Positions 1 through 64,000 of a DNA stretch of 64,000 nucleotides are shown here, piece after piece. Under the pieces are notes generated by a model. The model had not been told where the DNA came from. It searched no databases and was given only the letters and a program-made list of their open reading frames with translations. The position numbers were made by a program, and so were the translations under genes. The stretch is from an uncultured bacterium (GTDB taxonomy: Bacteria; Sysuimicrobiota; Sysuimicrobiia; Sysuimicrobiales; Sysuimicrobiaceae). The stretch covers positions 14,627-78,626 of the forward strand of contig CAYTFH010000002.1 in assembly GCA_964437095.1 (NCBI GenBank), in the 5' to 3' direction. Positions within the stretch are counted from its first letter, which is position 1. Every line of letters starts with the position of its first letter.

Positions 1-581
1 TCGATCTTGGGGCTCCGGAACGCCCGCTCCTGCAGGATCCGGCTGGCGCGTAGCTGGTCTCGGCGGTGCACCACCCGCACGGACTCCGCCAGGTTGGCCA
101 GGTACAGGGCCTCCTCCATGGCCGTGTCGCCTCCGCCCACCACCACCACCCGCTTGCCCCGGAAGAAGAAGCCGTCGCAGGTGGCGCACGTGCTGACTCC
201 CCTGCCCATGTACTTGGCTTCCGAGGGGAGGCCCAGCATCCGGGCCCGGGCGCCCGTAGCCACGATCACCGCCCGGGCCTCGTACACCTCACCGCTGGCG
301 GCTTGGATCCGGAAGGGCCGGCTGCGGAAGTCCACCGCCACCGCGTCCTCCGCCACGAACTCCGCCCCCACCCGCTCCGCCTGCCTGCGCATCTGCTGCA
401 TGAGCTCGGGTCCCAGGATGGGCTCCGCGAACCCCGGGTAGTTTTCCACCTCCGTGGTGAGCATGAGCTGGCCGCCGGGCTGGGAGCCCTCCAGGACCAG
501 GGGGTGCAGGTTCGCTCGGGCGGTGTAGATGGCCGCGGTCAGGCCCGCGGGCCCGGAGCCCAGGATCACCACGTCACGCAC
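1..581 (-). CDS. trxB: thioredoxin-disulfide reductase, partial (C-terminus beyond window start)
   Basis: Minus-strand translation reads [25 protein letters not shown]...[34 protein letters not shown], giving the FAD-binding GSGPAG, redox CATC and NADPH-binding GGGDTA motifs. GTG start at 581 sits 6 nt after GAGGAGG. Confidence 0.85.
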
Positions 582-768
582 GGTCTGCCTCCTCGGCTTG
601 CTCGGCCGACTTCCTCAGAGAAAACGCCCGTAGGTCGTCCAGGGATTCCCCGGCCGGGGTATATAGCTAGTGTAAGAAAGAGGGCCGTGCCCCGGGAAGG
701 CTGGGGAGGGACGGGACCGGGGTCCCGAACACACCGCCAGCGGGCCTCGGGCCGGTGGAGGAGCCGGG

Positions 769-1566
769 ATGGTGAACGCACGGTTCCGCACCGACGTGGA
801 CTACTACGAGGTGCTGCAGGTGCACCCCAGCGCCCACCCCGTGGTCATCCGCAAAGTCTACCACGTCCTCATGCTAGACCTGAAGCACCACCCAGACTTG
901 GGCGGGGACGTGGAACGGGCCCAGCTCATCAACGAGGCCTTCGCGGTGCTCTCCGACCCGCAGCGGCGCCAGGAGTACGACCGGTTCCGGGCGGAAGTTG
1001 GCCTCCATACCGAGTCGCCGGGCTCTCCCCGTACCGCCCCGGAGCAGGCCGCGGACCCGGAGGTGCACACGCGGCTGTGGGAGCAGCTGCAGGAGGGCCT
1101 GGCGGCCCTGTCCGCGTGGCCGCCCCGCAAGACCCCGCCGCCCTTCTGCCGGGGCCGGGTGGCGGCGGTGGAAGCGGGGCCTCTGGCCCGGGTGTGTGGG
1201 TTCCGCTACACGGGCTCCATCCGCTCCGCCCAGGAGAAGCTCGGGGAGGAACTGGACGTCCGCACGTACGCGCAGCCGTCCGGGGAGCTGCGCATGGTAG
1301 TGGTGTCCGCGCGAGGGACCGTGGTGGCCGGCATGCTGTGCGGGGTCGCTACGGCCGTGGGGCGCGCCGAGGTGCTGCGCGCCTTCACCACGGAGGTAAC
1401 CGGAGGGGAGGTGGACCCGGAAGCGGTGATGCGGCTCCTGCACGCGGTGGAGTACCTGGACTCCGGCGACCGCCGGCGCAGGACCCGGGCCTTGGACCTG
1501 TGGCTCGCGTGCGCCACCCGGGACCCAGAGGGCGCGTGCTTGGTCCTCGCGGCGTACCCCCTTTAG
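769..1566 (+). CDS. J-domain protein (DnaJ N-terminal domain only) with an uncharacterised C-terminal region
   Basis: N-terminal DYYEVLQV...IRKVYHVL...HPD...INEAFAVLSDPQRRQEYD is a canonical J domain with the HPD tripeptide. There is no Gly/Phe or zinc-finger region and the C-terminal 190 aa are unknown. Confidence 0.6.
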   Translation: MVNARFRTDVDYYEVLQVHPSAHPVVIRKVYHVLMLDLKHHPDLGGDVERAQLINEAFAVLSDPQRRQEYDRFRAEVGLHTESPGSPRTAPEQAADPEVHTRLWEQLQEGLAALSAWPPRKTPPPFCRGRVAAVEAGPLARVCGFRYTGSIRSAQEKLGEELDVRTYAQPSGELRMVVVSARGTVVAGMLCGVATAVGRAEVLRAFTTEVTGGEVDPEAVMRLLHAVEYLDSGDRRRRTRALDLWLACATRDPEGACLVLAAYPL

Positions 1567-1622
1567 GACACCCGTGGCCCTCACCGCACCGCCTTGGTCT
1601 CCCCTGAGGTGGCCGGTGGGGC

Positions 1623-2762
1623 GTGGGTCCCTGTGACGTGAAGAAAGCCCCCTCGAACTCGCGGGGAGCCCTCTGGGAGGTGGCCCTGGTGTTCCTCAAG
1701 CTGGGGGCCGTGGGGTTCGGGGGGCCCGCGGCCCACATCGCCCTGATGCACCGGGAGGTGGTGCGGCGTCGAGGGTGGGTGTCGGAGGGGGAGTTCCTGG
1801 ACCTGGTAGGCGCGGTCAACCTCATCCCGGGCCCCAACTCCACGGAGCTGGCCATCCACCTCGGCTACCGGAGGGCGGGATGGCCGGGCCTGGCGGTGGC
1901 GGGCGCGTGCTTCATCCTGCCTGCGTTCCTGGCGGTGCTGGGATGCGCGTGGGCGTACGTCCGGTACGGCCGGCTGCCGCAGGTGGCGTCCCTGCTGTAC
2001 GGGGTCAAGCCCGCGGTGGTGGCCCTGGTGGCCCTGGCGGTTTGGGGGCTGGGCCGCAGCGCGCTGAAGAACCGCCTGACTCAGGGGGTGGCGGCGGCGG
2101 TGCTCGCCCTGTGGTGGCTGGGAGTGCACGAGCTGGCGTTGCTGCTTGCCTCAGGCCTGGTCGTGGCGGTGGTGCGAGGGCATTCCGCGGGGGTGGTCGC
2201 GCTGGTGGCGGCCTCCGTACCCGCCGCAGCCGCCGCCTCGCCGTTCCAGCTGAGCACCCTGTTCTTCACCTTCCTGAAGATCGGGTCGGTGCTGTTCGGC
2301 AGCGGGTACGTGCTCCTCGCGTTCCTGCACGCGGACTTCGTGGTGCGCCTGGGATGGCTCACGGATGCGCAGCTCCTGGACGCGGTGGCCGTGGGGCAGG
2401 TGACCCCGGGCCCGGTGTTCACCACCGCCACCTTCGTGGGCTACGTCCTGGACGGATTTCGCGGCGCGGCGGCGGCCACCGCGGGGATCTTCCTCCCCGC
2501 CTTCGTGTTCGTGGCCCTCTCCCACCCCCTGCTGCCGCGGCTGCGGGCGTCACCCGTGGCCTCCAGCTTCTTGGATGGGGTGGTGGCGGCATCGTGGGCG
2601 TTGATGGCCGGCGTGGCCGTGCGGCTGGCGCTGGGCTCCGTGGTGGACGGCTTCACCGCCGCGGTGGCCCTGGTGGCCCTGGGGTTGTTCTGGCGCGGGG
2701 TCAACTCTGCCGCGGTGGTGCTGGGCGCGGCCCTGGCGGGCGTGTTGGTGCGGGGTCTGTGA
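1623..2762 (+). CDS. chrA: chromate transporter ChrA (two fused CHR halves)
   Basis: FGGPAAHIALMHREVV and LIPGPNSTELAIHLGY motifs in the first half, with a repeated homologous half (FLKIGSVLFGSGYVLLAFL...GQVTPGPVFTTATFVGY). Confidence 0.75.
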   Translation: MGPCDVKKAPSNSRGALWEVALVFLKLGAVGFGGPAAHIALMHREVVRRRGWVSEGEFLDLVGAVNLIPGPNSTELAIHLGYRRAGWPGLAVAGACFILPAFLAVLGCAWAYVRYGRLPQVASLLYGVKPAVVALVALAVWGLGRSALKNRLTQGVAAAVLALWWLGVHELALLLASGLVVAVVRGHSAGVVALVAASVPAAAAASPFQLSTLFFTFLKIGSVLFGSGYVLLAFLHADFVVRLGWLTDAQLLDAVAVGQVTPGPVFTTATFVGYVLDGFRGAAAATAGIFLPAFVFVALSHPLLPRLRASPVASSFLDGVVAASWALMAGVAVRLALGSVVDGFTAAVALVALGLFWRGVNSAAVVLGAALAGVLVRGL

Positions 2763-2894
2763 CGCCGCTCGGCGTCGGTTGAGCTGCGTCGGGGGCCGGG
2801 GTACTGTAAAAGCGCGGTTCCGATCAGGCATGCGACCACCCACCGGATCCCCTGCGAGCCGGCGTCGCCCCCGCGGTCCCGAGGAGGTGCTGCG

Positions 2895-4943
2895 GTGAGC
2901 GAGCTGGGTACGTTCGCCGCGGGCACGGCGCTGCTGGCCTGCGTCTACGCCGCGGTGGCGGCGGGGCTCGGCGCGCACCGCGGGAGCTCCCTGTGGGCGG
3001 AGAGCGGTTATCGGGCCCTGTGGGCGGCTGCAGGGTTGCTCACGGTGTGCGTGGCCGTGCTGGTCCACGCCCTGGTGACCCACGACTTCCGGGTGGCGTA
3101 CGTGGTCCGCAACAGCAGCCTGAGCACCCCGCTCCTGTACCGCCTCAGCGCCCTGTGGGGAGCCCAGGCGGGCTCTTTGCTGTTCTGGAGCTGGATGATG
3201 GCAGCGGTGGCCTGCCTGGCCCTGCGCGGCCAGCGGCGGGCCGACCCACAGCGGGCGGGGTGGGCCAACGCGGTGCTGGCCGCGGTGCTGGCCTTCTTCG
3301 TGTTCCTGGTGGTGGTGGAGCGTCCGTTCCGCACCTTGGCCTTCGCGCCCGCGGACGGCCGTGGGCTCATGCCCTTGCTGGAGGACCCCGGGATGGTCCT
3401 CCACCCGCCCCTCCTGTACTTGGGCCTCGTGGGGCTGAGCGTGCCGTACAGCTTCGCCATGGCAGCGTTGATCACGGGCCGGCTGGACGCGGGGTGGATT
3501 ACCGCCACCCGCACGTGGACGGTGGTGAGCTGGCTCAGCCTGGGGGCGGGGCTGGTGGTGGGCGGGTGGTGGGCGTACCGCACCCTGGGCTGGGGCGGGT
3601 ACTGGGGCTGGGACCCGGTGGAGAACGCGGCCCTGGTGCCCTGGCTGGTGTCCACCGCGTACCTGCACTCCGCGGTGGTTCAGGAACGGCGCGGGGCGTT
3701 CGCCGCGTGGAATCTAGCGCTGGTGGTCCTGAGCTTCGCCACCGCGGTCCTCGGCAGCTTCCTCACCCGCACGGGCCTGGTGGCGTCGGTGCACAGCTTC
3801 GCCCGTTCGGAGATCGGCCCGTACTTCCTCGGCTTCGTGGCGGTCCTGCTGGCGGGGTCTCTCGCGCTGGTGGTCTGGCGGTGGGACCAGCTGCGGGGCG
3901 GCCGCCCCGTGGAGGACCTGGTCTCCAGGGAAGGGGCCTTCCTGTTCAACAACGTGCTGTTCTTGAGCTTCGCGGGCGCGGTGCTGGTGGGGACCCTGTA
4001 TCCCTTGGGCGTGCAGGCGGCGGGAGGACCCGAGGTGTTCGTGGGCCCGCCCTACTACCACGCGGTGGCCGCGCCCTGGGGAGTGGCACTCCTGGTGCTC
4101 ATGGGCGTGGCGGTGCTGTTGCCGTGGCGCGGCGCGGGCACCCGCGCGCTGGTGCGCTTCCGGTACCCCGTGTTCTTCGCTCTGCTGGTGGCCTCGGCCG
4201 TGGGGGTGCTGTGGCGCCGGCCGGGGGTGGTGGCGGCCCTGGCGGCGGTGAGCTTCGCCCTGGCGGCCACGGTGCAGGCGTTCCACGGCGCGGGCAGGTC
4301 CGGCGCGCAGGCGGGCCGCGGGTACTGGCAAGGGCTGACGGACGCCTTTTGCGGACAGCGCCGGCGCTACGGCGGCTACGTGGTGCACCTCGGGGTGCTG
4401 GTCATGGCCGTGGGCATCGTGGGCAGCCACGCCTACGTGCAGGAGCGCGAGGTGACCGTGCGGCCGGGGCAGTCCTTCACCCTGAGCCGGTACGTGCTCA
4501 CCCACCGCGGGCTGCAGCTCGGTGCGACCGCGTTGGCGGACCTCACCCGGGCCTCCGTGGAGCTGCGGGAGGGCGACAAGGTGACCGTGCTGCAGCCCGT
4601 CCGCACGTTCTACCCGAGGTGGGGGCAGGTGGTGACCCGGCCCGCGGTGCGGTCCACCCTGCGGGACGACGTGTACGTGGTGCTGTGGGCGTTCAGGCCC
4701 GACGGCTCCGCGACCCTCCGGGCGTGGGTGAACCCCTTGGTGCGGTGGGTGTGGCTGGGCGCGTGGCTGGCCGGGCTCGGAGCGGTGGTGACCCTGTGGC
4801 CGCAGGGGCGGCGTGGGCGGATCCTGCCCACGGTGGGACGCTGGCCCGTGGACCGGAGGATCCCGCAGGACGGCCACCGGGAGCGCGCCGGCCGGGAAGT
4901 GCTGCGGGTGCTGCGGGGCCCGCGGGAGGGAAGGGTGCGTTGA
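2895..4943 (+). CDS. ccmF: cytochrome c-type biogenesis heme lyase CcmF (System I)
   Basis: 682-aa polytopic protein with VVRNSSLSTPLLYRLSALWGAQAGSLLFW (CcmF WWD-type region). GTG start 5 nt after GGAGG. Confidence 0.8.
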   Translation: MSELGTFAAGTALLACVYAAVAAGLGAHRGSSLWAESGYRALWAAAGLLTVCVAVLVHALVTHDFRVAYVVRNSSLSTPLLYRLSALWGAQAGSLLFWSWMMAAVACLALRGQRRADPQRAGWANAVLAAVLAFFVFLVVVERPFRTLAFAPADGRGLMPLLEDPGMVLHPPLLYLGLVGLSVPYSFAMAALITGRLDAGWITATRTWTVVSWLSLGAGLVVGGWWAYRTLGWGGYWGWDPVENAALVPWLVSTAYLHSAVVQERRGAFAAWNLALVVLSFATAVLGSFLTRTGLVASVHSFARSEIGPYFLGFVAVLLAGSLALVVWRWDQLRGGRPVEDLVSREGAFLFNNVLFLSFAGAVLVGTLYPLGVQAAGGPEVFVGPPYYHAVAAPWGVALLVLMGVAVLLPWRGAGTRALVRFRYPVFFALLVASAVGVLWRRPGVVAALAAVSFALAATVQAFHGAGRSGAQAGRGYWQGLTDAFCGQRRRYGGYVVHLGVLVMAVGIVGSHAYVQEREVTVRPGQSFTLSRYVLTHRGLQLGATALADLTRASVELREGDKVTVLQPVRTFYPRWGQVVTRPAVRSTLRDDVYVVLWAFRPDGSATLRAWVNPLVRWVWLGAWLAGLGAVVTLWPQGRRGRILPTVGRWPVDRRIPQDGHRERAGREVLRVLRGPREGRVR

Positions 4944-5338
4944 GGCTCCTGGCGGCGTGGCTTTTGGTGGTGGCGGCGTGCGGGGTCGCCTTGGCTTCCC
5001 CGGACCTGGACCAGCGGGTGCGGGCGGTGGCCTCGCGCCTCATGTGTCCGGTGTGTGAAGGGCGCACCGTGGCGGACTCCACCTCGGACCTGGCCGCGCA
5101 GATGCGGGCGGTGATCCGGGAGAAGCTGGCGCGGGGGGAGTCGGAGGACGCGGTGGTGGCGTACTTCGTGGAGCGCTACGGTCCGTCGGTGCTGGCCACT
5201 CCGCCCGCGGCCGGGTGGGGCTGGGTGCTGTGGCTCGCTCCGGCAGTACTGGCAGCCGGGGGAGCGGGTTACGTGGTGTACCGGTTCGGCCGGCGCAGCC
5301 CGTATCCGTGGGCGACCGACGGAGAGGGAGACGGTTAG
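4940..5338 (+). CDS. ccmH: cytochrome c-type biogenesis protein CcmH/CycL
   Basis: Signal-like N-terminus followed by the LMCPVCEGRTVADSTSDLAAQMR CxxC motif and a C-terminal transmembrane helix. A TTG start overlaps the ccmF stop; start is uncertain. Confidence 0.65.
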   Translation: MRLLAAWLLVVAACGVALASPDLDQRVRAVASRLMCPVCEGRTVADSTSDLAAQMRAVIREKLARGESEDAVVAYFVERYGPSVLATPPAAGWGWVLWLAPAVLAAGGAGYVVYRFGRRSPYPWATDGEGDG

Positions 5339-5341
5339 CGC

Positions 5342-6310
5342 GTGGAAGCGTCCAAGCCCTCCGGACACGCACCGGCCGGACCTGACGTCCGCCACCTCGT
5401 CGGTGCCCTGCTCGGCGCTGCCTCCTTCCTGCTCCTGGCGGCGCCCGCCCTGGCCCTTCCCGTGCAGGGCCGGGTGGTCCACGGCGAGACGGGCCGGCCG
5501 GTGGCGGGCCTGGAGGTGCGGGTGGTGGGTATGCAGACCGGGCAGCCTCCGGTGGAGGTGGCCACCCGCACCGACCGGACCGGCTCCTTCCGGGTGGAGG
5601 TGGAGCCTGTTCGTAGGACGTACGTGGTGCAGGCCATCTACCAGGGCGTGGTATACACCTCGGGCCCCCACGCCGCGGGCCGGGGAGGTCTCGTGGTCCG
5701 GCTCGTGGTCTTCGAGGCCACGCGCCAGCCTCCAGCGCTCGCCTTGCGCCGCCGGGCCCTGCTGTTGGACCTGCAAGGCCCGTGGTTTTTGGTTCGGGAG
5801 GCGGTGGTGGTGTACAACCCCGGCCTCCGGACCTACGTGGGCGGTCAGGGCACGGCGGGCACGTGGCGGGTGCCGCTGCTGAGGGGGGCGGAGGACGTGC
5901 GGGTGGTGCGGGGGATGGTGCCTGCAGGCGTAGACCCGGACGGGGCGCTGGTGGACACCCTACCGGTGGTGCCCGGAGAGAGAACCGCGGTGCTGGCCTA
6001 CAGGGTGCGGGCCCGCGGCCCCTCACTCCTGGAACTCCCGCTGGGCTTGCCCACGGCCGCTTTGGACGTTTTCGTGACGGAGCCCCTGCGGGTGCGGTCC
6101 AAGGCCCTGGTCACCCGCGCAACACGGGTGGTGGAGGGCCAGAGGGTGACCTGGCATCACGCGGAGGGACTTGGCGGGGACGCGGTGGTGGCCATGGAGG
6201 TGGACGGCGTCCCTCCGCTGTCTAGGGGCATCCCCGTCGCCCTGGCCTCCCTGCTGGCGGTAGCGACGTGTGGCTTCGTGGCCTGGCCCTGGCTGAGGCG
6301 GCGCGGTTGA
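5342..6310 (+). CDS. hypothetical secreted, membrane-anchored protein (beta-sandwich, carboxypeptidase-regulatory-like repeats)
   Basis: ORF with a signal-peptide-like LVGALLGAASFLLLAAPALA, RVVHGETGRPVAGLEVRVVG...TGSFRVEV repeats and a C-terminal hydrophobic anchor. Immediately downstream of ccmFH. Start uncertain. Confidence 0.4.
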   Translation: MEASKPSGHAPAGPDVRHLVGALLGAASFLLLAAPALALPVQGRVVHGETGRPVAGLEVRVVGMQTGQPPVEVATRTDRTGSFRVEVEPVRRTYVVQAIYQGVVYTSGPHAAGRGGLVVRLVVFEATRQPPALALRRRALLLDLQGPWFLVREAVVVYNPGLRTYVGGQGTAGTWRVPLLRGAEDVRVVRGMVPAGVDPDGALVDTLPVVPGERTAVLAYRVRARGPSLLELPLGLPTAALDVFVTEPLRVRSKALVTRATRVVEGQRVTWHHAEGLGGDAVVAMEVDGVPPLSRGIPVALASLLAVATCGFVAWPWLRRRG

Positions 6311-6539
6311 TCTCCTCGGGCCAGCGTTTTACACTGCTACCGGTATGAGGGGTTCGCAGGACCTCCTGTTCGCGCCGCGGCAGTGCATCTGTCCTCGGCG
6401 GGGGCACGGGTGTGGCGCCTGCCACGCTGGCCCCCGCGTCGCCTGACCGCGCGCGGCCGTCCTCTCCCACAGCACCACCGCGTCCACCACAACTCCCGAC
6501 CGCGCGCCGGATCCCTGGACCAACGAGGAGGTGGTCTGG

Positions 6540-7610
6540 ATGCAGGGCGAACCAAGGCCGTCTGCTTTGGACTGCTGCCACGAGCTGTCCCGCGAGGAGC
6601 GCGAGGTCTTGCCCCGACGGCGGTTCCTGGCTTGGTTGGTGGCCGCGGGCCTGGCGGGGTGGATGGGCGTGCTTCGGCCGGCCCGGGCGCAGGGCCGCCG
6701 GCGGGTCCGGCTGGGCTTCTGCGGGCAGCTGCTGTGCGTGGTGCCCTACGAGGTGGCGCGCCACCACGGGTACTTCGCGGAGCAAGGGCTGGACGTGGAG
6801 CTGGTGTACTTCCGGGGCGGGGCCGCGGCCATGCAGGCCCTGGTGGGCGGGGCCGTGGACTACGCGGCCACGTCCTTCGACGTGGCGCTGTCCGCCTACG
6901 CCCGGGGCGCGCGCATCGTGCGGTTCTTCACCACCGGGCGGCTGCCCCTGTTCGCCCTGGTCACGGCACCCGGACAAGCGGGCCGCATCCGGCAGCTGGC
7001 CGACCTCGCAGGGCGCACCGTGGGGATCTCGGGGCTGGGCAACGCGGACCACGTGCTGGCCGTGTACCTCGCGCGCCGGGCGGGTGTGGACCCCCAGCAA
7101 GTGCGGTTCGCGGTGCTGGGGCCGAGCCTGTACGACGCCCTGCGGTTGGGGCACGTGGACGCGGGCATGGTACAGGAACCTGCCCTCACCCTACTGGTCC
7201 GCGCAGGAGGCAGGGTGCTGGCCAACCTCATGGACCTCAAGCAAGCCGAGCGGTGGCTGGGTGGCCCCTACGAGTTCATGGGGGTGGCGGTGCGCCGGGA
7301 CGAGTGGCAGGCTCGGGAGCCCGAGATGCGCGCCCTCGCCCGGGCGCTGAGCCGCGCCCTGCGGCTGGTACACTACGGAACGCCCAAGCTGGTGGTGCAG
7401 GCCCTGCCGCCCGAGCTGGTGGCGGGCGGCGACCGCGGGCTGTTCGAGGAGGTCCTGGCGCGCCACCGCAGGTCCCTGTACCCGCAGTCGGGCCGCATCG
7501 ACCTGGCGGCGGTGCGGCGCGTGGCGGAGCTGCAGGAGCAGGCGGGCGTGCTCGCGAGGGCCGTGGATCCCACGGAGCTGGTGACCAACGCCATCGTGGA
7601 GGGGCTGTGA
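6540..7610 (+). CDS. ABC transporter substrate-binding protein, NitT/TauT (SsuA/ThiY/NMT1-like) family, Tat signal
   Basis: RRRFLAWLVAAGLAG twin-arginine signal and NMT1/SsuA-like fold motifs. ATG is 8 nt after GAGGAGG. Confidence 0.7.
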   Translation: MQGEPRPSALDCCHELSREEREVLPRRRFLAWLVAAGLAGWMGVLRPARAQGRRRVRLGFCGQLLCVVPYEVARHHGYFAEQGLDVELVYFRGGAAAMQALVGGAVDYAATSFDVALSAYARGARIVRFFTTGRLPLFALVTAPGQAGRIRQLADLAGRTVGISGLGNADHVLAVYLARRAGVDPQQVRFAVLGPSLYDALRLGHVDAGMVQEPALTLLVRAGGRVLANLMDLKQAERWLGGPYEFMGVAVRRDEWQAREPEMRALARALSRALRLVHYGTPKLVVQALPPELVAGGDRGLFEEVLARHRRSLYPQSGRIDLAAVRRVAELQEQAGVLARAVDPTELVTNAIVEGL

Positions 7611-8386
7611 GCGCCCTGGCGGTGCGGGGTCTGCGGGTCCGCTACGGCGCGCACCGGGTGCTGGACGGGGTCGACCTGGAGGTGGAGCAGGGCGAGTTCG
7701 TGGGCCTGGTGGGGCCGTCGGGCTGCGGCAAGAGCACCCTGCTCCGGTGCGTGGCGGGCCTCGTGGAGCCTGAAGCAGGAGTGATCGAGGTGCTGGGCCG
7801 GCCCGTGCGCGGGCCCCAGCCGGAGGTGGGCATCCTGTTCCAGGACGACGCCTTGCTGCCGTGGAGGACCGCCGGGGAGAACGTGGCCTTGCCCTTGCGG
7901 TTCCGCGGGCGGTCGGGCCGGGAAGCCCGCGAAGAGGCGGAGGCTTGGCTAAAGCGGGTGGGCCTCGAGGGGTACGGGGACCACTACCCGTCGGAGCTGT
8001 CGGGCGGCATGCGCAAGCGGGTGGCCCTGGCGCAGGTGCTGGCCGCCCGCCCGCGGGTGCTGCTCATGGACGAGCCCTTCGCCAGCGTGGACGCCATCGT
8101 CCGGCACTTGCTGGAGGTGGACCTGCTGCGGCTGGTGGAGGAGGCGGGAACGTCCGTGCTGCTGGTGACCCACGAGCTGGAGGAAGCCATCAGCATGGCG
8201 GACCGCGTAGCGGTGCTGTCCGCGGGCCCTGCCGCGCGGATCGTGGACGTGTACCGGGTGCCCTTCGGCCGTCCCAGGGACCCCGTGGCGGTGCGGGCGG
8301 ATCCCGGCTTCGGCCCCCTGGTGGAGACCGTGTGGCACACTTTGCGGGCGGAGGTGGCCCGCATGGGCTGGGAGCTCACCGCATGA
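7607..8386 (+). CDS. ABC transporter ATP-binding protein (NitT/TauT family)
   Basis: Walker A GPSGCGKST, signature LSGGMRKRV and Walker B LLMDEPF. GTG start overlaps the upstream stop. Confidence 0.85.
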   Translation: MSALAVRGLRVRYGAHRVLDGVDLEVEQGEFVGLVGPSGCGKSTLLRCVAGLVEPEAGVIEVLGRPVRGPQPEVGILFQDDALLPWRTAGENVALPLRFRGRSGREAREEAEAWLKRVGLEGYGDHYPSELSGGMRKRVALAQVLAARPRVLLMDEPFASVDAIVRHLLEVDLLRLVEEAGTSVLLVTHELEEAISMADRVAVLSAGPAARIVDVYRVPFGRPRDPVAVRADPGFGPLVETVWHTLRAEVARMGWELTA

Positions 8387-9186
8387 GCCGGCTGGTGGCG
8401 GGCGTGCTGTTGCTCGGAAGCTGGGAGCTGGCCTCCCGGCTGCGGTGGCTGGACCCGTTCCTGTTCCCCTCGCCGAGCGCGGTGGGCTGGGTGCTGTACG
8501 AGCTGGCCCGTACGGGACAGGTCTGGGGGCACCTGAGGGTCACGGTGTGGGAAGCGGTGGCGGGCCTGGGGCTGGGTACCGCGGTGGGGGCGGTTCTGGG
8601 GTTGGTGTGCGCCACCTTCCGGCCCTTGGCGCAGGTGGTGGAGCCCGCCATGGCGCTGCTCAACGCCGTCCCCCGGGTGATCCTGGCACCCCTGTTCGTC
8701 ATCTGGTTCGGCATCGGCGCGGCCTCCAAGGTGGCCCTGAGCTTCCTGCTGGTCATGGTGGTGATGTTCTTCGCCACGTACTCCGGCATCCGGGAGGTGG
8801 ACCCCCGGTTGGTGGAGCGCATCCGCACCCTGGGCGGCGGACGGCGGGAGGTGGTGCGGGAGGTGCACGTCCCTTCCGTGACCGCCTGGGTGGCCAGCGG
8901 CCTGAAGGTGGCGGTGGGGTTCGCGTTTACCGGCGCGGTGGTGGGGGAGTTCGTGGCCTCCAGCCAGGGCCTGGGCTACCTCCTATCCTTCGCGCAGAGC
9001 ACGTACAACGCGCCCCTCACCCTGGCCCTCATCGCTTTGGTGGTGGGGGTCATCCTCCTGCTGTTCTACGCCTTCGGGCGGCTGGAACGGTGGTGGCTGC
9101 GGTGGAAGCCGCAGTACCGAGGTGCCCGCCGCCCTGGCCCGCAGGCGGCGGGCCCTGCGGTTCAGCCTGCGGAGCAGTCGCCGTAG
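8383..9186 (+). CDS. ABC transporter permease (NitT/TauT family)
   Basis: Six-TM BPD-transporter permease. ATG overlaps the upstream TGA (ATGA). Confidence 0.8.
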   Translation: MSRLVAGVLLLGSWELASRLRWLDPFLFPSPSAVGWVLYELARTGQVWGHLRVTVWEAVAGLGLGTAVGAVLGLVCATFRPLAQVVEPAMALLNAVPRVILAPLFVIWFGIGAASKVALSFLLVMVVMFFATYSGIREVDPRLVERIRTLGGGRREVVREVHVPSVTAWVASGLKVAVGFAFTGAVVGEFVASSQGLGYLLSFAQSTYNAPLTLALIALVVGVILLLFYAFGRLERWWLRWKPQYRGARRPGPQAAGPAVQPAEQSP

Positions 9187-9226
9187 GAAAGGCGGGGGGC
9201 CGAACGCCCCCGCCACGGGCCGCGGC

Positions 9227-9727
9227 TCACGCCTGGACCGCCTGCTGGCCGCTGCGCAGGCCGAGGACGCCCGCCAGCAGCACCGCCAGCACCACGCCCC
9301 AGGCCAGCACCGGCTCCGCGGGCAACCGCAGCCCCAGCACAGGTTCCAGGGCGTACGCGCCCGGCCCCGCCAGGGCCACGGCCACGGCTGCCGCGCTGGC
9401 TATCAGCGGGTACTCATACCCGCCGTTCTGCACCCACAGCCCGTTCCGGGCGTGGACCAGCGCGATGGCCACGGCCATGACGGCCACCATCAGCACCGCG
9501 GCCACGGGCACCAGCAGGCCGAGGGCCAGCAGAGCACCGCCCACGAACTTTGCGAGCCCGGCCGCAAGCGCCCACAGCCGCCCGGGCCGCAGCCCGAGCT
9601 GCTCCATCCACGCCCCGGTCTTGCCGAGGCCGTCGCCGCCGAACCAGCCGAACAGCTTCTGGGCCCCGTGCCCGACGAACAGGAGCCCGAGGACGGCACG
9701 AGGGATCAACAAGCCCAGGTCCAGCAT
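9227..9727 (-). CDS. DoxX family membrane protein
   Basis: RAVLGLLFVGHGAQKLFGWFGG DoxX signature. Four predicted TMs. Confidence 0.7.
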   Translation of the reverse strand: MLDLGLLIPRAVLGLLFVGHGAQKLFGWFGGDGLGKTGAWMEQLGLRPGRLWALAAGLAKFVGGALLALGLLVPVAAVLMVAVMAVAIALVHARNGLWVQNGGYEYPLIASAAAVAVALAGPGAYALEPVLGLRLPAEPVLAWGVVLAVLLAGVLGLRSGQQAVQA

Positions 9728-9789
9728 CGACCTCACCCCCTTTCGTCGTCACGGGTGGCGGGGTGGGAAGCACCGCCCCGCCGCGAGGA

Positions 9790-10122
9790 TCAGGCGGCGA
9801 GTTCCACCGGGACCTTCTTGGGCAGCAACTTCTGCTCGACCGGGATCCGGATCTCCAGGATCCCGTCCCGCCACTGGGCCCGCGCCTGCGCGGCGTCCAG
9901 CCCGGCGGGAAGGGTCACGGTACGCTCAAACCGCCCGCTGGGAATGCCCAGGACCACCACGTCGTCCCGGGGCACGTCCAGCGCCTTCCGCTCCCCGCGG
10001 ACCGTGAGGGTGTTCGGGCCCACCCGGATGTCCACGGCCTTCGGGTCCACCCCGGCCAGGTCCAGGCGGACCACGAAGTGGCCGTCGGCGAAGTAGGCGT
10101 CCATGGCGGGCACGAACGCCAC
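9790..10122 (-). CDS. Hsp20/alpha-crystallin family small heat shock protein (short form)
   Basis: PAMDAYFADGHFVVRLDLAGVDPKAVDIRVGPNTLTVRGERK...WRDGILEIRIPV is an alpha-crystallin domain. The start is constrained by the upstream gene stop at 10152; the N-terminus is unusually short. Confidence 0.6.
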   Translation of the reverse strand: MAFVPAMDAYFADGHFVVRLDLAGVDPKAVDIRVGPNTLTVRGERKALDVPRDDVVVLGIPSGRFERTVTLPAGLDAAQARAQWRDGILEIRIPVEQKLLPKKVPVELAA

Positions 10123-10151
10123 GTCCGCGGTGCCGTGAAATGCCGGGCGGG

Positions 10152-11012
10152 TTATTCCCGCACCCTCCCGGGGCCCCGGGTGGGCGCGGGCCGCGGGGCG
10201 GGGGGCGTGTACGGGATGGGGGCGTACTCCACGGACGGCCTGCGGGGCCCGGCCTGGGGGTACAGGGCCATGAGGCGGTGGACCTCCTCGGGCATGTCCG
10301 TGCTCACCTTCAAGCCCAGCTCCCGGGCCTCCTCCACGGTGATGGGGTAGTCGTGGGTCCAGCGCCCGCAGCTGAGGGCTTCGGCCACGGCGTCCGCGCG
10401 CTCGGGGGGCATCTTGTCGGACAGCAGCTCCCGCACCGCGTGCCGCACCTGCCGCAGGGGCTTCTCCGCCACGTCCGCCAACATCACCGTCTGGTCGTCC
10501 ACCTCGTTGATGTTCTTCCGCTCCAGGACCTTGAGCACGGACGCCGCGGGGTACTGGCCCAGCTGCGGGTCCACGGGGCCCAGCCCCGCGTGGGGGTCCA
10601 TGACGATCTCGTCCGCGGCCAGGGCGATGAGGGTGCCGCCGGACATGGCGTAGTGGGGCACGAACACCGTGACCTTCCCCCGGTGGGCCTGCAGGGCCCT
10701 GGCGATCTGCTCCGCGGCCAGCACCAGCCCCCCAGGGGTGTGCAGGATGAGGTCGATGGGCATCTCCGGCGCGGTGAACCGCACCGCCCGCGGCACCGCC
10801 TCGGAGTCGTCGATGTCGATGTAGCGCACCAAGGGGAAGCCCAGCAGGCTCATGGTCTCCTGCCGGTGGATCATGGCGATGACCCGGGAGCCCCGGGCGC
10901 GCTCCAGCTGGTGGATCAGGCGCAGGCGGGCGGCCTCCAGCCACCGCCGCTGCAGGACCGGCTGCAGGGCGGAGGCGATGAAGAACAGCCACAGGATATC
11001 CAGAGCCGTCAC
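10152..11012 (-). CDS. SDH-family (ClpP-fold) serine protease
   Basis: LWLFFIASALQPVLQRRWLEAARLRLIHQLERARGSRVIAMIHRQE...PIDLILHTPGGLV matches the SDH/S49-like Clp-fold protease family. GTG start at 11012 after AGGAGGG. Confidence 0.65.
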   Translation of the reverse strand: MTALDILWLFFIASALQPVLQRRWLEAARLRLIHQLERARGSRVIAMIHRQETMSLLGFPLVRYIDIDDSEAVPRAVRFTAPEMPIDLILHTPGGLVLAAEQIARALQAHRGKVTVFVPHYAMSGGTLIALAADEIVMDPHAGLGPVDPQLGQYPAASVLKVLERKNINEVDDQTVMLADVAEKPLRQVRHAVRELLSDKMPPERADAVAEALSCGRWTHDYPITVEEARELGLKVSTDMPEEVHRLMALYPQAGPRRPSVEYAPIPYTPPAPRPAPTRGPGRVRE

Positions 11013-11023
11013 GGTCCCTCCTC

Positions 11024-11045
11024 TGTCAAGTCGCAGGACTTGACG
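11024..11045. promoter_or_regulatory. HAIR-like dyad in the divergent region between the SDH-protease/hsp20 operon and the PRC/BON gene
   Basis: TGTCAAG-tcgcagga-CTTGACG uses the same half-site as the hspR operator. It lies just upstream of the protease RBS. Confidence 0.45.
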
Positions 11046-11103
11046 GACCCCGGAGGGCCCCGCACACTGGAGGCGGGAGGAGTATACCGCGGAGGGCGGG
11101 AGG

Positions 11104-12537
11104 ATGAGCACGAGGGAGCGTTCCGCGCGGTTGGAGATCCATCCCGGAGCCGTGGTCCACGCCCCCGAGGGCGTGGCGGGCCGCGTAGCGGAGGTGGTGG
11201 TGAGCCCGCGGGAGCGCCGGGTGGTGGCCCTGGTGGTGGAGCTCGGCTCCGGCCGACCCGTGGTGGTGCCGGCGGAATCGGTGGAGGACGCCACGGAGGA
11301 GGCCGTGCGGGTGCGGGCCTCCGTGGCGGAGCTGGAGCGGCTGCCGGCCTGGCAGGCGGAGGCGCACGCGCCCGCGGCGCTGTCGTGGCCTGGGTGGAGG
11401 GCCCTGCGGCAGGGGGGTGCGTGGCTGCCCCTGCCGGGGTCGTTGCGGCGCATGGAGGGGCTGCAGCGGCAACTTTCGGGTCAAGCCGTAGTACGGCCGG
11501 AGGAGCCGTTCGCGATCATCCGGCGCGGGCAGCGGGTGGTGGCCAGCGACGGCGCCATCGGCCGCGTGGACCAAGTACTGGTGGACGCCGCCACGGGCCA
11601 GGTGAAGCACCTGGTGGTGCGTCAGGGGTTGCTGTTCTCCCGAGACGTGGCCGTCCCCGCGGACTGGGTGAGCACCATCGAGGACGGGGTGGTGGTGCTG
11701 GAGGCTTCCCGGGACGCGGTGGCGCGCCTGCCCGTGTGCCGGCCCGACGACGAGCTGGAGCGGGACGTGGAGGAAGCCCTGCAGCGGGAGGAGCTGTTGC
11801 GGGTCCTGGCGGTGCCCGTGCGGCCGGAGGTGGTCGACGGGGTGGTGCGGCTGCGGGGCCACGTGCACAGCCGGGCCCTGGCCGCGCGGGCGGAGGAGGT
11901 GGCGCGGTCGGTGCCGGGTGTGGTGGAGGTCTGCAACGAGCTGGTGGTGGACCACGAGCTGCTGCAACAGGTGGTGGCCTCCGTGCAGGCGGATCCGGCC
12001 ACCCGGCACCTGGCGGGATACTCCCTGCGGGTGCGGGACGGGGTGGTGGAGCTTACGGGCAGTGTGCCTTCCCTGGAGGCGGCGCGGGCCCTGGAGCGGG
12101 CCATCGCCCGGGTGCCCGGGGTGCGGGGGATCGCCAACCACATGACGGGCCTGGACGTCCCGCCCACGTGGCGGCAGGTGGTGCAGCCGGAAGTGGGCCG
12201 ACCAGTGTACGCCACGGACCAGGAGCTGGGCCGGGTGGAGGCGGTGGTGGTGGACCCCGACAACCGCCGGGTGCAGGCCGTGGTGGTGGCGGGCGAGTTC
12301 CCGGACGCGGGTGTGTTGCCCTTCGCCGCGGGACCCCTGTGGGAGCGCCGGGTGGTGATCCCCTTGGAGGACGTGGAGCGCGTAACCCCTGGGGGCGTGT
12401 TCCTGCGGGTTCACGCGGGTGAGGCCGCGGAGCGGCCGGACCTGCGCGAGGAGGACTACCCGCCCGCGCCGCCTTCATGGGTCCCGCCCTTCCCCTACGG
12501 GTCCGGGCAGGTCCGGTGGCCCGCGAAGACCGGATAG
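11104..12537 (+). CDS. stress protein with three PRC-barrel and two BON domains
   Basis: Repeated xVxAxDGxxGRVxxVxVDxxxxRVxxLVV PRC-barrel motifs (three copies) and BON-like VRLRGHVHSRALAARAEEVARSVPGVVEVCNELVV segments. Confidence 0.6.
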   Translation: MSTRERSARLEIHPGAVVHAPEGVAGRVAEVVVSPRERRVVALVVELGSGRPVVVPAESVEDATEEAVRVRASVAELERLPAWQAEAHAPAALSWPGWRALRQGGAWLPLPGSLRRMEGLQRQLSGQAVVRPEEPFAIIRRGQRVVASDGAIGRVDQVLVDAATGQVKHLVVRQGLLFSRDVAVPADWVSTIEDGVVVLEASRDAVARLPVCRPDDELERDVEEALQREELLRVLAVPVRPEVVDGVVRLRGHVHSRALAARAEEVARSVPGVVEVCNELVVDHELLQQVVASVQADPATRHLAGYSLRVRDGVVELTGSVPSLEAARALERAIARVPGVRGIANHMTGLDVPPTWRQVVQPEVGRPVYATDQELGRVEAVVVDPDNRRVQAVVVAGEFPDAGVLPFAAGPLWERRVVIPLEDVERVTPGGVFLRVHAGEAAERPDLREEDYPPAPPSWVPPFPYGSGQVRWPAKTG

Positions 12538-12543
12538 ATGCAC

Positions 12544-12584
12544 TGTCAAGAGACTTGACAATACCATTGTCAACCACGTAGCCT
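12544..12584 (+). promoter_or_regulatory. hspR-dnaK operon promoter with overlapping HAIR-like inverted repeats (putative HspR operator)
   Basis: TGTCAAG-aga-CTTGACA-atacca-TTGTCAA: CTTGACA-N7-TGTCAAC mirrors the HAIR consensus CTTGAGT-N7-ACTCAAG. -35 TTGACA (12555-12560), 18-nt spacer, -10-like TAGCCT (12579-12584). Confidence 0.6.
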
Positions 12585-12616
12585 GGGGTCGGAAGCTGGC
12601 AGCGAGGGATTGAGCC

Positions 12617-12937
12617 GTGGCGGAGCGGACCTACCGGCGGGACGAGGTGCCGGTGTACGTGATCAGCGTGGCCGCGGAGCTGGCGGGGGTGCACCCCCGC
12701 ACCCTCCGGATCTACGAGGCCAAGGGGCTGATCCGGCCCGCCCGGCGGAAGCACATCCGGCTGTTCAGCGAGCGGGACGTGCAGCGGGTGCGGCTGATCC
12801 AGTACCTGACCCAGGAGGTGGGGCTGAACCTGGCGGGGGTGCGGCTGTTCCTGGAGATCCAGGAACGCCACGAGGAGGTGGCGCAGTGGTTGCTGGAGCT
12901 TTGCGACACCCAAACGGAAAGGAGGGAGCGGCGATGA
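12617..12937 (+). CDS. hspR: MerR-family heat-shock transcriptional repressor HspR-like
   Basis: [52 protein letters not shown] is a MerR HTH. The gene is first in the dnaK operon and an HAIR-like dyad lies upstream. Confidence 0.8.
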
Positions 12938-13386
12938 GCATCCTGCGGTGGGACCCCTTCGAGGAGCTGCGGGAGATGCAGCGGTCCTTGGACCGCCTGT
13001 TCGACGAGTTGTCGGGCCGGCGGCCGCTGCGGCGTCGGGAGGCGCGGGAGCCCGTGGTGTGGGAGCCCGCGGTGGAGGTGTACGAGACGGACCAGGAGGT
13101 GGTGGTCCGGGCGGAGCTGCCCGGCGTGGACCCTAAGAACGTGAACGTGACCGTGCAGGACAACACCGTGACCATCGAGGCGGAGGCCAAGGAGGAGCAG
13201 GAGGAGCGGGGTCGCACCTACCTGCGCCGGGAGCTGCGCTACGGCCAGTTCTGCCGGAGCCTGACGCTGCCCGCGGAGGTGCGGGCGGACGCGGCCAAGG
13301 CCACCTACCGCAACGGTGTGCTGGAGCTGCGCGTGCCCAAGAGCGAGCGCGCGAAGCCCAAGCAGGTGAAGGTGGAGGTGAGCTGA
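12934..13386 (+). CDS. Hsp20/alpha-crystallin family small heat shock protein
   Basis: [25 protein letters not shown]...[32 protein letters not shown]...LELRVPK. ATG overlaps the hspR stop (ATGA) and follows GGAGGGAG. Confidence 0.9.
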
Positions 13387-13393
13387 CCAAGCA

Positions 13394-13426
13394 CGCGGGG
13401 CGGCCCCGCCGCGGGGCCGCCCCGCG
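13394..13426 (+). other. perfect 31-33 nt GC palindrome (stable hairpin) between hsp20 and dnaK, no U tract
   Basis: GCGGGGCGGCCCCGC-C-GCGGGGCCGCCCCGC is exactly self-complementary (stem of about 15 bp) and is followed by GAGGGAGGGAG (the dnaK RBS). Confidence 0.7.
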
Positions 13427-13440
13427 AGGGAGGGAGTGAC

Positions 13441-15324
13441 ATGGGCAGGGTTGTCGGCATCGATCTGGGTACCACCAACTCGGTCATCGCGGCCATGGTG
13501 GGTGGAGAGCCCGTGGTGATCCCCAACCGGGAGGGCAGCCGCCTCACCCCGTCCGTGGTGGCCTTCACCAAGACCGGGGAGCGCCTGGTGGGGCAGATGG
13601 CCAAGCGGCAGGCCATCCTCAACCCCGAGAACACCATCTACTCCATCAAGCGCTTCATGGGGCGCCGCTTCCACGAGGTGGAGACGGAGCGGAAGATGGT
13701 GCCCTACAAGGTGGTGGAGGGCCAGCACGGCATGGCGGTGGTGGACATCCCCGCCGCGGGCCGCACCTTCACCCCTGAGGAGATCTCCGCCATGATCCTC
13801 CAGAAGCTGAAGGAGGACGCGGAGGCTTACCTGGGGGAGAAGGTGGAGGCGGCGGTGATCACCGTGCCCGCGTACTTCAACGACGCCCAGCGCACCGCCA
13901 CCAAGAACGCGGGGGAGATCGCGGGGCTCAAGGTGTTGCGGATCATCAACGAGCCCACCGCCGCCTGCCTGGCCTACGGGCTGGACAAGAAGGGCTCGGA
14001 GACGGTGCTGGTGTGGGACCTGGGAGGCGGGACCTTCGACGTCTCCGTCCTGGAGATCGGGGAAGGGGTGTTCCAGGTGCGGGCCACCGCGGGGGACACC
14101 CACCTGGGCGGGGACGACTGGGACGAGCGCATCGTGAACTGGCTGGCGGAGGAGTTCCGCAAGCAGCACGGCATCGACCTCCGCCAGGACCGGCAGGCCC
14201 TGCAGCGGCTGCGGGAGGCCGCGGAGCGGGCCAAGATCGAGCTCAGCGCCATGGTGCAGACCACCATCAACCTGCCCTTCATCACCGCGGACGCCACGGG
14301 GCCCAAGCACCTGGACATGGTGCTCACTCGGGCCAAGTTCGAGGAGCTCACCGCGGACCTGGTGGAGCGGTGCATCGGGCCCTTCCGTCAGGCCCTGCAG
14401 GACGCCAAGCTCAGCGAGCGGGACCTGCACGAGGTCATCCTGGTGGGCGGCAGCACCCGCATGCCCATGATCCAGGAGCTGGTGCGCCGGCTCACGGGGA
14501 AGGAGCCCAACAAGGAGGTCCACCCGGACGAGGTGGTGGCCGTGGGCGCGGCCATCCAGGCGGGGGTGCTGGCGGGTGAGGTGCGGGACGTGGTGCTCCT
14601 GGACGTCACCCCCCTGTCCCTGGGCATCGAGACCCTGGGCGGGGTCATGACGGTCCTCATCCCGCGGAACACCACCATCCCCACCCGGAAGAGCGAGACC
14701 TTCACCACCGCGGAGGACGGCCAGACCCAGGTGGAGATCCACGTGCTGCAGGGCGAGCGGCCCATGGCCCGGGACAACCGCACCCTGGGCCGGTTCATCC
14801 TGGACGGCATCCCGCCCGCGCCGCGGGGGGTGCCCAAGATCGAGGTCACCTTCGACATCGACGCCAACGGCATCCTGGCGGTGTCCGCCAAGGACCTGGC
14901 CACGGGCCGCGAGCAGTCCATCAAGATCACCGGCACCTCCACCCTCACCCGGGAGGAGGTGGAGCGGATGATCAAGGAGGCGGAGGCCCACGCGGAGGAG
15001 GACCGCCGCAAGCGCGAAGAGGCGGAGATCCTCAACCGCGGGGACAGCCTGGCCTACCAGACGGAGCGGCTGCTGCGGGACCAGGCCAAGGGCGTGTCGG
15101 AAGCCGAGCGGCGGGAGCTGGAGCAGAAGGTGGCGGAGCTCCGGCAGGCGGTGCAGGCCCGGGACGTCCAGCGGGTGCGGCAGCTGTCGGAGGAGGTGCA
15201 GCGCCTCACCTACAAGCTCAGTGAGCTGCTGTACCGCGGTGCGGCCAGTGGGGCCAGCACCGGCGGCGGTCAGAGCAAGGGGGACGGGGAGGTCATCGAC
15301 GCGGACTACAAGCCCAGCGACTAG
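13441..15324 (+). CDS. dnaK: molecular chaperone DnaK (Hsp70)
   Basis: [25 protein letters not shown] and [12 protein letters not shown] Hsp70 signatures; 627 aa. Confidence 0.97.
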
Positions 15325-15342
15325 CTGGGGAGGTCACGGGCC

Positions 15343-15948
15343 ATGTGGGAGGAGCGTCCGGAGCGGGAAGGCACCGAGCCGGAAGCCGCAGGGCAGGCCA
15401 CTCCCGCGGAGGCCGAGGCTCCGGAGCAGGCCGCCGCGGAGCCGCAGCCCGTGGTGGTGACCCAGGAGGAGCTGGCGGCCCTCCGGGAGGAGGTGGAGCG
15501 CTACCGCCAGGAGGCGGAGCGCAACTGGCAGCAGTTCCTGCACGCGGCCGCGGACCTGGAGAACTACAAGAAGGCCGCGGCCCGCATGCAGCAGGACGCG
15601 GTGGACCGCACCCGGCGGCAGATGCTGTTGGTGCTCCTCGGGGCGGTGGACGACCTGGAGCGGGCCATCGCCTACGCGGAGCGCGGGGCGGAGCACGAGG
15701 CCGTGGCGGGGATCCTGGAGGGTCTGCGCATCACCCACCGGTCCCTGCTGGACCAGCTCCGGGCCCTGGGCGTGGAGCGCATGGAGGTGGCGGGCGAGCG
15801 GTTCGACCCCGCCCACCACGAGGCGGTGGAGGTGACCCCCGCGGAGGAGGCGGGGGTGGAGCCGGGCACGGTGCTGGAGGCCGTGCAGCCCGGCTACGTC
15901 CTGGACGGTCGGGTCCTGCGCCCCGCACGGGTGCGGGTGGCCCAGTGA
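15343..15948 (+). CDS. grpE: nucleotide exchange factor GrpE
   Basis: Coiled-coil N-terminus followed by the GrpE C-terminal domain (FDPAHHEAVEV...VLEAVQPGYVLDGRVLRPARVRV). Confidence 0.9.
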   Translation: MWEERPEREGTEPEAAGQATPAEAEAPEQAAAEPQPVVVTQEELAALREEVERYRQEAERNWQQFLHAAADLENYKKAAARMQQDAVDRTRRQMLLVLLGAVDDLERAIAYAERGAEHEAVAGILEGLRITHRSLLDQLRALGVERMEVAGERFDPAHHEAVEVTPAEEAGVEPGTVLEAVQPGYVLDGRVLRPARVRVAQ

Positions 15949-15975
15949 CGGTGCGGGCGGGCCGGTGAGGGAGCC

Positions 15976-16875
15976 ATGGAGTTCAAGGACTACTACCGGA
16001 TCCTGGGGGTGGATCGCAAGGCCGACAGCAAGGCCATCGGGGAGGCTTTCCGTCGGCTCGCCCGGCAGTACCACCCGGACGTGAACAAGGACCCCCAGGC
16101 CGCGGAGAAGTTCAAGGAGATCAACGAGGCCTACCAGGTCCTCAGCGACCCGGAAAAGCGCGCCCGCTACGACCAGATGCTGGAGCTGCGGGAGCGCGGG
16201 ATGCCCTGGGAGCAGGTGTTCACCCGACCGGGGACGGGCCGCACCGCGGAGTGGACGTGGTTCGGGGAGCCCCAGGATTTGTTCGGCGGGTTCTCCGACT
16301 TCTTCCGCCGGTTCTTCGCAGACCTGGGAGGCCCCTTCGAGGCGGAAGGGCTGTGGGGCCAGCAGCCCCTCACCGCCACCGCGGAGATCAGCCTGGAGGA
16401 GGCCTTCCGCGGCACCGAGCGGGAGCTGGTGGTGCGCAACGGGTTCCCGCGGCGCGTAACGGTGCGGATCCCACCCGGGGTCCACACAGGCCAGAAGGTG
16501 CGGGTGCGGGGTGCGGGCGGGGACGTGTACGTGGAAGTCCGGGTGCAGCCCCACCCGGTGTTCTCCCGGGAGGGCGACGACCTGGTGTGCGAGATCCCCA
16601 TCTGCCTCACGGAGGCCCTGCTGGGCGCGGAGATCGAGGTCCCCACCCTGGAGGGCAAGGTGAAGGTGCGGGTCCCGCCCGAGACCCAGCAGGGGCAGGT
16701 GTTGAGGCTGCGGGGCCTGGGGATGCCGAAGCTGCGGGGCTCCGGGCGCGGGGACCTGCTGGTCCGGCTGCGGGTGGTGCTGCCGCGGGGGTTGAGCGTG
16801 GAGGAGCGGCGGTTGGTGGAGCAGCTGGCCAAGCTCCGGCGCGAGAACCCGCGGGCTGCCATGGGGCTCAAGTAA
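15976..16875 (+). CDS. DnaJ-class co-chaperone without zinc finger (CbpA-like)
   Basis: [35 protein letters not shown]...[20 protein letters not shown] domain plus C-terminal DnaJ substrate-binding domains. No CxxCxGxG repeats. Confidence 0.85.
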
Positions 16876-16898
16876 GGCGTGGAATGGGGAGGAGACCG

Positions 16899-19505
16899 AT
16901 GCGGTGGGACAAGCTGACGGAGAAGTCGCAGGAAGCCCTGGCGCGGGCCCAGGAGCTGGCCCGGGAGCGCGGCCACCCGCAGGTGGACACCGAGCACCTG
17001 CTGGCGGCCCTCCTGGACCAGGCGGACGGGGTGGTCCCGCAGGTGCTGCAGAAGGCGGGGGCGTCCGTGGCCCGCATCCGCCAGCAGGTGGGCCAGGCCC
17101 TGGCGGCCCTGCCCCAGGTGCACGGTGCGGCGGAGCTGTACGTGGCCCCGGGCCTGCGGCGTGTGTGGGACGCGGCGGAGCAGGAAGCCCAGCGGATGCA
17201 GGACGAGTACACCAGCACGGAGCACTTCCTCCTGGCCATGGCCGACGCCCCCCAGACGGGCGCCGGCCGGGTGCTGCAGCAGAACGGGGTCACCAAGGAG
17301 GCGGTGCTGCGGGCCCTGTCGGAGGTCCGGGGTTGGGTGCGGGTCACCGACCCCCGGCCGGAGGCCAAGTACCAGGTCCTGGAGCGCTACGGCCGGGACC
17401 TCACGGAGCTGGCGCGGGCCGGCAAGCTGGACCCCGTGATCGGGCGGGACGAGGAGATCCGGCGGGTGATCCACGTCCTCAGCCGCCGCACCAAGAACAA
17501 CCCCGTGCTCATCGGCGAGCCGGGGGTGGGCAAGACGGCCATCGTGGAGGGGCTGGCGCAGCGGATCGTGCGCGGGGACGTGCCCGAGCAGCTGAAGCAC
17601 AAGCGGGTCTTCCAGCTGGACATGGGGGCGTTGGTGGCGGGGACCAAGTACCGGGGCGAGTTCGAGGAGCGGCTGAAGGCGGTCCTCAAGGAGATCGCGG
17701 ACAGCCACGGGGAGATCATCCTGTTCATCGACGAGATCCACACCGTGGTGGGCGCGGGGGCCGCGGAGGGGGCCGCCATGGACGCCGCCAACATCCTCAA
17801 GCCCATGCTGGCCCGGGGGGAGCTGCACTGCATCGGCGCCACCACCCTGGACGAGTACCGCAAGCACATCGAGAAGGACCCGGCCCTGGAGCGCCGGTTC
17901 CAGCCCGTGTACGTGGGCGAGCCGTCGGTGGAGGATACCATCTCCATCCTCCGGGGCCTCAAGGAGAAGTACGAGGTCCACCACGGGGTGCGGATCACGG
18001 ACGCCGCGGTGATCGCCGCCGCCACCCTGTCCAGCCGCTACATCAGCGACCGCTTCCTGCCCGACAAGGCCATCGACCTCATCGACGAGGCCGCGGCCAA
18101 GCTCCGCATGGAGATCGACAGCAAACCCGCGGAGCTGGACGAGATCGACCGCCGCATCATGCAGCTGGAGATCGAACGCGAGGCGCTGCGCAGGGAGACC
18201 GATCCCGCCGCCCAGGAGCGGCTGGCGAAGCTGGAGCAGGAGCTGGAGCGGCTGCTCCGGGACAGCGAGGCCCTGCGGCAGCGGTGGGACCGGGAGAAGC
18301 AGATCGTCCAGCGGATCCGGCAGATCAAGGCGGACATCGACCGCACCAAGGTGGAGCTGGAGCAGGCGGAGCGGGTGGCGGACCTGGAGCGGGCGGCCCG
18401 GTTGCGGTACGGGACCCTGCCCGAGCTGCACAAGCAGCTGGGCGCGGCCGAGGCGGAGCTGCGGGCCCTGGGCCCGCACCGCCTGCTGAAGGAGGAGGTG
18501 GACGCGGAGGACATCGCGGAGGTGGTGAGCAAGTGGACCGGCATCCCGGTGACCAAGCTGCTGGAGGGCGAGATGCAGAAGCTCCTGCAGCTGGAGGACC
18601 GGCTCCACCAGCGGGTGGTGGGGCAGGACGAGGCGGTCCAGGCGGTGGCGGACGCCATCCGCCGGGCTCGGGCGGGGCTGAAGGACCCCAAGCGGCCCAT
18701 CGGCGCCTTCCTGTTCCTGGGCCCCACGGGGGTGGGCAAGACGGAGCTGGCCCGCGCCCTGGCGGAGGTGCTGTTCGACTCCGAGGACGCCATGGTGCGC
18801 ATCGACATGTCCGAGTACCAGGAGAAGCACACGGTCTCCCGGCTGGTGGGCGCGCCTCCCGGCTACGTGGGCTACGAGGAGGGCGGGCAGCTCACGGAGG
18901 CCGTGCGGCGCCGGCCCTACCGGGTGGTGCTGTTCGATGAGGTGGAGAAGGCGCACCCGGACGTGCTCAACGTGCTCCTGCAGGTGATGGAGGACGGGCG
19001 GCTCACGGACGCCCAGGGCCGCACCGTGGACTTCAAGAACACCGTCCTCATCCTCACCAGCAACGTGGGCAGCCAGCACCTCCAGCACCTGGACCCCGAG
19101 GACCCCGCGGCCTTCGAGCTGGCCAAGGTGTACGTGCTGGACGAGCTGCGCCGGACCTTCCGGCCGGAGTTCCTCAACCGCCTGGACGAGATCATCGTGT
19201 TCCGGCCCCTGTCCCGGGCCCAGCTGGAGCGCATCGTAGACCTGCAGCTGGCGTACCTGGAGCGGCGGCTGGCGGACCTGAAGATCCGGGTGGAGGTGAC
19301 CCCGGAGGCGCGGGAGTGGGTGGCCCGGGAGGGCTACAGCCCCGACTACGGTGCGCGGCCCCTGCGGCGCCTGATCCAGCGGACGGTGGAGAACACGCTG
19401 AGCCGCATGGTCCTGCGGGGCGAGCTGCGGGAAGGAGACGTGGCCGTGGTCACGGTGCGCGGCGGGGCTATCGCCGTGGAACGCCAACAGCCCGTGCCCG
19501 CGTGA
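16899..19505 (+). CDS. clpB: ATP-dependent chaperone ClpB
   Basis: Two AAA+ modules ([16 protein letters not shown]) with a long middle coiled-coil domain; 868 aa. ATG follows GGGGAGGAG. Confidence 0.95.
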
Positions 19506-19518
19506 GCCCCGGGGCTGC

Positions 19519-19905
19519 TCAGCCGTACCCGAGCTCCTCCAGGCGGTCCTCGTCCAGGCCGAAGTAGTGGCCCAGCTCGTGCAGCACGGTCCTGCGGATC
19601 TCCTCCCGCAGGCCGTCCTCGCTGTCGTAGGCGTCCTCCAGGGGCCCCTGGAAGAGGGTGATGCGGTCCGGCAGCAGGGGAGGCTCGATGCCGCGCTCCG
19701 GCAGGGGTGTGCCCTCGTACAGGCCGAACAGCACCCCGTCCTCGGGCAGGCCCACGGACGCCAGCTGTTCGGGGGTGGGCCAGTCCTCCACCACCACGTG
19801 CACGTTCTGGAGGGCGCGGCGGAACGGCTCGGGCACCTCCGCCAGGGCCTCTTCCACCAGTCGCCGGAAGCGCCTGCGGCTGAGGCGCACGGTGACCCCC
19901 TTCAC
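19519..19905 (-). CDS. small zinc metallopeptidase-like protein (minimal MMP-like family)
   Basis: HELGHYFG HExxH motif in a 128-aa protein. Confidence 0.55.
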   Translation of the reverse strand: MKGVTVRLSRRRFRRLVEEALAEVPEPFRRALQNVHVVVEDWPTPEQLASVGLPEDGVLFGLYEGTPLPERGIEPPLLPDRITLFQGPLEDAYDSEDGLREEIRRTVLHELGHYFGLDEDRLEELGYG

Positions 19906-21029
19906 GGCCGCGCCTCAGCCCGCAAGGCGGCCGCGGGCACGGGCAGCCCGCAGCCCCGGAGCCGCTCCAGCCGGCCGTACAGATCCTCCAGGCTGTCCGC
20001 GCACACGGTCACGTGGCCCACCTTGCGCCCCGGCCGCACCGCCTTCCCGTACCAGTGGAAGTGGGTACCGGGGACCCGGAGGATGGGGGAGGGATCGGGG
20101 CGCTCGCCGATGAGGTTCACCATGGCGCAGCAGGTCCAGGGCCGGGTGGAACCCAAGGGGAGGCCCGCCACCGCCCGCACGTGGTTGGCGAACTGGCTGG
20201 TCTGGGTGCCCTCGATGGTCCAGTGGCCGGAGTTGTGCACCCGGGGCGCCATCTCGTTGGCCAGGAGTCCTGCGTCCGTTTCGAACAGCTCCAGGCAGAG
20301 GACGCCCACGTAGTCGAGGGCCTCCAGGGCACGCCGGGCGTACGCTTCCGCCGCCTCCGCCACACCTGCGGGGAGCTCTGGCGCCGGAGCCAGGGACAGG
20401 CGCAGGATCCCGCCTTCGTGGTGGTTCTCCACCACGGGGTAGCAGGCCACGTCGCCCGAGGCGCCGCGCACGGCCAGGACAGACAGCTCCCTGCGGAAGG
20501 CCACGAACTCCTCCACCACGAGAGGCCGGCCGCCCAGGACCTGCCACGCCGCGTCCACCTCCTGGGGCCGTTGCACCACCCGCTGCCCCTTCCCGTCGTA
20601 GCCCAGACTGCGGGTCTTCACCACGGCGGGCAGGCCCACCTGTTGCACCGCCTCGCGCAGGTCTTCCAGGGAGTCGACGGGCGAAAACCTTGCGGTGGGG
20701 ATCCCCAGGGAACGGAAGAACCGCTTCTCTGCCAGCCGGTCCTGCGCCACCTCCAGAGCCCTGGGGGGTGGGTGGACGGGGAGCCTGCGGGCCAGCTGCA
20801 CAGCCGTCTCCACGGGCACGTTCTCGAACTCGTACGTGACCCGGTGGCAGGTGCTCGCCAGCTCCTCCAGCGCCCGGGGGTCGCCGAACTCCGCCCGCAG
20901 GTGCAGCCCCACCGCGGCGGCACACGGGTCCTCCGCGGGATCCAGGTACGTGAACTGCAGGCCCAGGGGCAACCCCGCGAGACCCAGCATGCGGCCCAGC
21001 TGGCCGCCGCCCAGCACCCCGATCCTCAC
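19902..21029 (-). CDS. purK: N5-carboxyaminoimidazole ribonucleotide synthase PurK
   Basis: [15 protein letters not shown] start and an ATP-grasp fold. Overlaps the purE stop. Confidence 0.9.
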
Positions 21030-21523
21030 GGCGCCTCCCGCGGGTCCGGGTGGTCCAGCACCGCCTGGGTCTGGGCCGCCCGGTACCGGCGCAACGCCTC
21101 CCGGATGTGCGGGTACTTGTTGCCGAGGATGCTCGCCGCGAGCAACGCCGCGTTCACCGCACCCGCGCGGCCGATGGCCAAGGTCCCCACGGGGACCCCC
21201 GCGGGCATCTGGACGATGGACAGCAAGGAGTCCAGGCCCCGCAGGGCCTGGGACTCCACGGGTACGCCCAGCACGGGCAGGACCGTCTTCGCCGCGGTCA
21301 TCCCGGGTAGGTGGGCGGCCCCTCCTGCGCCCGCGATGATGACCTCCAGACCCCGGGCCTCCGCGGACTGCGCGTACTCGTACAGCAGGTCCGGGGTTCG
21401 GTGGGCGGACACCACCCGCACCTCGTAGGGAACGCCCAGCTGCTCCAGGGTGTCCGCGGCGTGGCGCAGGGTCTCCCAGTCCGACCGGGACCCCATGATG
21501 ACACCCACCAGAGGCTGCATCAA
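21026..21523 (-). CDS. purE: N5-CAIR mutase PurE
   Basis: [40 protein letters not shown] PurE signature. Confidence 0.9.
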
Positions 21524-21542
21524 GGGGATTGTAGCGCAGCCA

Positions 21543-22247
21543 TCAGGCGGGTTTGCGGGCCCGCACGGTCACGGACTGCACGGGCACCGCCCAGGGGTCC
21601 CCGCACCCGGCGTCCGCCACCTCCAGCACCTCCACGTCCTGAAAGCCCGCGGTTTCCAGCAGCTGGAGGTACTCCTCCCTCGGTGGTGCGCCGGCCACGC
21701 ACGCGCTCCACGCCTGGGGGTCCTCCGCCAGGTGAGGCGGGAGGGGGCCTGCGGCCACCACGTCGGAGACCACCAGCCGTCCTCCCGGTTTCAGCACCCG
21801 GTAGGCCTCCCGGAAGGCCCGGGGCTTGTCCGGCACGAGGTTCAGCACGCAGTTGCTCACCACCACGTCCGCGAAGCCGTCCGGCAGCGGCAGCGCCTCC
21901 AGGTCGCCCAGCACGAACCGGGCGTTGTGCACGCCCAGGACCGCGGCGTTGCGCCGCGCCAGGGCCACCATTTCCGGGGTCATGTCCACGCCCACGGCGC
22001 GTCCCTCCGGTCCGACCCGGGAAGCGGCCCGCAGGACGTCCAGGCCTGCGCCGCTCCCGAGGTCCACCACCACCTCTCCCGGCCGGAGGTCGGCGTGCGG
22101 GACGGGGCTACCGCAGCCCAGGGATGGACCCACTGCGCCCGCCGGCTGCGGCCCGGCGCGCTCACACTCGCAGCCGCAGCCCGTCGCCCCGCGAGCCACC
22201 CCACCGTAGTACTCGCGGACCTGCTCCTTGATGCGGCCGGCGTCCAC
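21543..22247 (-). CDS. arsM: arsenite S-adenosylmethionine methyltransferase ArsM-like
   Basis: [15 protein letters not shown]-binding motif plus conserved Cys residues (GCGCECE, LGCGSP, C-terminal AGCG). GTG start after GGAGGAGGTG. Confidence 0.7.
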
Positions 22248-22738
22248 TACCCACCTCCTCCAACGGTTCTCGGACACCCTCCGAAGGAGAATCCACGTTC
22301 TTCGATGGGAAGCGAACGCACCATGAGCCGGGCGCTTTCGGGACAGGCGCCCTGGAACTCCGCGGAGGCGCCAAGGCGCGGGTCGGCCTGGGAGCGGGGG
22401 ACCTCCCGGAAGCCGAAGTACCTGTGGAAGTACGCCGCCGCGGTCTCCGTGAGCAGGTACGCGTGCCGGGCTCCCTGTCGGGCGGCTTCGGACAGGGCGG
22501 CATGACAGAGACGCCGGGCCACGCCCTGGCCCCGGTGCGCGGGGTCGGTGGCCACCGACCGCAGGAGGGCCACCTGGCCGTACACCTCCACGCCTGCGGT
22601 CCCCACCACCGCACCTTGGTGCTCGGCCACCCAGAAGCCCGCCAGGTGCTCGCGCACGCCCGCCCCCGGCAGGCCACACCGCGCCAGCAGGTCGAGGATG
22701 GCGCCTTCGTCGGTGGCCGTGGCGCGTCGCAGGATCAT
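22247..22738 (-). CDS. GNAT family N-acetyltransferase (ArsN-like position in ars operon)
   Basis: VVGTAGVEVYGQVALLRSVATDPAHRGQGVARRL is a GNAT acetyl-CoA-binding motif. It lies between arsR and arsM. Confidence 0.65.
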   Translation of the reverse strand: MILRRATATDEGAILDLLARCGLPGAGVREHLAGFWVAEHQGAVVGTAGVEVYGQVALLRSVATDPAHRGQGVARRLCHAALSEAARQGARHAYLLTETAAAYFHRYFGFREVPRSQADPRLGASAEFQGACPESARLMVRSLPIEERGFSFGGCPRTVGGGG

Positions 22739-22747
22739 CTGTGCCCC

Positions 22748-23104
22748 CTACAGCAGGTCCACCAGCTCGGCCACGGCCCGTTTCAGGCCTGGCCTCCGGA
22801 TCCGGTAGTACACCCACGTCCCGCGGCGCTCCGCTTCCACGAGCCCCGCCTCCCGCAGCACCTTGAGGTGGTGGGACACCGTGGGCTGCGCCAGGGACAG
22901 CGCCTCCTGCAGCTCGCACACGCACAGGGGGCCGTGACGCGCCAGCAGCCGCAGCGCCACCACCCGTGCGGGCTCGGCCAGGGCCGCCAGCACGGACGCC
23001 GTGGCCTCGGCCCGCCGGCGGTCGTCTTCCAGCACCGGAGGCGGAGTACAGCCGCCCGCGGAGGGCACCCCGTCCGGGTGGGTGGGTCTCGCCAACGTCC
23101 GCAC
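22748..23104 (-). CDS. arsR: ArsR/SmtB family metalloregulatory transcriptional repressor
   Basis: LAEPARVVALRLLARHGPLCVCELQEALSLAQPTVSHHLKVL is a winged HTH with a CVC metal-binding motif. Confidence 0.8.
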   Translation of the reverse strand: MRTLARPTHPDGVPSAGGCTPPPVLEDDRRRAEATASVLAALAEPARVVALRLLARHGPLCVCELQEALSLAQPTVSHHLKVLREAGLVEAERRGTWVYYRIRRPGLKRAVAELVDLL

Positions 23105-23110
23105 GCCCCC

Positions 23111-23140
23111 AGGCTAGCAATTGAATCGAATACTGTCAAT
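23111..23140 (-). promoter_or_regulatory. arsR promoter (TTGACA-N17-TAGCCT) with an ATTGA-N11-TCAAT dyad; the predicted transcript is leaderless
   Basis: On the minus strand, -35 TTGACA, a 17-nt spacer and TAGCCT end 7 nt before the arsR GTG. There is no room for an SD, and the same -10 hexamer is used at the hspR promoter. Confidence 0.45.
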
Positions 23141-23170
23141 GTATCGCGGGGCTACGGGTCGGCCTCGTCT

Positions 23171-24418
23171 CTAGAGGGCCCGGGTGGCGCCGCGGCCCAG
23201 CACCACCAGGCCGGAGGGGTCCACGTGGTACCGGCGGGCGTCCTCCTCCAGGTCGAACCCGATGACGGTGCCGGGCTCCAGGGTGTTGAACCGGTCCACC
23301 ACCACGCGGCGCAGCCGCACCCCGGGCCGCAGCACGCAGTAGTCCATGACCACGGACTCCTCCACCTCCACGTCCTCCTCCACCCGGACCTCCCGGCCCA
23401 GCACGGACCGGACCACCCGCCCGCCGTGGATCACGCACCCCTCGCCGATCAGGGAGTCCCGGACCTCCCCGAACACGATGCGGGCGGAGGGACCCGCGTA
23501 GGGAGCTCCCTTGATGGGCCACAGGTGGTTGGACAGGTCGAACCGGGGCTGCGGGCCCAGCAGGTCCATGTGGGCCCGCCAGTACGCCTCCAGGGTCCCC
23601 ACGTCCCGCCAGTACCCGGGCTCTTCGTAGGGCTTGACGCCGGGGATCCGGTTGGTGTGGAAGTCGTACGCGAACACCCGGTGTCGGGACACCAGGGCGG
23701 GCAGGATGCTGCGGCCGAAGTCGTGCGCCGTGTCCTTCGAGGCGTCCTCCACCACGGCGTCCACCAGCAGCCTGGCGTCGAACAGGTAGTTCCCCATGGA
23801 GGCCAGGGCGAACCCCGGCCGGCCCGGCATGGGCCGGGGCCGGGCGGGCTTCTCTTCAAATCCGCGCACGCGTCCGTCGGGGTCCGTCTCCAGCACGCCC
23901 ATGCGGCTGGCCTCCTCCACGGGCACGGGCAGGGCGGCCACGGTGACCTCCGCCTCGCGCTCCAGGTGGAATTCCACCATCTGGGAGACGTCCATGCGGT
24001 AGATGTGGTCGGCCCCGAACACCGCCACCAGGGCCGGGCCGAAGTCGCGGATGAGGTTCAGGTTCTGGTACACCGCGTCCGCGGTGCCCCGGTACCAAGA
24101 GTCCCCCCAGCGCATCTGCGGAGGGACCACCAGGACGAAGTGGTCCTCGTGCAGGCCGCTGGCCCGCCAGGCGTGGCGCAGGTGGTCGATGAGGGACTGG
24201 GACTTGTACTGCACCAGGATGTACAGGGAGAACACGTTGGAGTTCACCAGGTTGCTCAGCACGAAGTCCACGATGCGGTACTTGCCCCCGAAGGGCACCG
24301 CGGGCTTGCTGCGGTCCCGGGTCAGGGGGTGTAGGCGCTCACCGCGGCCCCCCGCCAGCACCAGGCCCAGCGTGCGCCTGCGACCACCGGGAGACGGCCG
24401 GTCTCCGCTGTTGGACAT
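23171..24418 (-). CDS. glgC: glucose-1-phosphate adenylyltransferase GlgC
   Basis: LVLAGGRGERLHPLTRDRSKPAVPFGGKYRIVDFVLSN signature. Confidence 0.9.
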   Translation of the reverse strand: MSNSGDRPSPGGRRRTLGLVLAGGRGERLHPLTRDRSKPAVPFGGKYRIVDFVLSNLVNSNVFSLYILVQYKSQSLIDHLRHAWRASGLHEDHFVLVVPPQMRWGDSWYRGTADAVYQNLNLIRDFGPALVAVFGADHIYRMDVSQMVEFHLEREAEVTVAALPVPVEEASRMGVLETDPDGRVRGFEEKPARPRPMPGRPGFALASMGNYLFDARLLVDAVVEDASKDTAHDFGRSILPALVSRHRVFAYDFHTNRIPGVKPYEEPGYWRDVGTLEAYWRAHMDLLGPQPRFDLSNHLWPIKGAPYAGPSARIVFGEVRDSLIGEGCVIHGGRVVRSVLGREVRVEEDVEVEESVVMDYCVLRPGVRLRRVVVDRFNTLEPGTVIGFDLEEDARRYHVDPSGLVVLGRGATRAL

Positions 24419-24437
24419 GGCTCACCCCGCGTCACCA

Positions 24438-25286
24438 TCATACGGGCCAGGGACTGCCGGAAAGGCCCTGGACGGGGATCCCGGCCGCCTCCAGGGCTTC
24501 GCGCAACCGCCACCGCAGCTCCCGCTCCGCCTGGGCCCGGTGGGCGGGCAGGACGGGGACGGCCACGCGGACGGTGGCGCCGGCGGGGGTGAGCTCCACC
24601 AGGGAATCCACCTCCACGGGACCCGCGGTCCAGTCCGGGTGCTGCGCGGCCCACGTCCCCGCCACCTCCTGGCAGACCCGGGCCGCGCTACTAAGGTCCG
24701 CGGTGGCAGCTACGGTGACGGACACCACCGCCCGCAGGTGCCCCCGGCTCAGGTTGGCGAAGCGGGTGATCTCGCCGTTGGGGATGGTGACCAGCTCCCC
24801 CGTGTACCGGCGGATCTGGGTGTTGCGGAGGGTGATCTGCTCCACCTGCCCTACCTCACCGCCCACCGCCACCACGTCGCCCACCTGCAGCGCCCCGTCC
24901 AGGATGAGGAAGAAGCCGGACAGGCTGTCCCGCACCAGGGTCTGCGCCCCGAGACCCACCGCCAGTCCTGCGATCCCCGCGCTGGCGATGACCGCGGCGG
25001 CGTCCACGTTCATCTGCCGCAGGATCATCACTAGGGCCACGAAGTACACCGCGTAGCGCACCGCGCTGTGGGCCAGGGAGGCCAGGGTGCGCGCCCGAGC
25101 GAGCCGCGCCTCGTAGTCCCGAACCCCCGGGAGAGGCTGCAGCAGCCGGTCCACGGCCCTGCGCGACCCGGTCACCACCAGCCACGCTCCCAAGGCGATG
25201 GCCACCGACGCCAGGAGGCTGCGCAGCGCCGCCGCCAGGCGGGCGGCGGAGGCCAGGTCCTGGAACACTTCCCGCAACACCTCCAT
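24438..25286 (-). CDS. small-conductance mechanosensitive channel (MscS family)
   Basis: Three TMs followed by the MscS beta domain (GDVVAVGGEVGQVEQITLRNTQIRRYTGELVTIPN). ATG overlaps the upstream stop (ATGA). Confidence 0.8.
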   Translation of the reverse strand: MEVLREVFQDLASAARLAAALRSLLASVAIALGAWLVVTGSRRAVDRLLQPLPGVRDYEARLARARTLASLAHSAVRYAVYFVALVMILRQMNVDAAAVIASAGIAGLAVGLGAQTLVRDSLSGFFLILDGALQVGDVVAVGGEVGQVEQITLRNTQIRRYTGELVTIPNGEITRFANLSRGHLRAVVSVTVAATADLSSAARVCQEVAGTWAAQHPDWTAGPVEVDSLVELTPAGATVRVAVPVLPAHRAQAERELRWRLREALEAAGIPVQGLSGSPWPV

Positions 25287-27052
25287 CAGATCTCCCCCCG
25301 CGCGCGGCGGACGGCCAGGTCGATGAGCAGGGCCGCAGACCATCCGAAGCCGGGAGCCGCGCGGGTGCCGGGCTGGCCCGTCTCCGGGTTGTAGTACTCC
25401 CGGAGGTCGGGGGATTGGGCCAGCATCTCCAGGGTACGGTCGCACAGCTCCCTGGCTCGGTGGCGCTGCCCGCAGCGCAGCAAGCCGTCCACCAACAGGT
25501 AGTTCACGTTCACCCAAACCGGGCCGCGCCACATGCGGTCGGGGTCATATGCGGGGTCGGAGCGGGCCACGGTGGGGACGGGGTACGGTGCCCAGAAGGC
25601 CTCCGGGTCCTCCAGGCGATCCAGCAGGGCGCCCTGGACCGCGGGCGGGAGCCGCCCCGTGAGCAGGGGCAGCAAGCTCACCACCGTGAGGCTCGGTACC
25701 CGTTCGTGGCCACCGGGGACCATGCGCTGCGCCCAGAACAGGCCGGAGCGCGGGTCGTACAGGTGGTCCAGCAGGGCCTGCGCCAAGCGGTCCGCCTGCC
25801 GGCGCCAGGCTTGAGCGTCCTCCATCAAACCCAGGACCTCCGCCATGCGCCCCAGGGCCTCGGCCTGCAGGCACAGGTACGTGTTCAGGTCCGGCGACTC
25901 CACGGGCATGCCAAAGTCCCAGAGCGGGCTGTCGTCCAGCCCGGACGAGAACGGGTGGTCGTACTGGCACACCCCATCCCCGTCCCGGTCGCAGCGTTCC
26001 AGCCACCAGGCCTGCCAACGGCTCAGGGGCTCGTACATCTCGTCCAGGAAGTCCGCGTCCTGGGTGGCCTCGTACACCCGCCACAGGCACCACCCCGCCA
26101 CGGGCGGCTTGGTGACGGAGGCGTCCACGGGGTAGCCCATGCGCTCCACCACGCCCTCGTCGAACACACAGTCGGGCACCATCCCGTCGGGCCGCTGGTG
26201 GTCGAACAGGACCCGGAACTGGTCGTGGGCCAGCTGTGGGTCCACGTGCCGGTACGCCAGGGCGTGGAAGAAGGCGTCCCACTGCCACAGCCCCACGTAG
26301 TGCACCTTGGACGGCACCATGGCCTCCCGCGTCACGTAGAACCGGCTGCTGATGAGCCCGGCCCGCATCAGGTACCACGCGTACAGATACGCCGGCCGGA
26401 GTCCCGGCAGCGCTGCGGGGATCCGGTCGAACCACTCCCGCCACCGCTGCTCCGCGGCCTCGAAGACACCCGAGGGCTGGATACGGCGGTCAAAGCCCAG
26501 GCGCGGGGTGACGTTGAGGGTGAACAGGGGATCCGGGTGGTGGCCTACCACCACGGTGACCTGCCACTGGCCGGAATCCGTGGCCGCGGCCTCGTTGCGG
26601 AGCACGGGGGCGTTGGTGGTGTACGCCACGTTGCGGATCCCCCGGGCGCGACCTCCCCGCCGGTCGGGGGTCAGGCTGTCGGCCCGGACCACGAACCGGA
26701 TCCCCCAGGGGCCCGGAGGGGGCCTTAAAGCCAGCAGCTCGGGGGTGGCGAAGCACAGCTGGAAGGACCCGAGGGGAGTGCGGAACACCAGCTTGTGCGG
26801 GTAGCAGCTCAGGTCCCACCGGAGCGGGTTGCCCTGGCCGTCCAGCAGCTCCACCTCCTTCACCAGCGGCGGCCGCACCCGGTACGTGCCCTCCGTGTAC
26901 TCCAGCTTCGGCCACCGCTCGCACACCCGCACGTACAGCCGCGGCCGGTCCGGCTCCCGGAACACCAGGATGCGGCTGCCGCGGTCCGTGAAGGGCACCA
27001 CGGTGGGGTCCAGGCGGGAGCCCACCACCTCCAAGGGGTCGGCTTCAGGCAT
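25286..27052 (-). CDS. GH63 family glycoside hydrolase, likely glucosylglycerate/mannosylglycerate hydrolase
   Basis: (alpha/alpha)6 GH63-like segments (GLWQWDAFFHALA, WRGPVWVNVNYLLVDGL). Adjacent to gpgS. Confidence 0.6.
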   Translation of the reverse strand: MPEADPLEVVGSRLDPTVVPFTDRGSRILVFREPDRPRLYVRVCERWPKLEYTEGTYRVRPPLVKEVELLDGQGNPLRWDLSCYPHKLVFRTPLGSFQLCFATPELLALRPPPGPWGIRFVVRADSLTPDRRGGRARGIRNVAYTTNAPVLRNEAAATDSGQWQVTVVVGHHPDPLFTLNVTPRLGFDRRIQPSGVFEAAEQRWREWFDRIPAALPGLRPAYLYAWYLMRAGLISSRFYVTREAMVPSKVHYVGLWQWDAFFHALAYRHVDPQLAHDQFRVLFDHQRPDGMVPDCVFDEGVVERMGYPVDASVTKPPVAGWCLWRVYEATQDADFLDEMYEPLSRWQAWWLERCDRDGDGVCQYDHPFSSGLDDSPLWDFGMPVESPDLNTYLCLQAEALGRMAEVLGLMEDAQAWRRQADRLAQALLDHLYDPRSGLFWAQRMVPGGHERVPSLTVVSLLPLLTGRLPPAVQGALLDRLEDPEAFWAPYPVPTVARSDPAYDPDRMWRGPVWVNVNYLLVDGLLRCGQRHRARELCDRTLEMLAQSPDLREYYNPETGQPGTRAAPGFGWSAALLIDLAVRRARGEI

Positions 27053-28868
27053 GGGAAGGTCCCCCGGAGGCCAGCAGGGCCGCGCGGCGGGCACGGTACT
27101 CGGGCACGGTGAGCACGGGCGGGCGCTCCACCTCCACCACCTCCCGCTCCTCCAGGAACAACTGGCCCAGCTCGTGGCGGATGAGCTTCATGGTGCGGGA
27201 CGCGGAGTCCAACAGGGGCGTGCCGATCCGGTCCTCCAGCCGCCGCGCCACCACCTGGACGATCTGGAACGCCATGAGGGACAGGCTCTGGAGGGACTGG
27301 TTGCGGTGGATGCGCTGCTCCAGGTCCACCTGTCCGATGGCGTGCAGCCCGAACCGGCTCAACAGGTCGATGAGCATGCCGGTCTCCACCCCGTAGCCGG
27401 TGAAGAAGGGGATCTGCTCCAGGGCCTCCCTCCGTCCCGCGTACTCACCCGCCAGGGGCTGGATGAGGCCGGACAGTTCCGGGAAGAACAGGTTGAACAG
27501 CGGGCGCGCCACCAGCTCCGTCACCCGGCCGCCGCCGGTCTCGTACAGCCGGTCCCCGATCTGCACGGGCCGTCGGTAGTACCCTTTGACGAACAGGATG
27601 CGCTCCTCCCGGAGCAGGGGGCCCACCAGGCCGTACACGAACTTGGGGTGCATGTTGCGGATGTCCGTGTCCACCCACACCACCACGTCCCCCCGCACCA
27701 CGTACAGGCTCTTCCACAGGGCCTCCCCCTTGCCCCGGTAGGAGCCCAGGTGGGGCAGGATCTCCCGGTGGCGGTACACGGGGATCCCTTCCGCCTCCGC
27801 GATCCCCCGGGTGCGGTCGGTGGAGTCGCTGTCGATGAGGACCATCTCGTCCAGGAGGGGTACCTCCCGCATGAGGCGGTCCCGCAGTACCCGGATCACG
27901 CTCCCGACGGTCTCCTCCTCGTTGAGGGCGGGCAGGGCCAAGCTGATGGTCCAGCCGCGGCGCCGCTTGAGCTCCACCAGGTGGTCCAGGTCCTCGAACT
28001 CCCGGGCGTGGAAGGTGTTCTCCGCGAACCACTTCTCCACTTCCGGCCGCGACCACCGGGCCGGGGCGGTGGCGTGCTCCTGTAGCCACACCTGCACCGA
28101 CCGGCCGGTGCGGACCACCACCAGCGGGGCGATGGCGCGCAGGGGAGGTTGCACCGCGGGCCGCGCGGGGTCCGCGGTGGCGCCCACCACCACCGCGGTG
28201 TAGCGGGGGGCCTCCTGGGCGATGACGTGGGCGGCGCTGCCCGTGGCGATGCGCTTCCGCACCCCCTGCTCCGCCCGCTGCATCACCACCAGGTACGGCC
28301 GCTCCTCCCGCCAACGGTCCCGCTCCGGGATGTCCTCCCGGAACACGTGCAGGGCGGTGACCTCACCTCCCGCGGCCTCTGCCAGGGCCTGCGCCACCCG
28401 CAGGGCCAGCTCCGCGTTGGGCCCGCCCCGCACGCCCACCAGGACCCGCGAGAAGTCCTGGGGAGCCAGGGGCGGGGCCAGGACCACGTCGCACGGAGCC
28501 GTCCTCAGCAGGTCGTCCACCCGCAGGCCGAACACGGGCTCCTCCAGGGAGCCCGGGCGCAGGACCACCAGGAGCTCTGCCGCCTCCTCCCGGCACGCGG
28601 AGGTCACTTCCCGCCAGGAGTCGTGGCCCGCCCGAACCAGCACCCGCACCGCCTCGGCCCCAGGCCGGCTCCGGGCCGCCCGCTCCAGGTCCTCCCTGGC
28701 CCGCTGTGCCGCGGTGGCCGCGGTGCTCAGGGGCTCGTCGGGGGGGACGGGCACGGGGTACAGGAGCACCGGGTCGGCGCCCCACGCCCGCGCCAGGGGC
28801 AGGAGGAGCTCTAGGACTCCGGCCGCGCGCTCCGGCTGGGTGAGGGTTGCCAGGACCGTACGCTTCAT
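27045..28868 (-). CDS. gpgS: universal stress protein (tandem Usp) fused to glucosyl-3-phosphoglycerate synthase GpgS (GT81)
   Basis: The C-terminal ~320 aa align colinearly with mycobacterial GpgS (ISLALPALNEEETVGSV, LIDSDSTD, GKGEALWKSL, GGGRVTELVARPL, SGEYAGRRE, GYGVETGMLID). The N-terminal ~290 aa have two UspA-like halves. Confidence 0.8.
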   Translation of the reverse strand: MKRTVLATLTQPERAAGVLELLLPLARAWGADPVLLYPVPVPPDEPLSTAATAAQRAREDLERAARSRPGAEAVRVLVRAGHDSWREVTSACREEAAELLVVLRPGSLEEPVFGLRVDDLLRTAPCDVVLAPPLAPQDFSRVLVGVRGGPNAELALRVAQALAEAAGGEVTALHVFREDIPERDRWREERPYLVVMQRAEQGVRKRIATGSAAHVIAQEAPRYTAVVVGATADPARPAVQPPLRAIAPLVVVRTGRSVQVWLQEHATAPARWSRPEVEKWFAENTFHAREFEDLDHLVELKRRRGWTISLALPALNEEETVGSVIRVLRDRLMREVPLLDEMVLIDSDSTDRTRGIAEAEGIPVYRHREILPHLGSYRGKGEALWKSLYVVRGDVVVWVDTDIRNMHPKFVYGLVGPLLREERILFVKGYYRRPVQIGDRLYETGGGRVTELVARPLFNLFFPELSGLIQPLAGEYAGRREALEQIPFFTGYGVETGMLIDLLSRFGLHAIGQVDLEQRIHRNQSLQSLSLMAFQIVQVVARRLEDRIGTPLLDSASRTMKLIRHELGQLFLEEREVVEVERPPVLTVPEYRARRAALLASGGPSHA

Positions 28869-28948
28869 GCAAGGGCAGTTTACCGCCCTGCCGCGGTGGG
28901 CACGAGCCGACAGGTGTTGATCGACCCGGCCCCGAAGATAACGGAGTC

Positions 28949-30013
28949 ATGAGCTACGTGCTGGACGACCCGCACCGCCGGAAGGCCTTGGACCCCCAGG
29001 ACATGGTGGGCCTGGTGTTGCGCACCCCGGAGTTCCTGCAGGAGGGGTGGAAGTTGGGGAGTGCGCTCCCGATCCCCGACCCGGAACCGCCCCGGCACCT
29101 CCTGGTCCTCGGCATGGGCGGATCGGGCATCGGGGGCGACCTGTTGCGGGGGCTCCTGTACGGCCGGGCCCGGTTCCCCGTGACCGTGGTCAAGGACTAC
29201 TCCCTGCCCGCGTGGGTGGGGCCGGGGGCGATGGCCTTCGCATGCTCGTACTCGGGCAACACGGAGGAGACCCTGAGCGCGTACCAGCTGGCCCGTGCCG
29301 CGGGCGCGCGGTGCGTGGCGGTCACCTCCGGGGGCAAGCTGGCGGAGCGCGCGGCGCGGGACGGAGTCCCGTGGGTGAGAGTCCCCCCGGGGCTTCCACC
29401 GAGGGCGGCTCTGGGCTACCTGCTGGGTCCCATGCTGGCGGTGGTGCACCGTTGGGGCTGGGTGGACGGCCTGCAGCAGGAGGTGGAGGAGGCGGTCCCC
29501 CTGCTCCAGGAGCTGGCGCGACGGTGGGGCCCGGAGGTGGCCACCCCGGACAACCCGGCCAAGCAGCTGGCCCGGGACCTGGTGGCGCGGGTGCCCGTGG
29601 TGTACGCGGCGTCGCGCCTGTCGGAGGCGGCGGCCCTGCGGTGGAAGACCCAGCTGAACGAGAACAGCAAGGTGTACGCCACGTGGAACGCCTTCCCGGA
29701 GCTCAACCACAACGAGACCGTGGGCTGGGCGCTGGCGGGACAGCCGGAAGGGCTGCTGGCGGTGGTGGTGCTCCGGGACCCGGACGACCCGCCGAGGCTG
29801 GTCCGGCGGGTGGAGGTGACCCGGGAGTTGGCGTTCGGTCCGGCGGCCGCCGTCCACGAGGTGCGGGCGACCGGGCGGGCCCCGTTGAGCCGGGTCCTGT
29901 CCCTCGTCTTGTTCGGGGATCTGGTGAGCGTGTATCTTGCATACTTGAGCGAGGTGGACCCCACCCCCGTGACGGTGATCGACGAGCTCAAGCGTCGCCT
30001 GGAGAGCCGGTAG
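28949..30013 (+). CDS. bifunctional phosphoglucose/phosphomannose isomerase (SIS domain, archaeal-type PGI/PMI)
   Basis: LLVLGMGGSGIGGDL SIS motif and a PGI/PMI family C-terminus. Confidence 0.7.
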   Translation: MSYVLDDPHRRKALDPQDMVGLVLRTPEFLQEGWKLGSALPIPDPEPPRHLLVLGMGGSGIGGDLLRGLLYGRARFPVTVVKDYSLPAWVGPGAMAFACSYSGNTEETLSAYQLARAAGARCVAVTSGGKLAERAARDGVPWVRVPPGLPPRAALGYLLGPMLAVVHRWGWVDGLQQEVEEAVPLLQELARRWGPEVATPDNPAKQLARDLVARVPVVYAASRLSEAAALRWKTQLNENSKVYATWNAFPELNHNETVGWALAGQPEGLLAVVVLRDPDDPPRLVRRVEVTRELAFGPAAAVHEVRATGRAPLSRVLSLVLFGDLVSVYLAYLSEVDPTPVTVIDELKRRLESR

Positions 30014-30033
30014 GGCGAGGAGGCGGACAGCGG

Positions 30034-31140
30034 ATGGCGCGGGTGTACCTGGAGAACGTGACCAAGCGGTTCGGGAACGTGGTGGCGGTGAACCGGGTGA
30101 CCCTGGAGATCCCGGACCGGCAGTTCACGGTCCTGGTGGGCCCCTCCGGGTGCGGCAAGACCACCTGCCTGCGCCTCATCGCGGGGTTGGAGGAGGTGAC
30201 GGAGGGGAACGTCTACATCGGCGACCGCCTGGTGAACGACGTGCCCCCCAAGGACCGGGACATCGCCATGGTGTTCCAGAACTACGCCCTGTACCCCCAC
30301 ATGACGGTGTACGAGAACATGGCCTTCGGCCTGCGGCTGCGGAAGTACCCCAAGTCGGAGATCGACCGCCGGGTGCGGGAGGCCGCGGCCATGCTGGGCA
30401 TCGAGAACCTCCTGGACCGCAAGCCCCGGCAGCTGTCGGGGGGCCAGCGGCAGCGGGTGGCGGTGGGGCGGGCCATCGTGCGGGAGCCCCAGGTGTTCCT
30501 CATGGACGAGCCCCTCAGCAACCTGGACGCGGCCCTACGGGTGCAGACCCGGGCGGAGCTGAAGAAGCTGCACGCCCGCCTGCAGACCACCACCGTGTAC
30601 GTCACCCACGACCAGGTGGAGGCCATGACCATGGGGGACCGCATCGTGGTCATGCGGGACGGGGTGGTGCAGCAGGTGGACACGCCCATGAACCTGTACG
30701 AGAAGCCCGCCAACCTGTTCGTGGCGGGCTTCATCGGCAGTCCCTCCATGAACTTCGTGCCGGGAGAGGTCCGGCAGAAGGACGGGGCCCTGGTGTTCGA
30801 CGCGGGGACGTGGCACGTGCCCATCCCGCCCGACCTGCACGAGTACGTGCGGCCGTGGGAGGGACGGCGGGTCATCTTCGGGATCCGGCCCGAGCACATG
30901 GAGGACGTGGCCCTACGCAACGGCCAGCTTCCGCCCTCCTTCGTCACCCTGCGGGCCAAGGTGGAGGTGCACGAGCCGTTGGGGTCGGACGTGATCCTCT
31001 ACCTGGACGCGGGCGGGCACTCCCTGGTGGCCCGGGTGGACGCCCACAGCCGGGCCAAGATGGGCGACGAGGTCACCGTGGCCATGGACCTGCGCAAGAT
31101 GCACCTGTTCAACGCCCAGACCCACGAGGCCATCGTCTGA
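30034..31140 (+). CDS. sugar ABC transporter ATP-binding protein (MalK/MsmX/UgpC type), orphan
   Basis: GPSGCGKTT, LSGGQRQRVA and LMDEPLSNLD motifs plus a TOBE C-terminal domain. There are no adjacent permease or SBP genes. Confidence 0.9.
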   Translation: MARVYLENVTKRFGNVVAVNRVTLEIPDRQFTVLVGPSGCGKTTCLRLIAGLEEVTEGNVYIGDRLVNDVPPKDRDIAMVFQNYALYPHMTVYENMAFGLRLRKYPKSEIDRRVREAAAMLGIENLLDRKPRQLSGGQRQRVAVGRAIVREPQVFLMDEPLSNLDAALRVQTRAELKKLHARLQTTTVYVTHDQVEAMTMGDRIVVMRDGVVQQVDTPMNLYEKPANLFVAGFIGSPSMNFVPGEVRQKDGALVFDAGTWHVPIPPDLHEYVRPWEGRRVIFGIRPEHMEDVALRNGQLPPSFVTLRAKVEVHEPLGSDVILYLDAGGHSLVARVDAHSRAKMGDEVTVAMDLRKMHLFNAQTHEAIV

Positions 31141-31188
31141 GCGCGGGCTCCCACGGACCCGCAACCTCCCGCGAGGGAGCGGCGGCGC

Positions 31189-32058
31189 CTACGAGGACGG
31201 CCCCTTGTCCTCCACGGCCCTCTGGGCCAGGTCGCCCAGGGGGGCCAGCAGGCGCGTGAACTCCATGGGGAACACGAACTTGGTGGCGGGGCTCTCGCCC
31301 AGGGCCTTGAGGGCCTCCAGGTACTGCAGGGTCATGGTCTTGCTGTCCACGTTGCGGGCCACGCTGAAGATCTTGTCCAGGGCCAGGGCGAACCCCTCCG
31401 CCCGCAGGATGGCCGCCTGACGGTCGCCCTCCGCCTTCAGGATGGCCGCCTGCTTCTCGCCCTCCGCCACCTTGATGGCCGCCTCGCGTTTCCCGTCCGC
31501 CTCCGTGACCACCGCCCGGCGGTTGCGCTCCGCGGACATCTGCCGCGTCATGGCTTCCTGGACCTCCCGCGGCGGAAGGATCTCCCGGATCTCCACCGCG
31601 GTGACCTTCACGCCCCACCGCTCCGTGACCTCGTCCAACTTCGCCCGGAGCACCTGGTTGATCTGCTCCCGGCGGGCCAGCACGTCGTCCAGGACGATGT
31701 CCCCGATCACCGCCCGCAGGGTGGTGGTAGCGATCCCCCGGGCCGCACCCGCGAAGTCCGCCACCTGGATCACGGAAGCCTCCGGCTCCACCACCTTCCA
31801 GTAGATGAGGAAGTCGATGTTGATGGGCGCGTTGTCCTTGGTGATGCAGGTCTGGGAAGGGATCTCCAGGAAGGCCTCCCGCAGGTCCACCCACACCGCC
31901 CGGTCCACGAAGGGGATGAGGAACACGATCCCGGGACCCCGCTGGCCGATGGAGCGGCCGAACCGGAACACCACCAGCCGCTGGTACTCGCGGACGATCT
32001 TGACCGCGGAGAGCAGCAGCCAAAGGCCGACGACTGCCGCGGCCAGCACGTAGGTCAT
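31189..32058 (-). CDS. SPFH/band-7 (stomatin-like) membrane protein
   Basis: N-terminal TM then VVFRFGRSIGQRGPGIVFLIPFVDR...ITKDNAPINIDFLIYWKV SPFH domain. Confidence 0.85.
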   Translation of the reverse strand: MTYVLAAAVVGLWLLLSAVKIVREYQRLVVFRFGRSIGQRGPGIVFLIPFVDRAVWVDLREAFLEIPSQTCITKDNAPINIDFLIYWKVVEPEASVIQVADFAGAARGIATTTLRAVIGDIVLDDVLARREQINQVLRAKLDEVTERWGVKVTAVEIREILPPREVQEAMTRQMSAERNRRAVVTEADGKREAAIKVAEGEKQAAILKAEGDRQAAILRAEGFALALDKIFSVARNVDSKTMTLQYLEALKALGESPATKFVFPMEFTRLLAPLGDLAQRAVEDKGPSS

Positions 32059-32147
32059 CCCTTCACCTCCCGGGCACGCCCGTGGGTCCATAACGTATCT
32101 TTGACCCGGGAGGTCGGGTTCCTGCTGGAGCCCTCAGGAGGTGGCGC

Positions 32148-33110
32148 GTGTCCCACGGTGCCGTGGCGGTGGACCTGGGAGGGAGCTGGATCCGGGCGGG
32201 CGTGGTGGGCCCGGACGGCGCGGTGCGGGAGGTGCTGCGCGTCCCCACCCCGCAGGCCGGGCCCGATGCGGTGGCGGAGGCCATCGCCCACCTGGTGCGG
32301 CAACTGGGCCCGGTGCCGCCGGGAAGGGTGGGGGTGGCAGTACCGGGGCCGCTCAGCGTGCGGGAGGGGGTGGTGTTCGAACCGCCCAACCTGCGGGGCT
32401 GGAGGGACGTACCCCTGCAGCGGATGCTGGAGGAGCGCTTGCGCCGGCCCGTGGTCCTGGAGAACGACGCCAACGCCGCGGCGTCGGGGGAGTGGTGGAA
32501 GGGTGCGGGTGCCGGGAGCCGCCACCTGGTCTACCTCACCGTGAGCACGGGGGTGGGAGGAGGCCTGGTGCTGGATGGGAAGCTGTACCGCGGGGCGAGC
32601 GACACCGCGGGGGAGATCGGCCACGTGGTGGTGGAGCCCGACGGCCCGTTGTGCTCATGCGGCCGGCCCGGGCACCTGGAGGCGGTGGCCTCCGGCCCCG
32701 CCATCGCCCGGTGGACGCTGGAACGCCTGCGGGAGGGCCGGGCTTCGGTGCTGGCGGGCAAGGAAGCGCTGTCCAGCCGGGACGTGGCGGAAGCCGCGGA
32801 GCGCGGCGACGGGCTGGCGCAGGAGGCTTTCCAGCGGGCGGGCCGGTACCTGGGCCTAGCCGTGGCAGGGCTACTGAACCTGCTGAACCCGGAGGTGGTG
32901 GTCATCGGCGGAGGGGTGGCCCGGGCGGGGCGGTGGCTGTTCGACCCGCTGCTGCAGGCGGCGCGGGAAGCCAGCTTCGACCGTCCGTGGAAGGCCGCCC
33001 GCATCGTGCCCGCGGCCCTGGGGGACCACGCGGGGCTGGTGGGGGCGGCGTACGTGGCCATGGAGCAGGAAGGAGGGATGCGCGGTGGACCGGGTCACGC
33101 TGAACACTGA
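32148..33110 (+). CDS. ROK family glucokinase
   Basis: AVDLGGSWIRAGVV, ENDANAAASGE and a CSCGRPGHLE zinc motif. GTG is 6 nt after AGGAGG. Confidence 0.85.
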   Translation: MSHGAVAVDLGGSWIRAGVVGPDGAVREVLRVPTPQAGPDAVAEAIAHLVRQLGPVPPGRVGVAVPGPLSVREGVVFEPPNLRGWRDVPLQRMLEERLRRPVVLENDANAAASGEWWKGAGAGSRHLVYLTVSTGVGGGLVLDGKLYRGASDTAGEIGHVVVEPDGPLCSCGRPGHLEAVASGPAIARWTLERLREGRASVLAGKEALSSRDVAEAAERGDGLAQEAFQRAGRYLGLAVAGLLNLLNPEVVVIGGGVARAGRWLFDPLLQAAREASFDRPWKAARIVPAALGDHAGLVGAAYVAMEQEGGMRGGPGHAEH

Positions 33111-33684
33111 AGGCGGCGTGCTGGAGCTGGTGCGCGCCGACATCACCCAGCAAGCCACCGACGCGGTGGTGAACGCCGCCAACCCCACCCTCATGGGCGG
33201 CGGAGGGGTGGACGGAGCCATCCACCGGGCTGGTGGTCCGGCCATTCTCGAGGAGTGCAAGCGCATCGTGCAGACCCTGCCGGGCCGGCGGCTGCCCCCC
33301 GGTGAAGCGGTGATCACCACCGGGGGAAACCTGCCCGCGCGCTACGTGATCCACACCGTGGGACCGGTGTGGCGGGGAGGCGGGGAGGGGGAGGACGAGG
33401 TTTTGGCTCGGGCGTACCGGTCCAGCCTGAAGCTCGCCCGGGAGCGGGGGTTGCGGTCCGTGGCCTTCCCGTCCATCAGCACGGGTGCGTACGGGTTCCC
33501 CGTGCCGCGCGCGGCCCGGGTGGCCCTTGGGGCGATCCTGGAGTTCTTGCGCGCGAACCCCGGGGCGTTCGACGTGGTACGGATGGTGCTCTGGAGTGAG
33601 GACGACTTCCGCGCCTACCGCCAGGCCCTGGAGGAGCTGCGGGCTACAGGAGGAGGCGGACGGGGTTCTCCAGCAAGCGCTTGA
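33085..33684 (+). CDS. macro domain protein (YmdB-like O-acetyl-ADP-ribose deacetylase)
   Basis: ADITQQATDAVVNAANPTLMGGGGVDGAIHRAGGP...VIHTVGPVW matches the YmdB/Af1521 macro family. It overlaps the glucokinase 3' end by 26 nt and E2 convergently. Confidence 0.8.
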   Translation: MDRVTLNTEGGVLELVRADITQQATDAVVNAANPTLMGGGGVDGAIHRAGGPAILEECKRIVQTLPGRRLPPGEAVITTGGNLPARYVIHTVGPVWRGGGEGEDEVLARAYRSSLKLARERGLRSVAFPSISTGAYGFPVPRAARVALGAILEFLRANPGAFDVVRMVLWSEDDFRAYRQALEELRATGGGGRGSPASA

Positions 33685-34834
33685 CCTCCACCAGGAACTG
33701 GGCCGCGCCCACGCCATCCGTAACCCGGTGGTCCGCGGACACCGTGAGCTGCAGCACCGGGCGCACCACCACCTGGCCGGACCGGACCACGGGCCGGTCC
33801 TGGGCCCGGCCCACGGCCAGGATGCCCGCCTGAGGGGGGTTGATGATGGCCACGAAGTTCACCACGTCGTACATGCCGAGGTTGCTCACGGAGAAGGTGG
33901 CGCCGGTGTACTCCTCCTGGCGCAGGCGCTTGGCGTGGGTCCCTTCGATCAACCGCCGCGCCTCCCGGGCCAGCTGCAGCAGGGGCAGACGGTCCGCGTC
34001 CCGCAGCACCGGCGCGATGAGCCCGTCGGGGGTGGCCACCATGATCCCCAAGTGGACCCGCCGGAACCGGCGCAGGGTTCCGTCGTCCAGCACGTGGGCG
34101 TTGAGGTCGGGGTGGTTGCGCAACGCCAGGGCGGTGGCCTTCAGCACCAGGTCGTTGACCGTCACCCGGCCTTCCTCTCCCAGAGCCTCCTGCAGCTGCT
34201 CCCGCAGCTCCAGCGCCCGAAAGAGGTCCACCTCCGCGGTGACGTAGAAGTGGGGCACGTGCTGCTTGCTGTGGGTCACCACCCGGGCGATGGCCTGGCG
34301 CATCCGGCTCGGGGGCACGTCCTCGTACTCTGCCTCCGCCTCCGCCCGAAGGGGCGCCGCCCGGCGCTCCAGGTAGGCCAGCACGTCCCGCTCCACGATG
34401 CGGCCTCCCGGGCCCGTGCCCCGGACCTGGGACAGGTCCACGCCGTGCTCGGAGGCGATGCGCCGCGCCAGCGGGGAAGCCTTGACCCGCGCGGGAGGCG
34501 CTTCCGGAGGCGGAGCCGGCGGCGACGGCTGCGCTGCGGGGGCGGCGGGCGCGGTGGGGGGTGCGGCCTCCGGGGCGGGAGCGGGAGCTTCCGCGGGCTG
34601 CCCGTCGATGTACGCGATCACCTGCCCCACGGGCACCACCTGGCCTTCTGGAACCGCGATGTGCAGGACCCCGGAGGCTTCCGCCTCCAGCTCCACGTTC
34701 ACCTTGTCCGTCTCGATCTCCACCAGCACCTCGCCCTTTTCCACGCGGTCGCCGTGGCGCTTGCGCCACGAGAGGACCTTGCCCTGCGTCATGGCGTCGC
34801 CCATCTTGGGCATGATGACCTCGGCCATGCCCAC
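33644..34834 (-). CDS. 2-oxoacid dehydrogenase E2 (dihydrolipoamide acetyltransferase)
   Basis: Lipoyl domain (EIETDKVNVELEAEASGVL), Pro/Ala linker, E3-binding domain, and catalytic domain with DHRVTDG. Confidence 0.9.
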   Translation of the reverse strand: MGMAEVIMPKMGDAMTQGKVLSWRKRHGDRVEKGEVLVEIETDKVNVELEAEASGVLHIAVPEGQVVPVGQVIAYIDGQPAEAPAPAPEAAPPTAPAAPAAQPSPPAPPPEAPPARVKASPLARRIASEHGVDLSQVRGTGPGGRIVERDVLAYLERRAAPLRAEAEAEYEDVPPSRMRQAIARVVTHSKQHVPHFYVTAEVDLFRALELREQLQEALGEEGRVTVNDLVLKATALALRNHPDLNAHVLDDGTLRRFRRVHLGIMVATPDGLIAPVLRDADRLPLLQLAREARRLIEGTHAKRLRQEEYTGATFSVSNLGMYDVVNFVAIINPPQAGILAVGRAQDRPVVRSGQVVVRPVLQLTVSADHRVTDGVGAAQFLVEVKRLLENPVRLLL

Positions 34835-34844
34835 CTCCCGTGCG

Positions 34845-35819
34845 CTACCGCAGCACCCGGCGGATGGCGCGCTGGATGCGCTCCTCGTCCGGGAAAGCCA
34901 GCTTCTCCAGGTTGCGGGCGTACGGCGCGGGCACGTCCTCCCCCGTGACCCGCTCCACGGGAGCGTCCAGGTCGTCGAAGCACCGCTCGTAGATCCCCGC
35001 GGCCACCTCCGCCGCGGCCCCGAACAACGGCCACTGCTCCTGCACCACCACCGCCCGGTGGGTCCGGCGCACCGACTCCGCCACCGTGTCCATGTCCAGG
35101 GGCCGGAGGCTGCGGAGGTCGATCACCTCGCACTCCACGCCCTCCCGGGCCAGGTCCTCCGCCACCGCCAGAGCCAGGTGCAGCATGCGGCTGTACGCCA
35201 CCACCGTCACGTCCCGGCCCCGCCGCACCACCGCGGCCCTGCCGAAGGGGACGGCGGACTCACCCTCCGGCACCGGCCCTTTGATCCCGTACAGGGCCGC
35301 GTGCTCCAGGAAGATCACCGGGTCGTCCGCCCGCATGGCGGTGCGCAGCAACCCCTTGGCGTCCGCGGGCGTGGCCGGGGCCACCACCCGCAGGCCGGGG
35401 AAGTGGCCGTAGAAGGACTCCAGGGATTGCGAGTGCTGCGCGGAGAGCTGAACCCCGGCGCCGTTGGGCCCGCGGATGACCAGGGGGACGGACACCTGGC
35501 CGCCGGAGAAGTAGCGCACCTTGGCGGCGTTCTGCAGAATCTGGTCCGCGGCGGGTAGGGAGAAGTTCCAGGTCATGACCTCCACCACGGGCCGTAGCCC
35601 CAGCATGGCCATGCCGATGGCCGCGCCGATGAACCCCAGCTCGGAGATGGGGGTGTCTACCACCCGCTTGGGGCCGTACCGCTCCAGGAGGCCCTCCGTG
35701 ACGCGGAAGGTGCCCTGGTAGACCCCGATGTCCTCTCCCAGGAGCAACACCCGGGGGTCGCGGTCCATCTCCTCCACCAGGGTGGACCGCAGGGCTTCGC
35801 GGTAGGTCATCTCCGGCAC
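34845..35819 (-). CDS. pyruvate/2-oxoacid dehydrogenase E1 component beta subunit
   Basis: Transketolase-like pyrimidine-binding and C-terminal domains; 324 aa. Confidence 0.9.
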   Translation of the reverse strand: MPEMTYREALRSTLVEEMDRDPRVLLLGEDIGVYQGTFRVTEGLLERYGPKRVVDTPISELGFIGAAIGMAMLGLRPVVEVMTWNFSLPAADQILQNAAKVRYFSGGQVSVPLVIRGPNGAGVQLSAQHSQSLESFYGHFPGLRVVAPATPADAKGLLRTAMRADDPVIFLEHAALYGIKGPVPEGESAVPFGRAAVVRRGRDVTVVAYSRMLHLALAVAEDLAREGVECEVIDLRSLRPLDMDTVAESVRRTHRAVVVQEQWPLFGAAAEVAAGIYERCFDDLDAPVERVTGEDVPAPYARNLEKLAFPDEERIQRAIRRVLR

Positions 35820-35823
35820 GGCC

Positions 35824-36819
35824 TCACCCTCCGTACACGTCCCGGTACAGCTCCTCGGGTGGCGGTTCCGGGCTGGACTCCGCGAAGGCCACCGCCTCCT
35901 GCACGCGCCCCTGCGCCCAGACCTCCACCTCCGCCACCCGGGCGTCGTCCAGGACTCCGGCAGCCCTGAGCCGCCGCTCCAGCAGGAGGATGGGGTCCCG
36001 CTGCCGCCACCGTTCCACCTCCTGCCGGTCCCGGTAGGGCTGGAACAGGTCCGCGGCCCCGTGCCCGGAGAAGCGGTAGCTGAGGGTTTCCACCGCGTAC
36101 GGGCGGCCCGTGCGCCGGACCTGCTCCACCACCCGCCGCGCTACCTCGTACACCTCCACCACGTCCATGCCGTCGCACCGCTCGTGGGGGATGTCGTACG
36201 CGTCGAACCGTCGGTGCAGCTCCGGTACCGCGGAGGCCCGTTCCACGGAGGTCCCCATGCCGTACTGGTTGTTCTCCACCACGAACACCACCGGACACAT
36301 GCCCTCCCGGCCCCACAGGCCTGCCAGGTTGGCCGCCTCGTGAAGGGCTCCGCTGTTCATGGCGCCGTCGCCGAAGAAACACAGGCACACCCGGTCCGTG
36401 CCCTGGTACCGGAGGGCGTACGCCGCGCCCACCGCCAGCGGCATGTGGCCGCCCACGATCCCGTAGCCCCCGTAGTTGCCCCGGGCGGTGTCGAACAGGT
36501 GCATGGACCCCCCCTTGCCCTTGCACGTGCCCGTGACCTTGCCGTACAGCTCCGCCATCACCGCGCCCGGGTCGGTGCCCCGGACCAGGGTGTGCACGTG
36601 GTCCCGGTAGGACACGAAGAACACGTCGTCCGGTCGGGCGGCGGACAGAAAGCCCAACGGGACCGCCTCCTGCCCGATGGCCACGTGCAGGTAGCCGCCG
36701 ATCTTCCCCCGCCGGAAGCTGCGTTCCGTCTGCTCCTCGAACCGCCGGCAGAACAGCAGCGTCCGGTACCACTCCAGCAGGGTGTCCACCGGCACCGCCA
36801 CCGGCCGCGCGTGCTGCAT
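35824..36819 (-). CDS. pyruvate/2-oxoacid dehydrogenase E1 component alpha subunit
   Basis: ThDP-binding GDGAMNSG...ENNQYG motif. ATG is 4 nt after GAGGAGGA; the alternative GTG at 36840 would overlap accC. Confidence 0.85.
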   Translation of the reverse strand: MQHARPVAVPVDTLLEWYRTLLFCRRFEEQTERSFRRGKIGGYLHVAIGQEAVPLGFLSAARPDDVFFVSYRDHVHTLVRGTDPGAVMAELYGKVTGTCKGKGGSMHLFDTARGNYGGYGIVGGHMPLAVGAAYALRYQGTDRVCLCFFGDGAMNSGALHEAANLAGLWGREGMCPVVFVVENNQYGMGTSVERASAVPELHRRFDAYDIPHERCDGMDVVEVYEVARRVVEQVRRTGRPYAVETLSYRFSGHGAADLFQPYRDRQEVERWRQRDPILLLERRLRAAGVLDDARVAEVEVWAQGRVQEAVAFAESSPEPPPEELYRDVYGG

Positions 36820-36836
36820 GGGTCCTCCTCGTTCCG

Positions 36837-38201
36837 TCACGACCCGCGGCCCAGGGCGCTCAGGTCCACGCGCCGCTGGACGAAGTTGGTGTACACCTCC
36901 CCGCGCCGGAAGAAGGCGTTGTCCAGGATGGCGCGGTGCAGGGGCAGGGTGGTGCGCACACCCGTGATCTCGAACTCCCTCAGGGCCCGCTCCATCCTGG
37001 CGATGGCCTCCTGCCGGTCCCGCCCCCAGGCCACCACCTTTGCCACCAGTGAATCATAGTACGGCGGGATGGTGTAGCCCGCGTACACGTGGGTGTCCAC
37101 CCGGATCCCGGGCCCGCCCGGAGGGATGAAGGACACCACCCGGCCCGGGGAGGGACGGAAGTCGTGGGCGGGGTCCTCCGCGTTGATCCGGCACTCCAGG
37201 GCGTGCCCGCGGAACGCCACGTCCTTTTGCGAGAAGCGCAGCCGCTCGCCCGCGGCGATGCGGATCTGCTCGGCCACCACGTCCAGGCCCGTGATGGCCT
37301 CCGTCACGGGGTGTTCCACCTGGATGCGGGTGTTCATCTCGAGGAAGTAGAAGTTCTCCTGGCGGTCCACCAGGAACTCCACGGTGCCCGCGTTCACGTA
37401 CCCGATGGCCTGCACCAGGCGCAGTGCTGCCCGGTGCAGCTGGGCCCGCAGGCGGCCGGACAGGCCCGGGGCAGGGGCTTCCTCCAGCAGCTTCTGGTGG
37501 CGCCGCTGGATGGAGCAGTCCCGCTCGCCTAAGTGCACGGCGTTGCCGCGGCTGTCCGCCAGGACCTGGACTTCCACGTGGCGGGGTTCTTCCAGGTACT
37601 TCTCCAGGTACACCTCGCCGCTCCCGAAGGCAGCCTCCGCCTCCCGCGATGCGGTCTGCAGGGCGCGGCTCAGGTCCTCCCGGTTGTGCACCACCCGCAT
37701 CCCCCGGCCCCCGCCGCCCGCGGAGGCCTTCACCAGTAAGGGGTAGCCGAGCCGGTCGGCCAGACGCAGGGCCTCCCGCTCGTCCCGCACGGGCCCTGGG
37801 CTGCCAGGCACCACGGGCACGCCGGCCCGTTGGGCGATCTCCCGTGCCCGGGCCTTGTTGCCCATGGCTTCGATGGCCTCCGGGGGCGGCCCGATGAAGG
37901 TGATCTTGGCGTCGCGGCAGATCTCCGCGAACCGGGGGTCCTCCGCCAGGAAGCCGTAGCCGGGGTGGATGGCGTCCACGCCCAGCAGCTCCACGGTGCT
38001 CAGGATGTTGGGGATGTTCAGGTAGCTGTCCGCGGCGGGGGGCGGGCCGATGCAGAAGGCCTCGTCGGCCAGCCGCACGTGCAGGCTGTCCCGGTCCGCC
38101 TCGGAATACACCGCCACGGTGCGGATGCCCAGCTCCCGGCAGGTGCGGATGACCCGCACCGCGATCTCGCCCCGGTTGGCCACGAGAACCTTCCTGAACA
38201 T
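36837..38201 (-). CDS. accC: acetyl-CoA carboxylase biotin carboxylase subunit
   Basis: MFRKVLVANRGEIAVRVIR with ATP-grasp and biotin carboxylase C-terminal domains. Confidence 0.95.
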   Translation of the reverse strand: MFRKVLVANRGEIAVRVIRTCRELGIRTVAVYSEADRDSLHVRLADEAFCIGPPPAADSYLNIPNILSTVELLGVDAIHPGYGFLAEDPRFAEICRDAKITFIGPPPEAIEAMGNKARAREIAQRAGVPVVPGSPGPVRDEREALRLADRLGYPLLVKASAGGGGRGMRVVHNREDLSRALQTASREAEAAFGSGEVYLEKYLEEPRHVEVQVLADSRGNAVHLGERDCSIQRRHQKLLEEAPAPGLSGRLRAQLHRAALRLVQAIGYVNAGTVEFLVDRQENFYFLEMNTRIQVEHPVTEAITGLDVVAEQIRIAAGERLRFSQKDVAFRGHALECRINAEDPAHDFRPSPGRVVSFIPPGGPGIRVDTHVYAGYTIPPYYDSLVAKVVAWGRDRQEAIARMERALREFEITGVRTTLPLHRAILDNAFFRRGEVYTNFVQRRVDLSALGRGS

Positions 38202-38211
38202 TTCCGAAGGG

Positions 38212-38676
38212 CTACCCGTGGGGGTCGATGAGGAACAGGGGCTGCCCGTACTCCACCGGGGCGCCGTTCTCCGCCAGCACCCGCACCACCCGCCCGGAGA
38301 CCTCGGCCTGGATCTCGTTGAACATCTTCATGGCCTCGATGATGCACAGGGTCTGCCCTGCCTCCACCCGGTCGCCCTCCTGCACGAAGGGTGGCTGGTC
38401 GGGGCCCGGGGCCCGGTAGAAGGTCCCCACCATGGGCGCGGTCACGGGGACCCAGTGGGGGCTGGGCGCGTCGGCCGCCGGCGCCGCGGGGGCGGCGGCG
38501 GGCGCGGGGGCAGGCGCGGGCGCCGTGAGAGCAGGGGGCGGGGCGCTGCGGGGCGCCTTGCGGATGGCTACCCGCAGGTGGCCCGCCTCCACCTCCAGTT
38601 CCGTGATGTCCGCCTCGCTGGCGATGCGCACCAGCTCGCGGATCTCGTCGAAGTTCAGGTGCTGCTCGCCGGACAT
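38212..38676 (-). CDS. accB: acetyl-CoA carboxylase biotin carboxyl carrier protein
   Basis: Ala/Pro linker and the EAMKMFNEI biotinylation motif. Confidence 0.9.
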   Translation of the reverse strand: MSGEQHLNFDEIRELVRIASEADITELEVEAGHLRVAIRKAPRSAPPPALTAPAPAPAPAAAPAAPAADAPSPHWVPVTAPMVGTFYRAPGPDQPPFVQEGDRVEAGQTLCIIEAMKMFNEIQAEVSGRVVRVLAENGAPVEYGQPLFLIDPHG

Positions 38677-38696
38677 GCCACCTCCTCGGCCGGGGG

Positions 38697-39683
38697 CTAT
38701 GCGGGCGCTGCGGGGCCTGGTTCCACCCCGAACCGGCCCATGCGCCGGTACTTATCGTACCGGCGGCGCCGCCGCTCCTCGGGAGGAAGATCCCGCACCT
38801 CCCGCAGGTGGCGGCTCAGGGCCTCGTGCAGGGCCGCCGCCGCCCGGTCGGGGTCCAAGTGCGCGCCGCCCAGGGGCTCGGGCACCACCTCGTCCACCAC
38901 GCCCAGCTCCAGCAGGTCCCGAGCGGTGAGCTTGAGGGCCGAGGCGGCCTCCTCCTTCCGGTCGGAATCCCGCCACAGGATGGCGGCACACCCCTCCGGC
39001 GGAATGACAGAGTAGATGGCGTACTGCATCATGAGCACCCGGTCCCCCACGGCCACGGCCAGGGCCCCGCCGCTGCCGCCTTCGCCCGTGATGGCCACCA
39101 CCACGGGGCACCGCAGCTCCAGCATGGTGAGGATGCTGCGGGCGATGGCCTCCGCCTGCCCGCGCTGTTCCGCCTCCACGCCCGGGTACGCCGCGGGGGT
39201 GTCCACCAGGGAGATCACGGGCAGCCCGAGTTTGTCCGCCAGGCGCATGATCCGCATGGCCTTGCGGTACCCCTCAGGGTTGGGCATGCCCCACCGGCGG
39301 TGCACGTTCTCCCGGGTGTCCTTACCCTTGTGGTGGCCCACCACCGCCACCGGCTGCCCGTCCAGGCGGGCGAGGCCGCAGAACATGGCGGGGTCGTCGC
39401 CGAACAGGCGGTCCCCGTGCAGCTCCACCACGTCCGTGAACACCTTCTCCAGGTAGTCGCCCAGCTTCGGCCGCTGCGGGTGGCGGGCGGCCTGCACCAC
39501 CTGCCAGGCCGTGGGCTCGTGCCACAGGCCCGCCCGCACGGCCTCGATCCGGGCCCGCAGGGCCTGCACCCGCGACGACAGGTCGGGCACCTGCTCGGCC
39601 GGGGTGGCCTGCAGCTGTGCCAGCTGCTCTTCGAGCTCCTGCAGCTCCCGCTCCTGTTGGGCGCGGTCAGGAGGGCTGGTCAA
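38697..39683 (-). CDS. accA: acetyl-CoA carboxylase carboxyltransferase alpha subunit
   Basis: Carboxyltransferase alpha family (GEGGSGGALA). Confidence 0.9.
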   Translation of the reverse strand: MTSPPDRAQQERELQELEEQLAQLQATPAEQVPDLSSRVQALRARIEAVRAGLWHEPTAWQVVQAARHPQRPKLGDYLEKVFTDVVELHGDRLFGDDPAMFCGLARLDGQPVAVVGHHKGKDTRENVHRRWGMPNPEGYRKAMRIMRLADKLGLPVISLVDTPAAYPGVEAEQRGQAEAIARSILTMLELRCPVVVAITGEGGSGGALAVAVGDRVLMMQYAIYSVIPPEGCAAILWRDSDRKEEAASALKLTARDLLELGVVDEVVPEPLGGAHLDPDRAAAALHEALSRHLREVRDLPPEERRRRRYDKYRRMGRFGVEPGPAAPA

Positions 39684-40575
39684 GGACCACCTCCCCGCGA
39701 TCCCCTCCCATGAGCCGCAGCAGGCGGGCCACGGTGGCCTTGAGCTCGGACCGGGGCACGATGAGGTCCACGAAGCCGCACCGCAGGAGGAACTCCGCGG
39801 TCTGGAACCCTTCCGGGAGCTTCTGGCGGATGGTCTGCCCGATGACCCGTGCCCCCGCGAACCCGATGAGGGCGCCCGGCTCCGCCACGTGCACGTCCCC
39901 CAGCATGGCGAAGGAGGCGGTGACCCCGCCCGTGGTGGGGTCGCACAGCACGGACACGAAGGGTAGCCCCGCGGCGTGCAGGCGGCTCGCCGCGGCCACG
40001 GTCTTGGCCAGCTGCATCAGGGACAGCACGCCCTCCTGCATGCGGGCACCGCCGCTGGCGCTGCAGGTCACCACGGGCAGCCGCAACGCCACCGCCCGCT
40101 CGAACATCCGGGCCACCTTCTCCCCCACCACGGAGCCCATGCTGCCACCCAGGAAGTCGAAGTCCAGCACCCCCACCGCGGCCTCCACGCCCGCGATGCG
40201 GCCACGGCCCGTGAGCACCGCCTCCCGCCGGCCCGTCCTCTGGACCGCCTGGCGGTAGCGCTCCGCGTACTCCGGGAACTGCAAGGAATCCAGGGAGACC
40301 AGGTCCGCGTCCCACTCCTCGAAGGTGCCCTCGTCCACCAGCAACTGCAAACGTTCGGGGCCGCTGAGCCGGTGGTGGTAGCCGCACTTGGGGCAGACCT
40401 TGAGGTTGCGTTCCAGCTCCTTGCGGTACACCAGCTGGGCGCACCGCGGGCACTTGGCCCACAGCCCCGCGGGGATGTCCCGCCGCTGTATGGACTGGTA
40501 CTTGGGCCGGCGCAGCCAGTTGAGCACGGTTTCCGGTTTTCGGGTCCTGCGCGTCGGAATCCTGCCCGGCCCCAC
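39667..40575 (-). CDS. accD: acetyl-CoA carboxylase carboxyltransferase beta subunit
   Basis: N-terminal CPRC...CPKC zinc ribbon and a carboxyltransferase beta domain. Confidence 0.9.
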   Translation of the reverse strand: MGPGRIPTRRTRKPETVLNWLRRPKYQSIQRRDIPAGLWAKCPRCAQLVYRKELERNLKVCPKCGYHHRLSGPERLQLLVDEGTFEEWDADLVSLDSLQFPEYAERYRQAVQRTGRREAVLTGRGRIAGVEAAVGVLDFDFLGGSMGSVVGEKVARMFERAVALRLPVVTCSASGGARMQEGVLSLMQLAKTVAAASRLHAAGLPFVSVLCDPTTGGVTASFAMLGDVHVAEPGALIGFAGARVIGQTIRQKLPEGFQTAEFLLRCGFVDLIVPRSELKATVARLLRLMGGDRGEVVLDQPS

Positions 40576-40646
40576 AATGGAGGCGAGGAGGGTGTCCGAG
40601 CCGTGCGCGTGGGCCGACCGGAGGGAACCGGAAGGGAGGTGGAAGG

Positions 40647-41720
40647 ATGCGCGGGAGGGCGTGCCTTTTGCTGCTGGCCCTGGCGGGTCTCGCGGGAGTG
40701 GGACCCCGCGCGGGCGCGCAGACGTCGGCAGGGGACCTGGTGGAAGCGTACCGCTGGCGGCTGGAGAACGCCGCGGGCGGCCTGGTGGAGGGCAGCGAGG
40801 ACGGAGGCCGCACGTGGAGGACCTTGGGGCGCGTGGTGCGGCCCGCGGTGGCTACGGCCGTGGGCTTCACCGCCAGCCGCTGGGGACGGCCGGGGACCGT
40901 GGTGGCCACGGGAGCCAACGCGGTGCACGTGAAGGTGGCCGACACGCCCGACGGCCGCGGGGTCATCTTCACCCTGTGGCCCCGGGGAGCGCCGTGGTCG
41001 CCGCACGTGATCCTCACGGACATCCCGGGTGGACGCGGGATCTTCGGCGGGCGGTTCAGCGCCTTCGTGGGCAACCCCGTCCTGGTGGAAGGACCCGCGG
41101 GGACGTCGCCGGTGGCGGGCTGGACCCCGGTGGTGGGAGCGCGCCTGGTGGTGGTGGTCCAGCGGCCGGCCCGCACGTCTGTGGAGCTAGAGCTCGAGAA
41201 CCGGTTCGGAGGTCTGGTGCGGGCGCGGTTTACGGACGGATCGGAGGAGCTGGTGGCGGTGGTGCTGCGGCCCGTGGCGGGCGTGGGGCGGTTCGAGGGG
41301 ACGCAGTACGTGGGCATCGGGCGGGTGCGGGCCAACCACCCGGGCGTCATCGACGTGTCCACCTCGCCCGTGGGGCAGGTGGGCGGGTTCCAGATCATCC
41401 CCCGGGACCACGCCCACAGCCCGGAGCTGGTGGGCGCGGTGCTGGGGACCCAGTGGATGGTGGTGGGACCCGTGAACCCCCTGGACCCCTCCCCGCAGGG
41501 AACGGCGCCCCTGTTCTCGGCCTTCATCGCTCCCCGCTACGACCCCGACGACCTCTCCGACGAGGAGTGGCAGCGGCGAGTGAGCGAGCGGTACCTGGTG
41601 ATGTGCCGGGTGGACGCCGGGCCCTGGCAGCTGTTCCCTCCCCTGGTGGGTCGGCGGGACGACGCCCTGCTGCGGGTGACCCACATCAAGATCCTCCTGC
41701 CCCTGTGGTCGTGGCCGTGA
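40647..41720 (+). CDS. hypothetical secreted protein (signal peptide, no recognised domain)
   Basis: ORF with ATG after GGAAGGGAGGTGGAAGG and a cleavable signal LLLLALAGLAGVGPRAGAQ. Confidence 0.45.
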   Translation: MRGRACLLLLALAGLAGVGPRAGAQTSAGDLVEAYRWRLENAAGGLVEGSEDGGRTWRTLGRVVRPAVATAVGFTASRWGRPGTVVATGANAVHVKVADTPDGRGVIFTLWPRGAPWSPHVILTDIPGGRGIFGGRFSAFVGNPVLVEGPAGTSPVAGWTPVVGARLVVVVQRPARTSVELELENRFGGLVRARFTDGSEELVAVVLRPVAGVGRFEGTQYVGIGRVRANHPGVIDVSTSPVGQVGGFQIIPRDHAHSPELVGAVLGTQWMVVGPVNPLDPSPQGTAPLFSAFIAPRYDPDDLSDEEWQRRVSERYLVMCRVDAGPWQLFPPLVGRRDDALLRVTHIKILLPLWSWP

Positions 41721-41791
41721 AGCCCCGGCGAGCCGGGGACCTCGCGCTGTGAGATTATGAGGGGAGAACAAAGCGCGTCGAGGGAGCAGCC

Positions 41792-42943
41792 ATGTCGACC
41801 CCGTACCGTGTGTACACGCCGCCTCCGGAGAGCCCTCTGCCTCCGGCGCCCCGGGGTCCGGGCGCCGGCGTGTGGGTGGCGGTGGTGGTGCTGTCCCTGC
41901 TGGCCGGCGCTGCCGGAGGGTACCTGGCGCCGCGCGGCGGCCGTGCGTCCCCTCCCGCGGTGACGTCCACCCAGGCTCCGCCCGCGGTAAGTGGCACGGT
42001 GCGGGTGGTGTCGGAGGAGTCCGTGGTGATCCAGGTGGTGGAGAAGGTGCGGCCCGCGGTGGTGAACATCCAGACGCGCGGGTTCGCGCCGGACTTCTTC
42101 GGGCAGCTGTTCCCGCAGGAGGGAGCAGGGTCCGGGGTCATCGTGAGCGAGGACGGGTACATCCTGACCAACAACCACGTGATCCGCAACGCCACCCAGA
42201 TCCGGGTGCGGCTGCTGGACGGTACGGAGCTGGAGGGCCGGGTGGTGGGCACCGACCCACCCTCGGACCTGGCGGTGATCAAGGTGGACCCCAAGGGCCG
42301 GAAGCTGCCCGCGGCGGAGCTGGGCGATTCCCACGCCCTCAAGGTGGGCCAGCTGGCCATCGCCATCGGCAACCCCTTCGGCCTGGGCAGCACCGTGACC
42401 GTGGGGGTGGTGAGCGCCCTCAACCGGTCCATCCAGGTGCCGGGGTTCGTCATCGACAACCTGATCCAGACGGACGCGGCCATCAACCCCGGGAACAGCG
42501 GCGGCGCCCTGGTGAACAGCGCGGGGCAGGTGATCGGCATCAACACCGCCATCATCCCGCAGGCCCAGGGGATCGGGTTCGCCATCCCCTCCTCGGTGGC
42601 CCGCACGGTGATGGAGCAGCTCATCCGCACGGGCACCGTGCAGCGCCCCTTCTTCGGGGTGGCGTACGTGGAGGTGACCCGGGAGCTGGCGCAGGCGTAC
42701 GGCCTGGCGGCGGACCACGGGGTGCTGGTGCAGCAGGTGGTCCCGGGCAGCGGGGCGGAGAAGGCCGGGATCAAGCCCCTGGACATCATCGTGGAGATGC
42801 AGGGCAAGCGCATCGAGGGCGCCAGCGACTTCCAGCGGGAGATCCTCCAGCGCCGGGTGGGGGACGTGGTGACCGTCACCGTGGTGCGGGGAGGGCAGCG
42901 GCTGCAGCTTCAGGTCCAGCTGGGCCCGCGGCCGCCCCAGTGA
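41792..42943 (+). CDS. htrA: HtrA/DegP family serine protease with PDZ domain
   Basis: Catalytic triad context (TNNHVIRNA, DLAVIKV, GNSGGALVN), N-terminal TM and a C-terminal PDZ domain. Confidence 0.9.
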   Translation: MSTPYRVYTPPPESPLPPAPRGPGAGVWVAVVVLSLLAGAAGGYLAPRGGRASPPAVTSTQAPPAVSGTVRVVSEESVVIQVVEKVRPAVVNIQTRGFAPDFFGQLFPQEGAGSGVIVSEDGYILTNNHVIRNATQIRVRLLDGTELEGRVVGTDPPSDLAVIKVDPKGRKLPAAELGDSHALKVGQLAIAIGNPFGLGSTVTVGVVSALNRSIQVPGFVIDNLIQTDAAINPGNSGGALVNSAGQVIGINTAIIPQAQGIGFAIPSSVARTVMEQLIRTGTVQRPFFGVAYVEVTRELAQAYGLAADHGVLVQQVVPGSGAEKAGIKPLDIIVEMQGKRIEGASDFQREILQRRVGDVVTVTVVRGGQRLQLQVQLGPRPPQ

Positions 42944-42973
42944 GGCGTCGCCACCGGGTCCGTCGAACGTCGG

Positions 42974-44314
42974 TCAGCAGCTCCTGGGGCGGCCCTCCCA
43001 CTCCGCCACCCACGCCCGCAGGAGCTCTTCGAGGGTGGGGGAGCTCACCTCCTCCAGGTCGTACGTGACCTTGGCCGCGGGCTTGTCCAGCCGCAGGAGG
43101 CGGCGCAGGTCCACGGGGGTGCCCACCACCACCGCGTCCGCTTCCGCCCTCCGGAGGGTCTGCTCCAGGTCCCGCAGCTGCGGCCCGCCGTACCCCATGG
43201 CGGGTACGACCTGGGTGAGGTGCGGGTAGTCGCGGAACACCTGCTGCAGCGTGCCCACCGCGTAGGGCCTGGGGTCCACCACCACCGCCCCGAGCCGGCG
43301 GGCGGCCAGCAGCCCCGCGCCGTACGGCATCTCCCCGTGGGTCACCGTGGGGCCGTCCTCCACCACCACCACCCGGCGGCCCGCCACCAGCTCCGGCCGG
43401 TCCAGGCGGATGGGGGACGCAGCTTCCACCACCCCCGCCTGGGGGTTCGCAGCGCGGACGTTGCGCTCGACCTCTTCCACCGCCTCCCGGGGCGCGGTGT
43501 CCACCTTGTTGACCACCACCACGTGGGCCATGCGCAGGTTGGTCTCCCCAGGGTGGTAGCGGAGCTCGTGACCGGGCCGGTGCGGGTCCGCCACCACCAC
43601 GAACCGATCGGGCCACACGAAGGGGAAGTCGTTGTTGCCCCCGTCCCACACCAGCACCTCCGCCTCGGCTTCCGCCTGCCGGAGGACCTGTTGGTAGTCC
43701 ACCCCCGCGTACACCACGATCCCCAGGGCCACGTGGGGCTCGAACTCCTCCCGCTCCTCCACGGTCAACCCGGCCCGGTCCAGGTCCTCCCAGGTGGCGA
43801 AGCGCTGCACCGCCTGGGAAGCCAGGTCGCCGTACGCCATGGGGTGGCGGACCACCACCACCCGCTTGCCCCACGTTCGCAACAGCCGCGCCAGCTTGCG
43901 GGCGGTCTGGCTCTTGCCGCTTCCGGTCCGCACCGCTCCCACCGCCACCACGGGAACCCCGACCCGCAGCATGGTGTCCTGGGGGCCCAGCAGACGCACG
44001 CTGGCGCCCGCGGCCAGAGCCCGGGAAGCCACGTGCATCACGTGTTCGTGGGACACGTCGCTGTAGCTGAACACCACCTCCCGCACGCGCTCCCGGCGGA
44101 TCCACGCCTCCATCTCCTCCTCGGGCACGATGGGGATGCCGTCCGGGTAGCCCGGTCCGGCCAGCTCCGGCGGGTAGCGGCGGCCCGCCAGGTTCGGGAT
44201 CTGGGTGGCGGTGAACGCCACCACCCGGTAGTCCGCGCGCCCGCGGAAGTACACGTTGAAGTTGTGGAAGTCGCGGCCGCCCGCTCCCAGGATGAGGACG
44301 GGGACGGGCTCCAT
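42974..44314 (-). CDS. cyclic 2,3-diphosphoglycerate synthetase-like P-loop protein
   Basis: 447 aa with N-terminal VLILGAGGRDFHNFN and an internal Walker A (AVRTGSGKSQT), recalled as characteristic of the archaeal cDPG synthetase family. The assignment is from memory. ATG is 5 nt after the argS stop. Confidence 0.45.
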   Translation of the reverse strand: MEPVPVLILGAGGRDFHNFNVYFRGRADYRVVAFTATQIPNLAGRRYPPELAGPGYPDGIPIVPEEEMEAWIRRERVREVVFSYSDVSHEHVMHVASRALAAGASVRLLGPQDTMLRVGVPVVAVGAVRTGSGKSQTARKLARLLRTWGKRVVVVRHPMAYGDLASQAVQRFATWEDLDRAGLTVEEREEFEPHVALGIVVYAGVDYQQVLRQAEAEAEVLVWDGGNNDFPFVWPDRFVVVADPHRPGHELRYHPGETNLRMAHVVVVNKVDTAPREAVEEVERNVRAANPQAGVVEAASPIRLDRPELVAGRRVVVVEDGPTVTHGEMPYGAGLLAARRLGAVVVDPRPYAVGTLQQVFRDYPHLTQVVPAMGYGGPQLRDLEQTLRRAEADAVVVGTPVDLRRLLRLDKPAAKVTYDLEEVSSPTLEELLRAWVAEWEGRPRSC

Positions 44315-44319
44315 GGGGG

Positions 44320-46161
44320 TCACATCACCTCGGGAGCGGGCACGCCCAGCAGCGCTAGGCCGGTGCGCAGGACGTCCCGCACCTGCCGCACCAGGGCCAG
44401 CCGCGCGCCCCGCAGGCCCGGCGGAGCCTGGAGCACGGGGGTGGCAGGGCTGCCGTCGGGCTGGCGGGCGTTGTAGTACGCGTTCCACGCGGCCGCCAGG
44501 TCCAGGAGGTACTGGGCCAGCACGTGGGGGGTGCGCTGCGCCGCGGCGGTGGCCACCGCGTCGGGGAACTCCAGCAGGGCCCGCGCCACCGGCCGCTCGT
44601 ACTCCGTGGCCCGGGTGAAGTCCGCGTCCTCCTCCCCCAGCCCGGCTTCCTGCGCGCGGCGGAGGATGGAGGCGGCCCGGGCGTGGGCGTACTGCACGTA
44701 CGGGCCGCTGTCGCCCTCGAAGGACAGGGCCTGCTCCCACCGGAAGTCGATCTGGCGCCGGGGCTCGGTCTTGACCATGGCGAACCGCACCGCGCCGATG
44801 CCCACCTGCTCCGCGGCCGCTTCGGGGTCGGGGTGGTTCGGGTTCTTCTCCGCCACCACCGCCCGGGCCCGACGGCGGGCTTCGTCCAAGACCTCGTCCA
44901 CGGACACGGTGTGTCCGCGACGGCCCGAGATGCGGCGCCCCTCCAGGGTGACCGTCTCGTAGGCCAGGTGGTGGGCGCCGTCGGCCAGGTCCGGACGGCC
45001 GGCTACCGCCAACGCCGCCCGGACCACCTTCTGGGGGTAGCTCTGGGTGGCGTCGATGACGTTGATGGTCTGGTCGCAGCCTGCGAACCGCAACTTCCGG
45101 TCGCCCTCGGGGTGGGAGGTGTACAGCACGCGGCCGGAGGGCTGGCGGGTGAAGGGGCGGAAGGCCAGGCCCTGCAGCAGGCCCATCTTCCAGAACTGGA
45201 AGGCGATGTCCTTGGCGGGGTAGGTGGCGGTGCCGTCGGAGCGGACCAGCACCAGGTAGGGGTCCTCCAGCCCCTGCACGAAGGCGGAGGTGTCCATCAC
45301 CAGCGCCCCCGCGTACTTCCCGTCCCGGGGCCGCTGCACGTACGGGGTGTGCTCCAGGAGGGCCAGGGCCCCCTGCAGCAGCCCCTCCCGCACCAGGTCG
45401 GACTCCCACACCAGGACGTCGTACTCCGCACCCAGCCGCCACATGGTCTCCAACTGGGCCCGCAGGATGCGGTCCACCTCTTCCCGCAGCTCCCCCGCTT
45501 CCAACCGGTGCAGGACCCGGCGGACGCCCTCCTCGATCTCCTGCCGACGGTGGGGGTCCTCCATCTCCCGGTGCAGCCGGACGTACGCCTCGCCCACCCA
45601 GTGGTCGTACTTGACGGCGCCGTCGTAGCGCAGGCCGTACCGCTCCAGGGCGAACAGGGACTCCGCCACCTGACGGCCGGTGTCGTCGATGTAGTTGAGG
45701 ACCCGGACCTCGTAGCCCGCGTAGGAGAGGATGCGGCTGACCGCGTCCCCCAGGGCCACGTTGCGCAGGTGTCCCACGTGCAGCTCCTTGTTGGGGTTCA
45801 CGGAGGTGTGCTCCACCAGCACGCACCGGCCCACGGGCGCTGGCGGCTGCAACGGCCGGGTGGCGGCCCGAAGCAGCTCCGCGGGGTCCACGGTGAAGTT
45901 CACGTACCCGCCCACCGCCTGCGCGCTGCGGACGCCCGGGGGGAGGGGGACGAGGGAGGCCAGCTCCTGCGCCACGGCTTGAGGGGGGCGGCGCAAGATG
46001 CGCGCCAGGGTGAAGGCCACCGGACTGCCGTAGTCGCCGGGCCGGTCCGGAGGTGTGGGCTGCACCACCACCTCCACCGGCTCTTCCACGCCCAGCAGCG
46101 CCAGGGCCTGCTCCGCGGCCCGTCGGAGTTCCGCTTTGAGGTCCCGCACGTCCCGGACCAT
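44320..46161 (-). CDS. argS: arginine--tRNA ligase
   Basis: HIGH-like HVGHLRN, and anticodon-binding and catalytic domains. The long upstream extension of the ORF in the track is unlikely to be real. Confidence 0.9.
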   Translation of the reverse strand: MVRDVRDLKAELRRAAEQALALLGVEEPVEVVVQPTPPDRPGDYGSPVAFTLARILRRPPQAVAQELASLVPLPPGVRSAQAVGGYVNFTVDPAELLRAATRPLQPPAPVGRCVLVEHTSVNPNKELHVGHLRNVALGDAVSRILSYAGYEVRVLNYIDDTGRQVAESLFALERYGLRYDGAVKYDHWVGEAYVRLHREMEDPHRRQEIEEGVRRVLHRLEAGELREEVDRILRAQLETMWRLGAEYDVLVWESDLVREGLLQGALALLEHTPYVQRPRDGKYAGALVMDTSAFVQGLEDPYLVLVRSDGTATYPAKDIAFQFWKMGLLQGLAFRPFTRQPSGRVLYTSHPEGDRKLRFAGCDQTINVIDATQSYPQKVVRAALAVAGRPDLADGAHHLAYETVTLEGRRISGRRGHTVSVDEVLDEARRRARAVVAEKNPNHPDPEAAAEQVGIGAVRFAMVKTEPRRQIDFRWEQALSFEGDSGPYVQYAHARAASILRRAQEAGLGEEDADFTRATEYERPVARALLEFPDAVATAAAQRTPHVLAQYLLDLAAAWNAYYNARQPDGSPATPVLQAPPGLRGARLALVRQVRDVLRTGLALLGVPAPEVM

Positions 46162-46546
46162 GGTAGCAGAACGGCCCGGGACAGGCCCCCGGTGGTATAA
46201 TGCGGCCGTGACCGCCGCACGGGAGCTGCTGGACCGCGTGGTGCGCTCGGTGAGGGAGGGTGCCACCTCCGTGGCGCGGGAGTCCGAGCGCCTCGCGCGG
46301 GTGGCGCGGGTCCGCCTGGAGATCGGGACCCTGCAGGCCCGGCTGGAGGACCGGTACACGGACATCGGTCGGGTGGTGCACGCCCGTTACCGAGCGGGTA
46401 CTTTGGCGGACCCGGAGCTGGCGGCGCTGTGCCAGCCCGCGGAAGCCCTGGAAGCGGAGATCCGCAGGCTGGAGCAGGAGCTGGCGGACCTGCGCAGCGC
46501 GGAAGGCGGCTCCGGTCCGGAGGGCCGGGGCGGCTCCGGGGGCTAG
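46160..46546 (+). CDS. hypothetical coiled-coil protein
   Basis: ORF only; heptad-like LEAEIRRLEQELADLRS. Start uncertain. Its ATG shares the CCATGG palindrome with the argS start on the other strand. Confidence 0.3.
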   Translation: MVAERPGTGPRWYNAAVTAARELLDRVVRSVREGATSVARESERLARVARVRLEIGTLQARLEDRYTDIGRVVHARYRAGTLADPELAALCQPAEALEAEIRRLEQELADLRSAEGGSGPEGRGGSGG

Positions 46547-46684
46547 GGTTGTCCACCACGCCGCCGCGGACGCCGACCGCCACCGTCGCGGGGGTTCCCG
46601 GGGTGGTCTAGCCCTTCCCGTAGATCCAGGAATCGGTGGCACACCCGTGAGAGCGTTCCCGAGCCGAGGAGGTCTGCCCGGGAT

Positions 46685-47930
46685 GTGGTGGAGGGGCCGA
46701 GTGCTGGCGGTGCTGCTGGTGGTGGGGCTGGTGGTACCCGCCTTCGGGCAGATCTTCACGGACACCGCGGGCCGGCCCGAGCAGCGGACGCTGGAGAAGC
46801 TGGCGGCCAAGGGCGTGTTCCCCATCCCGGAGGACCGGCGGTTCCAACCGGAGGCGCGCATCACGCGCCTGGACTTCTTCGTGGCCTTGGCCCGGGCGGT
46901 GGGGCTGCGGGAAGGCGGCGGAACGCTGCCCGAGTACCGGGACGCCGCGGAGATCCCCACGAGCGCCCGGGGGCTGCTGGCCGCCCTGGCGAGCGCGGGC
47001 ACCGTGAACCAGCGCAGGGCGGTGCGCAAGGTCCAAGAGTGGGAGGTGATCCTGGAGACGGACAAGGGGACCTACGGGCCGGGGGAGGAGATCGGCCTGA
47101 CCCTGTCCCTGAAGAACACCTCCGGACGAGTGGCCGAGGTGGAGTTCGCCACCTCCCAGCGCTACGACTTCGTGATCCGCAGTCCGGCGGGGGAAGAGGT
47201 GGCCCGGTGGTCGCTGGGCCAGCAGTTCACCACCCAGGGCCTCAAGCTCACGGTGCAGCCCAACCAGCAGGTGGTGATTGGCGACACCAAGTGGAAGCAG
47301 CTGGACCAGAACGACCGCCCCGTGCCCCCCGGCCGCTACGAGCTGGTGGGCGTGGTCACCGCCCGCCCGCAGCCCATGACGGTGACGGTGTTCTTCACCA
47401 AGGGGTTCGTGACCAGCTTCCCCGACAACACCTTCCGGCCCCGCGCCCCCATCACCCGCGCGGAGGTGGCGGAGCTGGCGGCGCGGGTGAGCGGGCTGGA
47501 GCAGGAGGCGCTGGCCAAACGGGGGAACCCCATCCCCGCCCAGGACGCCCAGGACGTGAGGCCCGAACACCGGGGGTACGTGGCCCTGGCCCTGGAGCGC
47601 AAGTTCCTCGTCACCACCGAAGGGCGGGTTCGGCCCAACGACCCCGCCAGCCGCTTGGACGCGGCCTTGGCCCTGGACGGAGTGATGAACGTGCTGGGCC
47701 GGTACAACTTCGTGCGGGGGCGGTTCCGGGCCATCCAGCCGGGCAACCCGGCCATCCTGTCCGTGGCGGACGGGCCCACCCTCCGCAACTTCCGGCTGGG
47801 GCGGGTGGTGGCGGTGTACCGCAACGACCGGCCCGCGCAACTGCAGGACTTGAAGCCCAACGACGAATTGGCCATGCTGTTGCTGGGGGACGTGGGAGAC
47901 GTGACGTACATCGAGGCCAAGGGGCCTTAA
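46685..47930 (+). CDS. SLH-domain cell-surface protein with central BsuPI-like protease-inhibitor domain
   Basis: Signal peptide, then two SLH-like motifs ([46 protein letters not shown]), one at each end. Central region resembles the BsuPI intracellular proteinase inhibitor fold. Confidence 0.55.
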
Positions 47931-47946
47931 CCACGGGAGCTGCCGG

Positions 47947-48624
47947 ATGCTCTTCTTCTTGGACACCGCCAACCCCGAGCAGGTGCGGACCGCCGCCGGG
48001 TGGGGCATTCTCGACGGGGTGACCACCAACCCGACCCTGATGGCGCGGGAAGGACGGGATCCCAAGGAGCTGGTGCAGGAGATCGCCCGGTGGGTGTCCG
48101 GTCCCATCAGCGTGGAGACCACCAGCCTGGACGCGGACGGGATGGTGCGGGAGGCCCGGGAGTTCGTCCGCTGGGCTCCCAACGTGGTGGTCAAGGTACC
48201 CATGACGCCCGAGGGGCTGCGGGCGGTCACCCGGTTGAGGGAGGAAGGGATCCGGATCAACGTGACCTTGGTGTTCAGCCCGGTACAGGCGTTGCTGGCC
48301 GCCAAGGCGGGTGCCACCTTCGTGAGCCCCTTCGTGGGCCGGCTGGACGACATCGGGCACGTGGGCATGGACGTGGTGCGCCAGGCGGTGGACATCCTGA
48401 GGCGGTACGGGTTCGCCACCCAGGTCCTGGCCGCGAGCCTGCGGCACCCCCTCCACGTGCTGGAGGCGGCTCAGGCGGGGGCGGACATCGCCACCATGCC
48501 CTTCGCCACCCTGGAGCAGCTGTTCCGGCATCCCCTCACGGAGTTGGGGCTGGAGCGGTTTCTAGCGGACTGGCGGAAGCTGCAGGCGGAGCTGATCCGC
48601 CGTACGTCCCCCGTGGGCTCGTAG
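47947..48624 (+). CDS. tal: transaldolase/fructose-6-phosphate aldolase (short Tal/MipB type)
   Basis: [21 protein letters not shown] and the Schiff-base lysine context VVVKVPMT. Confidence 0.9.
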
Positions 48625-48687
48625 CCGCGAGCCCTTCGGGGTTCCCTTGGCACGGAGGAGCCTCCCTGGGTCGGCCCGACCGGGGGG

Positions 48688-49998
48688 ATGGCACAGACGC
48701 GGGCCAGGAACGTGGAGGTGGAGGTCATTCTCGCGCTGGCGGAACTGGAAGCCAAGAACCTCGCGGAGCTCCAGGAGATCGCCAAGGAGCTGAACATCCC
48801 CAACTACCGGCGCTACCGCAAGCAGGAACTCATCATGCGCATCCTGCAGGCGCAGACGGAGCAGTCGGGGCTCATGTTCCGCTCCGGCATCCTGGAGATC
48901 ATGCCCGAGGGCTACGGGTTCTTACGGACCGGAGGGTACCTGCCCGGCTCCGAGGACATCTACGTGTCGCCCTCCCAGATCAAGCGGTTCGGGCTGCGGG
49001 TGGGGGACGAGGTCCTGGGCCAGGTGCGCCCGCCCAAGGACAACGAGAAGTACTACGCTCTGTTGCGGGTGGAAGCGGTCAACGGCCTGGACCCCGAACA
49101 GGCCCGCAACCGTCCTCACTTCGAGCAGCTCACCCCCGTGTTCCCGTACGAGCGGTTCCGGTTGGAGACGGGGAGCGACCTCACCACCCGGGTGGTGGAC
49201 CTGTTCGCGCCCATCGGCAAGGGGCAGCGGGCCATGATCGTGTCCCCCCCCAAGGCGGGCAAGACCACCCTGCTCAAGAAGATCGGGCAGGCCATCGTGC
49301 AGAACCACCCCGAGGTCTACCTCATGGTGCTGCTCCTGGACGAGCGGCCGGAAGAGGTCACGGACATGCGGCGGTCCGTGGAGGCGGAGGTGGTGGCCAG
49401 CACCTTCGACCGCCCGCCGGAGGAGCACGTGCAGGTGGCGGACCTGGTGCTGGAGCGGGCCAAGCGCATCGTCGAAGGCAAGCGGGACGTGGTCATCCTC
49501 CTGGACAGCCTCACCCGCTTCGCCCGGGCCAACAACCTGGTCATCCCGCCCTCGGGCCGGACGCTGTCGGGCGGTCTGGACCCCGCGGCCCTGCACCGCC
49601 CCAAGCGGTTCTTCGGCGCCGCGCGGAAGATCGAGGAAGGGGGCAGCCTCACCATCGTGGCCACGGCCCTCATCGACACCGGCAGCCGGATGGACGACGT
49701 GATCTACGAGGAGTTCAAGGGGACCGGCAACATGGAGCTGCACCTGAACCGGAAGCTGCAGGAGCGCCGCACCTTCCCCGCCATCGACATCAAGATGTCC
49801 GGAACCCGGCGGGAGGAGATGCTCCTCACGGAGGAGGAGCTGCGCAAGGTGTGGGTGCTGCGCAAGTCCTTGGAGCAGCTGGACACCGTGGCCATGACGG
49901 AGCTCATCCTGGACCGCATGCGCAAGACCCCCAACAACGCCGCCTTCCTGAGGTCCATCGTCAAGTCCTCCGAGGAGGAGATCGGGGTCGGCTCCTAA
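48688..49998 (+). CDS. rho: transcription termination factor Rho
   Basis: N-terminal RNA-binding OB fold and RecA-like ATPase ([18 protein letters not shown]). Confidence 0.95.
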
Positions 49999-50085
49999 CC
50001 CGGGGACGGCCCACCCGGGGCAGGATTCCAACGCGGGTTCGGATAGACTGCCACACAGCCACCTGCTGGCGGCCATTCGTTCGCA

Positions 50086-50116
50086 TCTATGCCTGCTTGA
50101 AACCTTGCCTATAATC
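50086..50116 (+). promoter_or_regulatory. AT-rich pocket with perfect TATAAT (-10) upstream of the LysM-M23 gene
   Basis: tgcTTGAAAccttgccTATAATctatcc sits in an otherwise 70% GC region. TATAAT is at 50110-50115; the -35 is ambiguous. Confidence 0.35.
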
Positions 50117-50156
50117 TATCCTTGGTCCGCGTCCGCGCGGGCTCCGCGGTCCGTCC

Positions 50157-51212
50157 GTGGCAGCCACAAAGACCCGACGGGAACCGGGAGGGGCGTTGCG
50201 TCGCGCCGCTTTCCGAGCCCTGGCCCTGTGCGCGGTACTACTGTTGCCCGGCCCGCGTACGGGCTCCCCAGAGGTGCACCGGAGGACGCCGGAACAGGTG
50301 TCGCCCTCCTCCGTGGTGCTGCTGCAGCGCCCGAAGCCCTTTGTACCCGAGGTGGTCACGCCTCCGGCCTTCCTGGTGGCCCGGGCAACTCCGCCCGGGC
50401 GCCCTCGGACGCTGGCGGTCCGGGCCACACCACCGGCTTCTCCCGCGCCCCGGCCGACCAGGCGGCCCGCTCAGCAGGCCACAGCTCAGTACCGGGTGGT
50501 GGAGGGCGACAGCCTGTGGTCCATCGCCCGGCGGCTCGGGACCACGGTGGAGGCCCTAGCCGCGGCCAACGGCATCTCCGAGGCGGACTTCCTCCAGCCC
50601 GGCCAGGTGCTAACCGTGCCCAGGGGCGAGGCGCCAGCCCGGCGCACCCCGCCGGTGAGCTCCACGTACACCGTCCGGAAGGGGGACACCCTGTGGGCCA
50701 TCGCCCTCAAGACCGGGGTGAGGGTGGAGGACCTGGCGGCGGCCAACGGGATCGAGGGCGACCGGCTACAGATCGGGCAGAAGCTGGTGATCCCCACGGG
50801 GCCGGTGGCGGCGCGCCCCCTGAAGGCTCTGCCCCGCACCCGGCGCGTGGCCTACCTGTGGCCGGCCCGGGGCGTGGTGACGTCCCGCTTCGGGGCACGG
50901 TGGCGGCGGCACCACACCGGGGTGGACATCGCCGCTCCCCGAGGCACCTTGATCCGCGCCGCCCGGGACGGCCGGGTGGTGCGGGCGGGGTGGTACGGCG
51001 GCTACGGGCTGGTGGTGGTGGTGGACCACGGGGACGGGATGGAGACCTGGTACGGGCACGCGTCCGCGGTCCTGGTGCGGGTGGGACAGCCGGTGGAGCG
51101 GGGCCAAGCCATCGCCCGGGTGGGCTGCACGGGCGCGTGTACGGGCCCTCACGTGCACTTCGAGGTGCGGGTCCGGGGCCGCCCCGTGGACCCGCTGCGG
51201 TACCTTCCCTAG
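50157..51212 (+). CDS. LysM-domain (two copies) M23 family peptidoglycan endopeptidase
   Basis: Two LysM motifs (YRVVEGDSLWSIARRLGTTVEALAAANGI and YTVRKGDTLWAIALKTGVRVEDLAAANGI) and M23 motifs (HTGVDIAA...HVHFEVR). Start uncertain. Confidence 0.8.
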   Translation: MAATKTRREPGGALRRAAFRALALCAVLLLPGPRTGSPEVHRRTPEQVSPSSVVLLQRPKPFVPEVVTPPAFLVARATPPGRPRTLAVRATPPASPAPRPTRRPAQQATAQYRVVEGDSLWSIARRLGTTVEALAAANGISEADFLQPGQVLTVPRGEAPARRTPPVSSTYTVRKGDTLWAIALKTGVRVEDLAAANGIEGDRLQIGQKLVIPTGPVAARPLKALPRTRRVAYLWPARGVVTSRFGARWRRHHTGVDIAAPRGTLIRAARDGRVVRAGWYGGYGLVVVVDHGDGMETWYGHASAVLVRVGQPVERGQAIARVGCTGACTGPHVHFEVRVRGRPVDPLRYLP

Positions 51213-51298
51213 ACCGCTCCCCTCGGGTAAGGCGGCCGGACCCCCTCTCGCGCTCGTCCCCTGCACGGAAGTGGAGCTCCTCGGGCGTCGCCATTAGG

Positions 51299-52210
51299 AT
51301 GGAGTCGGTGGCTTCGCAGAGGTTTCCCTACAGGGCGGCCATCGGAGGGCAGGCGGTCCTCGAAGGCGTGATGATCCGCAGCCCGCACTGGGTCAGTACC
51401 GCGGTGCGGACGCCGGGCGGGGTCATCGCGGAGGAGGTGCTGCACCGTCCGAGCCTGCTGGTTCACGTCCCGTGGGCACGGGTGCCCGTGGTGCGGGGTG
51501 CGGTGGTCCTGTGGGAGGCGCTGGTGGTGGGGACCCGGGCTCTGGTCTACTCCGCCACCCGGGCCGTGGAGGGCGAGCTGGGACGGCCCCTGTCCGCCAG
51601 GGAGGTGGGATTGAGTTTGGGCGTCGGCTTGAGCCTGGCGGTGGGGTTGTTCTTCGTCCTGCCCACGGTGGCGGTGCGGTGGGTGGATCGGGGCATGGGT
51701 GCGGTGTCCTTCAGCCTGGTGGAGGGTCTGGTACGCACCGCGGTGCTGGTGGGCTACGTGGGCGCGGTGGGGCTGCTGCCCGAAGTCCGCCGGGTGTTCA
51801 TGTACCACGGCGCGGAGCACAAGGTGGTGAACGCGTGGGAGCGGGGCTCGCCCCTGGTGGTGGAGGAGGTCCAGAAGCACAGCCGCTACCACCCGCGGTG
51901 CGGGACGTCTTTCCTCCTGGTGGTGGTCCTGGTGGCGGTGGTGGTGTTCTCCCTGCTGGGCAAACCGCCGCTGTGGTGGCGGGTGCTCTCCCGGGTGGTG
52001 CTGGTTCCCTTGATCGCGGGGATCGCCTACGAGGTGATCCGGGCGGGGTCGCGTTCCCGGTGGCTGCGGCCCTTGCTGGTTCCGGGGATGTGGCTGCAGC
52101 GCCTCACCACCCGGGAGCCGGATCCGGAGCAGGTGGAGGTGGCCATCCGGGCGCTGCGGGCCGTCCTGGAGCGGGAAGACCCGCGGTGGCTGGAGCGTCC
52201 CGTGGTGTGA
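51299..52210 (+). CDS. DUF1385 family membrane protein (YqhQ-like)
   Basis: [16 protein letters not shown] and [14 protein letters not shown] conserved DUF1385 segments. The protein is polytopic. Confidence 0.7.
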
Positions 52211-52224
52211 GGAGGGTCGTGGAC

Positions 52225-53298
52225 GTGGCGGCGCAGGAGCGGCTGGAGCGTCTGGAGCAGCGGTACGAGGAGCTGGGCCGGCTGCTGGGGGACCCGTCCG
52301 TCCTGGCGGACCCCCAGCGGTACCGCCAGCTGGCCAAGGAGCACGCGGAGCTGGAGGAGGTGGTGGGGAGGTGGCGGGACCTGCGCCGGCTGGAGGAACA
52401 GAGGACGCAGGTCCAGGCCCTACTGCAGGACCCCGACCCCGCGGTCCGGGAACTGGCCGAGCAGGAGCTGGAGGAACTGCAGCGGCGCAGGGAGCGTCTG
52501 GAAGGCGAGCTGAAGGAGTTGCTGGCGCCCCGGGATCCCTACGACGACCGGAACATCCTCGTGGAGATCCGCCCCGCGGCGGGAGGAGAGGAGGCGGCGC
52601 TGTTCGCCGCGGACCTGCTCCGGATGTACACGCGGTACGCGGAGCGACGGGGCTGGAAGGTGGAAGTCCTGGAGCTGCACCCCTCCGACCTGGGCGGGGT
52701 GAAGTCTGCCACCCTGAGCATCGCGGGGAAGGGGGCCTACAGCCGGCTGAAGTACGAGAGCGGGGTGCACCGGGTGCAGCGGGTGCCCGAGACGGAGGCC
52801 GCGGGCCGCATCCACACCTCCACCGCCACGGTGGCGGTGCTCCCGGAGGCGGAGGAGGTGGAGGTGGAGATCCGGCCGGAGGAGCTGGAGGTGGACACCT
52901 TCCGGGCCGGGGGCGCGGGCGGCCAGAACGTCAACAAGGTGGAGACCGCGGTCCGGATCCGGCACCTACCCACGGGGATCGTGGTGACGTGCCAGGACGA
53001 GCGGTCCCAGCACCAGAACCGCGAGAAGGCTCTGCGGATCCTGCGGGCGCACCTGCTGGAGCTTCGGCGGAGGGAGCAGCAGCAGCGGATCGCCGCGGCC
53101 CGCCGGCAGCAGGTGGGGACCGGCGAGCGCAGCGAGAAGATCCGCACCTACAACTTCCCCCAGAACCGGGTGACGGACCACCGCATCGGGCTCACCCTGC
53201 ACCGCCTGGACGCCATCCTGGACGGAGACCTGGACCCCATCCTGGACGCCCTGGTCAGCCGGGCGCGGGCGGAGGCGGAGCAGGTGACGGCCCGTTGA
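52225..53298 (+). CDS. prfA: peptide chain release factor 1
   Basis: PxT-region context and GGQ motif ([25 protein letters not shown]). GTG start 8 nt after GGAGGG. Confidence 0.95.
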
Positions 53299-54230
53299 AG
53301 GACCTTTCCGCCGGACAGCCGACACCCCACGCGCCGACCAGCGTGCGGGAGGCGTACCTCTGGGGGCGGGAGCACCTGGAGGCCTGCGGGGTGGAGGCGG
53401 CGGCCCTGGAGGCGGAAGTGCTCCTGCGCCACGCCCTCGGTGTGGACCGCGCGCAGCTGTACGCCCGCTGGCCCTGCCCGCTGCCGGAGGGTGCGTGGCG
53501 GCGGTACGTGCAGCTGTTGGAGGAGCGGGCCGCGGGCCGCCCGCTGGCGTACGTGGTGGGTGAGCGTGAGTTCTTCGGCCTGCGCTTCGCCGTGGACCCG
53601 CGGGTGCTGGTCCCTAGGCCCGAGACGGAGCTTTTGGTGGAGGTGGTCCTGCGCGCCACGCAGGGCGTAACGTCGCCCGTGTACGTGGAGGTGGGGACGG
53701 GCAGCGGGGCGGTGGCCGTGGCCCTGGCGGTGCACCGGCCGGACGCCACGGTGTACGCCACCGATCTTTCCGCGGCCGCGTTGGCCGTGGCGGTGGAGAA
53801 CGCCCGGCGACACGGGGTCCTGGAGCGGATGCGCCTGCTGGAGGGCGACGCGTTGGCACCGGTGCTGCAGGCCGGCGTCCGGGCCCACGCGGTGGCCTCC
53901 AACCCTCCCTACGTCCCCCCACAGGCGCGGGCCGAGCTGCCCCGGGAGGTTCTGGCGGAACCGGAGGTGGCGGTGTTCGCCCCGGGACCCCGAGGAGTAG
54001 AGCTGCACGAGCGCATCGCCGAACAGGCCCGCAGGGTTCTCCTGCCCGAAGGCTTGATCGCCCTGGAGGTGGCGGCCAAGTGGGACCAGGCCCGGACCGT
54101 GGCGGAGACGCTGTCCCGCCTCGGATACCGAGACCCGCAGGTGGTACGGGACCTGAGCGGCCTCGAGCGGGTGGTGGTGGCGAGGCAACCCCGCTCCGTT
54201 GCGGGTGAGGGCGGGCTGGACGTACAGTAG
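53295..54230 (+). CDS. prmC: release factor glutamine N5-methyltransferase PrmC/HemK
   Basis: NPPY catalytic motif (VASNPPYVP) and SAM-binding [15 protein letters not shown] start overlaps the prfA stop; start uncertain. Confidence 0.85.
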
Positions 54231-54299
54231 GGCCGAGGACCCCCAGGCCTTCTGGCGTTTTCACACGGGCCGCAGTCCAACAGCGAGGAAGGGAGCGAC

Positions 54300-54971
54300 A
54301 TGGTGGAGCTGGTCACGGAACACGTGGTCGTGCTGCGGGTGGACCCCGAAGCCCCTGCTCCCCGGCGGGCGGTGGAGGCCCTGCGCGTCGGCCAGGTGGT
54401 CGTGTATCCCACGGACACGGTGTACGGACTGGGCTGCGAGGCCACCAACCCGGCGGCCGTGCGCCGGGTGTTCGAGATCAAGGGAAGGCCCCCGGACCAG
54501 CCGGTGCCGGTGCTGCTGGCGGAGCCCCACCAGGCCGCGGAGCTGGCGGAGCTCAGCGAGGGCGCCCGCCGCCTGATCCGACGCTTCTGGCCCGGGCCCC
54601 TCACCCTGGTGCTGCCGTCCCGCGGGGTGGTGGCGGAGATGGTGACCGCGGGCACGGGGACGGTGGGGCTGCGGGTACCGGACCACCCGGTGCCCAGGGC
54701 CCTGGTGCGGGAGTGCGGGTTCCCCCTGGTGGGCACCAGCGCCAACTCCACGGGCAAGCCCGCGCCCGTGACCGTCCCCCAGGTGCTGTCCGACCTGGAC
54801 GCCCGCGTGGGGTTGGTCCTGGACGGCGGGCGCCTACGGGGCAGGCCGTCCACGGTGGTGGACGGCACGGGCGAGCGGCCTCGCGTGTTGCGGCCGGGCC
54901 CCATCCCCGCGGAGCTCATCGAGCGCGTGTGGGCGGGCGGGCAGGTGGAGGCGCTAGCGGCCGCGAAGTAA
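54300..54971 (+). CDS. tsaC: L-threonylcarbamoyladenylate synthase (YrdC/TsaC type)
   Basis: VYPTDTVYGLGCEATNPAAVRRVFEIKGRP YrdC signature. Confidence 0.85.
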   Translation: MVELVTEHVVVLRVDPEAPAPRRAVEALRVGQVVVYPTDTVYGLGCEATNPAAVRRVFEIKGRPPDQPVPVLLAEPHQAAELAELSEGARRLIRRFWPGPLTLVLPSRGVVAEMVTAGTGTVGLRVPDHPVPRALVRECGFPLVGTSANSTGKPAPVTVPQVLSDLDARVGLVLDGGRLRGRPSTVVDGTGERPRVLRPGPIPAELIERVWAGGQVEALAAAK

Positions 54972-54981
54972 GGGCGGAAGG

Positions 54982-55434
54982 GTGCGCATCGCCATCGCCA
55001 GCGACCACGCGGGCTACGCCCTCAAGGAGGAGCTGAAGCGGTTCGTCCAGGAGCTGGGACACGAGGTCCGGGACTTCGGCACCGACAGTCCCGAACCCGT
55101 GGACTACCCGGACTTCGTGGTCCCCGCGGCGGAGGCGGTGGCCCGCGGGGAGTGCGACTTGGGCATCGTGCTGGGCGGGAGCGGCAACGGGGAGGCCATG
55201 GCGGCCAACAAGGTGCCCGGGGTGCGGTGTGCGGTGTGCTGGGAGTCGTATACCGCGCGCATGGCCCGCCAGCACAACGACGCCAACGTGCTGTCCCTGG
55301 GCGCCCGGGTGATCGGGCCGGAGCTGGCGCGGGAGATCGTGCGCACGTGGTTGGACGCGCGGTACGAGGGCGGCCGTCACGACCGCAGGCTGGCGAAGCT
55401 GCGGGCCGTGGAGGAGAAGTACGGAAGGGGGTGA
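54982..55434 (+). CDS. rpiB: ribose-5-phosphate isomerase B
   Basis: [17 protein letters not shown]...[23 protein letters not shown] RpiB/LacAB family. Confidence 0.9.
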
Positions 55435-55441
55435 ACCCGGC

Positions 55442-56716
<1,275 letters not shown>

Positions 56717-56728
56717 GGGGGTGTCCGC

Positions 56729-57358
<630 letters not shown>

Positions 57359-57439
57359 GAGCATGCGCGGGAAACGTTCACGGTTGACGGGACCGGGATC
57401 CCCAAGGATGGCGCCGGGGACTTTTGGGGTGGGTTCGCC

Positions 57440-57919
57440 GTGGGCCGGCCGAGCTGGGACGAGTACTTCATGAGCATGGCGGCCTTGGCCGCCACCCGGT
57501 CCACGTGCGTCCGCCGGCGGGTGGGGGCGGTGATCGTGAAGGAGCGCATGGTGCTCTCCACCGGATACAACGACACCCCGAGAGGGATCCGGAACTGCGG
57601 GGAGGGCGGGTGTGCCCGCTGCGCGGGGGACGCGCCGCCGGGTACTGCCCACGACACCTGCCTGTGCATCCACGCGGAGCAGAACGCCATCATCCAGGCC
57701 GCCTACCACGGGGTGGCCATCGCGGGTGCCACCCTGTACTGCACGGTCCAGCCTTGTCTCGTGTGCGCGAAGATGATCGTGAACGCGGGAATCCGTCGGG
57801 TGGTGTACGCGGGCGAGTACCCCGACCCCGCCGCGGCCCGGCTCCTGCAGGAGGCGGGGGTGGAGTTGGTGCAGTACACCGGTCCAGTGGAGGCCTTGGC
57901 GTCCGCGGCCCTCCCCTGA
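57440..57919 (+). CDS. comEB: dCMP deaminase (ComEB-like cytidine/deoxycytidylate deaminase)
   Basis: Zinc ligand motifs HAEQNAI and PCLVCAKM. Confidence 0.85.
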   Translation: MGRPSWDEYFMSMAALAATRSTCVRRRVGAVIVKERMVLSTGYNDTPRGIRNCGEGGCARCAGDAPPGTAHDTCLCIHAEQNAIIQAAYHGVAIAGATLYCTVQPCLVCAKMIVNAGIRRVVYAGEYPDPAAARLLQEAGVELVQYTGPVEALASAALP

Positions 57920-57920
57920 C

Positions 57921-58592
57921 ATGGCCGCCCGCATCCTGGTGGTGGACGACGAGCGTCCTCTCGTGGAGTCCATCCGGTTCGCCCTGCAGCGGGAGGGCCA
58001 CGAGGTGCAGGAGGCCTTCGACGGGGTGCAGGCCCTGGAACTCGCCCGGACCGGTCGGTTCGACCTGGTGGTCCTGGACGTGATGCTCCCGGGCATGAGC
58101 GGCTTCGAGGTGTGCCGGGCGTTGCGGCAGGAGAGCGACGTCCCCATCCTGTTGCTCACGGCCCGGTCCCACGAGACCGACCGGGTGGTGGGGCTGGACC
58201 TGGGCGCGGACGACTACGTGACCAAACCCTTCTCCATGCGGGAGCTGATGGCCCGGGTGCGGGCGTCCTTGCGGCGGCGGGGGATGCAGCAGGCGGCGGT
58301 GCTGTCCGCGGGAGACCTGGTCCTGGACCCCGCGCGGCACGAGGTGCGTTGCGGCCCCCGGGTCGTGGTCCTGGCCCCGAAGGAGTACGAGCTCCTGTCG
58401 ATCCTCCTGCGGCACGCGGGCCGGGTGCTGACCCGGGACCAGCTGCTGGCACAGGTGTGGGGCTACGACTACACGGGGGACGAGCGCACCGTGGACGTGC
58501 ACGTCTCGTGGCTGCGCCGCAAGTTGCGGGAGGCGGGGTCCTCGGTGCGCATCGAGGCGGTGCGAGGGGTCGGCTACCGGCTGGAACCCTGA
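57921..58592 (+). CDS. OmpR/PhoB-family response regulator
   Basis: Receiver domain (VVDDE...[13 protein letters not shown]) and winged-helix C-terminus ([12 protein letters not shown]). Confidence 0.9.
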
Positions 58593-58624
58593 TTTGTCCG
58601 GGGGTGGAAGGAGGCCCGGTGCGC

Positions 58625-59896
58625 GGGTGGGTATGGTGGGCCCTGGCCGTGGCCGCGGGTACCGGCGCCGCGTGGACCACCGTGGTCGGGGACCGGTGGG
58701 CCGCGGTGGCGGCGTGGCTGGGCGTGGCCGCGGTGGTGTTGGCGGGATGGCAGGAGCGCAGCTCGCGCCGGGCCGTGCGGGCCCTGGCGGAGTACCTGCG
58801 CCGCGGAGGCCAAGCGCCGCCCGGTGAGGCCGGCGAGCTGGCGGCGGCGGTGGCCCCGCTGCTCCGGGAGCTTCGGCAAGCCCTCCAGCACAGCCAGGTC
58901 CGCGAGCAGCAACTCCAGCAGCTCTTGGACGCCGTGCCGTGGGGGGTGGTGCTGCTGGACCCGCGGGGCCGGGTGGTTTGGGTGAACGGGGCCGCGCAAA
59001 GCCTCCTGGGCGTGGACGCAGGACAAGCGAGGGACATGGCCGCGGTGGCGGTATTCCGGCGGCACGAGGTGGACGGGTTGCTTCAGGAGGCGGGGCGTAC
59101 GGGGGAAGCGGCGCGGGACCTGGAGCTCGGGGGCGTGCTGCACGTGCGGGCCCGACGGCTGCGGGACGGAGGCTTCCTGCTCCTGGTCCAGGACGTGACC
59201 CGGGAGCGCAGGGCGGAGGTGGTGCGGCGCGACTTCGTGGCCAACGTGTCCCACGAGCTGCGCACGCCCCTGGCTTCCCTGCGCGCCATGGCCGAGACCC
59301 TGCGGGACGGAGGGTTGGACGATCCGCAGCTGGCGGCCCGGTTCGTGGACCAGATCCTGCGCGAGGTGGACCGCATGACCCGGCTGGTGAACGACCTGCT
59401 GGACCTGTCCGCCCTGGAGGCGGGCGTGGTGCGGCTGCGCTGGGAGGAGCTGGACGCGGGACGCCTCCTGCAGACGGTGGCCGCTCGCTACGAACCGGCA
59501 GCGTCCCGCAAGGGCGTGAGCCTCCTGGTCCGGCCCGGGGAAGCGGTGGTGCGGGGCGACCGGGACCGGCTGGAACAGGCCCTGGGCAACTTCGTGGACA
59601 ACGCGGTGAAGTACACCCCGCCGGGCGGACGCGTGGAGCTGGCGGTGGAACTCCACGGAGAGGAAGTGCACCTGGTGGTCGACGACACGGGCCCCGGGAT
59701 CCCGCCCGAGCACCTGCCCCGGGTGTTCGAGCGGTTCTACCGCGCGGACCCTTCCCGAAGCCGCGCGGAAGGGGGGACGGGGCTGGGGCTCGCCATCGCC
59801 AAGCACGTCGCCCTGGCCCACGGCGGCCGTGTGGAGGCTTCCAACCGCCCCACCGGCGGAGCCCGGCTGTCCCTGGTGCTGCCCAAAGGCCGCTGA
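58625..59896 (+). CDS. sensor histidine kinase (PhoR-like: 2 TM, PAS, HisKA, HATPase)
   Basis: H-box [13 protein letters not shown] and N, G1, G2 boxes ([19 protein letters not shown]). GTG start after GGAAGGAGG. Confidence 0.85.
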
Positions 59897-60034
59897 GCTT
59901 GCGCGTTCCTTGCCCGTCCGGCGGCGAGGTGGTATCCTACGCCCGACCCGCGATCGTGGAACTCGCCCGAACGCGCGCCCCGTGGCGGACGGGCCCTACC
60001 GGAGTCTGACGGGGCTTTCGCGTTTCGTAGCTTG

Positions 60035-60405
60035 ATGCGCTTCGTCCTCGTCTTGCTGGGCGGTGCTCTGGGAGCCCTGGCCCGTTACCTGGTGGACGAT
60101 GGATCCTGAGCCGCCCGGACACGGGCTTCCCCTTCGGCACCCTGGTGGTGAACCTGTCCGGCAGCTTCCTGCCGGGGCTCCTATCCGTGCTGACGGTGGA
60201 GCGGCTCCTGGTACCCGGGGAGTGGCGGATCTTACTCGGGGTGGGGTTCTTGGGCGCGTACACCACCTTCTCCACCTGGCAGTACGAGACCTTCCGATCG
60301 CTGGAGGCGGGGCAGTGGGCGGCGGGCCTGGTGAACCTGTTCGGGAGCGCGGTGGCCGGGCTCGCCGCCCTGGCCCTCGGTGTCCTGGTGGCACGGGCCT
60401 GGTGA
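60035..60405 (+). pseudogene. crcB: fluoride channel CrcB/Fluc, interrupted by a -1 frameshift (or a sequencing error)
   Basis: Frame A encodes MRFVLVLLGGALGALARYLVDDGS then a stop at 60107. The rest of CrcB (GFPFGTLVVNLSGSFLPGLL...GAYTTFSTWQYE) continues in the -1 frame to 60405. Restoring one T near 60098-60101 gives ARYLVDDWILSRPDTGFPFGTL, a normal CrcB spacing. Confidence 0.55.
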
Positions 60406-60750
60406 TCAGGGGGTCACGGGCCGGTGCCGGTACAGGATGACCCGGACGTTCTCCAGGGTCACCAGGCCCTCGCCGATCATGTCGTCCAGGACTGGGAGGA
60501 AGGCCTCGATGCGTTCGGCCTCGTCCGCGATCTCGATGACCACGGGCAGGTCCTCCGACAGCCGCAGCAGCTTGGCGGTGTGGATGCGGCTGCTGGCTCC
60601 GAACCCCATCAAGCCGCGGAGGACCGTGGCGCCCGCCAGACCCATCTGACGGGCGCGCAACACGATGGCTTCATACAGGGGCCGGTCGTGCCACCGGTCC
60701 GACTCGCCCACGTAGATCCGCAGGAGTAGACCTTCCTCGCTGAGCTTCAC
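60406..60750 (-). CDS. DUF190 (PII-like) protein, the family typically encoded next to crcB
   Basis: LLLRIYVGESDRWHDRPLYEAIVLRARQMGLAGATVLRGLMGFG signature. GTG start 4 nt after GGAGGGG. Confidence 0.75.
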   Translation of the reverse strand: MKLSEEGLLLRIYVGESDRWHDRPLYEAIVLRARQMGLAGATVLRGLMGFGASSRIHTAKLLRLSEDLPVVIEIADEAERIEAFLPVLDDMIGEGLVTLENVRVILYRHRPVTP

Positions 60751-60840
60751 CGCGCCCCTCCGCACAGTGGGACTTCTCGGTGGAAGCCGCGGGCTCCTCC
60801 CGGCCACCCGGCTGTGGACCCGGGGTCCCCAGAATCGCCG

Positions 60841-60862
60841 CGGTGGCAGGATTCGCTGCCAC
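60841..60862 (-). terminator. perfect 8-bp stem hairpin 9 nt downstream of the usp stop (weak or partial terminator)
   Basis: GGTGGCAG-gattcg-CTGCCACC, with no strong U tract on the transcribed strand. Confidence 0.3.
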
Positions 60863-60870
60863 CTCGCGGA

Positions 60871-61782
60871 TCATGTCGTCGACGTCAGCGGGACCAGCAG
60901 GACGGGGACCCTCACCACAGGCGTCAAGCGCGCCACCACGCTGCCGGCCCAGAAACTCTCCCAGGGGCCTCGGGCGTGGGTGGCCATGATCACCAAGTCC
61001 GGGTGCCGATCCGAAACCGCCGCGGCCAGCTGTTGGACCACGTCGCCGCGCCGCAGCTCCGCGTCCGCAGCGAGCCCTCGGCCGCGAAGGGAGGCCTGCA
61101 GGTCCTGCAGCTGCTTCCAGGCAGCGTCTGAAGCCAGGTCCAGCACAGCGCCGGCGGCCTGAGGGAGGAATACTGCGGCTGCGGCGTCCTCCGGAGAGAC
61201 GGTGGCAGGGGTGGGGATCACCGTGACGAGGTGCAGGCGTGCGCGGCAGGCCACCGCGATCTCCTCGGCCCACGGCAGGGCCGCGTGGGACTCCCCCTGG
61301 GGGTCCACGGGGACCAGGAGCAGCTGGATTCCTGGGCTCGGAGCGGCGGGGGCGGGGATCAGGAGGACGGGGCGGCCGCTGCGGACCAACACCTGCTGTG
61401 GGACATGCCCCAACAGGCGTGCCCTGAGGCCACCCCACCCGTGGGCTGCCAAGACCAGAATGTCCGCGTGAAGCGCCTCCGCTTGAGCCGCGATACACGC
61501 CGCCACGTCTGCCAGGGCGGCGGAGGCGACGTGCACCTCCACAGCCAGCCCCTCTCCCCGGATCCGAGCGGCGGCCTCCTGTAGGTAGCGCCACGCGGCG
61601 TCCGCGGTGCGTAGGTGCGGCTGCCCGTGGACGGTCTGGGGCGGGCGCGCCTCCAGGACGTGGAGGAGCGTGAGCCGGCCCCGGAGCGCCCGGGCCAGCT
61701 GGCACGCCACCGGCAGGCTGCTCTCCGAGAGCTGGGATCCGTCGAGGGCGACGACGAGATGACGGCCCGGATTCCCCGTCAC
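60871..61782 (-). CDS. universal stress protein (tandem UspA domains)
   Basis: HLVVALDGSQLSESSLPVACQLA...ILVLAAHGWGG and a second Usp repeat. GTG overlaps the mntH stop. Confidence 0.75.
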   Translation of the reverse strand: MTGNPGRHLVVALDGSQLSESSLPVACQLARALRGRLTLLHVLEARPPQTVHGQPHLRTADAAWRYLQEAAARIRGEGLAVEVHVASAALADVAACIAAQAEALHADILVLAAHGWGGLRARLLGHVPQQVLVRSGRPVLLIPAPAAPSPGIQLLLVPVDPQGESHAALPWAEEIAVACRARLHLVTVIPTPATVSPEDAAAAVFLPQAAGAVLDLASDAAWKQLQDLQASLRGRGLAADAELRRGDVVQQLAAAVSDRHPDLVIMATHARGPWESFWAGSVVARLTPVVRVPVLLVPLTSTT

Positions 61783-63128
61783 GACGGACCCCCCAGGAAG
61801 GTGCGCCACAGTAGGTACGCGTTGAGGGCCACCACGAGAGCCGTGACCGCCCAAGCGAGGGCGGACGTCAGCCGATGATTGGCCAGGTCCCCCATGAGGC
61901 GGCGGTCGCTGGTGAAGTGGATCAAGGGCACCAGGGCGAAGGGGAGCCCGAAGCTCAGCACCACCTGGCTCAGGACGAGGGTCCACGTGGGATCCAACCC
62001 TAGGGCGATGACGACCAGGGCCGGGGCCATAGTGACCACGCGCCGCAGCCACAGGGGGACGTGACGGCGCAGGTAGCCCTGTATGACCACCTGCCCCGCC
62101 ATGGTGCCCACCGTGGAAGAGGAGAGCCCCGATGCCAGGAGGGAGACGGCGAACATGCTCCCCGCCAGGTCACCCAGAAGCGGCTGCAGGGTCCGGTAGG
62201 CCTCCTCGATGCTTGCTACGTGCGATAGACCCGCGCGGTAGAAGGTGGAGGCTGCCATGACCACCATGGCGGCGTTGATGAGCCCGGCCACGCCCATCGC
62301 CAAAACCACGTCCACCAGCTCCAGTCGGAACAGCCGCTTCGCCTGCTCGGGTGTGAGGACCGGGATTCGGTGCTGCACGAGGGCCGAGTGGAGGAAGATC
62401 ACGTGGGGCATCACGGTGGCCCCCAGGATGCCGGCCGCGAGGAGCACGCTCTCGGCGTCCGAAAACCGGGGAGTGACGGCGGCGCGGGCCAGGGCACCCC
62501 AGTCCGGCCGCTCCAACACGGTCTCCACTACGTAGGCCACCGCGATGACCCCCACCAGGGCGCCGATCACCGCTTCCACGGGACGGTACCCGTACCGCTG
62601 AAGGGCGAGGATGCTAAAGGTCACCGCGGCCGTGAGGAAGCCTGCGGGGAGGAGCGGGATCCCGAACAGGAGGTGCAACCCTAAAGCCGCCCCGAGGAAC
62701 TCCGCCAAATCCGTGGCCATGGCCACGAGTTCCGAGACCGCCCACATGAACCACACCAACGGAACGGGCAGTCGGTCCCGGCAAACCTCGGCGAGGTTGG
62801 ACCCCGTGGCGATTCCGAGCTTGGCGGCAAGGGACTGAACCAGAATGGCGATGAGGTTACTGGCCAGCACCACCCACAGCAGCAGGTACCCATAGCGCGC
62901 ACCGCTCTGGATGTTCGTAGCGTAGTTCCCGGGATCCATGTAGGCCACGGAGGCGACGAAGGCGGGTCCGAGAAAAGGCCAGATCCGGGCCCACCAGGGG
63001 CCCCGCGGCCGCCCCGCGAGGACTTCCTGGGCGGCTCGCAACATGGCCGCGTCCGCGGAGCGCTCGCGGACTGCCGCGGGGGGCTCTTCGGCCGCGGAAT
63101 GCCCTGCGTTGACGGCTCCGTCCTCCAT
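61779..63128 (-). CDS. mntH: NRAMP family divalent metal (Mn2+/Fe2+) transporter MntH
   Basis: LGPAFVASVAYMDPGNYATNIQSGARYGY NRAMP signature (DPGN). Confidence 0.9.
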   Translation of the reverse strand: MEDGAVNAGHSAAEEPPAAVRERSADAAMLRAAQEVLAGRPRGPWWARIWPFLGPAFVASVAYMDPGNYATNIQSGARYGYLLLWVVLASNLIAILVQSLAAKLGIATGSNLAEVCRDRLPVPLVWFMWAVSELVAMATDLAEFLGAALGLHLLFGIPLLPAGFLTAAVTFSILALQRYGYRPVEAVIGALVGVIAVAYVVETVLERPDWGALARAAVTPRFSDAESVLLAAGILGATVMPHVIFLHSALVQHRIPVLTPEQAKRLFRLELVDVVLAMGVAGLINAAMVVMAASTFYRAGLSHVASIEEAYRTLQPLLGDLAGSMFAVSLLASGLSSSTVGTMAGQVVIQGYLRRHVPLWLRRVVTMAPALVVIALGLDPTWTLVLSQVVLSFGLPFALVPLIHFTSDRRLMGDLANHRLTSALAWAVTALVVALNAYLLWRTFLGGPS

Positions 63129-63209
63129 GGTCCGTGCGGGCGACGCAGGAGCGACGCCCCCTTCAGGATGCTACCACCCGGGAAGGGCGGGGGTCGCTGT
63201 GGGAGGGGC

Positions 63210-63241
63210 TTGACCTTCCGGTTTGCGGGAAGCTGTAGGTT
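63210..63241 (+). promoter_or_regulatory. MerR/CueR-type promoter upstream of the P1B-ATPase gene
   Basis: TTGACC-ttccggtttgcgggaagctg-TAGGTT has a 19/20-bp spacer containing a CCTTCC...GGGAAG dyad. Recalled as nearly the same layout as E. coli PcopA (TTGACCTTCC...GGAAGG). Confidence 0.5.
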
Positions 63242-63279
63242 GGGGCGGGAGAAAGAGAGAGGCGCGGAGGGGAGTCCCG

Positions 63280-64000
63280 GTGACTGCGGGGGCTGCCAAG
63301 CTCCTCGTGAAGCTCGGAGGCATGCACTGCTCTTTGTGCGTGGAGTCGGCGCGCAAGGCGGTTCGCAGGCTCCCCGGCGTTCGGTCTGTTCACGTGTCCA
63401 TCGCCCACAGCGAAGCCCTGGTGGAATACGACCCGGCGCGCGTGAGCCCTGAGGCCATCTCCGAGGCTCTCCGAGCCGTGGGCTTCCCGGTCCTGCCCCC
63501 CGACGAGGCCGGGCGCCTTGCGGAGGAGGAACGGGAGCTGCGCCGGGCGCGGGGGCTGGCGTGGCTGGGGGGCGCCCTGATGGCCGCCGCCACGGCCCTG
63601 ATGGGCGCGAGCGCCCTGTGGGGGCTCAGCAGGGCGCGGGCGCTGGTGCTGGGGGCTTTGGCCCTGGGGACGGCTGTGGGGCCCGCGGCGTGGGTCCTGC
63701 GCAACGCCTGGCAGTCCGTGCGCCGGGGCATCCTCAACCAGGACGTGCTGGCGGCCGCCTCGGCCCTGGCGGGTCTTGGGGGCGGCATCGTAGGGCTGTG
63801 GTCCCCCCGCCTTCCCCGCCGGAGAGTTCTTCGCCGCCGCGGTGTTCGTGTTCGGCTTCCACCTCGTGGGCGGCTACCTTTCGGTGCTGGTGCACGTACG
63901 CGCTTCCCAGTCGGTCCGCAAGCTGCTGAGCTTGGCCCCGGCCACCGCATGGAGGGTGCTGCCGGACGGGTCGGAGGAGGAAGTCCCGGTGGGGGGGCTG
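63280..64000 (+). CDS. copA: heavy-metal (copper-type) P1B-ATPase, partial, with apparent +1 frameshift in a C6 run
   Basis: N-terminal HMA domain (GMHCSLCVESARKAV). The P-type ATPase TM region shifts frame at CCCCCC (63804-63809). Deleting one C gives LWSPAFPAGEFFAAAVFVFGFHLVGGYLSVLVHVRASQSVRKLL. GTG start after GGAGGGGAG. Confidence 0.65.
   Translation, partial: MTAGAAKLLVKLGGMHCSLCVESARKAVRRLPGVRSVHVSIAHSEALVEYDPARVSPEAISEALRAVGFPVLPPDEAGRLAEEERELRRARGLAWLGGALMAAATALMGASALWGLSRARALVLGALALGTAVGPAAWVLRNAWQSVRRGILNQDVLAAASALAGLGGGIVGLWSPRLPRRRVLRRRGVRVRLPPRGRLPFGAGARTRFPVGPQAAELGPGHRMEGAAGRVGGGSPGGGA

Follow-up and report, generated by a model that had tools for sequence, protein, structure and literature searches.

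In the present work, we examine a gene cluster in a 64-kb stretch of DNA from an uncultured bacterium, called the window below. On the minus strand it contains an operon in the order Usp-GpgS fusion, GH63 hydrolase, MscS channel and GlgC, with a bifunctional phosphoglucose/phosphomannose isomerase (PGI/PMI) transcribed divergently. The evidence supports reading this region as a cluster for a glycosyl-glycerate solute, organized around a protein in which two universal stress protein (Usp) domains are joined to a GT81 glycosyltransferase, with linked GH63, MscS and PGI/PMI genes and no phosphatase nearby. We will argue that the four genes probably serve to make, degrade and vent the protective sugar acid glucosylglycerate, the first enzyme being the one with the two stress-protein domains. 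Its architecture is new, while the pathway as such is known; the fused Usp-GpgS form is common in uncultured bacteria and, to our knowledge, has never been studied.

Gene Organization

All genes that a first-pass annotation of this DNA had named, i.e. the fusion, GH63, MscS and PGI/PMI, are present, and two further ones that it had missed were found, namely GlgC as the fourth operon gene and a MalK/UgpC-type ATPase. The GH63 start codon (ATG at 27052) overlaps the stop of the fusion gene by 8 nt, the MscS start overlaps the GH63 stop by 1 nt (TGATG), and the gap from MscS to GlgC is 19 bp. The fusion gene and PGI/PMI are separated by a divergent intergenic region of 80 bp (28869..28948, no strand assigned), which was read from the sequence and has no Rfam family and no consensus promoter or terminator.

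The MscS-type mechanosensitive channel (24438..25286, minus strand, 282 aa) follows GH63 as had been stated before, lying outside the range of 25286-30013 then given for the cluster. Its assignment is based on Pfam MS_channel_1st and MS_channel_2nd (PF21088 38.8 bits, PF00924 65.3 bits, both above the cut-offs), its transmembrane helices 2/3 and beta-domain are present, and its position is conserved in relatives. GlgC, a glucose-1-phosphate adenylyltransferase (23171..24418, minus strand, 415 aa; Pfam NTP_transferase and LbH), scores 553 bits with NF002023 (cut-off 458) and is conserved as the fourth gene in the related loci L081-L084. The PGI/PMI gene (28949..30013, plus strand, 354 aa), whose start was set from relatives and sequence, is divergent as annotated and obtains 367 bits with NF006426 (cut-off 295).

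It is followed by the MalK/UgpC-type sugar ABC transporter ATPase (30040..31140, plus strand, 366 aa; NF008653 484 bits, cut-off 432), which has the same position in L081, L083 and L088. Two further conserved neighbours are a ROK-family sugar kinase (32148..33110, plus strand; Pfam ROK), present in L081 and L083 and glucokinase-like with a TIGR00744 score of 229 bits that lies below the cut-off of 260, and an ArsR-family HTH regulator (22748..23104, minus strand; Pfam HTH_5), located 66 bp downstream of GlgC and found at the same position in L081, L083 and L084.

The fusion had been described as unusual, a description that does not hold, as at least 594 species-level genomes, mostly of Chloroflexota, encode a protein with the Usp-GpgS architecture, which is also shared by all of the best 120 database matches. 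The closest relatives of the fusion are found in Armatimonadota/GAL15 MAGs (70-98% identity) with the same operon, and Armatimonadota relatives at 70% and 81% identity preserve the gene order Usp-GpgS, GH63, MscS, GlgC together with the divergent PGI/PMI.

The Usp-GT81 Fusion

The fusion protein (27045..28868, minus strand, 607 aa, ATG start) was analysed by Pfam, NCBIfam, phmmer, AlphaFold2 (AF2) and Foldseek. Pfam recognizes Usp in two stretches (PF00582, E 1.1e-16, 62 bits) together with Glycos_transf_2, and the AF2 model has a pLDDT of 91.7 and a pTM of 0.78. The catalytic domain, residues 275-588 (27105..28046, minus strand), was delimited by NCBIfam NF010496, by alignments to 3f1y, 3ckj and 7p5l, and by invariant columns. 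With NF010496, the glucosyl-3-phosphoglycerate synthase equivalog, it reaches 381.1 bits compared to a cut-off of 262 and covers model positions 3-305 of 307, while Foldseek aligns the C-terminal half with GT81 GpgS and MpgS structures at TM-scores on target of 0.85-0.92. These results bear out the earlier proposal of a 607-aa protein with a GT81 C-terminus and a tandem Usp N-terminus.

The GT-A fold, the DXD metal motif (D400-T-D402) and the counterpart of the Lys114-Asp134-Glu232 network (with K380 and E495) are all present, and so are the counterparts of the 3-PGA carboxylate contacts Val186-Thr187 (V449-T450, located in GGGRVTEL) and of the metal-loop His258 (H521, in R519-I-H521-R-N); the roles of these catalytic and 3-PGA-binding residues in GpgS have been described (PMC2581804). 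Further key residues are PLAGE at 471-475 and Y492. In an alignment of 84 family members, K380, D400/D402, V449-T450, Y492, E495 and H521 are invariant. The domain is predicted to be a glucosyl-3-phosphoglycerate synthase, converting NDP-glucose and 3-PGA into glucosyl-3-phosphoglycerate.

It is important to consider whether the sugar is glucose or mannose. The first-pass annotation had staked its GpgS assignment on the domain not aligning better to a mannosyl-3-phosphoglycerate synthase, and formally such an alignment exists: the best solved match by phmmer against the PDB is R. xylanophilus 3f1y, which carries that name, with 262 bits, compared to 225 bits for mycobacterial GpgS. However, the 3f1y enzyme is itself a GT81 member, the structure-based identities are equal (41% vs 42-45% for mycobacterial GpgS, Foldseek), placing the domain about equally distant from the two, and the classical GT55 MpgS gives only 23.6 bits. 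For the R. xylanophilus enzyme, dual specificity was reportedly found by Empadinhas et al. in 2011, with formation of MPG as well as GPG in vitro and of mannosyl-3-phosphoglycerate in vivo. The enzyme is designated MpgS/GpgS (PMC2581804).

We therefore considered a scenario in which the cluster yields mannosylglycerate, either as such or mixed with glucosylglycerate, with the GT81 domain acting like the R. xylanophilus enzyme, GDP-mannose derived from fructose-6-P via PGI/PMI, and GH63 working as a mannosylglycerate hydrolase. The phmmer result and the corresponding Foldseek match (E 3e-32, TMt 0.89-0.92) agree with this, as do the divergent pairing of a bifunctional PGI/PMI with the fusion and the 26-27% identity of the GH63 catalytic domain to the T. 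thermophilus mannosylglycerate hydrolase. The fusion also has PLAGE at the PL(A/S)GE position, like the R. xylanophilus enzyme, and not the PLSGE of M. tuberculosis GpgS, whose Ser210 network has been proposed to exclude mannose (PMC2581804). Within the family, either Ala or Ser is found at this position. M. hassiacum GpgS, however, has PLGGE, and the motif is therefore not diagnostic. Mannose-1-phosphate guanylyltransferase and phosphomannomutase are absent from the operon, with none among the window ORFs scanned; the operon's nucleotidyltransferase is instead GlgC, which scores only 88 bits with the man-1-P guanylyltransferase model (cut-off 440). The metal loop R-I-H-R-N resembles the R-A-H-R-N of mycobacterial GpgS rather than the R-Q-N-R-H of R. 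xylanophilus, the fusion passes the GpgS equivalog model, and GH13_18 genes resembling those of glucoside phosphorylases occur in family loci; strict glucosylglycerate phosphorylases are among the members of this subfamily (PMC11009771). A mannose-containing product thus appears unlikely, and glucose would be the sugar, a preference based mainly on the GlgC linkage. Against this preference, GlgC might just as well function in glycogen metabolism; in a related genome, GlgC-like, GH57 and TreT genes share the same neighbourhood with no fusion gene among them. PGI/PMI, too, would serve either hexose.

We now consider the N-terminal half. Usp domain 1 comprises residues 1-135 (28464..28868, minus strand), as judged from the best Pfam stretch (residues 3-131), a motif scan, column composition and secondary structure, and Usp domain 2 residues 140-256 (28101..28451, minus strand), as judged from alignments and the Foldseek match to the tandem Usp proteins Rv2623 and UspE. 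Foldseek matches this half to Rv2623, UspE and YdaA with E ~1e-9 over ~290 columns, and two domains of beta-alpha-beta type are seen in the AF2 model. The Usp fold, on which the previous reading depended, is accordingly present in tandem by Pfam, AF2 and Foldseek.

The label "nucleotide-binding" that had been given to this module is, on the other hand, unsupported, because the canonical ATP motif is lacking from both Usp domains. A scan for this motif, G-2x-G-9x-G(S/T) as defined in PMC5168468, gave no hit within residues 1-280 of the fusion, and 181 of 194 family members were likewise without it. Domain 1 has a degenerate form of it (LRPGSLEEPVFGL). Domain 2 has a family-specific conserved loop, R147-G148-G149-P150, together with E219 and G229-A230, where the nucleotide pocket usually lies, and its beta1 loop reads V-R-G-G-P at the position where MJ0577-type Usp proteins usually have an Asp-containing loop. 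If the Usp module gates the synthase, it would therefore do so via another ligand or protein contacts.

Another option is that the tandem Usp module does not act in signalling and is a structural dimerization or stability scaffold (e.g. for thermostability or oligomer assembly), acquired once by a GT81 enzyme and then kept. The lack of the canonical ATP motif in most family members would fit this, and the Usp region has changed far more quickly than the catalytic domain, with family-wide identities of ~30-34% compared to 69%. Usp proteins dimerize. GpgS is likewise dimeric (PMC2581804). However, R147-G-G-P, E219 and G229-A in domain 2 are nearly invariant across phyla, which suggests a conserved site or interface. 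Furthermore, the nearest non-GpgS relatives of the module have amino-acid (APC) permeases and DUF389 proteins as fusion partners, and Usp domains on transporters are usually taken as regulatory. A purely structural role is thus conceivable but rather doubtful, and we regard the tandem Usp as a putative regulatory or scaffolding module of the kind also found on APC permeases.

The GH63 Hydrolase and the Phosphatase Step

The gene after the fusion (25286..27052, minus strand, 588 aa) encodes a long-form cytoplasmic GH63 hydrolase, as seen from Pfam (MGH1-like, PF22422, 280 bits), AF2, Foldseek and its linkage to the fusion. The model (pLDDT 92.4) consists of an N-terminal beta-sandwich and an (alpha/alpha)6 barrel, and the best whole-chain Foldseek match is E. 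coli YgjK (TMq 0.76). That a GH63 gene comes next had been noted correctly, but calling it glucosylglycerate-hydrolase type was an overstatement: it obtains 110 bits with the NCBIfam GgH equivalog NF047898, compared to a cut-off of 550, and has a YgjK-like two-domain build rather than the single domain of ~420-450 aa of GgH and MgH. In the Foldseek comparison, identity to M. hassiacum GgH (MhGgH) is 22%. The protein is an uncharacterized two-domain long form and not of the MgH/GgH type; database labels for its family are "trehalase family glycosidase", "glycogen debranching" or "hypothetical".

In GgH/MgH, the catalytic pair is Asp182/Glu419, the substrate motif consists of Tyr36/Trp40/Trp42/Asp43, and Tyr375 contacts the glycerate (PMC6608630). 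Counterparts of the pair and the motif, assigned by motif spacing and not by residue-by-residue structural alignment, are present in G371-L-D373, E552 and Y252-x3-W256-x-W258-D259, all invariant among 57 GH63 sequences. Tyr375, which precedes Trp376, has no such counterpart, the segment here being M507-W508-R-G-P-x-W513 with an invariant Met507. The substrate is predicted to be glucosyl- or mannosylglycerate. Linkage of the long GH63 to the fusion recurs across phyla: 16 of 75 Chloroflexota-type loci have the two genes no more than 10 kb apart, and in locus L087 both belong to the same gene string.

The absence of a GpgP phosphatase noted in the first pass extends to the whole 64-kb window, where neither a His_Phos_1-type (Rv2419c) nor a HAD-IIB MPGP-type enzyme was detected by tblastn, profile HMM on six-frame ORFs, or Pfam on ~45 ORFs; nor was either type found within 10 kb in Armatimonadota relatives. 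Among the 68 related loci with enough downstream sequence, 23 have a phosphatase directly downstream of the fusion (His_Phos_1 in 16, MPGP-family HAD in 7, two mutually unrelated kinds), which makes an unlinked GpgP here ordinary. Since a missing adjacent phosphatase is common both in the fusion family and in mycobacteria, it is not a special feature of this cluster.

Proposed Pathway

In the scenario that we favor, and hold to be somewhat likely, the operon is self-contained and serves the turnover of the stress solute glucosylglycerate. GlgC would supply ADP-glucose, from which the Usp-Usp-GT81 protein would transfer glucose onto 3-phosphoglycerate to yield glucosyl-3-phosphoglycerate, and a phosphatase whose gene lies at another locus of the genome would free glucosylglycerate. 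The GH63 enzyme would hydrolyse this solute once the stress ends, MscS would vent solutes on osmotic downshift, and the divergent PGI/PMI, the ROK kinase and the MalK-type ATPase may feed hexose phosphates.

We have also considered that glucosylglycerate is instead a primer for a larger glycoside, such as a mannosylglucosylglycerate-like solute or a methylglucose-lipopolysaccharide-like polymer, with GH63 and GlgC acting in alpha-glucan metabolism. The gene directly upstream of the fusion codes for a GT4 glycosyltransferase in 42 of 75 related loci, and frequently a second GT follows downstream; there are also triple fusions (GT-A / Usp-Usp / GpgS). The MGG pathway enzyme MggA belongs to GT4 (PMC3736172), and mycobacterial GpgS primes MGLP (PMC2581804). 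However, tblastn and profile HMM reveal no GT4, second glycosyltransferase or GH13_18 in the window, none is among the genes called up to 10 kb away in the Armatimonadota relatives, and in the window's clade the synthase is coupled directly to a hydrolase and MscS, which fits a free solute. A primer role is accordingly quite improbable here, and turnover of free glucosylglycerate remains our preferred reading.

Comparison with Known Systems

The Chloroflexota Usp-GpgS clusters (GT4 / Usp-GpgS / His_Phos_1 or MPGP / GH13_18 / GH63) share the fusion at 45-53% identity and often the same long GH63. They differ in having an adjacent phosphatase in part of the loci and extra glycosyltransferases or a phosphorylase, while the window's clade has MscS and GlgC instead, without the adjacent phosphatase. 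R. xylanophilus MpgS/GpgS (PDB 3f1y, 3kia, 3o3p), the top-scoring solved relative (TMt ~0.9), has in common with the fusion PLAGE and an N-terminal helix motif (EWF... vs KWFAEN...), and differs in lacking Usp domains and in its metal loop. Mycobacterial GpgS (Rv1208, GT81) shares the GT-A fold, the catalytic and 3-PGA-binding residues and the lack of a phosphatase gene next to the synthase, the mycobacterial GpgP being the unlinked Rv2419c (PMC2581804, PMC3240985), but is ~325 aa long without a Usp module, has another genomic context, and its product primes MGLP.

With T. thermophilus MgH and M. hassiacum GgH, the window's GH63 shares the (alpha/alpha)6 catalytic domain, the acid/base pair (here D373 and E552) and the Y-x3-W-x-W-D motif, and it differs by the extra N-terminal beta-sandwich, as in YgjK, and by the invariant Met in place of Tyr375. 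Finally, the tandem universal stress proteins Rv2623, which binds ATP, and E. coli UspE have the same two-Usp pseudo-dimer fold; compared to them, the fusion is without G-2x-G-9x-G(S/T), and its Usp module has a soluble glycosyltransferase as fusion partner.

Results and Discussion

Four genes on the minus strand of the window, the G+C content of which is 72%, form a tight head-to-tail array. The first (27045-28868) encodes a 607-aa fusion, Usp-GpgS, in which Pfam recognizes two universal-stress-protein (Usp) stretches and a GT2-type domain, and residues 275-588 of which score 381 bits against the NCBIfam equivalog for glucosyl-3-phosphoglycerate synthase (NF010496, cut-off 262). The ATG of the adjoining gene for a GH63/MGH1-like hydrolase (25286-27052, 588 aa) overlaps the stop codon of the fusion by 8 nt, the MscS channel gene (24438-25286, 282 aa) is joined to the hydrolase gene by a TGATG overlap, and GlgC (23171-24418; NF002023 score 553 bits, cut-off 458) lies 19 bp past MscS and is followed by a gene for an ArsR-type regulator. 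On the plus strand, across an 80-bp gap from the fusion gene, lie a bifunctional PGI/PMI (28949-30013) and then a MalK/UgpC-type ABC ATPase (30040-31140), with ORFs for an SPFH protein, a ROK sugar kinase and a Macro-domain protein beyond it. The gene identities and the tight operon are thus clear. The objects named in the first-pass annotation are real and its coordinates correct except for the GH63 start; GlgC had been left off its list. The interpretation given there is borne out in part. Around the operon, the Rfam scan matched no family, neither a riboswitch nor any other RNA element, and scans for consensus promoters and terminators gave nothing meaningful at the operon boundaries.

The MalK-type gene is overlooked by a GC3-based gene filter and is revealed by comparison with relatives. 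It is hidden by two long spurious ORFs, 29047-31140 (+) and 30150-31259 (+), of a kind typical of DNA this rich in G+C. The second was rejected as a gene: it is in the wrong frame, and for that reason has no Pfam match.

The window also contains a heat-shock cluster of DnaK-GrpE-DnaJ and then ClpB (13441-19505), separated from the solute operon by about 4 kb, in which ClpB was named by its position, by comparison with the related locus L084. A second DnaJ-domain protein is found at 769-1566. An ORF with two BON domains (OsmY-type) and PRC-barrel domains, 11104-12537 (+), overlaps a minus-strand ORF, 10152-11453 (-), whose product is an SDH/NfeD-type ClpP-like protease; one of the two must have its true start inside these limits. 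Three ORFs with coding-like GC3, 40647-41720 (+), 53148-54188 (-) and 5342-6310 (+), match no Pfam family at E <= 1e-6, the last having a sub-threshold CarboxypepD_reg match only.

The AlphaFold2 model of the fusion, built from 84 family sequences, is confident, with a pLDDT of 91.7 and a pTM of 0.78, and both folds are clear. With Foldseek, the N-terminal half aligns with Rv2623, UspE and YdaA, all tandem Usp proteins, at E about 1e-9 across some 290 columns, which supports the Usp fold assigned to it at the outset. The C-terminal half matches Rubrobacter xylanophilus mannosyl-3-phosphoglycerate synthase, MpgS (E 3e-32, TMt 0.89-0.92, 41% identity), and the GpgS of Mycobacterium hassiacum and M. 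tuberculosis (TMt 0.85-0.90, 42-45% identity). The residues of M. tuberculosis GpgS given by Pereira et al. for catalysis and for binding of 3-phosphoglycerate (3-PGA) are the DXD motif, Lys114-Asp134-Glu232, Val186-Thr187, Tyr229 and His258 (PMC2581804). All of them are kept in the fusion, as D400/D402, K380, E495, V449-T450, Y492 and H521, and are invariant across the family. The GT81 active site is intact.

Which sugar is transferred is a more delicate matter. Of the solved relatives, the R. xylanophilus enzyme, which carries the deposited name mannosyl-3-phosphoglycerate synthase, has the best sequence score (262 bits, compared with 225 for mycobacterial GpgS). A better match to an MpgS formally touches the initial description of the C-terminus as a mycobacterial-type GpgS, yet the R. 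xylanophilus enzyme is itself a GT81 member. In work by Empadinhas et al. in 2011, that enzyme reportedly yields both products in vitro. The classical GT55 MpgS gives only 23.6 bits with the fusion. The R. xylanophilus enzyme is termed MpgS/GpgS in the study in which Ser210 of the PLSGE motif was proposed as the mannose-excluding position of GpgS (PMC2581804). This position is Ala in the fusion, Ala or Ser across the family and Gly in M. hassiacum GpgS, and is thus not diagnostic. Three observations favour glucose: the co-operonic GlgC, mycobacterial GpgS using ADP-glucose as an efficient donor (PMC2581804); the metal loop, which reads R-I-H-R-N as in GpgS rather than R-Q-N-R-H as in R. xylanophilus; and GH13_18 phosphorylase-like genes at related loci, a subfamily that includes strict glucosylglycerate phosphorylases (PMC11009771). 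We consider glucose the probable transferred sugar, about twice as likely as mannose, while mannosylglycerate as the product, to which the best-scoring solved match would correspond, is a less likely rival reading.

The hydrolase has neither a signal peptide nor a hydrophobic N-terminus when its sequence is read directly, so it is cytoplasmic. Its model (pLDDT 92.4, pTM 0.92) has a β-sandwich at the N-terminus, occupying about residues 1-185, and an (α/α)6 barrel. The first-pass annotation had called it a glucosylglycerate-hydrolase type, a label that goes further than the similarity allows. The barrel alone is 26-27% identical to Thermus thermophilus MgH and 22% to M. hassiacum GgH, and the acid/base pair and the Y-x3-W-x-W-D motif of these enzymes are kept, whereas Escherichia coli YgjK has Gly at the Tyr position of the motif. 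On the other hand, the glycerate-contacting Tyr375 of MgH/GgH (PMC6608630) is replaced by an invariant Met, these residue assignments relying on motif spacing. The GgH equivalog model scores only 110 against a cut-off of 550, the whole chain resembles YgjK (TMq 0.76, 20% identity), and eight YgjK entries outrank MgH and GgH in a PDB sequence search. Relatives with at least 50% identity, from Armatimonadota and Chloroflexota, form an uncharacterised family and are annotated as trehalase-family, glycogen-debranching, isomerase or hypothetical proteins. Because linkage to the fusion is conserved across phyla, our best guess is nevertheless a glycosyl-glycerate hydrolase, probably a new family acting on glucosylglycerate, and the finding would in that case correct the database names. 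A counterpoint is one Armatimonadota genome with GH63-MscS beside PGI/MalK and no synthase. At this locus (GCA_031459615.1, L088:5400-17803), PGI/PMI-MalK is divergent from GH63-MscS, a 107-aa ORF takes the place of Usp-GpgS, and GH57 enzymes, a GlgC-like gene and a TreT-type trehalose synthase follow downstream.

Neighbouring genes were clustered across 75 related loci, 68 of which have enough downstream sequence for phosphatases to be counted. A phosphatase adjoins the fusion at 23 of these 68, and two-thirds lack such a neighbour. The gene immediately downstream encodes a His_Phos_1 protein of about 190 aa at 16 loci and a HAD-IIB MPGP-family protein at seven (TIGR01486 score 220 bits, cut-off 165). 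The family is normally paired with a separate phosphatase drawn from two unrelated superfamilies. In the 64-kb window no phosphatase was detected by tblastn with 25 His_Phos_1 and MPGP proteins from the related loci, by profile HMMs on all six-frame ORFs, or by Pfam scans of about 45 ORFs, and none was called within 10 kb of the fusion in the Armatimonadota relatives. The reported absence of GpgP thus holds for the window, and most related loci likewise have no adjoining phosphatase; this absence is no evidence for a non-orthologous enzyme, the other option raised there. Rv1208 and Rv2419c are unlinked in mycobacteria (PMC3240985), and by analogy the gene for this step probably just lies elsewhere in the genome. 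We rejected a replacement of the phosphatase by the Usp module, since some related genomes have the fusion together with a phosphatase gene beside it. Since ADP-ribose-1''-phosphate phosphatases are found among Macro domains, the Macro-domain protein at 33085-33684 (+) is a weak candidate for a non-orthologous sugar-phosphate phosphatase, and the sole one nearby. It is conserved beside the ROK kinase in all close relatives.

At 42 of the 75 loci a GT4 glycosyltransferase stands immediately upstream of the fusion, as is usual in Chloroflexota (L087:1851-9779; L089:6757-11688), where a phosphatase, a second glycosyltransferase, a GH13_18 phosphorylase-like gene (25 of 75 loci overall) and the same long GH63 (16 of 75) often follow. 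The L089 cluster adjoins genes for CBS, Na+/H+ exchanger and Na+/Ca2+ exchanger proteins. The Chloroflexota gene set suggests a di- or oligo-glycosyl-glycerate pathway, similar to that for mannosylglucosylglycerate, rather than plain glucosylglycerate. None of the GT4, His_Phos_1, MPGP and GH13_18-type genes was detected in the 64-kb window, and glucosylglycerate serving as primer for larger glycosides is here an improbable reading.

We now turn to the Usp module. MJ0577-type Usp ATP binders usually carry an Asp-containing β1 loop; the corresponding loop of Usp2 in the fusion is R147-G-G-P, nearly invariant, and E219 and G229-A230 are likewise conserved. The motif that defines the ATP-binding class, G-2x-G-9x-G(S/T) (PMC5168468), is absent from both Usp domains and from 181 of 194 family members, the other 13 marking its former place. 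The earlier description of the domain as nucleotide-binding is therefore unsupported. A search with residues 1-275 against 1.84 billion representative proteins gave 750 relatives; the nearest after the GpgS fusions are APC amino-acid permeases and DUF389 proteins with the same tandem module, and there are also proteins of about 1060 aa with an extra GT-A domain ahead of Usp-Usp-GpgS. We therefore regard the module as a portable add-on, of a kind usually read as regulatory. In the triple fusions, which comprise P0189 (1061 aa) and some six similar representatives, the N-terminal GT-A domain of roughly 450 aa is distantly related to both GpgS and mannosylglycerate synthase, with PDB phmmer E-values from 1e-7 to 1e-3.

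Among distant family members the Usp domains are 30-34% identical, compared with 69% for the GT81 domain. A purely structural role, with the module as scaffold only, is possible if on the doubtful side, the nearly invariant Usp2 loop and the portability of the module having to be set beside this low identity. That the module lacking the ATP motif is a true allosteric, post-translational switch and the long GH63, which shares its distribution, at the same time a new glucosylglycerate hydrolase family is a tentative proposal, rather unlikely to hold as a whole. Such a sensor might respond to a second messenger, to ionic strength or K+, or to a partner protein, via the conserved Usp2 R-G-G-P/E219/G-A pocket. 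If true, sensor and hydrolase together would constitute a widespread, unstudied solute-control system in Chloroflexota and Armatimonadota.

The fusion had been called unusual, which is wrong as to its occurrence. The best 120 matches in a collection of 5.8 billion proteins all combine Usp and GT2 in 570-680 aa, a few partial entries excepted, under the plain NCBI name glucosyl-3-phosphoglycerate synthase, and a pattern scan with one genome per species gave at least 594 confirmed loci. Chloroflexota (Anaerolineae, Thermoflexia, Chloroflexia) supply most of those listed; the other carriers include Dormibacterota, Binatia, Acidobacteriota and deltaproteobacterial MAGs. Closest to the fusion, at 70-98% identity, are proteins from Armatimonadota and GAL15 MAGs and from hot-spring-type metagenome contigs, and in these the operon is conserved in identical order, Usp-GpgS > GH63 > MscS > GlgC with PGI/PMI-MalK divergent.

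A route consistent with this gene set would start from ADP-glucose supplied by GlgC, which the synthase would join with 3-PGA to give glucosyl-3-phosphoglycerate; an unlinked phosphatase would then release glucosylglycerate. GH63 may recycle the solute and MscS vent it on downshock, while PGI/PMI, the ROK kinase and the MalK-type ATPase would supply hexose phosphate and the Usp module may modulate the synthase.

Conclusion

In mycobacteria, cyanobacteria and a few thermophiles, the synthesis of glucosylglycerate has been studied well. To our knowledge, control of the synthase at the protein level is little understood, and a synthase fused permanently to a stress-protein module, carried by at least several hundred uncultured lineages of Chloroflexota, Armatimonadota and other groups, allows that question to be approached directly. 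No paper connecting GpgS with Usp domains turned up in our literature search. Compared with the systems already described, the fusion is an architectural variant of a known pathway, new, yet widespread rather than rare; it overturns nothing and extends that pathway by an uncharacterised regulatory architecture.

Follow-up and report, generated by a model that had tools for sequence, protein, structure and literature searches.

A seven-gene acc-pdh cluster in Sysuimicrobiota, a likely composite operon of acetyl-CoA carboxylase and pyruvate dehydrogenase-like genes

accBC is the only acc operon of E. coli, where accA and accD are unlinked, and B. subtilis keeps accBC apart from accDA. All four acc genes are found in one operon in streptococci, within the fab operon (...accB-fabZ-accC-accD-accA; PMC4996995), so that complete acc clustering is not new in itself. 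In mycobacteria, the accD1-accA1-fadE19-Rv2499c-citE-bkdA-bkdB-bkdC unit is regulated by BkaR and forms one transcript, detected by RT-PCR across a 211-bp gap, with E3 provided in trans. The genes of this unit, which in fact serve leucine degradation, had at one time been wrongly annotated as acetyl-CoA carboxylase and pdhABC (PMC3920632; PMC4347857). In our literature search, the string accDABC was found only for overexpression or engineering of acc genes (3-hydroxypropionate, fatty-acid, and lipopeptide production).

The window considered here, that is, the whole 64-kb stretch of DNA that was analysed, comes from a source related to Ca. Tepidifontimicrobium thermophilum (Sysuimicrobiota/CSP1-3, GTDB family HRBIN32). 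Between 33644 and 40527, seven genes on the minus strand encode AccD, AccA, the biotin carboxyl carrier protein (BCCP) and AccC, then the E1alpha, E1beta, and E2 subunits of a 2-oxoacid dehydrogenase (Table 1). An earlier, sequence-only reading had proposed this run with these identities, and positions, Pfam and NCBIfam domains all agree with it. The junctions read from the sequence likewise bear out the intergenic gaps that it gave, -17 to +20 nt, including the accD/accA overlap and the short accC-E1alpha spacer. Shine-Dalgarno (SD) sites precede six of the seven genes, with GGAGGTG 5′ of the accA start and GAGGAGGTG 5′ of accB; no SD site is recognisable 5′ of accD. The cofactor motifs are all intact. 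Independent gene calls on a public contig give the same E1alpha (with the same start), E1beta, E2, and macro-domain protein (199 aa).

Table 1. Features of the acc-pdh locus (positions in the window)
Feature	Position	Strand	Remarks
accD, carboxyltransferase beta subunit of acetyl-CoA carboxylase	39667..40527	-	286 aa from the likely start GTG 40527; open frame reaches GTG 40575
accA, carboxyltransferase alpha subunit	38697..39683	-	328 aa; TTG start; 17-nt overlap with accD
accB, biotin carboxyl carrier protein (BCCP)	38212..38676	-	154 aa
accC, biotin carboxylase	36837..38201	-	454 aa
pdhA-like E1 alpha subunit	35824..36819	-	331 aa; ATG 36819
pdhB-like E1 beta subunit	34845..35819	-	324 aa
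pdhC-like E2 dihydrolipoamide acyltransferase	33644..34828	-	394 aa; one lipoyl, E3-binding, catalytic domain
accD/accA junction	accD stop 39667, accA TTG 39683	-	17-nt overlap
accA/accB junction		-	20 nt
accB/accC junction		-	10 nt
accC/E1alpha junction	accC stop 36837, E1alpha ATG 36819	-	17 nt, with GAGGAGG inside
E1alpha/E1beta junction		-	4 nt
E1beta/E2 junction	E2 ATG 34828	-	16 nt
Intergenic region upstream of accD, divergent	40528..40646	-	119 nt
Macro-domain gene (O-acetyl-ADP-ribose deacetylase family)	33085..33684	+	Pfam Macro 1.6e-45

The first four genes encode a housekeeping heteromeric acetyl-CoA carboxylase (ACC) of the E. coli type, with which they share the four subunits, the domain content, and the cofactor motifs. 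All four exceed their NCBIfam equivalog cut-offs: accD (TIGR00515, 371.9 for a cut-off of 317.45), accA (NF004344, 433.4 for 357; Pfam ACCA E=4.8e-130), accB (TIGR00531, 157.9 for 115.2), and accC (TIGR00514, 722.4 for 626.5). AccD contains the Zn_ribbon_ACC and Carboxyl_trans domains with a CPRC...CPKC zinc ribbon, BCCP contains a biotinyl domain with the EAMKM biotinylation motif at residue 114, and AccC has all three biotin carboxylase domains. The sequence-only reading had extended the unit to 40575. The identity of accD stands, but its start is likely GTG 40527, because residue 23 is the first in the long ORF to align with the NCBIfam accD profile and because the 5′ stretch shows, in relatives, indels of lengths not divisible by three. 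Unlike in E. coli and B. subtilis, the four genes here follow one another without interruption as D-A-B-C, throughout the phylum. Whereas the streptococcal acc genes sit among the fab genes of the downstream pathway, in the order B-(fabZ)-C-D-A, the partner here would be the upstream supplier of acetyl-CoA, and the 64-kb window contains no fab genes. The accDABC constructs engineered for malonyl-CoA production follow the same logic but are artificial and placed in E. coli or Bacillus, whereas the present unit is natural, chromosomal, and kept in a thermophilic lineage.

The three following genes encode an alpha2beta2-type E1 and an E2. E1alpha carries the E1_dh domain (E=1.6e-74) and the GDG...NN thiamine diphosphate motif, E1beta the Transket_pyr and Transketolase_C domains, and E2 the Biotin_lipoyl, E3_binding (3.1e-19), and 2-oxoacid_dh (1.6e-77) domains, with the TDKV lipoyl-lysine and DHRVTDG catalytic motifs. 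The type of E1 and the lipoyl, E3-binding, and catalytic domains of E2 are shared with the pyruvate dehydrogenase (PDH) operons of the alphaproteobacterial/mitochondrial type (pdhA-pdhB-pdhC, with or without lpdA), but E1beta lacks the N-terminal lipoyl domain found in some alphaproteobacterial PdhB. As judged from sequence comparison, E1 and E2 are nearest to mitochondrial/alphaproteobacterial PDH and pyruvate is the probable substrate of E1. The best solved relative of E1alpha is human PDH E1alpha (236 bits, against 126-139 for the branched-chain enzyme, BCKDH). Those of E2 are mammalian PDH E2 (293 bits, against 164 for OGDH E2 and 116 for BCKDH E2). The top NCBIfam matches of the set are PDH models, and among annotated plasmid sequences an alphaproteobacterial pdhA-pdhB-pdhC-lpdA cluster matches best. 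E1beta exceeds the cut-off of the PDH E1 beta subfamily (NF006667, 464.1 for 321), whereas E1alpha (TIGR03182 PDH_E1_alph_y, 386.4 for 393.85) and E2 (TIGR01349, 366 for 445) stay below the PDH equivalog cut-offs. On the choice between pyruvate, acetoin, and branched-chain substrates raised by the sequence-only reading, the closest solved relatives speak for PDH while the two missed cut-offs temper this answer.

The set might instead be an acetoin dehydrogenase or some other 2-oxoacid dehydrogenase resembling PDH; acetyl-CoA would still be fed to ACC, from another substrate. Such an assignment would accommodate the missed cut-offs, the PGAP label of E1beta, which is only 'alpha-ketoacid dehydrogenase subunit beta', and the scores of uncharacterised E1alpha-E1beta-E2 sets with generic names on Rhizobium plasmids, 188 bits against 196 for true pdhA; moreover, the PDB matches include no solved acetoin dehydrogenase for comparison. 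It is however unlikely: the nearest experimentally characterised relatives of E1alpha and E2 are PDH, with an approximately two-fold margin in bit score, JGI labels the cluster members PDH E1 beta, a sequence annotated as acetoin-type shows only 35% identity (124 bits), and acoR, acoX, and acoL-like genes were not found nearby. The logic put forward in the sequence-only reading, acetyl-CoA formation followed by its carboxylation, holds.

The mycobacterial unit also combines a biotin-dependent carboxylase with an E3-less E1alpha-E1beta-E2 set, co-transcribed there under the repressor BkaR (PMC3920632; PMC4347857). With this precedent, a catabolic carboxylase associated with a branched-chain keto-acid dehydrogenase, as in leucine degradation, could be imagined. 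It is very improbable. The mycobacterial enzymes are a two-subunit methylcrotonyl-CoA carboxylase, of the alpha/beta type, and BCKDH, with beta-oxidation-type genes intervening; here, a four-subunit carboxylase (split AccD with its zinc ribbon, AccA, free BCCP, and free biotin carboxylase), above ACC cut-offs throughout, is followed by PDH-like E1 and E2 with no gene between. Acyl-CoA dehydrogenase, hydratase, and lyase genes are not in the unit, BCKDH E1alpha and E2 score about half as high as PDH, BCKDH-type plasmid genes show 26-28% identity, and accDABC occupies the same housekeeping neighbourhood throughout the phylum.

The sequence-only reading had underlined that no E3 gene follows E2. 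The absence is confirmed and is not unusual, lpd adjoining E2 in only 5 of 172 fetched loci. No Lpd redox motif turned up anywhere in the 64-kb window in a search whose positive control, the genuine lpd genes of 5 further loci, was recovered. In this respect, the window differs from alphaproteobacterial PDH operons having lpdA but resembles nearly all related loci, and the lack of an adjacent E3 gene is normal for this type of PDH. According to published tables, genomes have about one lpd, encoded elsewhere; PdhD/K00382 is present in 102 of 112 genomes, mostly in single copy, and is expressed. E3 (dihydrolipoamide dehydrogenase) would be supplied in trans by this lpd, shared with the glycine cleavage system; the E3-binding domain kept in E2 speaks for such a supply.

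That a linkage between acc and pdh genes is unusual, as also claimed, agrees with the survey of other lineages: accC was found directly upstream (within 400 nt) in none of 113 informative E1alpha-centred loci. In a first tblastn pass covering the entire length of 80 genome loci, acc genes were present only in the six that are fused. In total, accC directly precedes E1alpha in 15 loci representing 13 distinct related contigs, with E1alpha identities spanning 67-93%. Comparison with relatives, which the sequence-only reading had recommended, thus shows a layout kept in these contigs, but accDABC alone, being phylum-wide, is not special. In sister families (assigned from the supplement of PMC11604079), the order is HtrA, accD accA accB accC, ROK or other genes, then Band7 ... 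PGI, with no pdh, and in GCA_021324295.1 acc (L167) and pdhABC (L010) are on different contigs. Because the sister families keep the neighbourhood with accDABC alone and one genome has both sets on separate contigs, the four-gene accDABC is ancestral to the phylum, and the derived event is a single insertion of pdhABC downstream of accC, together with the macro gene. A tree of accC and Band7 recovers all the fused loci as a single clade (198/200 bootstraps). In the PDH tree, this clade joins the unfused Centralia lineage (200/200), as expected for orthologues moved within the phylum.

The core clade is syntenic overall among closest relatives, so that its conservation is due for the most part to common descent and amounts to a single event in evolution. 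It may be asked whether the slot after accC is a rearrangement hot spot where pdhABC landed once and persisted by inertia. Along with the single origin and the synteny, the variable content of this slot in sister lineages (ROK kinase, two-component system, metallophosphatase/SBP block, or nothing before Band7) would suit such a neutral juxtaposition. We nevertheless find it doubtful, since accC-pdhA adjacency is kept in every sampled fused member, down to the lowest E1alpha identity, despite changes in gene content beyond E2 (Macro and ROK are missing in the most divergent fused locus, L006), since spacers shrank until they could just hold a ribosome-binding site, and since the two products catalyse consecutive reactions. 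We infer that the coupling may bring some selective benefit.

The macro-domain gene, above its cut-off (NF001664, 219.5 for 200), converges on E2 as reported earlier; the overlap of about 40 nt with the E2 3′ end measures 41 nt. It adjoins E2 throughout the core fused loci, but L006 and the unfused sister loci lack it. This gene is outside the operon, yet it reached this site in the same clade.

Co-transcription of the seven genes is likely in view of gaps not exceeding 20 nt. The SD site fills the accC-E1alpha gap, 11-29 nt long, of the window and 11 other core contigs; no promoter region is visible for the pdh set itself, which abuts accC. Within the unit, a promoter or operator could be accommodated only in the region upstream of accD, all other gaps being too short. 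It contains a conserved non-coding block (about 40528-40580: CCATTGTG...GGCAGGATTCCG...GACCCGAAAA), and when 8 close relatives are aligned, conserved blocks are seen to be parted by indels whose lengths are not divisible by three; no Rfam match was obtained for it and its folding is no better than that of shuffles. The consensus scan did not identify the promoter of the unit: no promoter-like match was found on the minus strand from 33000 to 41000, but the sigma-70 consensus means little in an uncultivated phylum with 72% G+C. Terminator scans gave no match at the junctions and are uninformative here, because even the E2 3′ end gives none, leaving the scan without a positive control.

Known bacteria require PDH and ACC in molar amounts that differ greatly. 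Two transcription units could meet this need, with pdhABC regulated separately through a promoter lying within accC, in its 3′ part, or through attenuated read-through, and the packing would then reflect genome compaction. In L006, where gaps reach 82, 74, and 36 nt, the 82-nt accC-E1alpha spacer holds a -10-like box, TATAGAAT. The PDH genes may have their own promoter in this locus and may have carried it along, and the unreliability of consensus scans in this phylum leaves room for others. This division of the unit seems rather improbable for the window, considering its SD-occupied spacer and the lack of promoter-like matches. Moreover, conservation at third codon positions over the final 20 codons of accC (0.62) does not exceed the mean of the gene (0.68), none of the junctions surpasses shuffled sequence in folding (z +0.3 to +1.1), and no Rfam element was found.

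Altogether, a lineage-specific composite operon, made of ancestral accDABC and a relocated pdhABC, likely PDH, with one promoter and E3 in trans, is the reading that we favour, with a probability of roughly two in three. The phylum's own pdhA-pdhB-pdhC was relocated to the slot just after accC in the ancestor common to the HRBIN32/Sysuimicrobiaceae-type lineage. Later, in the clade of the window, the spacers shrank to their present size. Because they leave space for a ribosome-binding site alone, transcription of all seven genes from one promoter upstream of accD is most likely, and translation of each gene after accD would start at that gene's SD site. Against this composite operon stand a possible promoter inside the accC coding sequence, the wide L006 spacers with their -10-like box, the lack of a recognisable SD for accD, the two PDH cut-offs missed, and the close score of generically annotated E1alpha. 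While its parts are ordinary enzymes, the operon architecture is apparently new to the literature, as far as found. In one family of an uncultivated hot-spring phylum, genes making acetyl-CoA stand directly behind those that carboxylate it for fat synthesis. If this is true, production of the enzyme converting pyruvate to acetyl-CoA would be coupled to that of the enzyme converting acetyl-CoA to malonyl-CoA, for fatty-acid synthesis.

The unit read from the sequence alone, an acetyl-CoA carboxylase (ACC) set accD-accA-accB-accC followed on the same minus strand by genes for the E1α, E1β and E2 components of a pyruvate dehydrogenase (PDH)-like complex (pdhABC), is borne out by Pfam and NCBIfam matches. 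The window has 72% G+C throughout, and frames were therefore picked by third-position G+C; the interval of the unit contains exactly seven high-GC3 ORFs (GC3 0.93-0.96). AccD combines a PF17848 Zn ribbon with a PF01039 carboxyltransferase domain (TIGR00515, 371.9; cut-off 317.45), and its N-terminal Cys4 zinc ribbon is intact (CPRC...CPKC). AccA matches PF03255 and NF004344 (433.4; cut-off 357). The biotin carboxyl carrier protein (BCCP) is free-standing (TIGR00531, 157.9; cut-off 115.2), with the biotinyl-lysine motif EAMKM at residue 114, and so is the biotin carboxylase AccC (TIGR00514, 722.4; cut-off 626.5). The set has the composition of a heteromeric four-subunit ACC, namely split AccD and AccA, a separate BCCP and a separate biotin carboxylase. 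These equivalog-level matches, together with the conservation of the locus throughout the phylum, point to an enzyme that would carboxylate acetyl-CoA to malonyl-CoA.

In the dehydrogenase half, E1α (PF00676, E1_dh) carries the thiamine diphosphate motif GDG...NN at residue 150. E1β shows the transketolase-like domains PF02779 and PF02780 and matches the PDH E1β subfamily model NF006667 (464.1; cut-off 321). E2 contains lipoyl (PF00364), E3-binding (PF02817) and catalytic (PF00198) domains with intact TDKV and DHRVTDG motifs. PDH models are also the top NCBIfam matches of E1α and E2, though both proteins miss the curated equivalog scores, E1α narrowly (TIGR03182, PDH_E1_alph_y, 386.4 against a cut-off of 393.85) and E2 with 366.1 against 445 (TIGR01349). 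Among solved structures, the nearest to E1α is human PDH E1α (236 bits, compared with 126-139 for the branched-chain keto-acid dehydrogenase, BCKDH), and the nearest to E2 is mammalian PDH E2 (293 bits, compared with 164 for OGDH E2 and 116 for BCKDH E2). Among annotated plasmid sequences, the best match is to the pdhA of an alphaproteobacterial pdhA-pdhB-pdhC-lpdA cluster (45.6% identity, 196 bits), and BCKDH-type sequences reach 26-28% identity. From these comparisons pyruvate is the probable substrate, with odds comfortably in its favour. A specificity for acetoin, or another PDH-like one, is possible; the scores of E1α and E2 under the curated PDH cut-offs leave room for it, as does a generically annotated E1α-E1β-E2 set of unknown specificity that scores 188 bits, near the 196 of pdhA. 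However, an E1α annotated as acetoin-type gives only 35% identity and 124 bits, a weak argument in that its label rests on annotation, and no acoR-, acoX- or acoL-type gene is found near E1/E2.

Carboxylase and dehydrogenase genes also occur together in mycobacteria, where the repressor BkaR controls joint transcription of the supposed acetyl/propionyl-CoA carboxylase accD1-accA1 and of 'pdhABC', and where the pair proved to be a methylcrotonyl-CoA carboxylase and a BCKDH of leucine catabolism (PMC3920632, PMC4347857). Units of this type have a BC-BCCP alpha subunit and a CT beta subunit of ~530 aa, accompanied by acyl-CoA dehydrogenase, hydratase and lyase genes (PMC4347857, PMC3920632). A leucine-catabolic reading of the window was rejected on four grounds: its carboxylase is a four-subunit ACC with equivalog-level matches, no acyl-CoA dehydrogenase, hydratase or lyase gene separates the two halves, PDH is a much closer match to E1 and E2 than BCKDH is, and the acc operon lies in a housekeeping locus kept phylum-wide. 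As in the window, all four acc genes are in one operon in the streptococcal fab operon (accB-fabZ-accCDA; PMC4996995); the window contains no fab genes, and the partner of acc is the PDH-like set.

The sequence-only reading had found no lpd gene, for dihydrolipoamide dehydrogenase (Lpd, E3), after E2, and an Lpd redox-motif search of the window was indeed empty. E3-less pdhABC sets are common, and ACC and PDH are both textbook complexes. The first motif pattern had no match in the window or in the first 80 loci fetched, and a looser second pattern gave two spurious matches only. With the revised pattern, for which five genuine lpd genes in metagenome loci served as positive control, no more than 5 of the 172 fetched loci have lpd beside E2. 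Elsewhere in the genomes of the phylum, PdhD (K00382) is reported from 102 of 112, usually as a single expressed copy grouped with the glycine cleavage system (PMC11604079). An E3-less pdhABC, its E3 presumably coming in trans from an lpd encoded elsewhere, is the usual state here, and the missing E3 is no distinguishing feature of the unit.

Direct reading of the junctions confirmed gaps of -17 to +20 nt. AccD and accA overlap by 17 nt, out of frame, the TTG start of accA at 39683 being preceded by GGAGGTG. The following gaps are 20 nt between accA and accB, containing GAGGAGGTG, and 10 nt between accB and accC; then come the claimed 17 nt from the accC stop to the E1α ATG at 36819, 4 nt between E1α and E1β, and 16 nt from E1β to the E2 ATG at 34828. 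Shine-Dalgarno (SD) sites precede six of the seven genes, the exception being accD. For accD itself, GTG 40527 is the likely start. The longer start at GTG 40575 was rejected: in relatives this segment has indels of lengths not divisible by three, and alignment to the accD profile begins at residue 23. For E1α, a start at GTG 36840 overlapping the accC stop was rejected in favour of ATG 36819, which is preferred because GAGGAGG stands 5′ of it within the 17-nt gap, because an independent gene call agrees, and because the gap lengths of relatives are not multiples of three. On a public contig with an identical E1β, independent gene calls give the same lengths for E1α, E2 and the macro-domain gene beyond E2. 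As to accC, ATG 38201 gives the conserved MFRKVLVANRGEIA N-terminus but has a poor SD site; tblastn matches of relatives span this N-terminus from the first residue. A public 448-aa AccC identical to that of the window starts six codons later, which would put the start at GTG 38183, with AGGAAGG 5′.

The seven co-directional genes, with their short or overlapping junctions, have the spacing of an operon, and the layout is kept, in the same order, in 13 distinct related contigs. In 11 relatives of the core clade, which comprises the tightly spaced fused loci (those with accC directly 5′ of E1α), the gaps run from -23 to +31 nt. Room for a promoter exists in one non-coding stretch only, the 119-nt divergent region 5′ of accD. 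Scans for promoters and terminators found no match at any junction; they carry little weight, because the 3′ end of the operon is also devoid of a recognisable terminator, a sigma-70 consensus is a poor guide in an uncultivated phylum of such high G+C, and the scans had no positive control in this organism. Folding of the six junctions gave none better than shuffled controls, the window as a whole gave no Rfam match, and the 3′ end of accC shows no excess conservation at synonymous sites. Within the divergent region, eight close relatives share a conserved non-coding block, CCATTGTG...GGCAGGATTCCG...GACCCGAAAA, with indels of lengths not divisible by three; the block may serve as promoter, operator or leader. 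A sigma-70 promoter or a leaderless start in this block was considered and rejected, for lack of a convincing -35/-10 spacing. Judged from spacing and sequence features, co-transcription of the seven genes is very likely. A public metatranscriptome, SRR27732999 of PRJNA973840, is named in PMC11604079 and comes from an enrichment that includes Ca. Tepidifontimicrobium thermophilum.

The closest genomes are Sysuimicrobiota (CSP1-3) metagenome-assembled genomes, including type material of Ca. Tepidifontimicrobium thermophilum (GCA_031459915.1; GTDB family HRBIN32), with 91% E1α identity to the window. The window is therefore taken to come from a relative in this family, whose hot-spring members are known from metagenomes alone (PMC11604079). 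An E1α-centred sample of 160 loci was assembled, 80 from species-representative genomes and 80 from metagenomes. AccC lies directly 5′ of E1α in 15 of them (13 distinct contigs); 113, each with 1.5 kb or more of sequence on that side, have no accC within 400 nt 5′ of E1α, and 32 are too short on that side to score. When the 80 genome loci were searched whole in a first tblastn pass, acc genes appeared only in the six fused ones. E1α identity among the fused loci ranges from 93% down to 67%. Members of the core group have all seven genes in the same order, with accC-E1α gaps of 11-29 nt. In the closest relatives the cluster is flanked by ArgS, HtrA and an unknown 357-aa gene on one side and by the macro-domain gene, a ROK kinase, Band7, a MalK-type ABC ATPase and PGI on the other. 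Since this whole neighbourhood is syntenic, conservation within the core group would mostly reflect shared ancestry.

The sister families are more informative as to the ancestral state. Contigs carrying AccC homologues at 73-78% identity provided eleven loci from seven lineages: L161/L162, L163 (family CSP1-3), L164 and L165 (family 13-1-40CM-64-14), L166, L167-L169 (a Centralia-type lineage) and L170-L172. All have the order accD-accA-accB-accC, with HtrA 5′ and Band7, MalK and PGI 3′, and none has pdh genes at the acc locus. The same flanks around accDABC without pdh thus indicate that the four-gene operon is the ancestral state of the phylum and that the pdhABC insertion is derived. The derived event would have placed pdhABC between accC and the ROK gene and, in the core clade, the macro-domain gene as well. 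In the sister loci, the slot 3′ of accC is occupied by a convergent ROK kinase, by a histidine kinase and a response regulator, by a metallophosphatase/solute-binding block, or directly by Band7. This slot behaves as a rearrangement hot spot beside a very stable operon, pdhABC being its content in the fused loci. In assembly GCA_021324295.1, acc is found on L167 and pdhABC on a separate contig, L010, the nearest outgroup of the PDH of the window (72%).

A neighbour-joining tree of AccC and Band7 (648 columns) groups the fused loci, including the most divergent one, L006, in one clade (198 of 200 bootstraps) and leaves all unfused loci outside; single-gene trees are concordant. As far as AccC and Band7 tell, the fusion would have a single origin. 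In the concatenated tree of E1α, E1β and E2, the fused clade and L006 group with the unfused Centralia lineage (200/200 bootstraps), which fits a PDH operon native to the phylum that relocated within the genome rather than arrived from afar. L006 has junction gaps of 82, 74 and 36 nt. Its 82-nt accC-E1α spacer contains a -10-like box, read as TATAGAAT or TTGATATAGAAT, followed by a G+C-rich inverted repeat, and the PDH genes may keep a promoter of their own there. Spacers of the core clade are of the size of a ribosome-binding site. It looks as if adjacency came first and compaction later, the direction of this change being inferred. A composite operon co-expressing ACC with a PDH-like complex and formed by a single insertion has a probability of about 0.68.

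Coordinates of the features discussed (window positions unless a locus is named)
Feature	Position	Strand	Remarks
Seven-gene unit	33644-40575	-	accD-accA-accB-accC, E1α-E1β-E2
accC	36837-38201	-	
Conserved non-coding block	40528-40580		candidate promoter, operator or leader
Macro-domain gene	33085-33684	+	convergent with E2
Divergent 357-aa gene	40647-41720	+	no Pfam or NCBIfam match
MalK-type ABC ATPase gene	~30030-31140	+	placed by GC3 phase, C-terminal sequence, synteny with relatives
697-aa artefactual ORF	29047-31140		contains the MalK-type gene
446-aa gene directly 3′ of argS	42974-44314	-	weak CobW/HypB/UreG P-loop match, 20.5 bits (cut-off 20.7)
Heat-shock cluster	12617-19505	+	MerR-family regulator, dnaK, grpE, dnaJ, then ClpB-like AAA+ gene
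ClpB ORF as listed	16251-19505		overlaps dnaJ in another frame
346-aa high-GC3 ORF	53148-54188	-	no Pfam match
415-aa high-GC3 ORF	58574-59821	-	no Pfam match
accC-E1α spacer of L006	1189-1270 (L006)		82 nt
617-aa accD-accA gene of L167	5670-7523 (L167)		also in L168 and L169

At the 3′ end of the unit, the convergent macro-domain gene overlaps E2 by 41 nt, in agreement with the overlap of about 40 nt first noticed. Its product belongs to the O-acetyl-ADP-ribose deacetylase family (NF001664, 219.5; cut-off 200), and the gene shares 26 nt with the ROK kinase gene that precedes it, with which it appears to be co-transcribed, on the strand opposite to the unit. It is found at the E2-adjacent site only in the core fused clade. 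In other bacteria, macro domains reverse ADP-ribosylation of a lipoyl carrier protein (SirTM/GcvH-L type; PMC4518038); a link of this kind was considered for the window, among whose annotated genes no sirtuin-family match occurs.

Several other observations concern the surroundings. In L167, L168 and L169, three separate assemblies, a single 617-aa gene call covers accD and accA, and the join sits where the window has its 17-nt out-of-frame overlap; with a Zn ribbon and both carboxyltransferase beta and alpha, this gene looks like a natural AccD-AccA fusion. The 357-aa gene between HtrA and accD is restricted to the closest relatives (78-84% identity); the sister families lack it. The MalK-type gene, which lies within an artefactual ORF, is overlooked by simple ORF filtering. 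The 446-aa gene is likewise buried, in a 1363-aa artefactual ORF, and close relatives show the same gap. The overlap of the listed ClpB ORF with dnaJ arises because the true ClpB start lies further downstream.

Full-text searches of open-access papers and preprints found no natural ACC-PDH operon, and in these texts the string accDABC occurred only in papers on acc overexpression or engineering. In the published description of the phylum, which stresses the reductive glycine pathway, PDH and ACC go unmentioned (PMC11604079). What seems to be new is the operon architecture joining known ACC and PDH; a prior description outside open-access texts is possible. In the proposed mechanism, one promoter 5′ of accD would give an mRNA of ~6.9 kb; PDH, drawing on the shared Lpd, would turn pyruvate into acetyl-CoA, from which ACC would make malonyl-CoA for type II fatty-acid synthesis. 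More speculatively, one regulatory input would govern the lipid branch in these organisms, for which CO2 assimilation by the reductive glycine pathway, with pyruvate as its product, has been proposed. PDH and ACC are both built around swinging arms, lipoyl in one case and biotinyl in the other. It may even be imagined, as a very improbable extension, that the two complexes are physically associated in this lineage, acetyl-CoA being channelled from E2 to the carboxyltransferase while the biotin carboxylase recaptures the CO2 released by E1. If true, the step from pyruvate to malonyl-CoA would be carbon-neutral overall, in an autotroph that receives its carbon as pyruvate from the reductive glycine pathway.

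The unit challenges no established principle and would not surprise a specialist. Its value is that of a clean, datable case in which an operon grew by capturing the step before it in the pathway, with the ancestral (accDABC alone), intermediate (L006, with long spacers) and compacted (11-29 nt) states all visible in one phylum. It resembles what metabolic engineers construct to raise the supply of malonyl-CoA, and would represent a thermophilic, naturally balanced PDH and ACC cassette. For the organisms themselves, it offers a simple synteny marker of the HRBIN32/Sysuimicrobiaceae lineage and may aid the reading of carbon flow in Sysuimicrobiota.

Follow-up and report, generated by a model that had tools for sequence, protein, structure and literature searches.

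A predicted ArcE-type arginine synthetase, rather than a cyclic 2,3-diphosphoglycerate synthetase, is encoded next to argS in an uncultured bacterium

Results

Arrangement of argS and arcE

The 64-kb stretch of DNA that was analysed (here referred to as the window) carries on its minus strand two tandemly arranged genes, for an arginyl-tRNA synthetase and for a P-loop protein that we designate ArcE on the basis of its orthologues:

44320..46161, minus strand: argS, 613-aa arginyl-tRNA synthetase, immediately upstream of arcE and on the same strand
44315..44331, minus strand: argS-arcE junction, read directly from the sequence (Shine-Dalgarno-like GAGGTGA, TGA, CCCCC)
42974..44314, minus strand: arcE, predicted 446-aa protein of the arginine synthetase / ATP-forming arginine deiminase family; coordinates include the stop codon

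The ATG start codon of arcE occupies positions 44314-44312 and its TGA stop codon positions 42976-42974, which gives 447 codons with the stop codon and hence a protein of 446 aa. An earlier reading of this DNA made from the sequence alone had placed the open reading frame correctly, but its length of 447 aa counted the stop codon; likewise, the protein start that it quoted is present in the sequence, but the quotation begins at residue 6, after the true N-terminus (MEPVPVLILGAGGRDFHNFN). Its statement that the arcE start codon follows the argS stop codon at a distance of 5 nt is exact; the TGA of argS (44322-44320) is followed by the spacer CCCCC (44319-44315) and then by the ATG of arcE, while the Shine-Dalgarno-like GAGGTGA (44331-44325) is embedded in the final codons of argS. 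The same gene pair (613 aa and 446 aa) was called independently on a public contig that codes for an identical ArcE protein, and in close relatives argS and arcE either overlap by 4 nt (locus L007) or are separated by a gap of 4 nt (locus L091). Pfam assigned the domains Arg_tRNA_synt_N, tRNA-synt_1d and DALR_1 to the argS product. A scan of positions 42500-46900 for consensus promoters and terminators found none, and no T-box or other leader was detected upstream of argS when the whole window was searched with Rfam. From this arrangement we infer a bicistronic argS-arcE message, so that expression of arcE would follow that of the arginyl-tRNA synthetase.

The arcE reading frame is also part of a 1363-aa open reading frame (42974-47065), which had been regarded as an artefact, and the sequence bears this out. 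The two genes are read in different frames (44320-42974 = 1346; 1346 mod 3 = 2), and it is the high GC content of the DNA (72%) that keeps the arcE frame open upstream through argS. Judged by its homologues, of which more than 8000 were scored, many of them at E < 1e-180, arcE itself is a real gene, far beyond chance.

The window protein belongs to the ArcE family

Over 98% of its length, the window protein is 62% identical to protein P0077 of Pyrococcus furiosus, whose gene is positioned directly beside hypC-hypD in AE009950. Since arcE, hypC and hypD of this archaeon are listed as PF0547, PF0548 and PF0549, respectively (Suppl. Table 1, PMC13260591), this position identifies P0077 as PF0547 and hence as ArcE. 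A similar degree of relatedness was found to protein P0423 of T. peptonophilus (61% identity and 80% positives over 436 aa). Orthology to TK2200 of Thermococcus kodakarensis was traced via PF0547 and other Thermococcales orthologues, not via the TK2200 sequence itself. When we scanned the window protein against Pfam and NCBIfam, nothing scored above threshold, and neither collection contains a model for the ArcE family; the assignment therefore rests on orthology and not on a curated profile. A literature search for COG2403 retrieved no papers.

Conservation within the ArcE family is extreme over the whole length of the protein, the N-terminal domain included, with a mean column identity of 71% between Bacteria and Archaea, and the members, at 55-68% identity, do not fall into obvious subfamilies. 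At 137 of the 143 alignment columns that are at least 95% conserved among 86 other family members, the window protein possesses the consensus residue, and all six deviations are conservative. Three motifs could be assigned:

43910..43939, minus strand: P-loop (Walker A) GAVRTGSGKS, residues 126-135, from the family alignment
43628..43648, minus strand: WDGGNND, residues 223-229, Walker-B-like acidic strand end, in invariant alignment columns
43499..43510, minus strand: NKVD, residues 269-272, NKxD-type motif (N269 and K270 invariant, D272 at least 90% conserved)

The internal Walker A sequence had already been noticed from the sequence and is indeed present (G126-AVRTGSGKS-135); its residues R129, T130, G131, G133, K134 and S135 are invariant in the ArcE family. 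The window protein contains all further motifs of the family as well, namely GAxGRDFHNFN, YSDVSHExVMH, RTGxGKS, RHPMxY, TxEEREExEP and WDGGNND, together with DPxRxGHE, PGExNxR, NKxD, EDGPTxTHGxM and DPRPxA. Its only cysteine is the final residue, and none of the 143 conserved positions of the family is a cysteine. We consider it very probable that the gene encodes a two-domain P-loop enzyme of the ArcE family of arginine synthetases (ATP-forming arginine deiminases) that would be expressed together with argS.

The protein is only remotely related to cyclic 2,3-diphosphoglycerate synthetase

The sequence-only reading had matched the protein to the archaeal cyclic 2,3-diphosphoglycerate synthetase (cDPGS) family and had taken this to suggest an additional thermoprotectant route. 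A genuine cDPGS would produce the thermoprotectant cDPG from 2,3-DPG and ATP, and there are indeed observations that point in this direction: cDPGS was the sole family matched in sequence searches of the PDB (E 1.9e-4 with the single sequence and 2e-8 with a profile), it is the best structural match of the predicted window protein, and hhalign gave a 98% probability of homology. Moreover, NCBI and UniRef label many members of the ArcE family as cDPGS, and the sequence-only reading mirrors this propagated annotation. The homology is present, but it is remote: phmmer matches (E 1.9e-4 and 0.13) extend over no more than about 110 residues, identity is 13-18% (18% by hhalign), and a BLASTP comparison with a representative of the true cDPGS proteins gives no significant match (E 0.66). 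By contrast, a profile built from true cDPGS proteins matches the cDPGS structure 8ORK at E 3.7e-190. For this comparison, full-length true cDPGS sequences were collected with an exhaustive HMMER search, as a word-indexed search with a 115-aa cDPGS fragment had returned fragments only.

The residues that characterize cDPGS lead to the same distinction. None of its invariant motifs (DGEHYPP, GTGKRVGKT, MGRGGP, HAASD, GCRRCGGG, EGSGA and ELKAA) is found in the window protein. In structure 8ORU, 2,3-DPG is bound by Lys145 and Arg146 of the GTGKRVGKT loop, and in the alignment their place is taken by the invariant Thr130-Gly131 pair of ArcE; the WDGGNND motif aligns with EGSGA, and the NKVD site corresponds to ITLAD/TMCE. 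Thermococcus paralvinellae possesses one gene from each family, and ArcE and cDPGS are therefore distinct paralogues; T. kodakarensis likewise carries TK1039, annotated as cDPGS, in addition to TK2200. The one ArcE-family protein that has been characterised acts as an arginine synthetase, and the family is present in hundreds of mesophilic bacterial species, whereas cDPG has been reported only from hyperthermophilic methanogens. No 2-phosphoglycerate kinase was found among those window ORFs that were scanned, which were a part of the total. With 61-62% identity to ArcE against 13-18% to cDPGS, profile and orthology evidence assigns it to another P-loop family (ArcE), an outcome that the sequence-only reading had itself named as refuting its proposal, and we regard a function as cDPGS, and with it the proposed thermoprotectant route, as extremely unlikely.

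Is the protein a regulatory GTPase?

The label "GTPase" that is commonly attached to members of the family implies a regulatory GTPase or metallochaperone of the G3E type (CobW/HypB/UreG-like) instead of a metabolic enzyme. Such a role could be read from a Pfam match to cobW just below threshold (20.5 bits; cut-off 20.7), from the NKxD motif, which is invariant in the family (N269-K270-V-D272 in the window protein), and from the hypC-hypD genes adjoining arcE in Pyrococcus. However, the cobW match is limited to 58 residues, and the absence of cysteine from the conserved positions means that the CxCC / CPH metal-binding motif is missing. Conservation as extreme as this, along the entire protein, is what one usually sees in enzymes that act on small molecules. 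An NKxD motif normally marks guanine specificity. Yet it is ruled out as proof of GTP use by TK2200, which favours ADP over GDP about 12-fold: catalysis by this enzyme uses ADP/ATP, and GDP gives only 8% of the activity (PMC11032458). A hydrogenase GTPase as the explanation for the Pyrococcus hypCD neighbourhood is ruled out as well, as the linkage is accounted for by a role of arcE in providing the carbamoyl phosphate used in hydrogenase maturation. A G3E-type GTPase is consequently a very improbable reading of this gene. Which nucleotide the window protein uses is nevertheless uncertain, given an invariant NKxD motif on the one hand and the ADP preference of TK2200 on the other.

Genomic neighbourhoods connect ArcE to arginine

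Among the neighbours of arcE at 90 loci, a set that includes a few duplicates and contigs of the same lineage, the commonest families are carbamate kinase (23), ornithine carbamoyltransferase (OTCase; 19) and ArgS (14). The argS-arcE tandem is kept in the lineage of the window and 'bacterium HR31', and occurs a second time in the Anaerolineales; these are two separate clades in a neighbour-joining tree calculated without bootstrap support, and the ArgS of the Anaerolineales clade is only 28% identical to that of the window. In sister lineages of the window, arcE lies in a housekeeping block (rplM-rpsI...cdaA-glmM), where it overlaps an OTCase gene but is not accompanied by carbamate kinase. 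Operons of the type arcE-arcC-arcB, which resemble those of the ADI pathway and are presumably catabolic, never occurred together with argS among the loci examined. OTCase and carbamate kinase gave no tblastn matches in the 64-kb window, so that a three-gene arginine synthetase pathway is no more than a possibility for this organism. The genes of this pathway are dispersed in T. kodakarensis (TK2200, TK0871 and TK2158; PMC11032458). The operon with argS fits a role of ArcE in arginine metabolism, and its recurrence is an additional, independent genomic link of the family to arginine. A connection between argS and arcE goes unmentioned in the main text of PMC11032458.

One could still imagine that an enzyme with the ArcE fold has drifted in this bacterial lineage and now accepts a different ureido or guanidino compound, or a different nucleotide (e.g., GTP/GDP). 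A single family member has been assayed, which is archaeal and about 61% identical to the window protein, the NKxD motif suggests that guanine nucleotides could serve, and arcB and arcC are missing from the window. The near-invariant residues have been retained, however, in a family without an obvious subfamily split, and the genes that accompany arcE, argS in the window and OTCase in its nearest lineages, point specifically to arginine/citrulline. We therefore judge such a drift to be very unlikely and retain the arginine synthetase assignment.

Discussion

Proposed reaction and its direction

In 2024, TK2200 from T. kodakarensis was shown to catalyze the reaction Arg + ADP + Pi <-> Cit + NH3 + ATP (Michimori et al., PMC11032458). 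The enzyme is Mg2+ dependent, prefers ADP, is specific for L-arginine and free ammonia, and its in-vivo roles are known (PMC11032458). Tetrameric assembly with cooperative binding of ADP counts as a characteristic of ArcE arginine synthetase; we modelled the window protein as a monomer. As an ArcE orthologue, the window protein would catalyze the near-equilibrium reaction L-arginine + ADP + Pi <-> L-citrulline + NH3 + ATP. By analogy with CTP synthetase and dethiobiotin synthetase, which the SIMIBI-class P-loop fold of the window protein also matches, ATP probably transfers a phosphoryl group to the ureido oxygen of citrulline, and ammonia would then displace the phosphate; in the reverse direction, phosphate would attack the guanidino carbon, ammonia would leave, and the phosphoryl group would be passed on to ADP.

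The arcE product could supply the cell with arginine from citrulline, or drain arginine into citrulline and so provide ATP, ornithine and carbamoyl phosphate. In translation, arginine is consumed by ArgS. The argS tandem in two clades, the overlap of arcE with OTCase genes in the absence of carbamate kinase, and the presumably catabolic operons devoid of argS make a synthetic reading possible, in which ArcE, co-expressed with ArgS, would form arginine in one terminal step from citrulline, NH3 and ATP and replace or supplement ArgG/ArgH. We put this forward tentatively, as a reading that is less likely than not. That arginine synthetase serves an anabolic purpose in the cell has previously been raised solely as a possibility.

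Two consequences follow from the assignment. It corrects a widely propagated misannotation, as ArcE orthologues are still entered in RefSeq and UniRef under the names "cyclic 2,3-diphosphoglycerate synthase" or "GTPase"; to accept the former name would be to attribute, wrongly, a thermoprotectant pathway of the methanogen type to this bacterium and to hundreds more. What the gene points to instead is the arginine synthetase route, first described in 2024, by which a cell either gains one more ATP for each arginine that it degrades or forms arginine in one step from citrulline and free ammonia, and the argS-arcE operon is a concrete handle on the question whether any organism uses ArcE biosynthetically.

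Comparison with known systems

The closest known counterparts of the window protein are the ArcE proteins TK2200 and PF0547. It is collinear with them over the full length (61-62% identity), equals them in size (about 446-449 aa), has their invariant motifs and is predicted to adopt the same fold, to which LpxK is structurally related; the genes of its relatives likewise associate with arcB and arcC. It differs from them in that its gene is bacterial, from an uncultured, thermophile-like lineage with 72% GC related to 'bacterium HR31', and is not clustered with arcB or arcC but lies in an operon with argS. In cDPGS (Methanothermus fervidus, PDB 8ORK/8ORU; also 9SXB), the P-loop carries Lys-Arg in place of Thr-Gly, TMCE/TLAD is found where the window protein has NKVD, and both substrate and product differ. 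The tetraacyldisaccharide 4'-kinase LpxK (Aquifex aeolicus, 4EHX/4EHY; 18% identity) is a membrane-associated lipid kinase without a counterpart of the N-terminal domain or of the motifs of ArcE. To the amidoligase domain of CTP synthetase and to dethiobiotin synthetase, both of the SIMIBI class, there is no specific sequence similarity, and the likeness would be a mechanistic one. Arginine deiminase (ArcA) and argininosuccinate synthetase/lyase (ArgG/ArgH) interconvert the same arginine/citrulline pair with unrelated folds; unlike ArcE, ArcA is hydrolytic and conserves no energy, while ArgG/ArgH employ aspartate and an AMP-forming chemistry.

An argS-arcE Operon in the Window

In the window, arcE directly follows argS on the minus strand; both genes and their junction have the following features.

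42974-44314, minus strand: arcE; ATG at 44314, TGA stop at 42976-42974; 447 codons with the stop, i.e., 446 amino acids; N-terminus MEPVPVLILGAGGRDFHNFN
44320-46161, minus strand: argS; canonical arginyl-tRNA synthetase of 613 amino acids with the domains Arg_tRNA_synt_N, tRNA-synt_1d and DALR_1
44322-44320, minus strand: TGA of argS, followed by a CCCCC spacer and the ATG of arcE
44331-44325, minus strand: Shine-Dalgarno-like GAGGTGA inside the final argS codons

The spacer bears out the 5-nt distance between the argS stop and the arcE start given by the sequence-only reading; its coordinates for arcE also stood, while its protein length of 447 residues counted the stop codon. The same two gene calls are found in the independent annotation of a public contig encoding an identical protein. 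As had been proposed, the 1363-aa open reading frame at 42974-47065 is an artefact: it is the arcE frame staying open over argS, which is read in a different frame, as expected at 72% GC. An Rfam scan of the window yielded no elements, and neither a consensus promoter nor a terminator was found around the argS-arcE operon. The interval upstream of argS (46162-46207) contains no Shine-Dalgarno sequence; an isolated AT-rich ATTATA, not called by the consensus promoter scan, lies there in GC-rich surroundings about 35 nt 5' of the ATG.

The ArcE Protein Family

The arcE product is very probably a bacterial member of the recently described ArcE arginine synthetase family, judging from its orthology to PF0547 of P. 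furiosus and to a T. peptonophilus protein. It shares 62% identity over 98% of its length with the P. furiosus homologue P0077, and 61% identity (80% positives, 436 aa) with the T. peptonophilus protein. P0077 directly adjoins hypC-hypD in P. furiosus AE009950 and in strain COM1; since arcE, hypC and hypD carry the numbers PF0547, PF0548 and PF0549 (PMC13260591, a 2026 follow-up), P0077 is PF0547. The family is very large and very conserved, with more than 8000 matches scored, at least 591 relatives in species-representative genomes, and a mean column identity of 71% in our alignment of bacterial and archaeal members (A1). The window protein carries the consensus residue at 137 of 143 positions with at least 95% conservation across 86 other members; the six exceptions are conservative. 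An NKxD motif (43499-43510, residues 269-272), the classical guanine-specificity element of GTPases, is invariant in the family; T. kodakarensis TK2200 favors ADP, GDP giving 8% of the activity (PMC11032458).

The ArcE Product Is Not a cDPG Synthetase

The sequence-only reading had taken the protein for a cyclic 2,3-diphosphoglycerate synthetase (cDPGS), a functional idea that is wrong but coincides with a label propagated through the databases: family members appear alternately as "GTPase" and "cyclic 2,3-diphosphoglycerate synthase". The latter name is borne in RefSeq and UniRef by the Thermococcales orthologues (P0308-P0316 and P0419-P0432; Thermococcus, Pyrococcus, Palaeococcus). TK2200 has been shown to be an arginine synthetase (PMC11032458).

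An NCBIfam scan of the protein gave no match. In sequence searches of the PDB, cDPGS was the sole family found, both with the protein alone (E = 1.9e-4 for 9SXB; 0.13 for 8ORK/8ORU) and with a profile of 20 ArcE-family sequences (E = 2e-8 and 1.2e-5); these matches are weak and partial, each covering about 110 of 446 residues. From an exhaustive HMMER search we assembled full-length true cDPGS sequences and aligned 20 of them (A2; E = 3.7e-190 against 8ORK). Profile-profile comparison of A1 with A2 gave a probability of 98.1% and E = 9e-14, with 18% identity over 342 aligned columns. In a pairwise BLASTP comparison with one cDPGS representative, the window protein gave no significant match (E = 0.66). 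Hence, the two families are homologous and of common architecture, yet deeply diverged, and the profile check shows remote homology only.

All seven cDPGS signature motifs of A2 (DGEHYPP, GTGKRVGKT, MGRGGP, HAASD, GCRRCGGG, EGSGA, ELKAA) are absent from the window protein. In the 8ORU complex, 2,3-DPG is held by Lys145 and Arg146; at the aligned positions the ArcE family has an invariant Thr130-Gly131. Both families are represented in Thermococcus paralvinellae, by one protein apiece (P0447 and P0328), and T. kodakarensis possesses TK1039, annotated as cDPGS, besides TK2200; the families are therefore functionally separate paralogues. P0447, the true cDPGS-family member, has about 435 aa, close in length to PDB 9SXB, and is distinct from the ArcE orthologues. 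Collectively, the weak partial match, the missing motifs, the replaced Lys-Arg pair and the coexisting paralogues led us to reject a true cDPGS, which we regard as extremely improbable.

Genomic Neighborhoods of arcE

Open reading frames within 6 kb on either side of arcE were clustered without prior labels at 90 loci, 80 of them from species-representative genomes and 10 from contigs; P. furiosus contributes two genomes to this set, and the window's own lineage three contigs. The most frequent neighbor families were carbamate kinase (23 loci), ornithine carbamoyltransferase (OTCase; 19) and arginyl-tRNA synthetase (14). Operons of the type arcE-arcC(-arcB) prevail in Acidobacteriota, Aminicenantes, Actinomycetes, Bacteroidota and further phyla, and at none of the 90 loci did such an operon occur together with argS.

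Within the window's own lineage (at least 86% identity), arcE always lies next to argS, with tight spacing.

Spacing between argS and arcE
Window: 5-nt gap
HR31-like contigs: 4-nt overlap
JGI contig: 4-nt gap

The argS-arcE tandem is also present in ten Anaerolineales genomes, with gaps of 29-562 nt. Since these genomes fall into a clade of their own in a neighbor-joining tree calculated without bootstrap support, and their ArgS is 28% identical to that of the window, the juxtaposition probably arose at least twice. This recurrent operon is the modest new element of our analysis; neither argS nor tRNA is mentioned in the main text of the paper describing ArcE (PMC11032458).

In the next lineages (70-74% identity), arcE either stands alone or has OTCase directly 3' of it or overlapping it, in an rplM-rpsI...cdaA-glmM block without carbamate kinase. 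Examples are the loci L009 (6001-8285), L010 (1349-3706) and L093 (5001-7288; 4-nt overlap), in which the two genes occupy a housekeeping block of the order rplM-rpsI-(methyltransferase)-arcE-OTCase-cdaA-glmM-...-glmS, carbamate kinase being absent from the vicinity. This arrangement suggests an arginine-forming pair. A change of substrate or nucleotide within the ArcE fold is unlikely for the window protein, given the complete conservation of motifs and the linkage to argS and OTCase.

In P. furiosus (L001/L002, 8429-11347), arcE is divergent from the adjacent hypC-hypD, which fits the supply of carbamoyl phosphate for [NiFe]-hydrogenase maturation by the arginine synthetase pathway (PMC13260591). 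A reading as a G3E GTPase or metallochaperone could invoke the Pyrococcus hyp linkage, but this supply explains it; the protein's one Pfam hit, cobW, is below threshold (20.5 bits against a cut-off of 20.7) and spans only 58 residues. The family has no conserved cysteine and therefore no metal-binding motif, and the assayed orthologue TK2200 is a metabolic enzyme, so that we give this reading very little credence.

Within the 64-kb window, tblastn found neither OTCase nor carbamate kinase, and argS was the only arginine-metabolism gene accompanying arcE among the 49 scanned open reading frames.

Other features of the window
23174-24421, minus strand: glgC-like nucleotidyltransferase
25289-27187, minus strand: MGH1-like glycoside hydrolase
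27048-28946, minus strand: universal-stress-protein domain fused to a GT2 glycosyltransferase
28844-30010, plus strand: bacterial-type phosphoglucose isomerase
32094-33107, plus strand: ROK kinase
33647-37053, minus strand: 2-oxoacid dehydrogenase E1-alpha, E1-beta and E2, downstream of the argS-arcE-htrA block
36840-40575, minus strand: complete acetyl-CoA carboxylase operon accD-accA-accB-accC, downstream of the same block
40647-41717, plus strand: 357-aa protein without Pfam match, between accD and htrA
46208-46546, plus strand: 112-aa protein without Pfam match, divergent from argS, with 46 nt between the start codons

The cluster at 23174-33107, with its unusual Usp-GT2 fusion, fits the glucosylglycerate genes of the sequence-only reading. 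Many long antisense frames in the region of the two housekeeping clusters (33647-40575) are high-GC artefacts. In all three related contigs, the conserved genes for the 357-aa and 112-aa proteins keep their places next to argS-arcE-htrA.

Reaction and Physiological Direction

The present analysis shows the family assignment, the conserved residues and fold, and the structure of the operon; the reaction and its reversibility are those established for the orthologue TK2200 (PMC11032458). In this bacterium, net flux could run towards either arginine or citrulline. The recurrent argS-arcE operon and the arcE-OTCase pairs of sister lineages leave room for a tentative anabolic role, in which ArcE would replace ArgG/ArgH by one-step arginine synthesis, although we consider this rather doubtful. 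Co-translation with ArgS would tie the ArcE level to that of the arginine-charging enzyme.

ArcE is predicted to have a SIMIBI-class P-loop core; the P-loop of the window protein is RTGSGKS, with Lys134 and Ser135, and the acidic strand end WDGGNND would hold the nucleotide and Mg2+. CTP synthetase uses ATP to activate a carbonyl oxygen, after which ammonia takes the place of the phosphate. CTP synthetase is a structural relative of ArcE and its reaction is formally analogous; by this analogy, the ureido oxygen of citrulline is likely phosphorylated and then attacked by ammonia, with the reverse order in arginine breakdown.

What the first reader, a model, noticed from the sequence alone, without database searches (positions are those of the whole stretch)
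63129..64000. P1B-type metal ATPase with a frameshift in a C6 run and a CueR-like MerR promoter, but no MerR regulator in view
The upstream region TTGACC-N20-TAGGTT has the 19-20 bp spacer typical of MerR-activated promoters and a CCTTCC...GGGAAG dyad, recalled as laid out much like E. coli PcopA. Copper control in Firmicutes-like genomes is usually by CsoR or CopY, so a CueR-type site would be unexpected. The nearest MerR-family protein in the window is HspR, which has different half-sites. The ORF (HMA domain GMHCSLC) shifts frame at CCCCCC (63804-63809). Removing one C restores FPAGEFFAAAVFVFGFHLVGG, so this is a likely homopolymer error or phase-variable tract. The adjacent divergent mntH-usp-DUF190 operon makes this a metal-homeostasis island.
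Basis: partly seen in the sequence, partly recalled or inferred. Interest (0 to 1): 0.5.

Follow-up and report, generated by a model that had tools for sequence, protein, structure and literature searches.

The report
MerR-regulated metal pump operon, frameshifted
This is an ordinary metal-inducible export-pump operon whose MerR-type regulator gene lies just beyond the window's end, and in this strain one extra C breaks the pump gene.

Summary
TTGACC (63210-63215), a 20-nt spacer and TAGGTT (63236-63241) enclose a CTTCC-N8-GGAAG dyad. The site is unique in the window, with 0 expected by chance.

The "missing regulator" is a window-edge effect. Public contigs identical to the window extend it, and a 143-aa MerR-family metal-sensor gene starts 4 nt after the ATPase stop, about 1.5 kb past base 64000.

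In 24 related genomes the same promoter precedes this ATPase, a small HMA (heavy-metal-binding) gene or the merR. Its consensus is TTGACCTTCCAG-N4-CTGGAAGGTgTAnnnT. This matches the rhizobial actP-hmrR and E. coli CueR/PcopA design, with one extra central base pair.

The frameshift is probably real. C6 appears in the deposited contig and in two separately assembled runs, while three roughly 95%-identical sister strains have C5 and an intact 734-aa gene. No other frame break occurs in 73 kb.

The genome's relatives are hot-spring Ca. Sysuimicrobiota, not Firmicutes. The pump and sensor belong to a widespread, apparently uncharacterised subfamily: YPC replaces CPC in the pump, and the sensor's cysteine pattern is unusual. 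The metal is unresolved; Cu(I)/Ag(I) is favoured.

The parts
63210..63215 (+). -35 hexamer TTGACC of the MerR-type promoter
   Evidence: Sequence. TTGAC is invariant in 27 related sites, though those columns were part of the search pattern. The flanking C at -1 was not selected for and is conserved in 24 of 27 sites.
63213..63234 (.). 22-bp imperfect palindrome ACCTTCCGGTT|TGCGGGAAGCT. It is the predicted operator of the downstream MerR-family regulator and lies inside the 20-nt spacer.
   Evidence: Same register as the family consensus ACCTTCCAG-N4-CTGGAAGGT. It deviates at three conserved positions: 63220 G for A, 63227 G for T and 63233 C for G. Unique in the window. Conserved in sister strains L003 and L085, which keep A at the first of these positions.
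63236..63241 (+). -10 hexamer TAGGTT (TAnnnT), 20 nt after the -35 hexamer
   Evidence: Sequence. In 27 of 27 related sites the last position of the hexamer is T, although that column was not part of the search pattern.
63266..63270 (+). Shine-Dalgarno-like GGAGG, 9 nt before the GTG start
   Evidence: Sequence. This is an inference from position only.
63280..63808 (+). 5' part of the P1B ATPase gene in its original frame. It encodes the HMA domain (GMHCSLC) and the first three hydrophobic helices (MA, MB, M1).
   Evidence: Translation; Pfam HMA hit; hydropathy profile. It is 98% identical to residues 1-179 of the repaired protein and collinear with the intact orthologue P0001.
63803..63808 (+). 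C6 run holding a 1-nt insertion relative to C5 in sister strains. This is the frameshift site, at codons 175-176 in the M1-M2 loop.
   Evidence: Window, L001 and L002 have C6. L003, L085 and L087 have C5 and intact genes. A GC-phase HMM puts the only stop-less frame switch in 73 kb at 63812.
63809..64000 (+). Continuation of the ATPase in the +1 frame, from M2 onwards. It is cut by the window end and runs to a TGA at 65483-65485 on the extending contig. The merR gene follows at 65489-65920.
   Evidence: Translation; extension by L001 and L002, which are identical to the window from 59242 onward; gene calls and Pfam assignments.

Best explanation
The region is the promoter and 5' end of a two-gene, self-regulated metal-resistance operon: a P1B heavy-metal export ATPase followed by its own MerR-family metal sensor.

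Proposed mechanism, inferred from the well-studied MerR family:
- The sensor dimer sits on the 22-bp palindrome between the -35 and -10 elements.
- The 20-nt spacer is too long for efficient open-complex formation.
- Metal binding makes the dimer untwist and kink the DNA, which realigns the two hexamers and switches on transcription of the pump and of the sensor itself.

The layout matches rhizobial actP-hmrR and E. coli CueR/PcopA, with one extra base pair at the centre of the dyad. The most likely inducer and substrate is Cu(I)/Ag(I), but that point is not established.

In this genome the pump gene carries a recent 1-nt insertion (C5 to C6) in the M1-M2 loop. The locus would therefore make a 256-aa truncated product (HMA domain plus three helices plus out-of-frame tail) and no functional pump. 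merR stays intact.
For: Shown:
- Contigs identical to the window from 59242 onward continue the ATPase to 65485. A 143-aa gene with MerR, MerR_1 and MerR-DNA-bind domains starts 4 nt later, and a terminator-like hairpin follows its stop.
- Among 80 genomes carrying this ATPase subfamily, 45 have a homologue of this MerR within 4 kb. It occurs downstream, upstream on the same strand, or divergent.
- 28 sites in 24 loci match TTGACCTTCCAG-N4-CTGGAAGGTnTA. Each lies 1-101 nt upstream of the first ORF of at least 55 aa: the ATPase in 14 cases, a small HMA gene in 4, merR in 5, and other ORFs in 5.
- Two columns outside the search pattern are conserved: C at -1 in 24 of 27 sites and the final T of the -10 hexamer in 27 of 27.
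- The window site is in the same register and is unique (30.1 bits against 3.7 for the next best).
- The repaired ATPase passes TIGR01525 and TIGR01511, has eight hydrophobic helices and has the TGE, DKTGT, HP and GDGINDAP motifs.
- It is nearer to solved Cu(I) pumps (405-430 bits) than to ZntA (282 bits).
- C6 is present in the window and in two run-level assemblies. C5 is present in three sister strains with intact 734-aa genes.
- The break is the only one in 73 kb that holds 47 G/C runs of 6 or more.
- dN/dS against the intact orthologue is 0.27.

From the literature:
[quoted passage not shown] ZntR uses a 22-bp palindrome in a 20-bp spacer (PMC1526738).
Against: - Nothing here is experimental. 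Binding, induction and the transcription start are all inferred.
- The window's operator is weaker than its relatives (30 bits against 42-59) and differs from the consensus at three conserved positions, so regulation may be impaired.
- The sensor does not reach any NCBIfam equivalog cut-off. Its best match is ZntR at 93 bits against a cut-off of 143; CueR scores 67 against 147.
- The sensor has Cys where Cu(I)-specific CueR has Ser77, and it lacks the Cys at the end of the dimerisation helix. Its metal is therefore uncertain.
- The pump has YPC, FN and MxxSV where Cu(I) pumps have CPC, YN and MxxSS.
- The two assemblies with C6 may derive from related samples, and I could not inspect reads.
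Confidence: 0.8

Rival explanations
1. The extra C is a sequencing or assembly artefact, and the pump gene is intact in the organism.
For: The change is a single-base length difference in a homopolymer. After removing one C the gene is perfect, with all catalytic motifs present. It has evolved under purifying selection (dN/dS 0.27). The deposited MAG and the Logan contigs may share read sets from one project.
Against: C6 is found in the deposited 218.7-kb contig and in two contigs assembled separately from two runs. Other runs of the same series (SRR11582144 and SRR11582170) give C5 in a roughly 95%-identical strain, so the pipeline does not systematically miscall this tract. None of the other 46 G/C runs of 6 or more in 73 kb breaks a frame.
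Confidence: 0.12
2. The C tract is a deliberate switch. Either reversible slippage turns the pump on and off (phase variation), or ribosomes shift +1 at CCC-C to make the full-length pump.
For: Both tract lengths, C5 and C6, exist in closely related populations. This is an inference from the sequence and from general knowledge that CCC-C is prone to +1 shifts.
Against: The frameshifted state is not conserved. All relatives examined, at 60-95% identity, are in frame. Six C's is short for a contingency tract, and such runs are common here: 47 of length 6 or more and 298 of length 5 or more. The next zero-frame codon, CGC, is not a stop codon, and no stimulatory element was found, although none was specifically searched for.
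Confidence: 0.07
3. The system senses and exports a divalent thiophilic metal (Zn, Cd, Pb or Hg) rather than Cu(I)/Ag(I).
For: - The sensor scores best against the ZntR, MerR and CadR/PbrR models (93, 78 and 74 bits) and against solved MerR, CadR and PbrR, all ahead of CueR.
- It has Cys at the position of MerR C79/CadR C77 in every adjacent family member.
- An S77C change lets CueR and GolS also sense +2 ions (PMC9733647).
- The 22-bp palindrome in a 20-nt spacer is the ZntR geometry (PMC1526738).
- The pump lacks the first Cys of the CPC motif.
Against: - The pump is much closer to Cu(I) pumps than to ZntA or CadA (405-430 against 282 and 245 bits).
- It lacks the TM5 Lys and TM6 Asp that I recall as typical of Zn pumps, while keeping the Asn, Met and Ser of the Cu site.
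- The operator arms ACCTTCCAG are those of HmrR/CueR.
- Small cytosolic CopZ-like HMA genes sit in the operon in several relatives.
- A YPC-type pump is reported to affect copper handling (PMC11082258, PMC4541151). Its homology to this family was not checked.
Confidence: 0.35
4. The dyad and the long spacer are fortuitous, and the gene is driven by an ordinary or unknown promoter.
For: The site departs from the family consensus at three conserved positions. The standard sigma-70 scan finds nothing in the region, but that scan only allows 16-18-nt spacers.
Against: Zero matches are expected by chance. The same element sits in the same register upstream of orthologous operons in 24 other genomes. 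The cognate regulator is encoded in the operon.
Confidence: 0.03

Closest known systems
actP-hmrR copper-resistance operon of Rhizobium/Sinorhizobium (HmrR, a CueR orthologue)
   Same: A P1B ATPase comes first and its MerR-family regulator is the second gene of the same operon. The promoter has a palindrome between the -35 and -10 elements with arms ACCTTCCAG...CTGGAAGG (PMC1526738).
   Different: - HmrR sites have 3 central bases and a 19-bp spacer; here there are 4 central bases and a 20-nt spacer.
- The regulator here has Cys at the Ser77 position and lacks the Cys at the end of the dimerisation helix.
- The pump has YPC rather than CPC.
E. coli CueR acting on PcopA
   Same: TTGACC as the -35 hexamer, CCTTCC/GGAAGG arms and a -10 hexamer of the TAnnnT type. 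The presumed mechanism is activation by DNA distortion (PMC9004249).
   Different: - PcopA has CCTTCC-N7-GGAAGG in a 19-nt spacer, whereas the window has N8 in a 20-nt spacer.
- The regulator here scores 67.3 bits on the CueR model TIGR02044, far below its cut-off of 147.4.
- The metal loop is C-x-C rather than C-x7-C.
- In E. coli cueR is not co-transcribed with copA.
E. coli ZntR acting on PzntA
   Same: A 22-bp palindrome inside a 20-bp spacer. Cys at position 79. The C-terminal CSILE matches ZntR's, as I recall the sequence. ZntR gives the best NCBIfam score.
   Different: - The arms differ: ACTCTGGAGT against ACCTTCCAGT.
- The score of 93 bits is below the 143-bit cut-off.
- The ZntR residues C114, C115 and H119 are absent.
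- The pump is not ZntA-like (282 bits against 405-430 for Cu pumps).
P1B-1 Cu(I) ATPases (CopA of A. fulgidus and L. pneumophila, ATP7B)
   Same: Eight-helix topology, an N-terminal HMA domain with CxxC, and all catalytic motifs. These are the highest sequence matches among solved structures. The protein passes the subfamily model TIGR01511.
   Different: Three of the six classical transmembrane metal-site residues are replaced, and the replacements are conserved: CPC to YPC, YN to FN and MxxSS to MxxSV, in 120 of 121 close homologues.

Membership tests
MerR-type metal-activated promoter | -35 and -10 hexamers separated by 19-20 bp instead of 17 bp | tested here: met
   TTGACC-N20-TAGGTT. The same 20-nt spacing holds in 27 related sites, with the final T of the -10 hexamer invariant.
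MerR-type metal-activated promoter | Palindromic operator centred within the spacer | tested here: met
   A 22-bp imperfect palindrome lies at 63213-63234. The family consensus ACCTTCCAG-N4-CTGGAAGGT is a near-perfect palindrome.
MerR-type metal-activated promoter | Cognate MerR-family regulator encoded at the locus | tested here: met
   A 143-aa MerR gene starts 4 nt after the ATPase stop on the extending contigs. A homologue is present near 45 of 80 related loci.
MerR-type metal-activated promoter | Metal-dependent activation through DNA distortion | not testable with these tools
   Needs in vitro transcription, footprinting or reporter assays.
Metal-sensing MerR subfamily (MerR/ZntR/CadR/CueR group) | N-terminal winged helix-turn-helix, a long dimerisation helix (PF09278) and a C-terminal Cys-containing metal loop | tested here: met
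   PF13411, PF00376 and PF09278 hits. The protein aligns end to end with solved MerR, CadR, PbrR and CueR. It has three Cys, at the 'C79' position and in a C-terminal CVC.
CueR/HmrR (Cu(I) sensors) | Score at or above the curated cut-off of TIGR02044 | tested here: not met
   67.3 bits against a cut-off of 147.4.
CueR/HmrR (Cu(I) sensors) | Ser at position 77, which excludes +2 ions | tested here: not met
   Cys (GRAPCEHV) aligns with MerR C79 and CadR C77 and is conserved in every adjacent family member. The rule comes from Ibanez et al. 2015, as cited in PMC9733647.
CueR/HmrR (Cu(I) sensors) | Two loop cysteines, C112 and C120 (C-x7-C), at the end of the dimerisation helix | tested here: not met
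   The position of CadR C112 is Ala here. The last Cys aligns with CadR C119/CueR C120. A second Cys two residues earlier (CVC) is present in only about half of the family.
CueR/HmrR (Cu(I) sensors) | Operator ACCTTCC...GGAAGGT in a 19-bp spacer | tested here: inconclusive
   The arms match, but the centre is 1 bp longer and the spacer is 20 nt.
ZntR | Score at or above the curated cut-off (TIGR02043 or NF007069) and the C114/C115/H119/C124 ligand set | tested here: not met
   87.5 bits against 167.95 and 93 bits against 143. Only the last Cys of the ligand set is retained.
P1B heavy-metal ATPase | E1-E2 ATPase and HAD domains, the DKTGT phosphorylation site, a Pro-containing TM4 motif, and TIGR01525 at or above its cut-off | tested here: met
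   After removal of one C, TIGR01525 scores 526.6 bits against a cut-off of 346.25. Pfam domains are present. DKTGT, TGE, HP and GDGINDAP are present. As the sequence stands, the gene is split by the frameshift.
P1B-1 (Cu(I)/Ag(I)) ATPase | Transmembrane signature: CPC in TM4, YN in TM5 and MxxSS in TM6 | tested here: not met
   YPC, FN and MxxSV are found instead. They are conserved in 120 of 121 close homologues. Overall similarity is nevertheless highest to Cu(I) pumps, and TIGR01511 is passed at 424.3 bits against a cut-off of 397.
Programmed +1 ribosomal frameshift site | The shifted arrangement is conserved among orthologues | tested here: not met
   Orthologues at 60-95% identity are all in frame. 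Sister strains have C5.

The most novel reading that the evidence does not exclude
The pump and sensor define a widespread but uncharacterised pair. More than 570 loci were found among species-representative genomes of Chloroflexota, Ca. Sysuimicrobiota/Armatimonadota, Deinococcota, Actinomycetota and some haloarchaea.

- The pump is a CopA-derived P1B clade with a fixed alternative transmembrane site (YPC, FN, MxxSV) and a GMHCSLC HMA domain.
- The sensor is a MerR subfamily that keeps the 'Cys79' ligand and the last loop Cys but has lost the Cys at the end of the dimerisation helix.
- The sensor reads HmrR-type half-sites on a ZntR-type 22-bp, 20-nt-spacer frame.

If the changed ligand sets reflect a different metal or a different coordination or stoichiometry from classical Cu(I) systems, this would be a new P1B/MerR specificity class.
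Probability: 0.3. Interest if true: 0.5.

Novelty: new variant of a known kind. Interest (0 to 1): 0.3.

Why it matters
For this window, the result mainly removes a false puzzle. The regulator exists, the promoter is the expected one, and the operon follows a textbook design.

Two modest points remain of interest.

1. The strain carries a very recent natural knockout of the pump, and in the same lineage the operator has one extra change from the consensus. Intact sister alleles are available for comparison, so this is a natural experiment on whether the pump is dispensable in that hot-spring population.

2. The pump and sensor subfamily is common in thermophilic and soil phyla. Its metal-ligand residues differ consistently from those of the characterised Cu, Zn, Cd and Hg systems. 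Annotation pipelines call it only 'heavy metal ATPase / MerR family', and determining its metal would improve annotation of hundreds of genomes.

Tried and rejected
- Sigma-70 consensus scan of 62900-63500: no hits, as expected, because it only allows 16-18-nt spacers.
- Rfam search over the whole window: no matches. There is therefore no Mn riboswitch upstream of mntH and no fluoride riboswitch near crcB. The tRNA scan found none.
- Search for further operator copies in the 73-kb extended window, to look for additional regulon members: none above 3.7 bits.
- Test of whether the downstream YHS, cupredoxin, SfLAP and SHOCT genes travel with this operon in other genomes: no homologues in the 80 related loci, so they give no conserved clue to the metal.
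- Literature searches for a description of a 'YPC' P1B subgroup found only passing mentions. One is a synthetic metagenomic CopAL6, which lowered Cu resistance and raised Cu accumulation in E. coli ΔcopA (PMC11082258). The other is a statement that a S. solfataricus Cu ATPase uses YPC (PMC4541151). A third paper reports CPCALGLA in S. metallicus CopA1 and CopA2, one pair of which is about 90% identical to the S. solfataricus orthologues (PMC3595675). Homology of any of these to the present family was not established.
- The Smith et al. 2014 classification paper was not in the library.
- Programmed frameshifting and phase variation were considered and rated low, because the shifted state is not conserved and the tract is ordinary.
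Full report
**1. What is in the sequence.** Between the divergent mntH gene (61779-63128, minus strand) and an ORF starting at GTG 63280 lies a 151-nt intergenic region. It contains TTGACC (63210-63215), a 20-nt spacer and TAGGTT (63236-63241). Inside the spacer, CTTCC (63215-63219) and GGAAG (63228-63232) form a dyad 8 nt apart. This dyad is the core of the 22-bp imperfect palindrome ACCTTCCGGTT|TGCGGGAAGCT (63213-63234). The composite pattern occurs once in the window, with 0.00 expected in 100 shuffles. GGAGG (63266-63270) lies 9 nt before the GTG.

The ORF encodes an HMA domain with GMHCSLC. At a run of six C the coding frame moves to +1.

**2. Extending the window.** An exact look-up of the MntH protein found two Logan contigs, from SRR11582145 and SRR11582148. 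They are identical to the window from base 59242 to its end and continue about 9 kb further. On them the ATPase runs to a TGA at extended coordinate 65483-65485.

A 143-aa gene starts 4 nt later (65489-65920), preceded by its own GGAGG. It carries the MerR, MerR_1 and MerR-DNA-bind Pfam domains. A weak terminator-like hairpin follows it. Next come lnt, a PALP-family enzyme gene, and genes for a YHS/TRASH membrane protein and a cupredoxin-like protein.

Within the window the only other MerR-like gene is the hspR-like ORF at 12617-12937, next to an hsp20-like ORF.

**3. The frameshift.** Removing one C gives a 734-aa protein with eight hydrophobic helices. It has TGE, DKTGT, HP and GDGINDAP. It scores above the cut-offs of TIGR01525 and TIGR01511.

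- A 95%-identical protein of exactly 734 aa exists (P0001). Its contig L003 (SRR11582170) has C5 at the site.
- Two further sister contigs, L085 (SRR12999147, same gene order) and L087 (SRR11582144), also have C5 and intact genes.
- C6 is found in the window, in L001 and in L002, and the deposited 218.7-kb NCBI contig carries the resulting 547-aa truncated gene call (P0002).

To gauge assembly quality I segmented the 73-kb extended sequence with a six-frame GC-phase HMM. Among about 65 coding segments, the only frame switch with no stop codon nearby is at 63812. The sequence holds 47 G/C runs of 6 or more and 298 of 5 or more. dN/dS between the repaired gene and L003 is 0.27.

The simplest reading is a real and recent 1-nt insertion in this lineage. 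It lies at codons 175-176, in the loop between the third and fourth helices (M1-M2). It leaves a 256-aa product with an out-of-frame tail. It also leaves a 547-aa remnant that would have to start inside M2 without a visible ribosome-binding site. A reproducible artefact cannot be excluded without reads. Programmed frameshifting or phase variation has no support, because all relatives are in frame and the tract is ordinary.

**4. Is the promoter meaningful?** A scan of 185,579 species-representative genomes with an alignment of the closest ATPases returned more than 570 confirmed loci, and the best 80 were kept.

- 45 of the 80 loci have a homologue of the window's MerR within 4 kb. It lies downstream, upstream on the same strand, or divergent.
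- A search for the window's element found 28 sites in 24 loci that fit TTGACCTTCCAG-N4-CTGGAAGGTnTA with at most 3 mismatches.
- Each site lies 1-101 nt upstream of the first ORF of at least 55 aa: the ATPase in 14 cases, a small CopZ-like HMA gene that precedes the ATPase in 4, merR in 5, and other ORFs in 5.
- Two columns outside the search pattern are also conserved: C before the -35 hexamer in 24 of 27 sites and the last T of the -10 hexamer in 27 of 27. This fixes the architecture as -35 TTGACC, a 20-nt spacer and -10 TAnnnT.

The window site has the same register and scores 30.1 bits, against 3.7 for the next best position in 146 kb of searched strand. Family sites score 42-59 bits, and the window site departs at three conserved positions (63220, 63227, 63233). 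The sister strains L003 and L085 keep the consensus A at the first of these positions. The lineage with the broken pump therefore also has one extra operator change. The dyad is not fortuitous.

**5. Comparison with known systems.**
- E. coli PcopA is TTGACCTTCCCCTTGCTGGAAGGTTTA (PMC9004249). It has the same hexamer and arms, but an N7 centre and a 19-nt spacer.
- Permina et al. 2006 (PMC1526738) give the HmrR signal as ACCTTCCAG-(3)-CTGGAAGG in a 19-bp spacer. [quoted passage not shown] The present family therefore has HmrR-type arms and the actP-hmrR gene order on a ZntR-type frame. The mechanism I propose is the family's established one: an over-long spacer corrected by metal-induced DNA distortion. 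It is inferred here, not shown.

**6. Which metal?** The evidence is mixed.

*The pump.* It is closest to solved Cu(I) pumps: ATP7B 430 bits, A. fulgidus CopA 416 and L. pneumophila CopA 405. ZntA scores 282 and a Cd pump 245. Its transmembrane signature is YPC, xFN and MxxSV instead of CPC, YN and MxxSS. That signature is conserved in 120 of 121 close homologues, as is GMHCSLC in 114 of them.

*The sensor.* It reaches no NCBIfam equivalog cut-off (ZntR 93, MerR 78, CadR/PbrR 74, CueR 67 bits). It aligns best with Bacillus MerR, then CadR and PbrR. It has Cys at the position of MerR C79 and CueR Ser77, conserved in every adjacent family member. It has Ala where CadR C112 sits, and a final Cys equivalent to CadR C119. 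A second Cys two residues earlier (CVC) is present in about half the family. In CueR and GolS an S77C change adds a response to +2 ions without removing the +1 response (PMC9733647).

I favour Cu(I)/Ag(I) at about 0.5. The reasons are the pump's affinities, the operator arms and the CopZ-like partners. A divalent thiophilic metal remains a serious rival at about 0.35.

**7. Taxonomy and context.** The nearest loci (73% identity) belong to Ca. Calidihabitans tengchongensis and Ca. Tepidifontimicrobium thermophilum, of the phylum Ca. Sysuimicrobiota. Older protein records for the same clade say Armatimonadota. An lnt gene lies downstream in those genomes too.

The 'metal island' idea is only loosely supported. 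mntH and usp are adjacent and divergent, but DUF190 sits tail-to-tail with crcB. The downstream YHS and cupredoxin genes do not accompany this operon in other genomes.

**8. Verdict.** This is a correct observation of a standard MerR-activated pump operon. Its apparent anomaly disappears once the sequence is extended. The frameshift is most likely a genuine, recent inactivating insertion. The residual novelty lies in the uncharacterised pump and sensor subfamily, not in the features that prompted the finding.

Noticed in passing
window 12617-12937 (+) and about 12940-13386 (+): An hspR-like MerR-family gene (106 aa) is followed directly by an Hsp20/alpha-crystallin-like ORF. It is the only other MerR-like gene in the window (37.6% identity to the metal sensor over 85 aa).
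   Followed up: partly
window 60145-60405 (+) and 60406-60750 (-): A crcB (fluoride channel) gene and a DUF190 gene lie tail-to-tail. DUF190 is thus adjacent to a fluoride-channel gene as well as to the mntH-usp metal cluster. Rfam finds no fluoride riboswitch, and indeed no RNA family anywhere in the window.
   Followed up: partly
window 59242: Both independent Logan contigs (L001, L002) end at exactly this base, inside the histidine-kinase gene of a two-component pair (57921-59896). This suggests a strain-variable or repeated segment that breaks short-read assemblies.
   Followed up: no
window 63168-63176 (minus strand): TGGTAGCAT reads as an extended -10 element (TGnTAnnnT) about 40 nt upstream of the mntH start. 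It is a candidate mntH promoter sharing the intergenic region with the MerR-type promoter. This rests on sequence inspection only.
   Followed up: no
window 63220 compared with L003:241 and L085:3733: The lineage with the frameshifted pump also carries a derived A-to-G change at an operator position that is A in 26 of 27 family sites. The intact sister strains keep A. This may be early decay of the whole locus, or coincidence.
   Followed up: partly
beyond the window, extended coordinates 66029-72651 (L001:361-6983): Downstream of merR lie lnt, a PALP enzyme gene, a 154-aa unknown, a membrane protein with a C-terminal YHS/TRASH motif, a cupredoxin-like protein whose site reads CDVCCGG...M, an SfLAP-family membrane protein and a Gly/Met/Trp-rich SHOCT protein. 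None is conserved next to this operon in the 80 related loci.
   Followed up: partly
L014 (sites at 2920, 3821, 9317; weaker at 7011) and L039 (2388, 6760): Some relatives carry three or four copies of the operator. These include copies upstream of a thioredoxin-like gene and of genes with no obvious metal link, so the regulon is larger in those genomes.
   Followed up: partly
L064:1682, L081:610, L082:3798: More distant members of the YPC ATPase family keep the TTGACC/20-nt/TAnnnT frame but have different palindrome arms (CTTAAACTATAGTTGAAG, CTTGGACTTGGCTCCAAG). This suggests operator and regulator co-divergence within one promoter scaffold.
   Followed up: no
L010, L013, P0014 and other 830-845-aa homologues: Many family members carry a second, N-terminal HMA domain with an IHCAGCEQRI-type motif. 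In other genomes (L009, L015, L017, L029) the same domain is a separate small gene between the operator and the ATPase. This is a gene fusion or fission within the operon.
   Followed up: no
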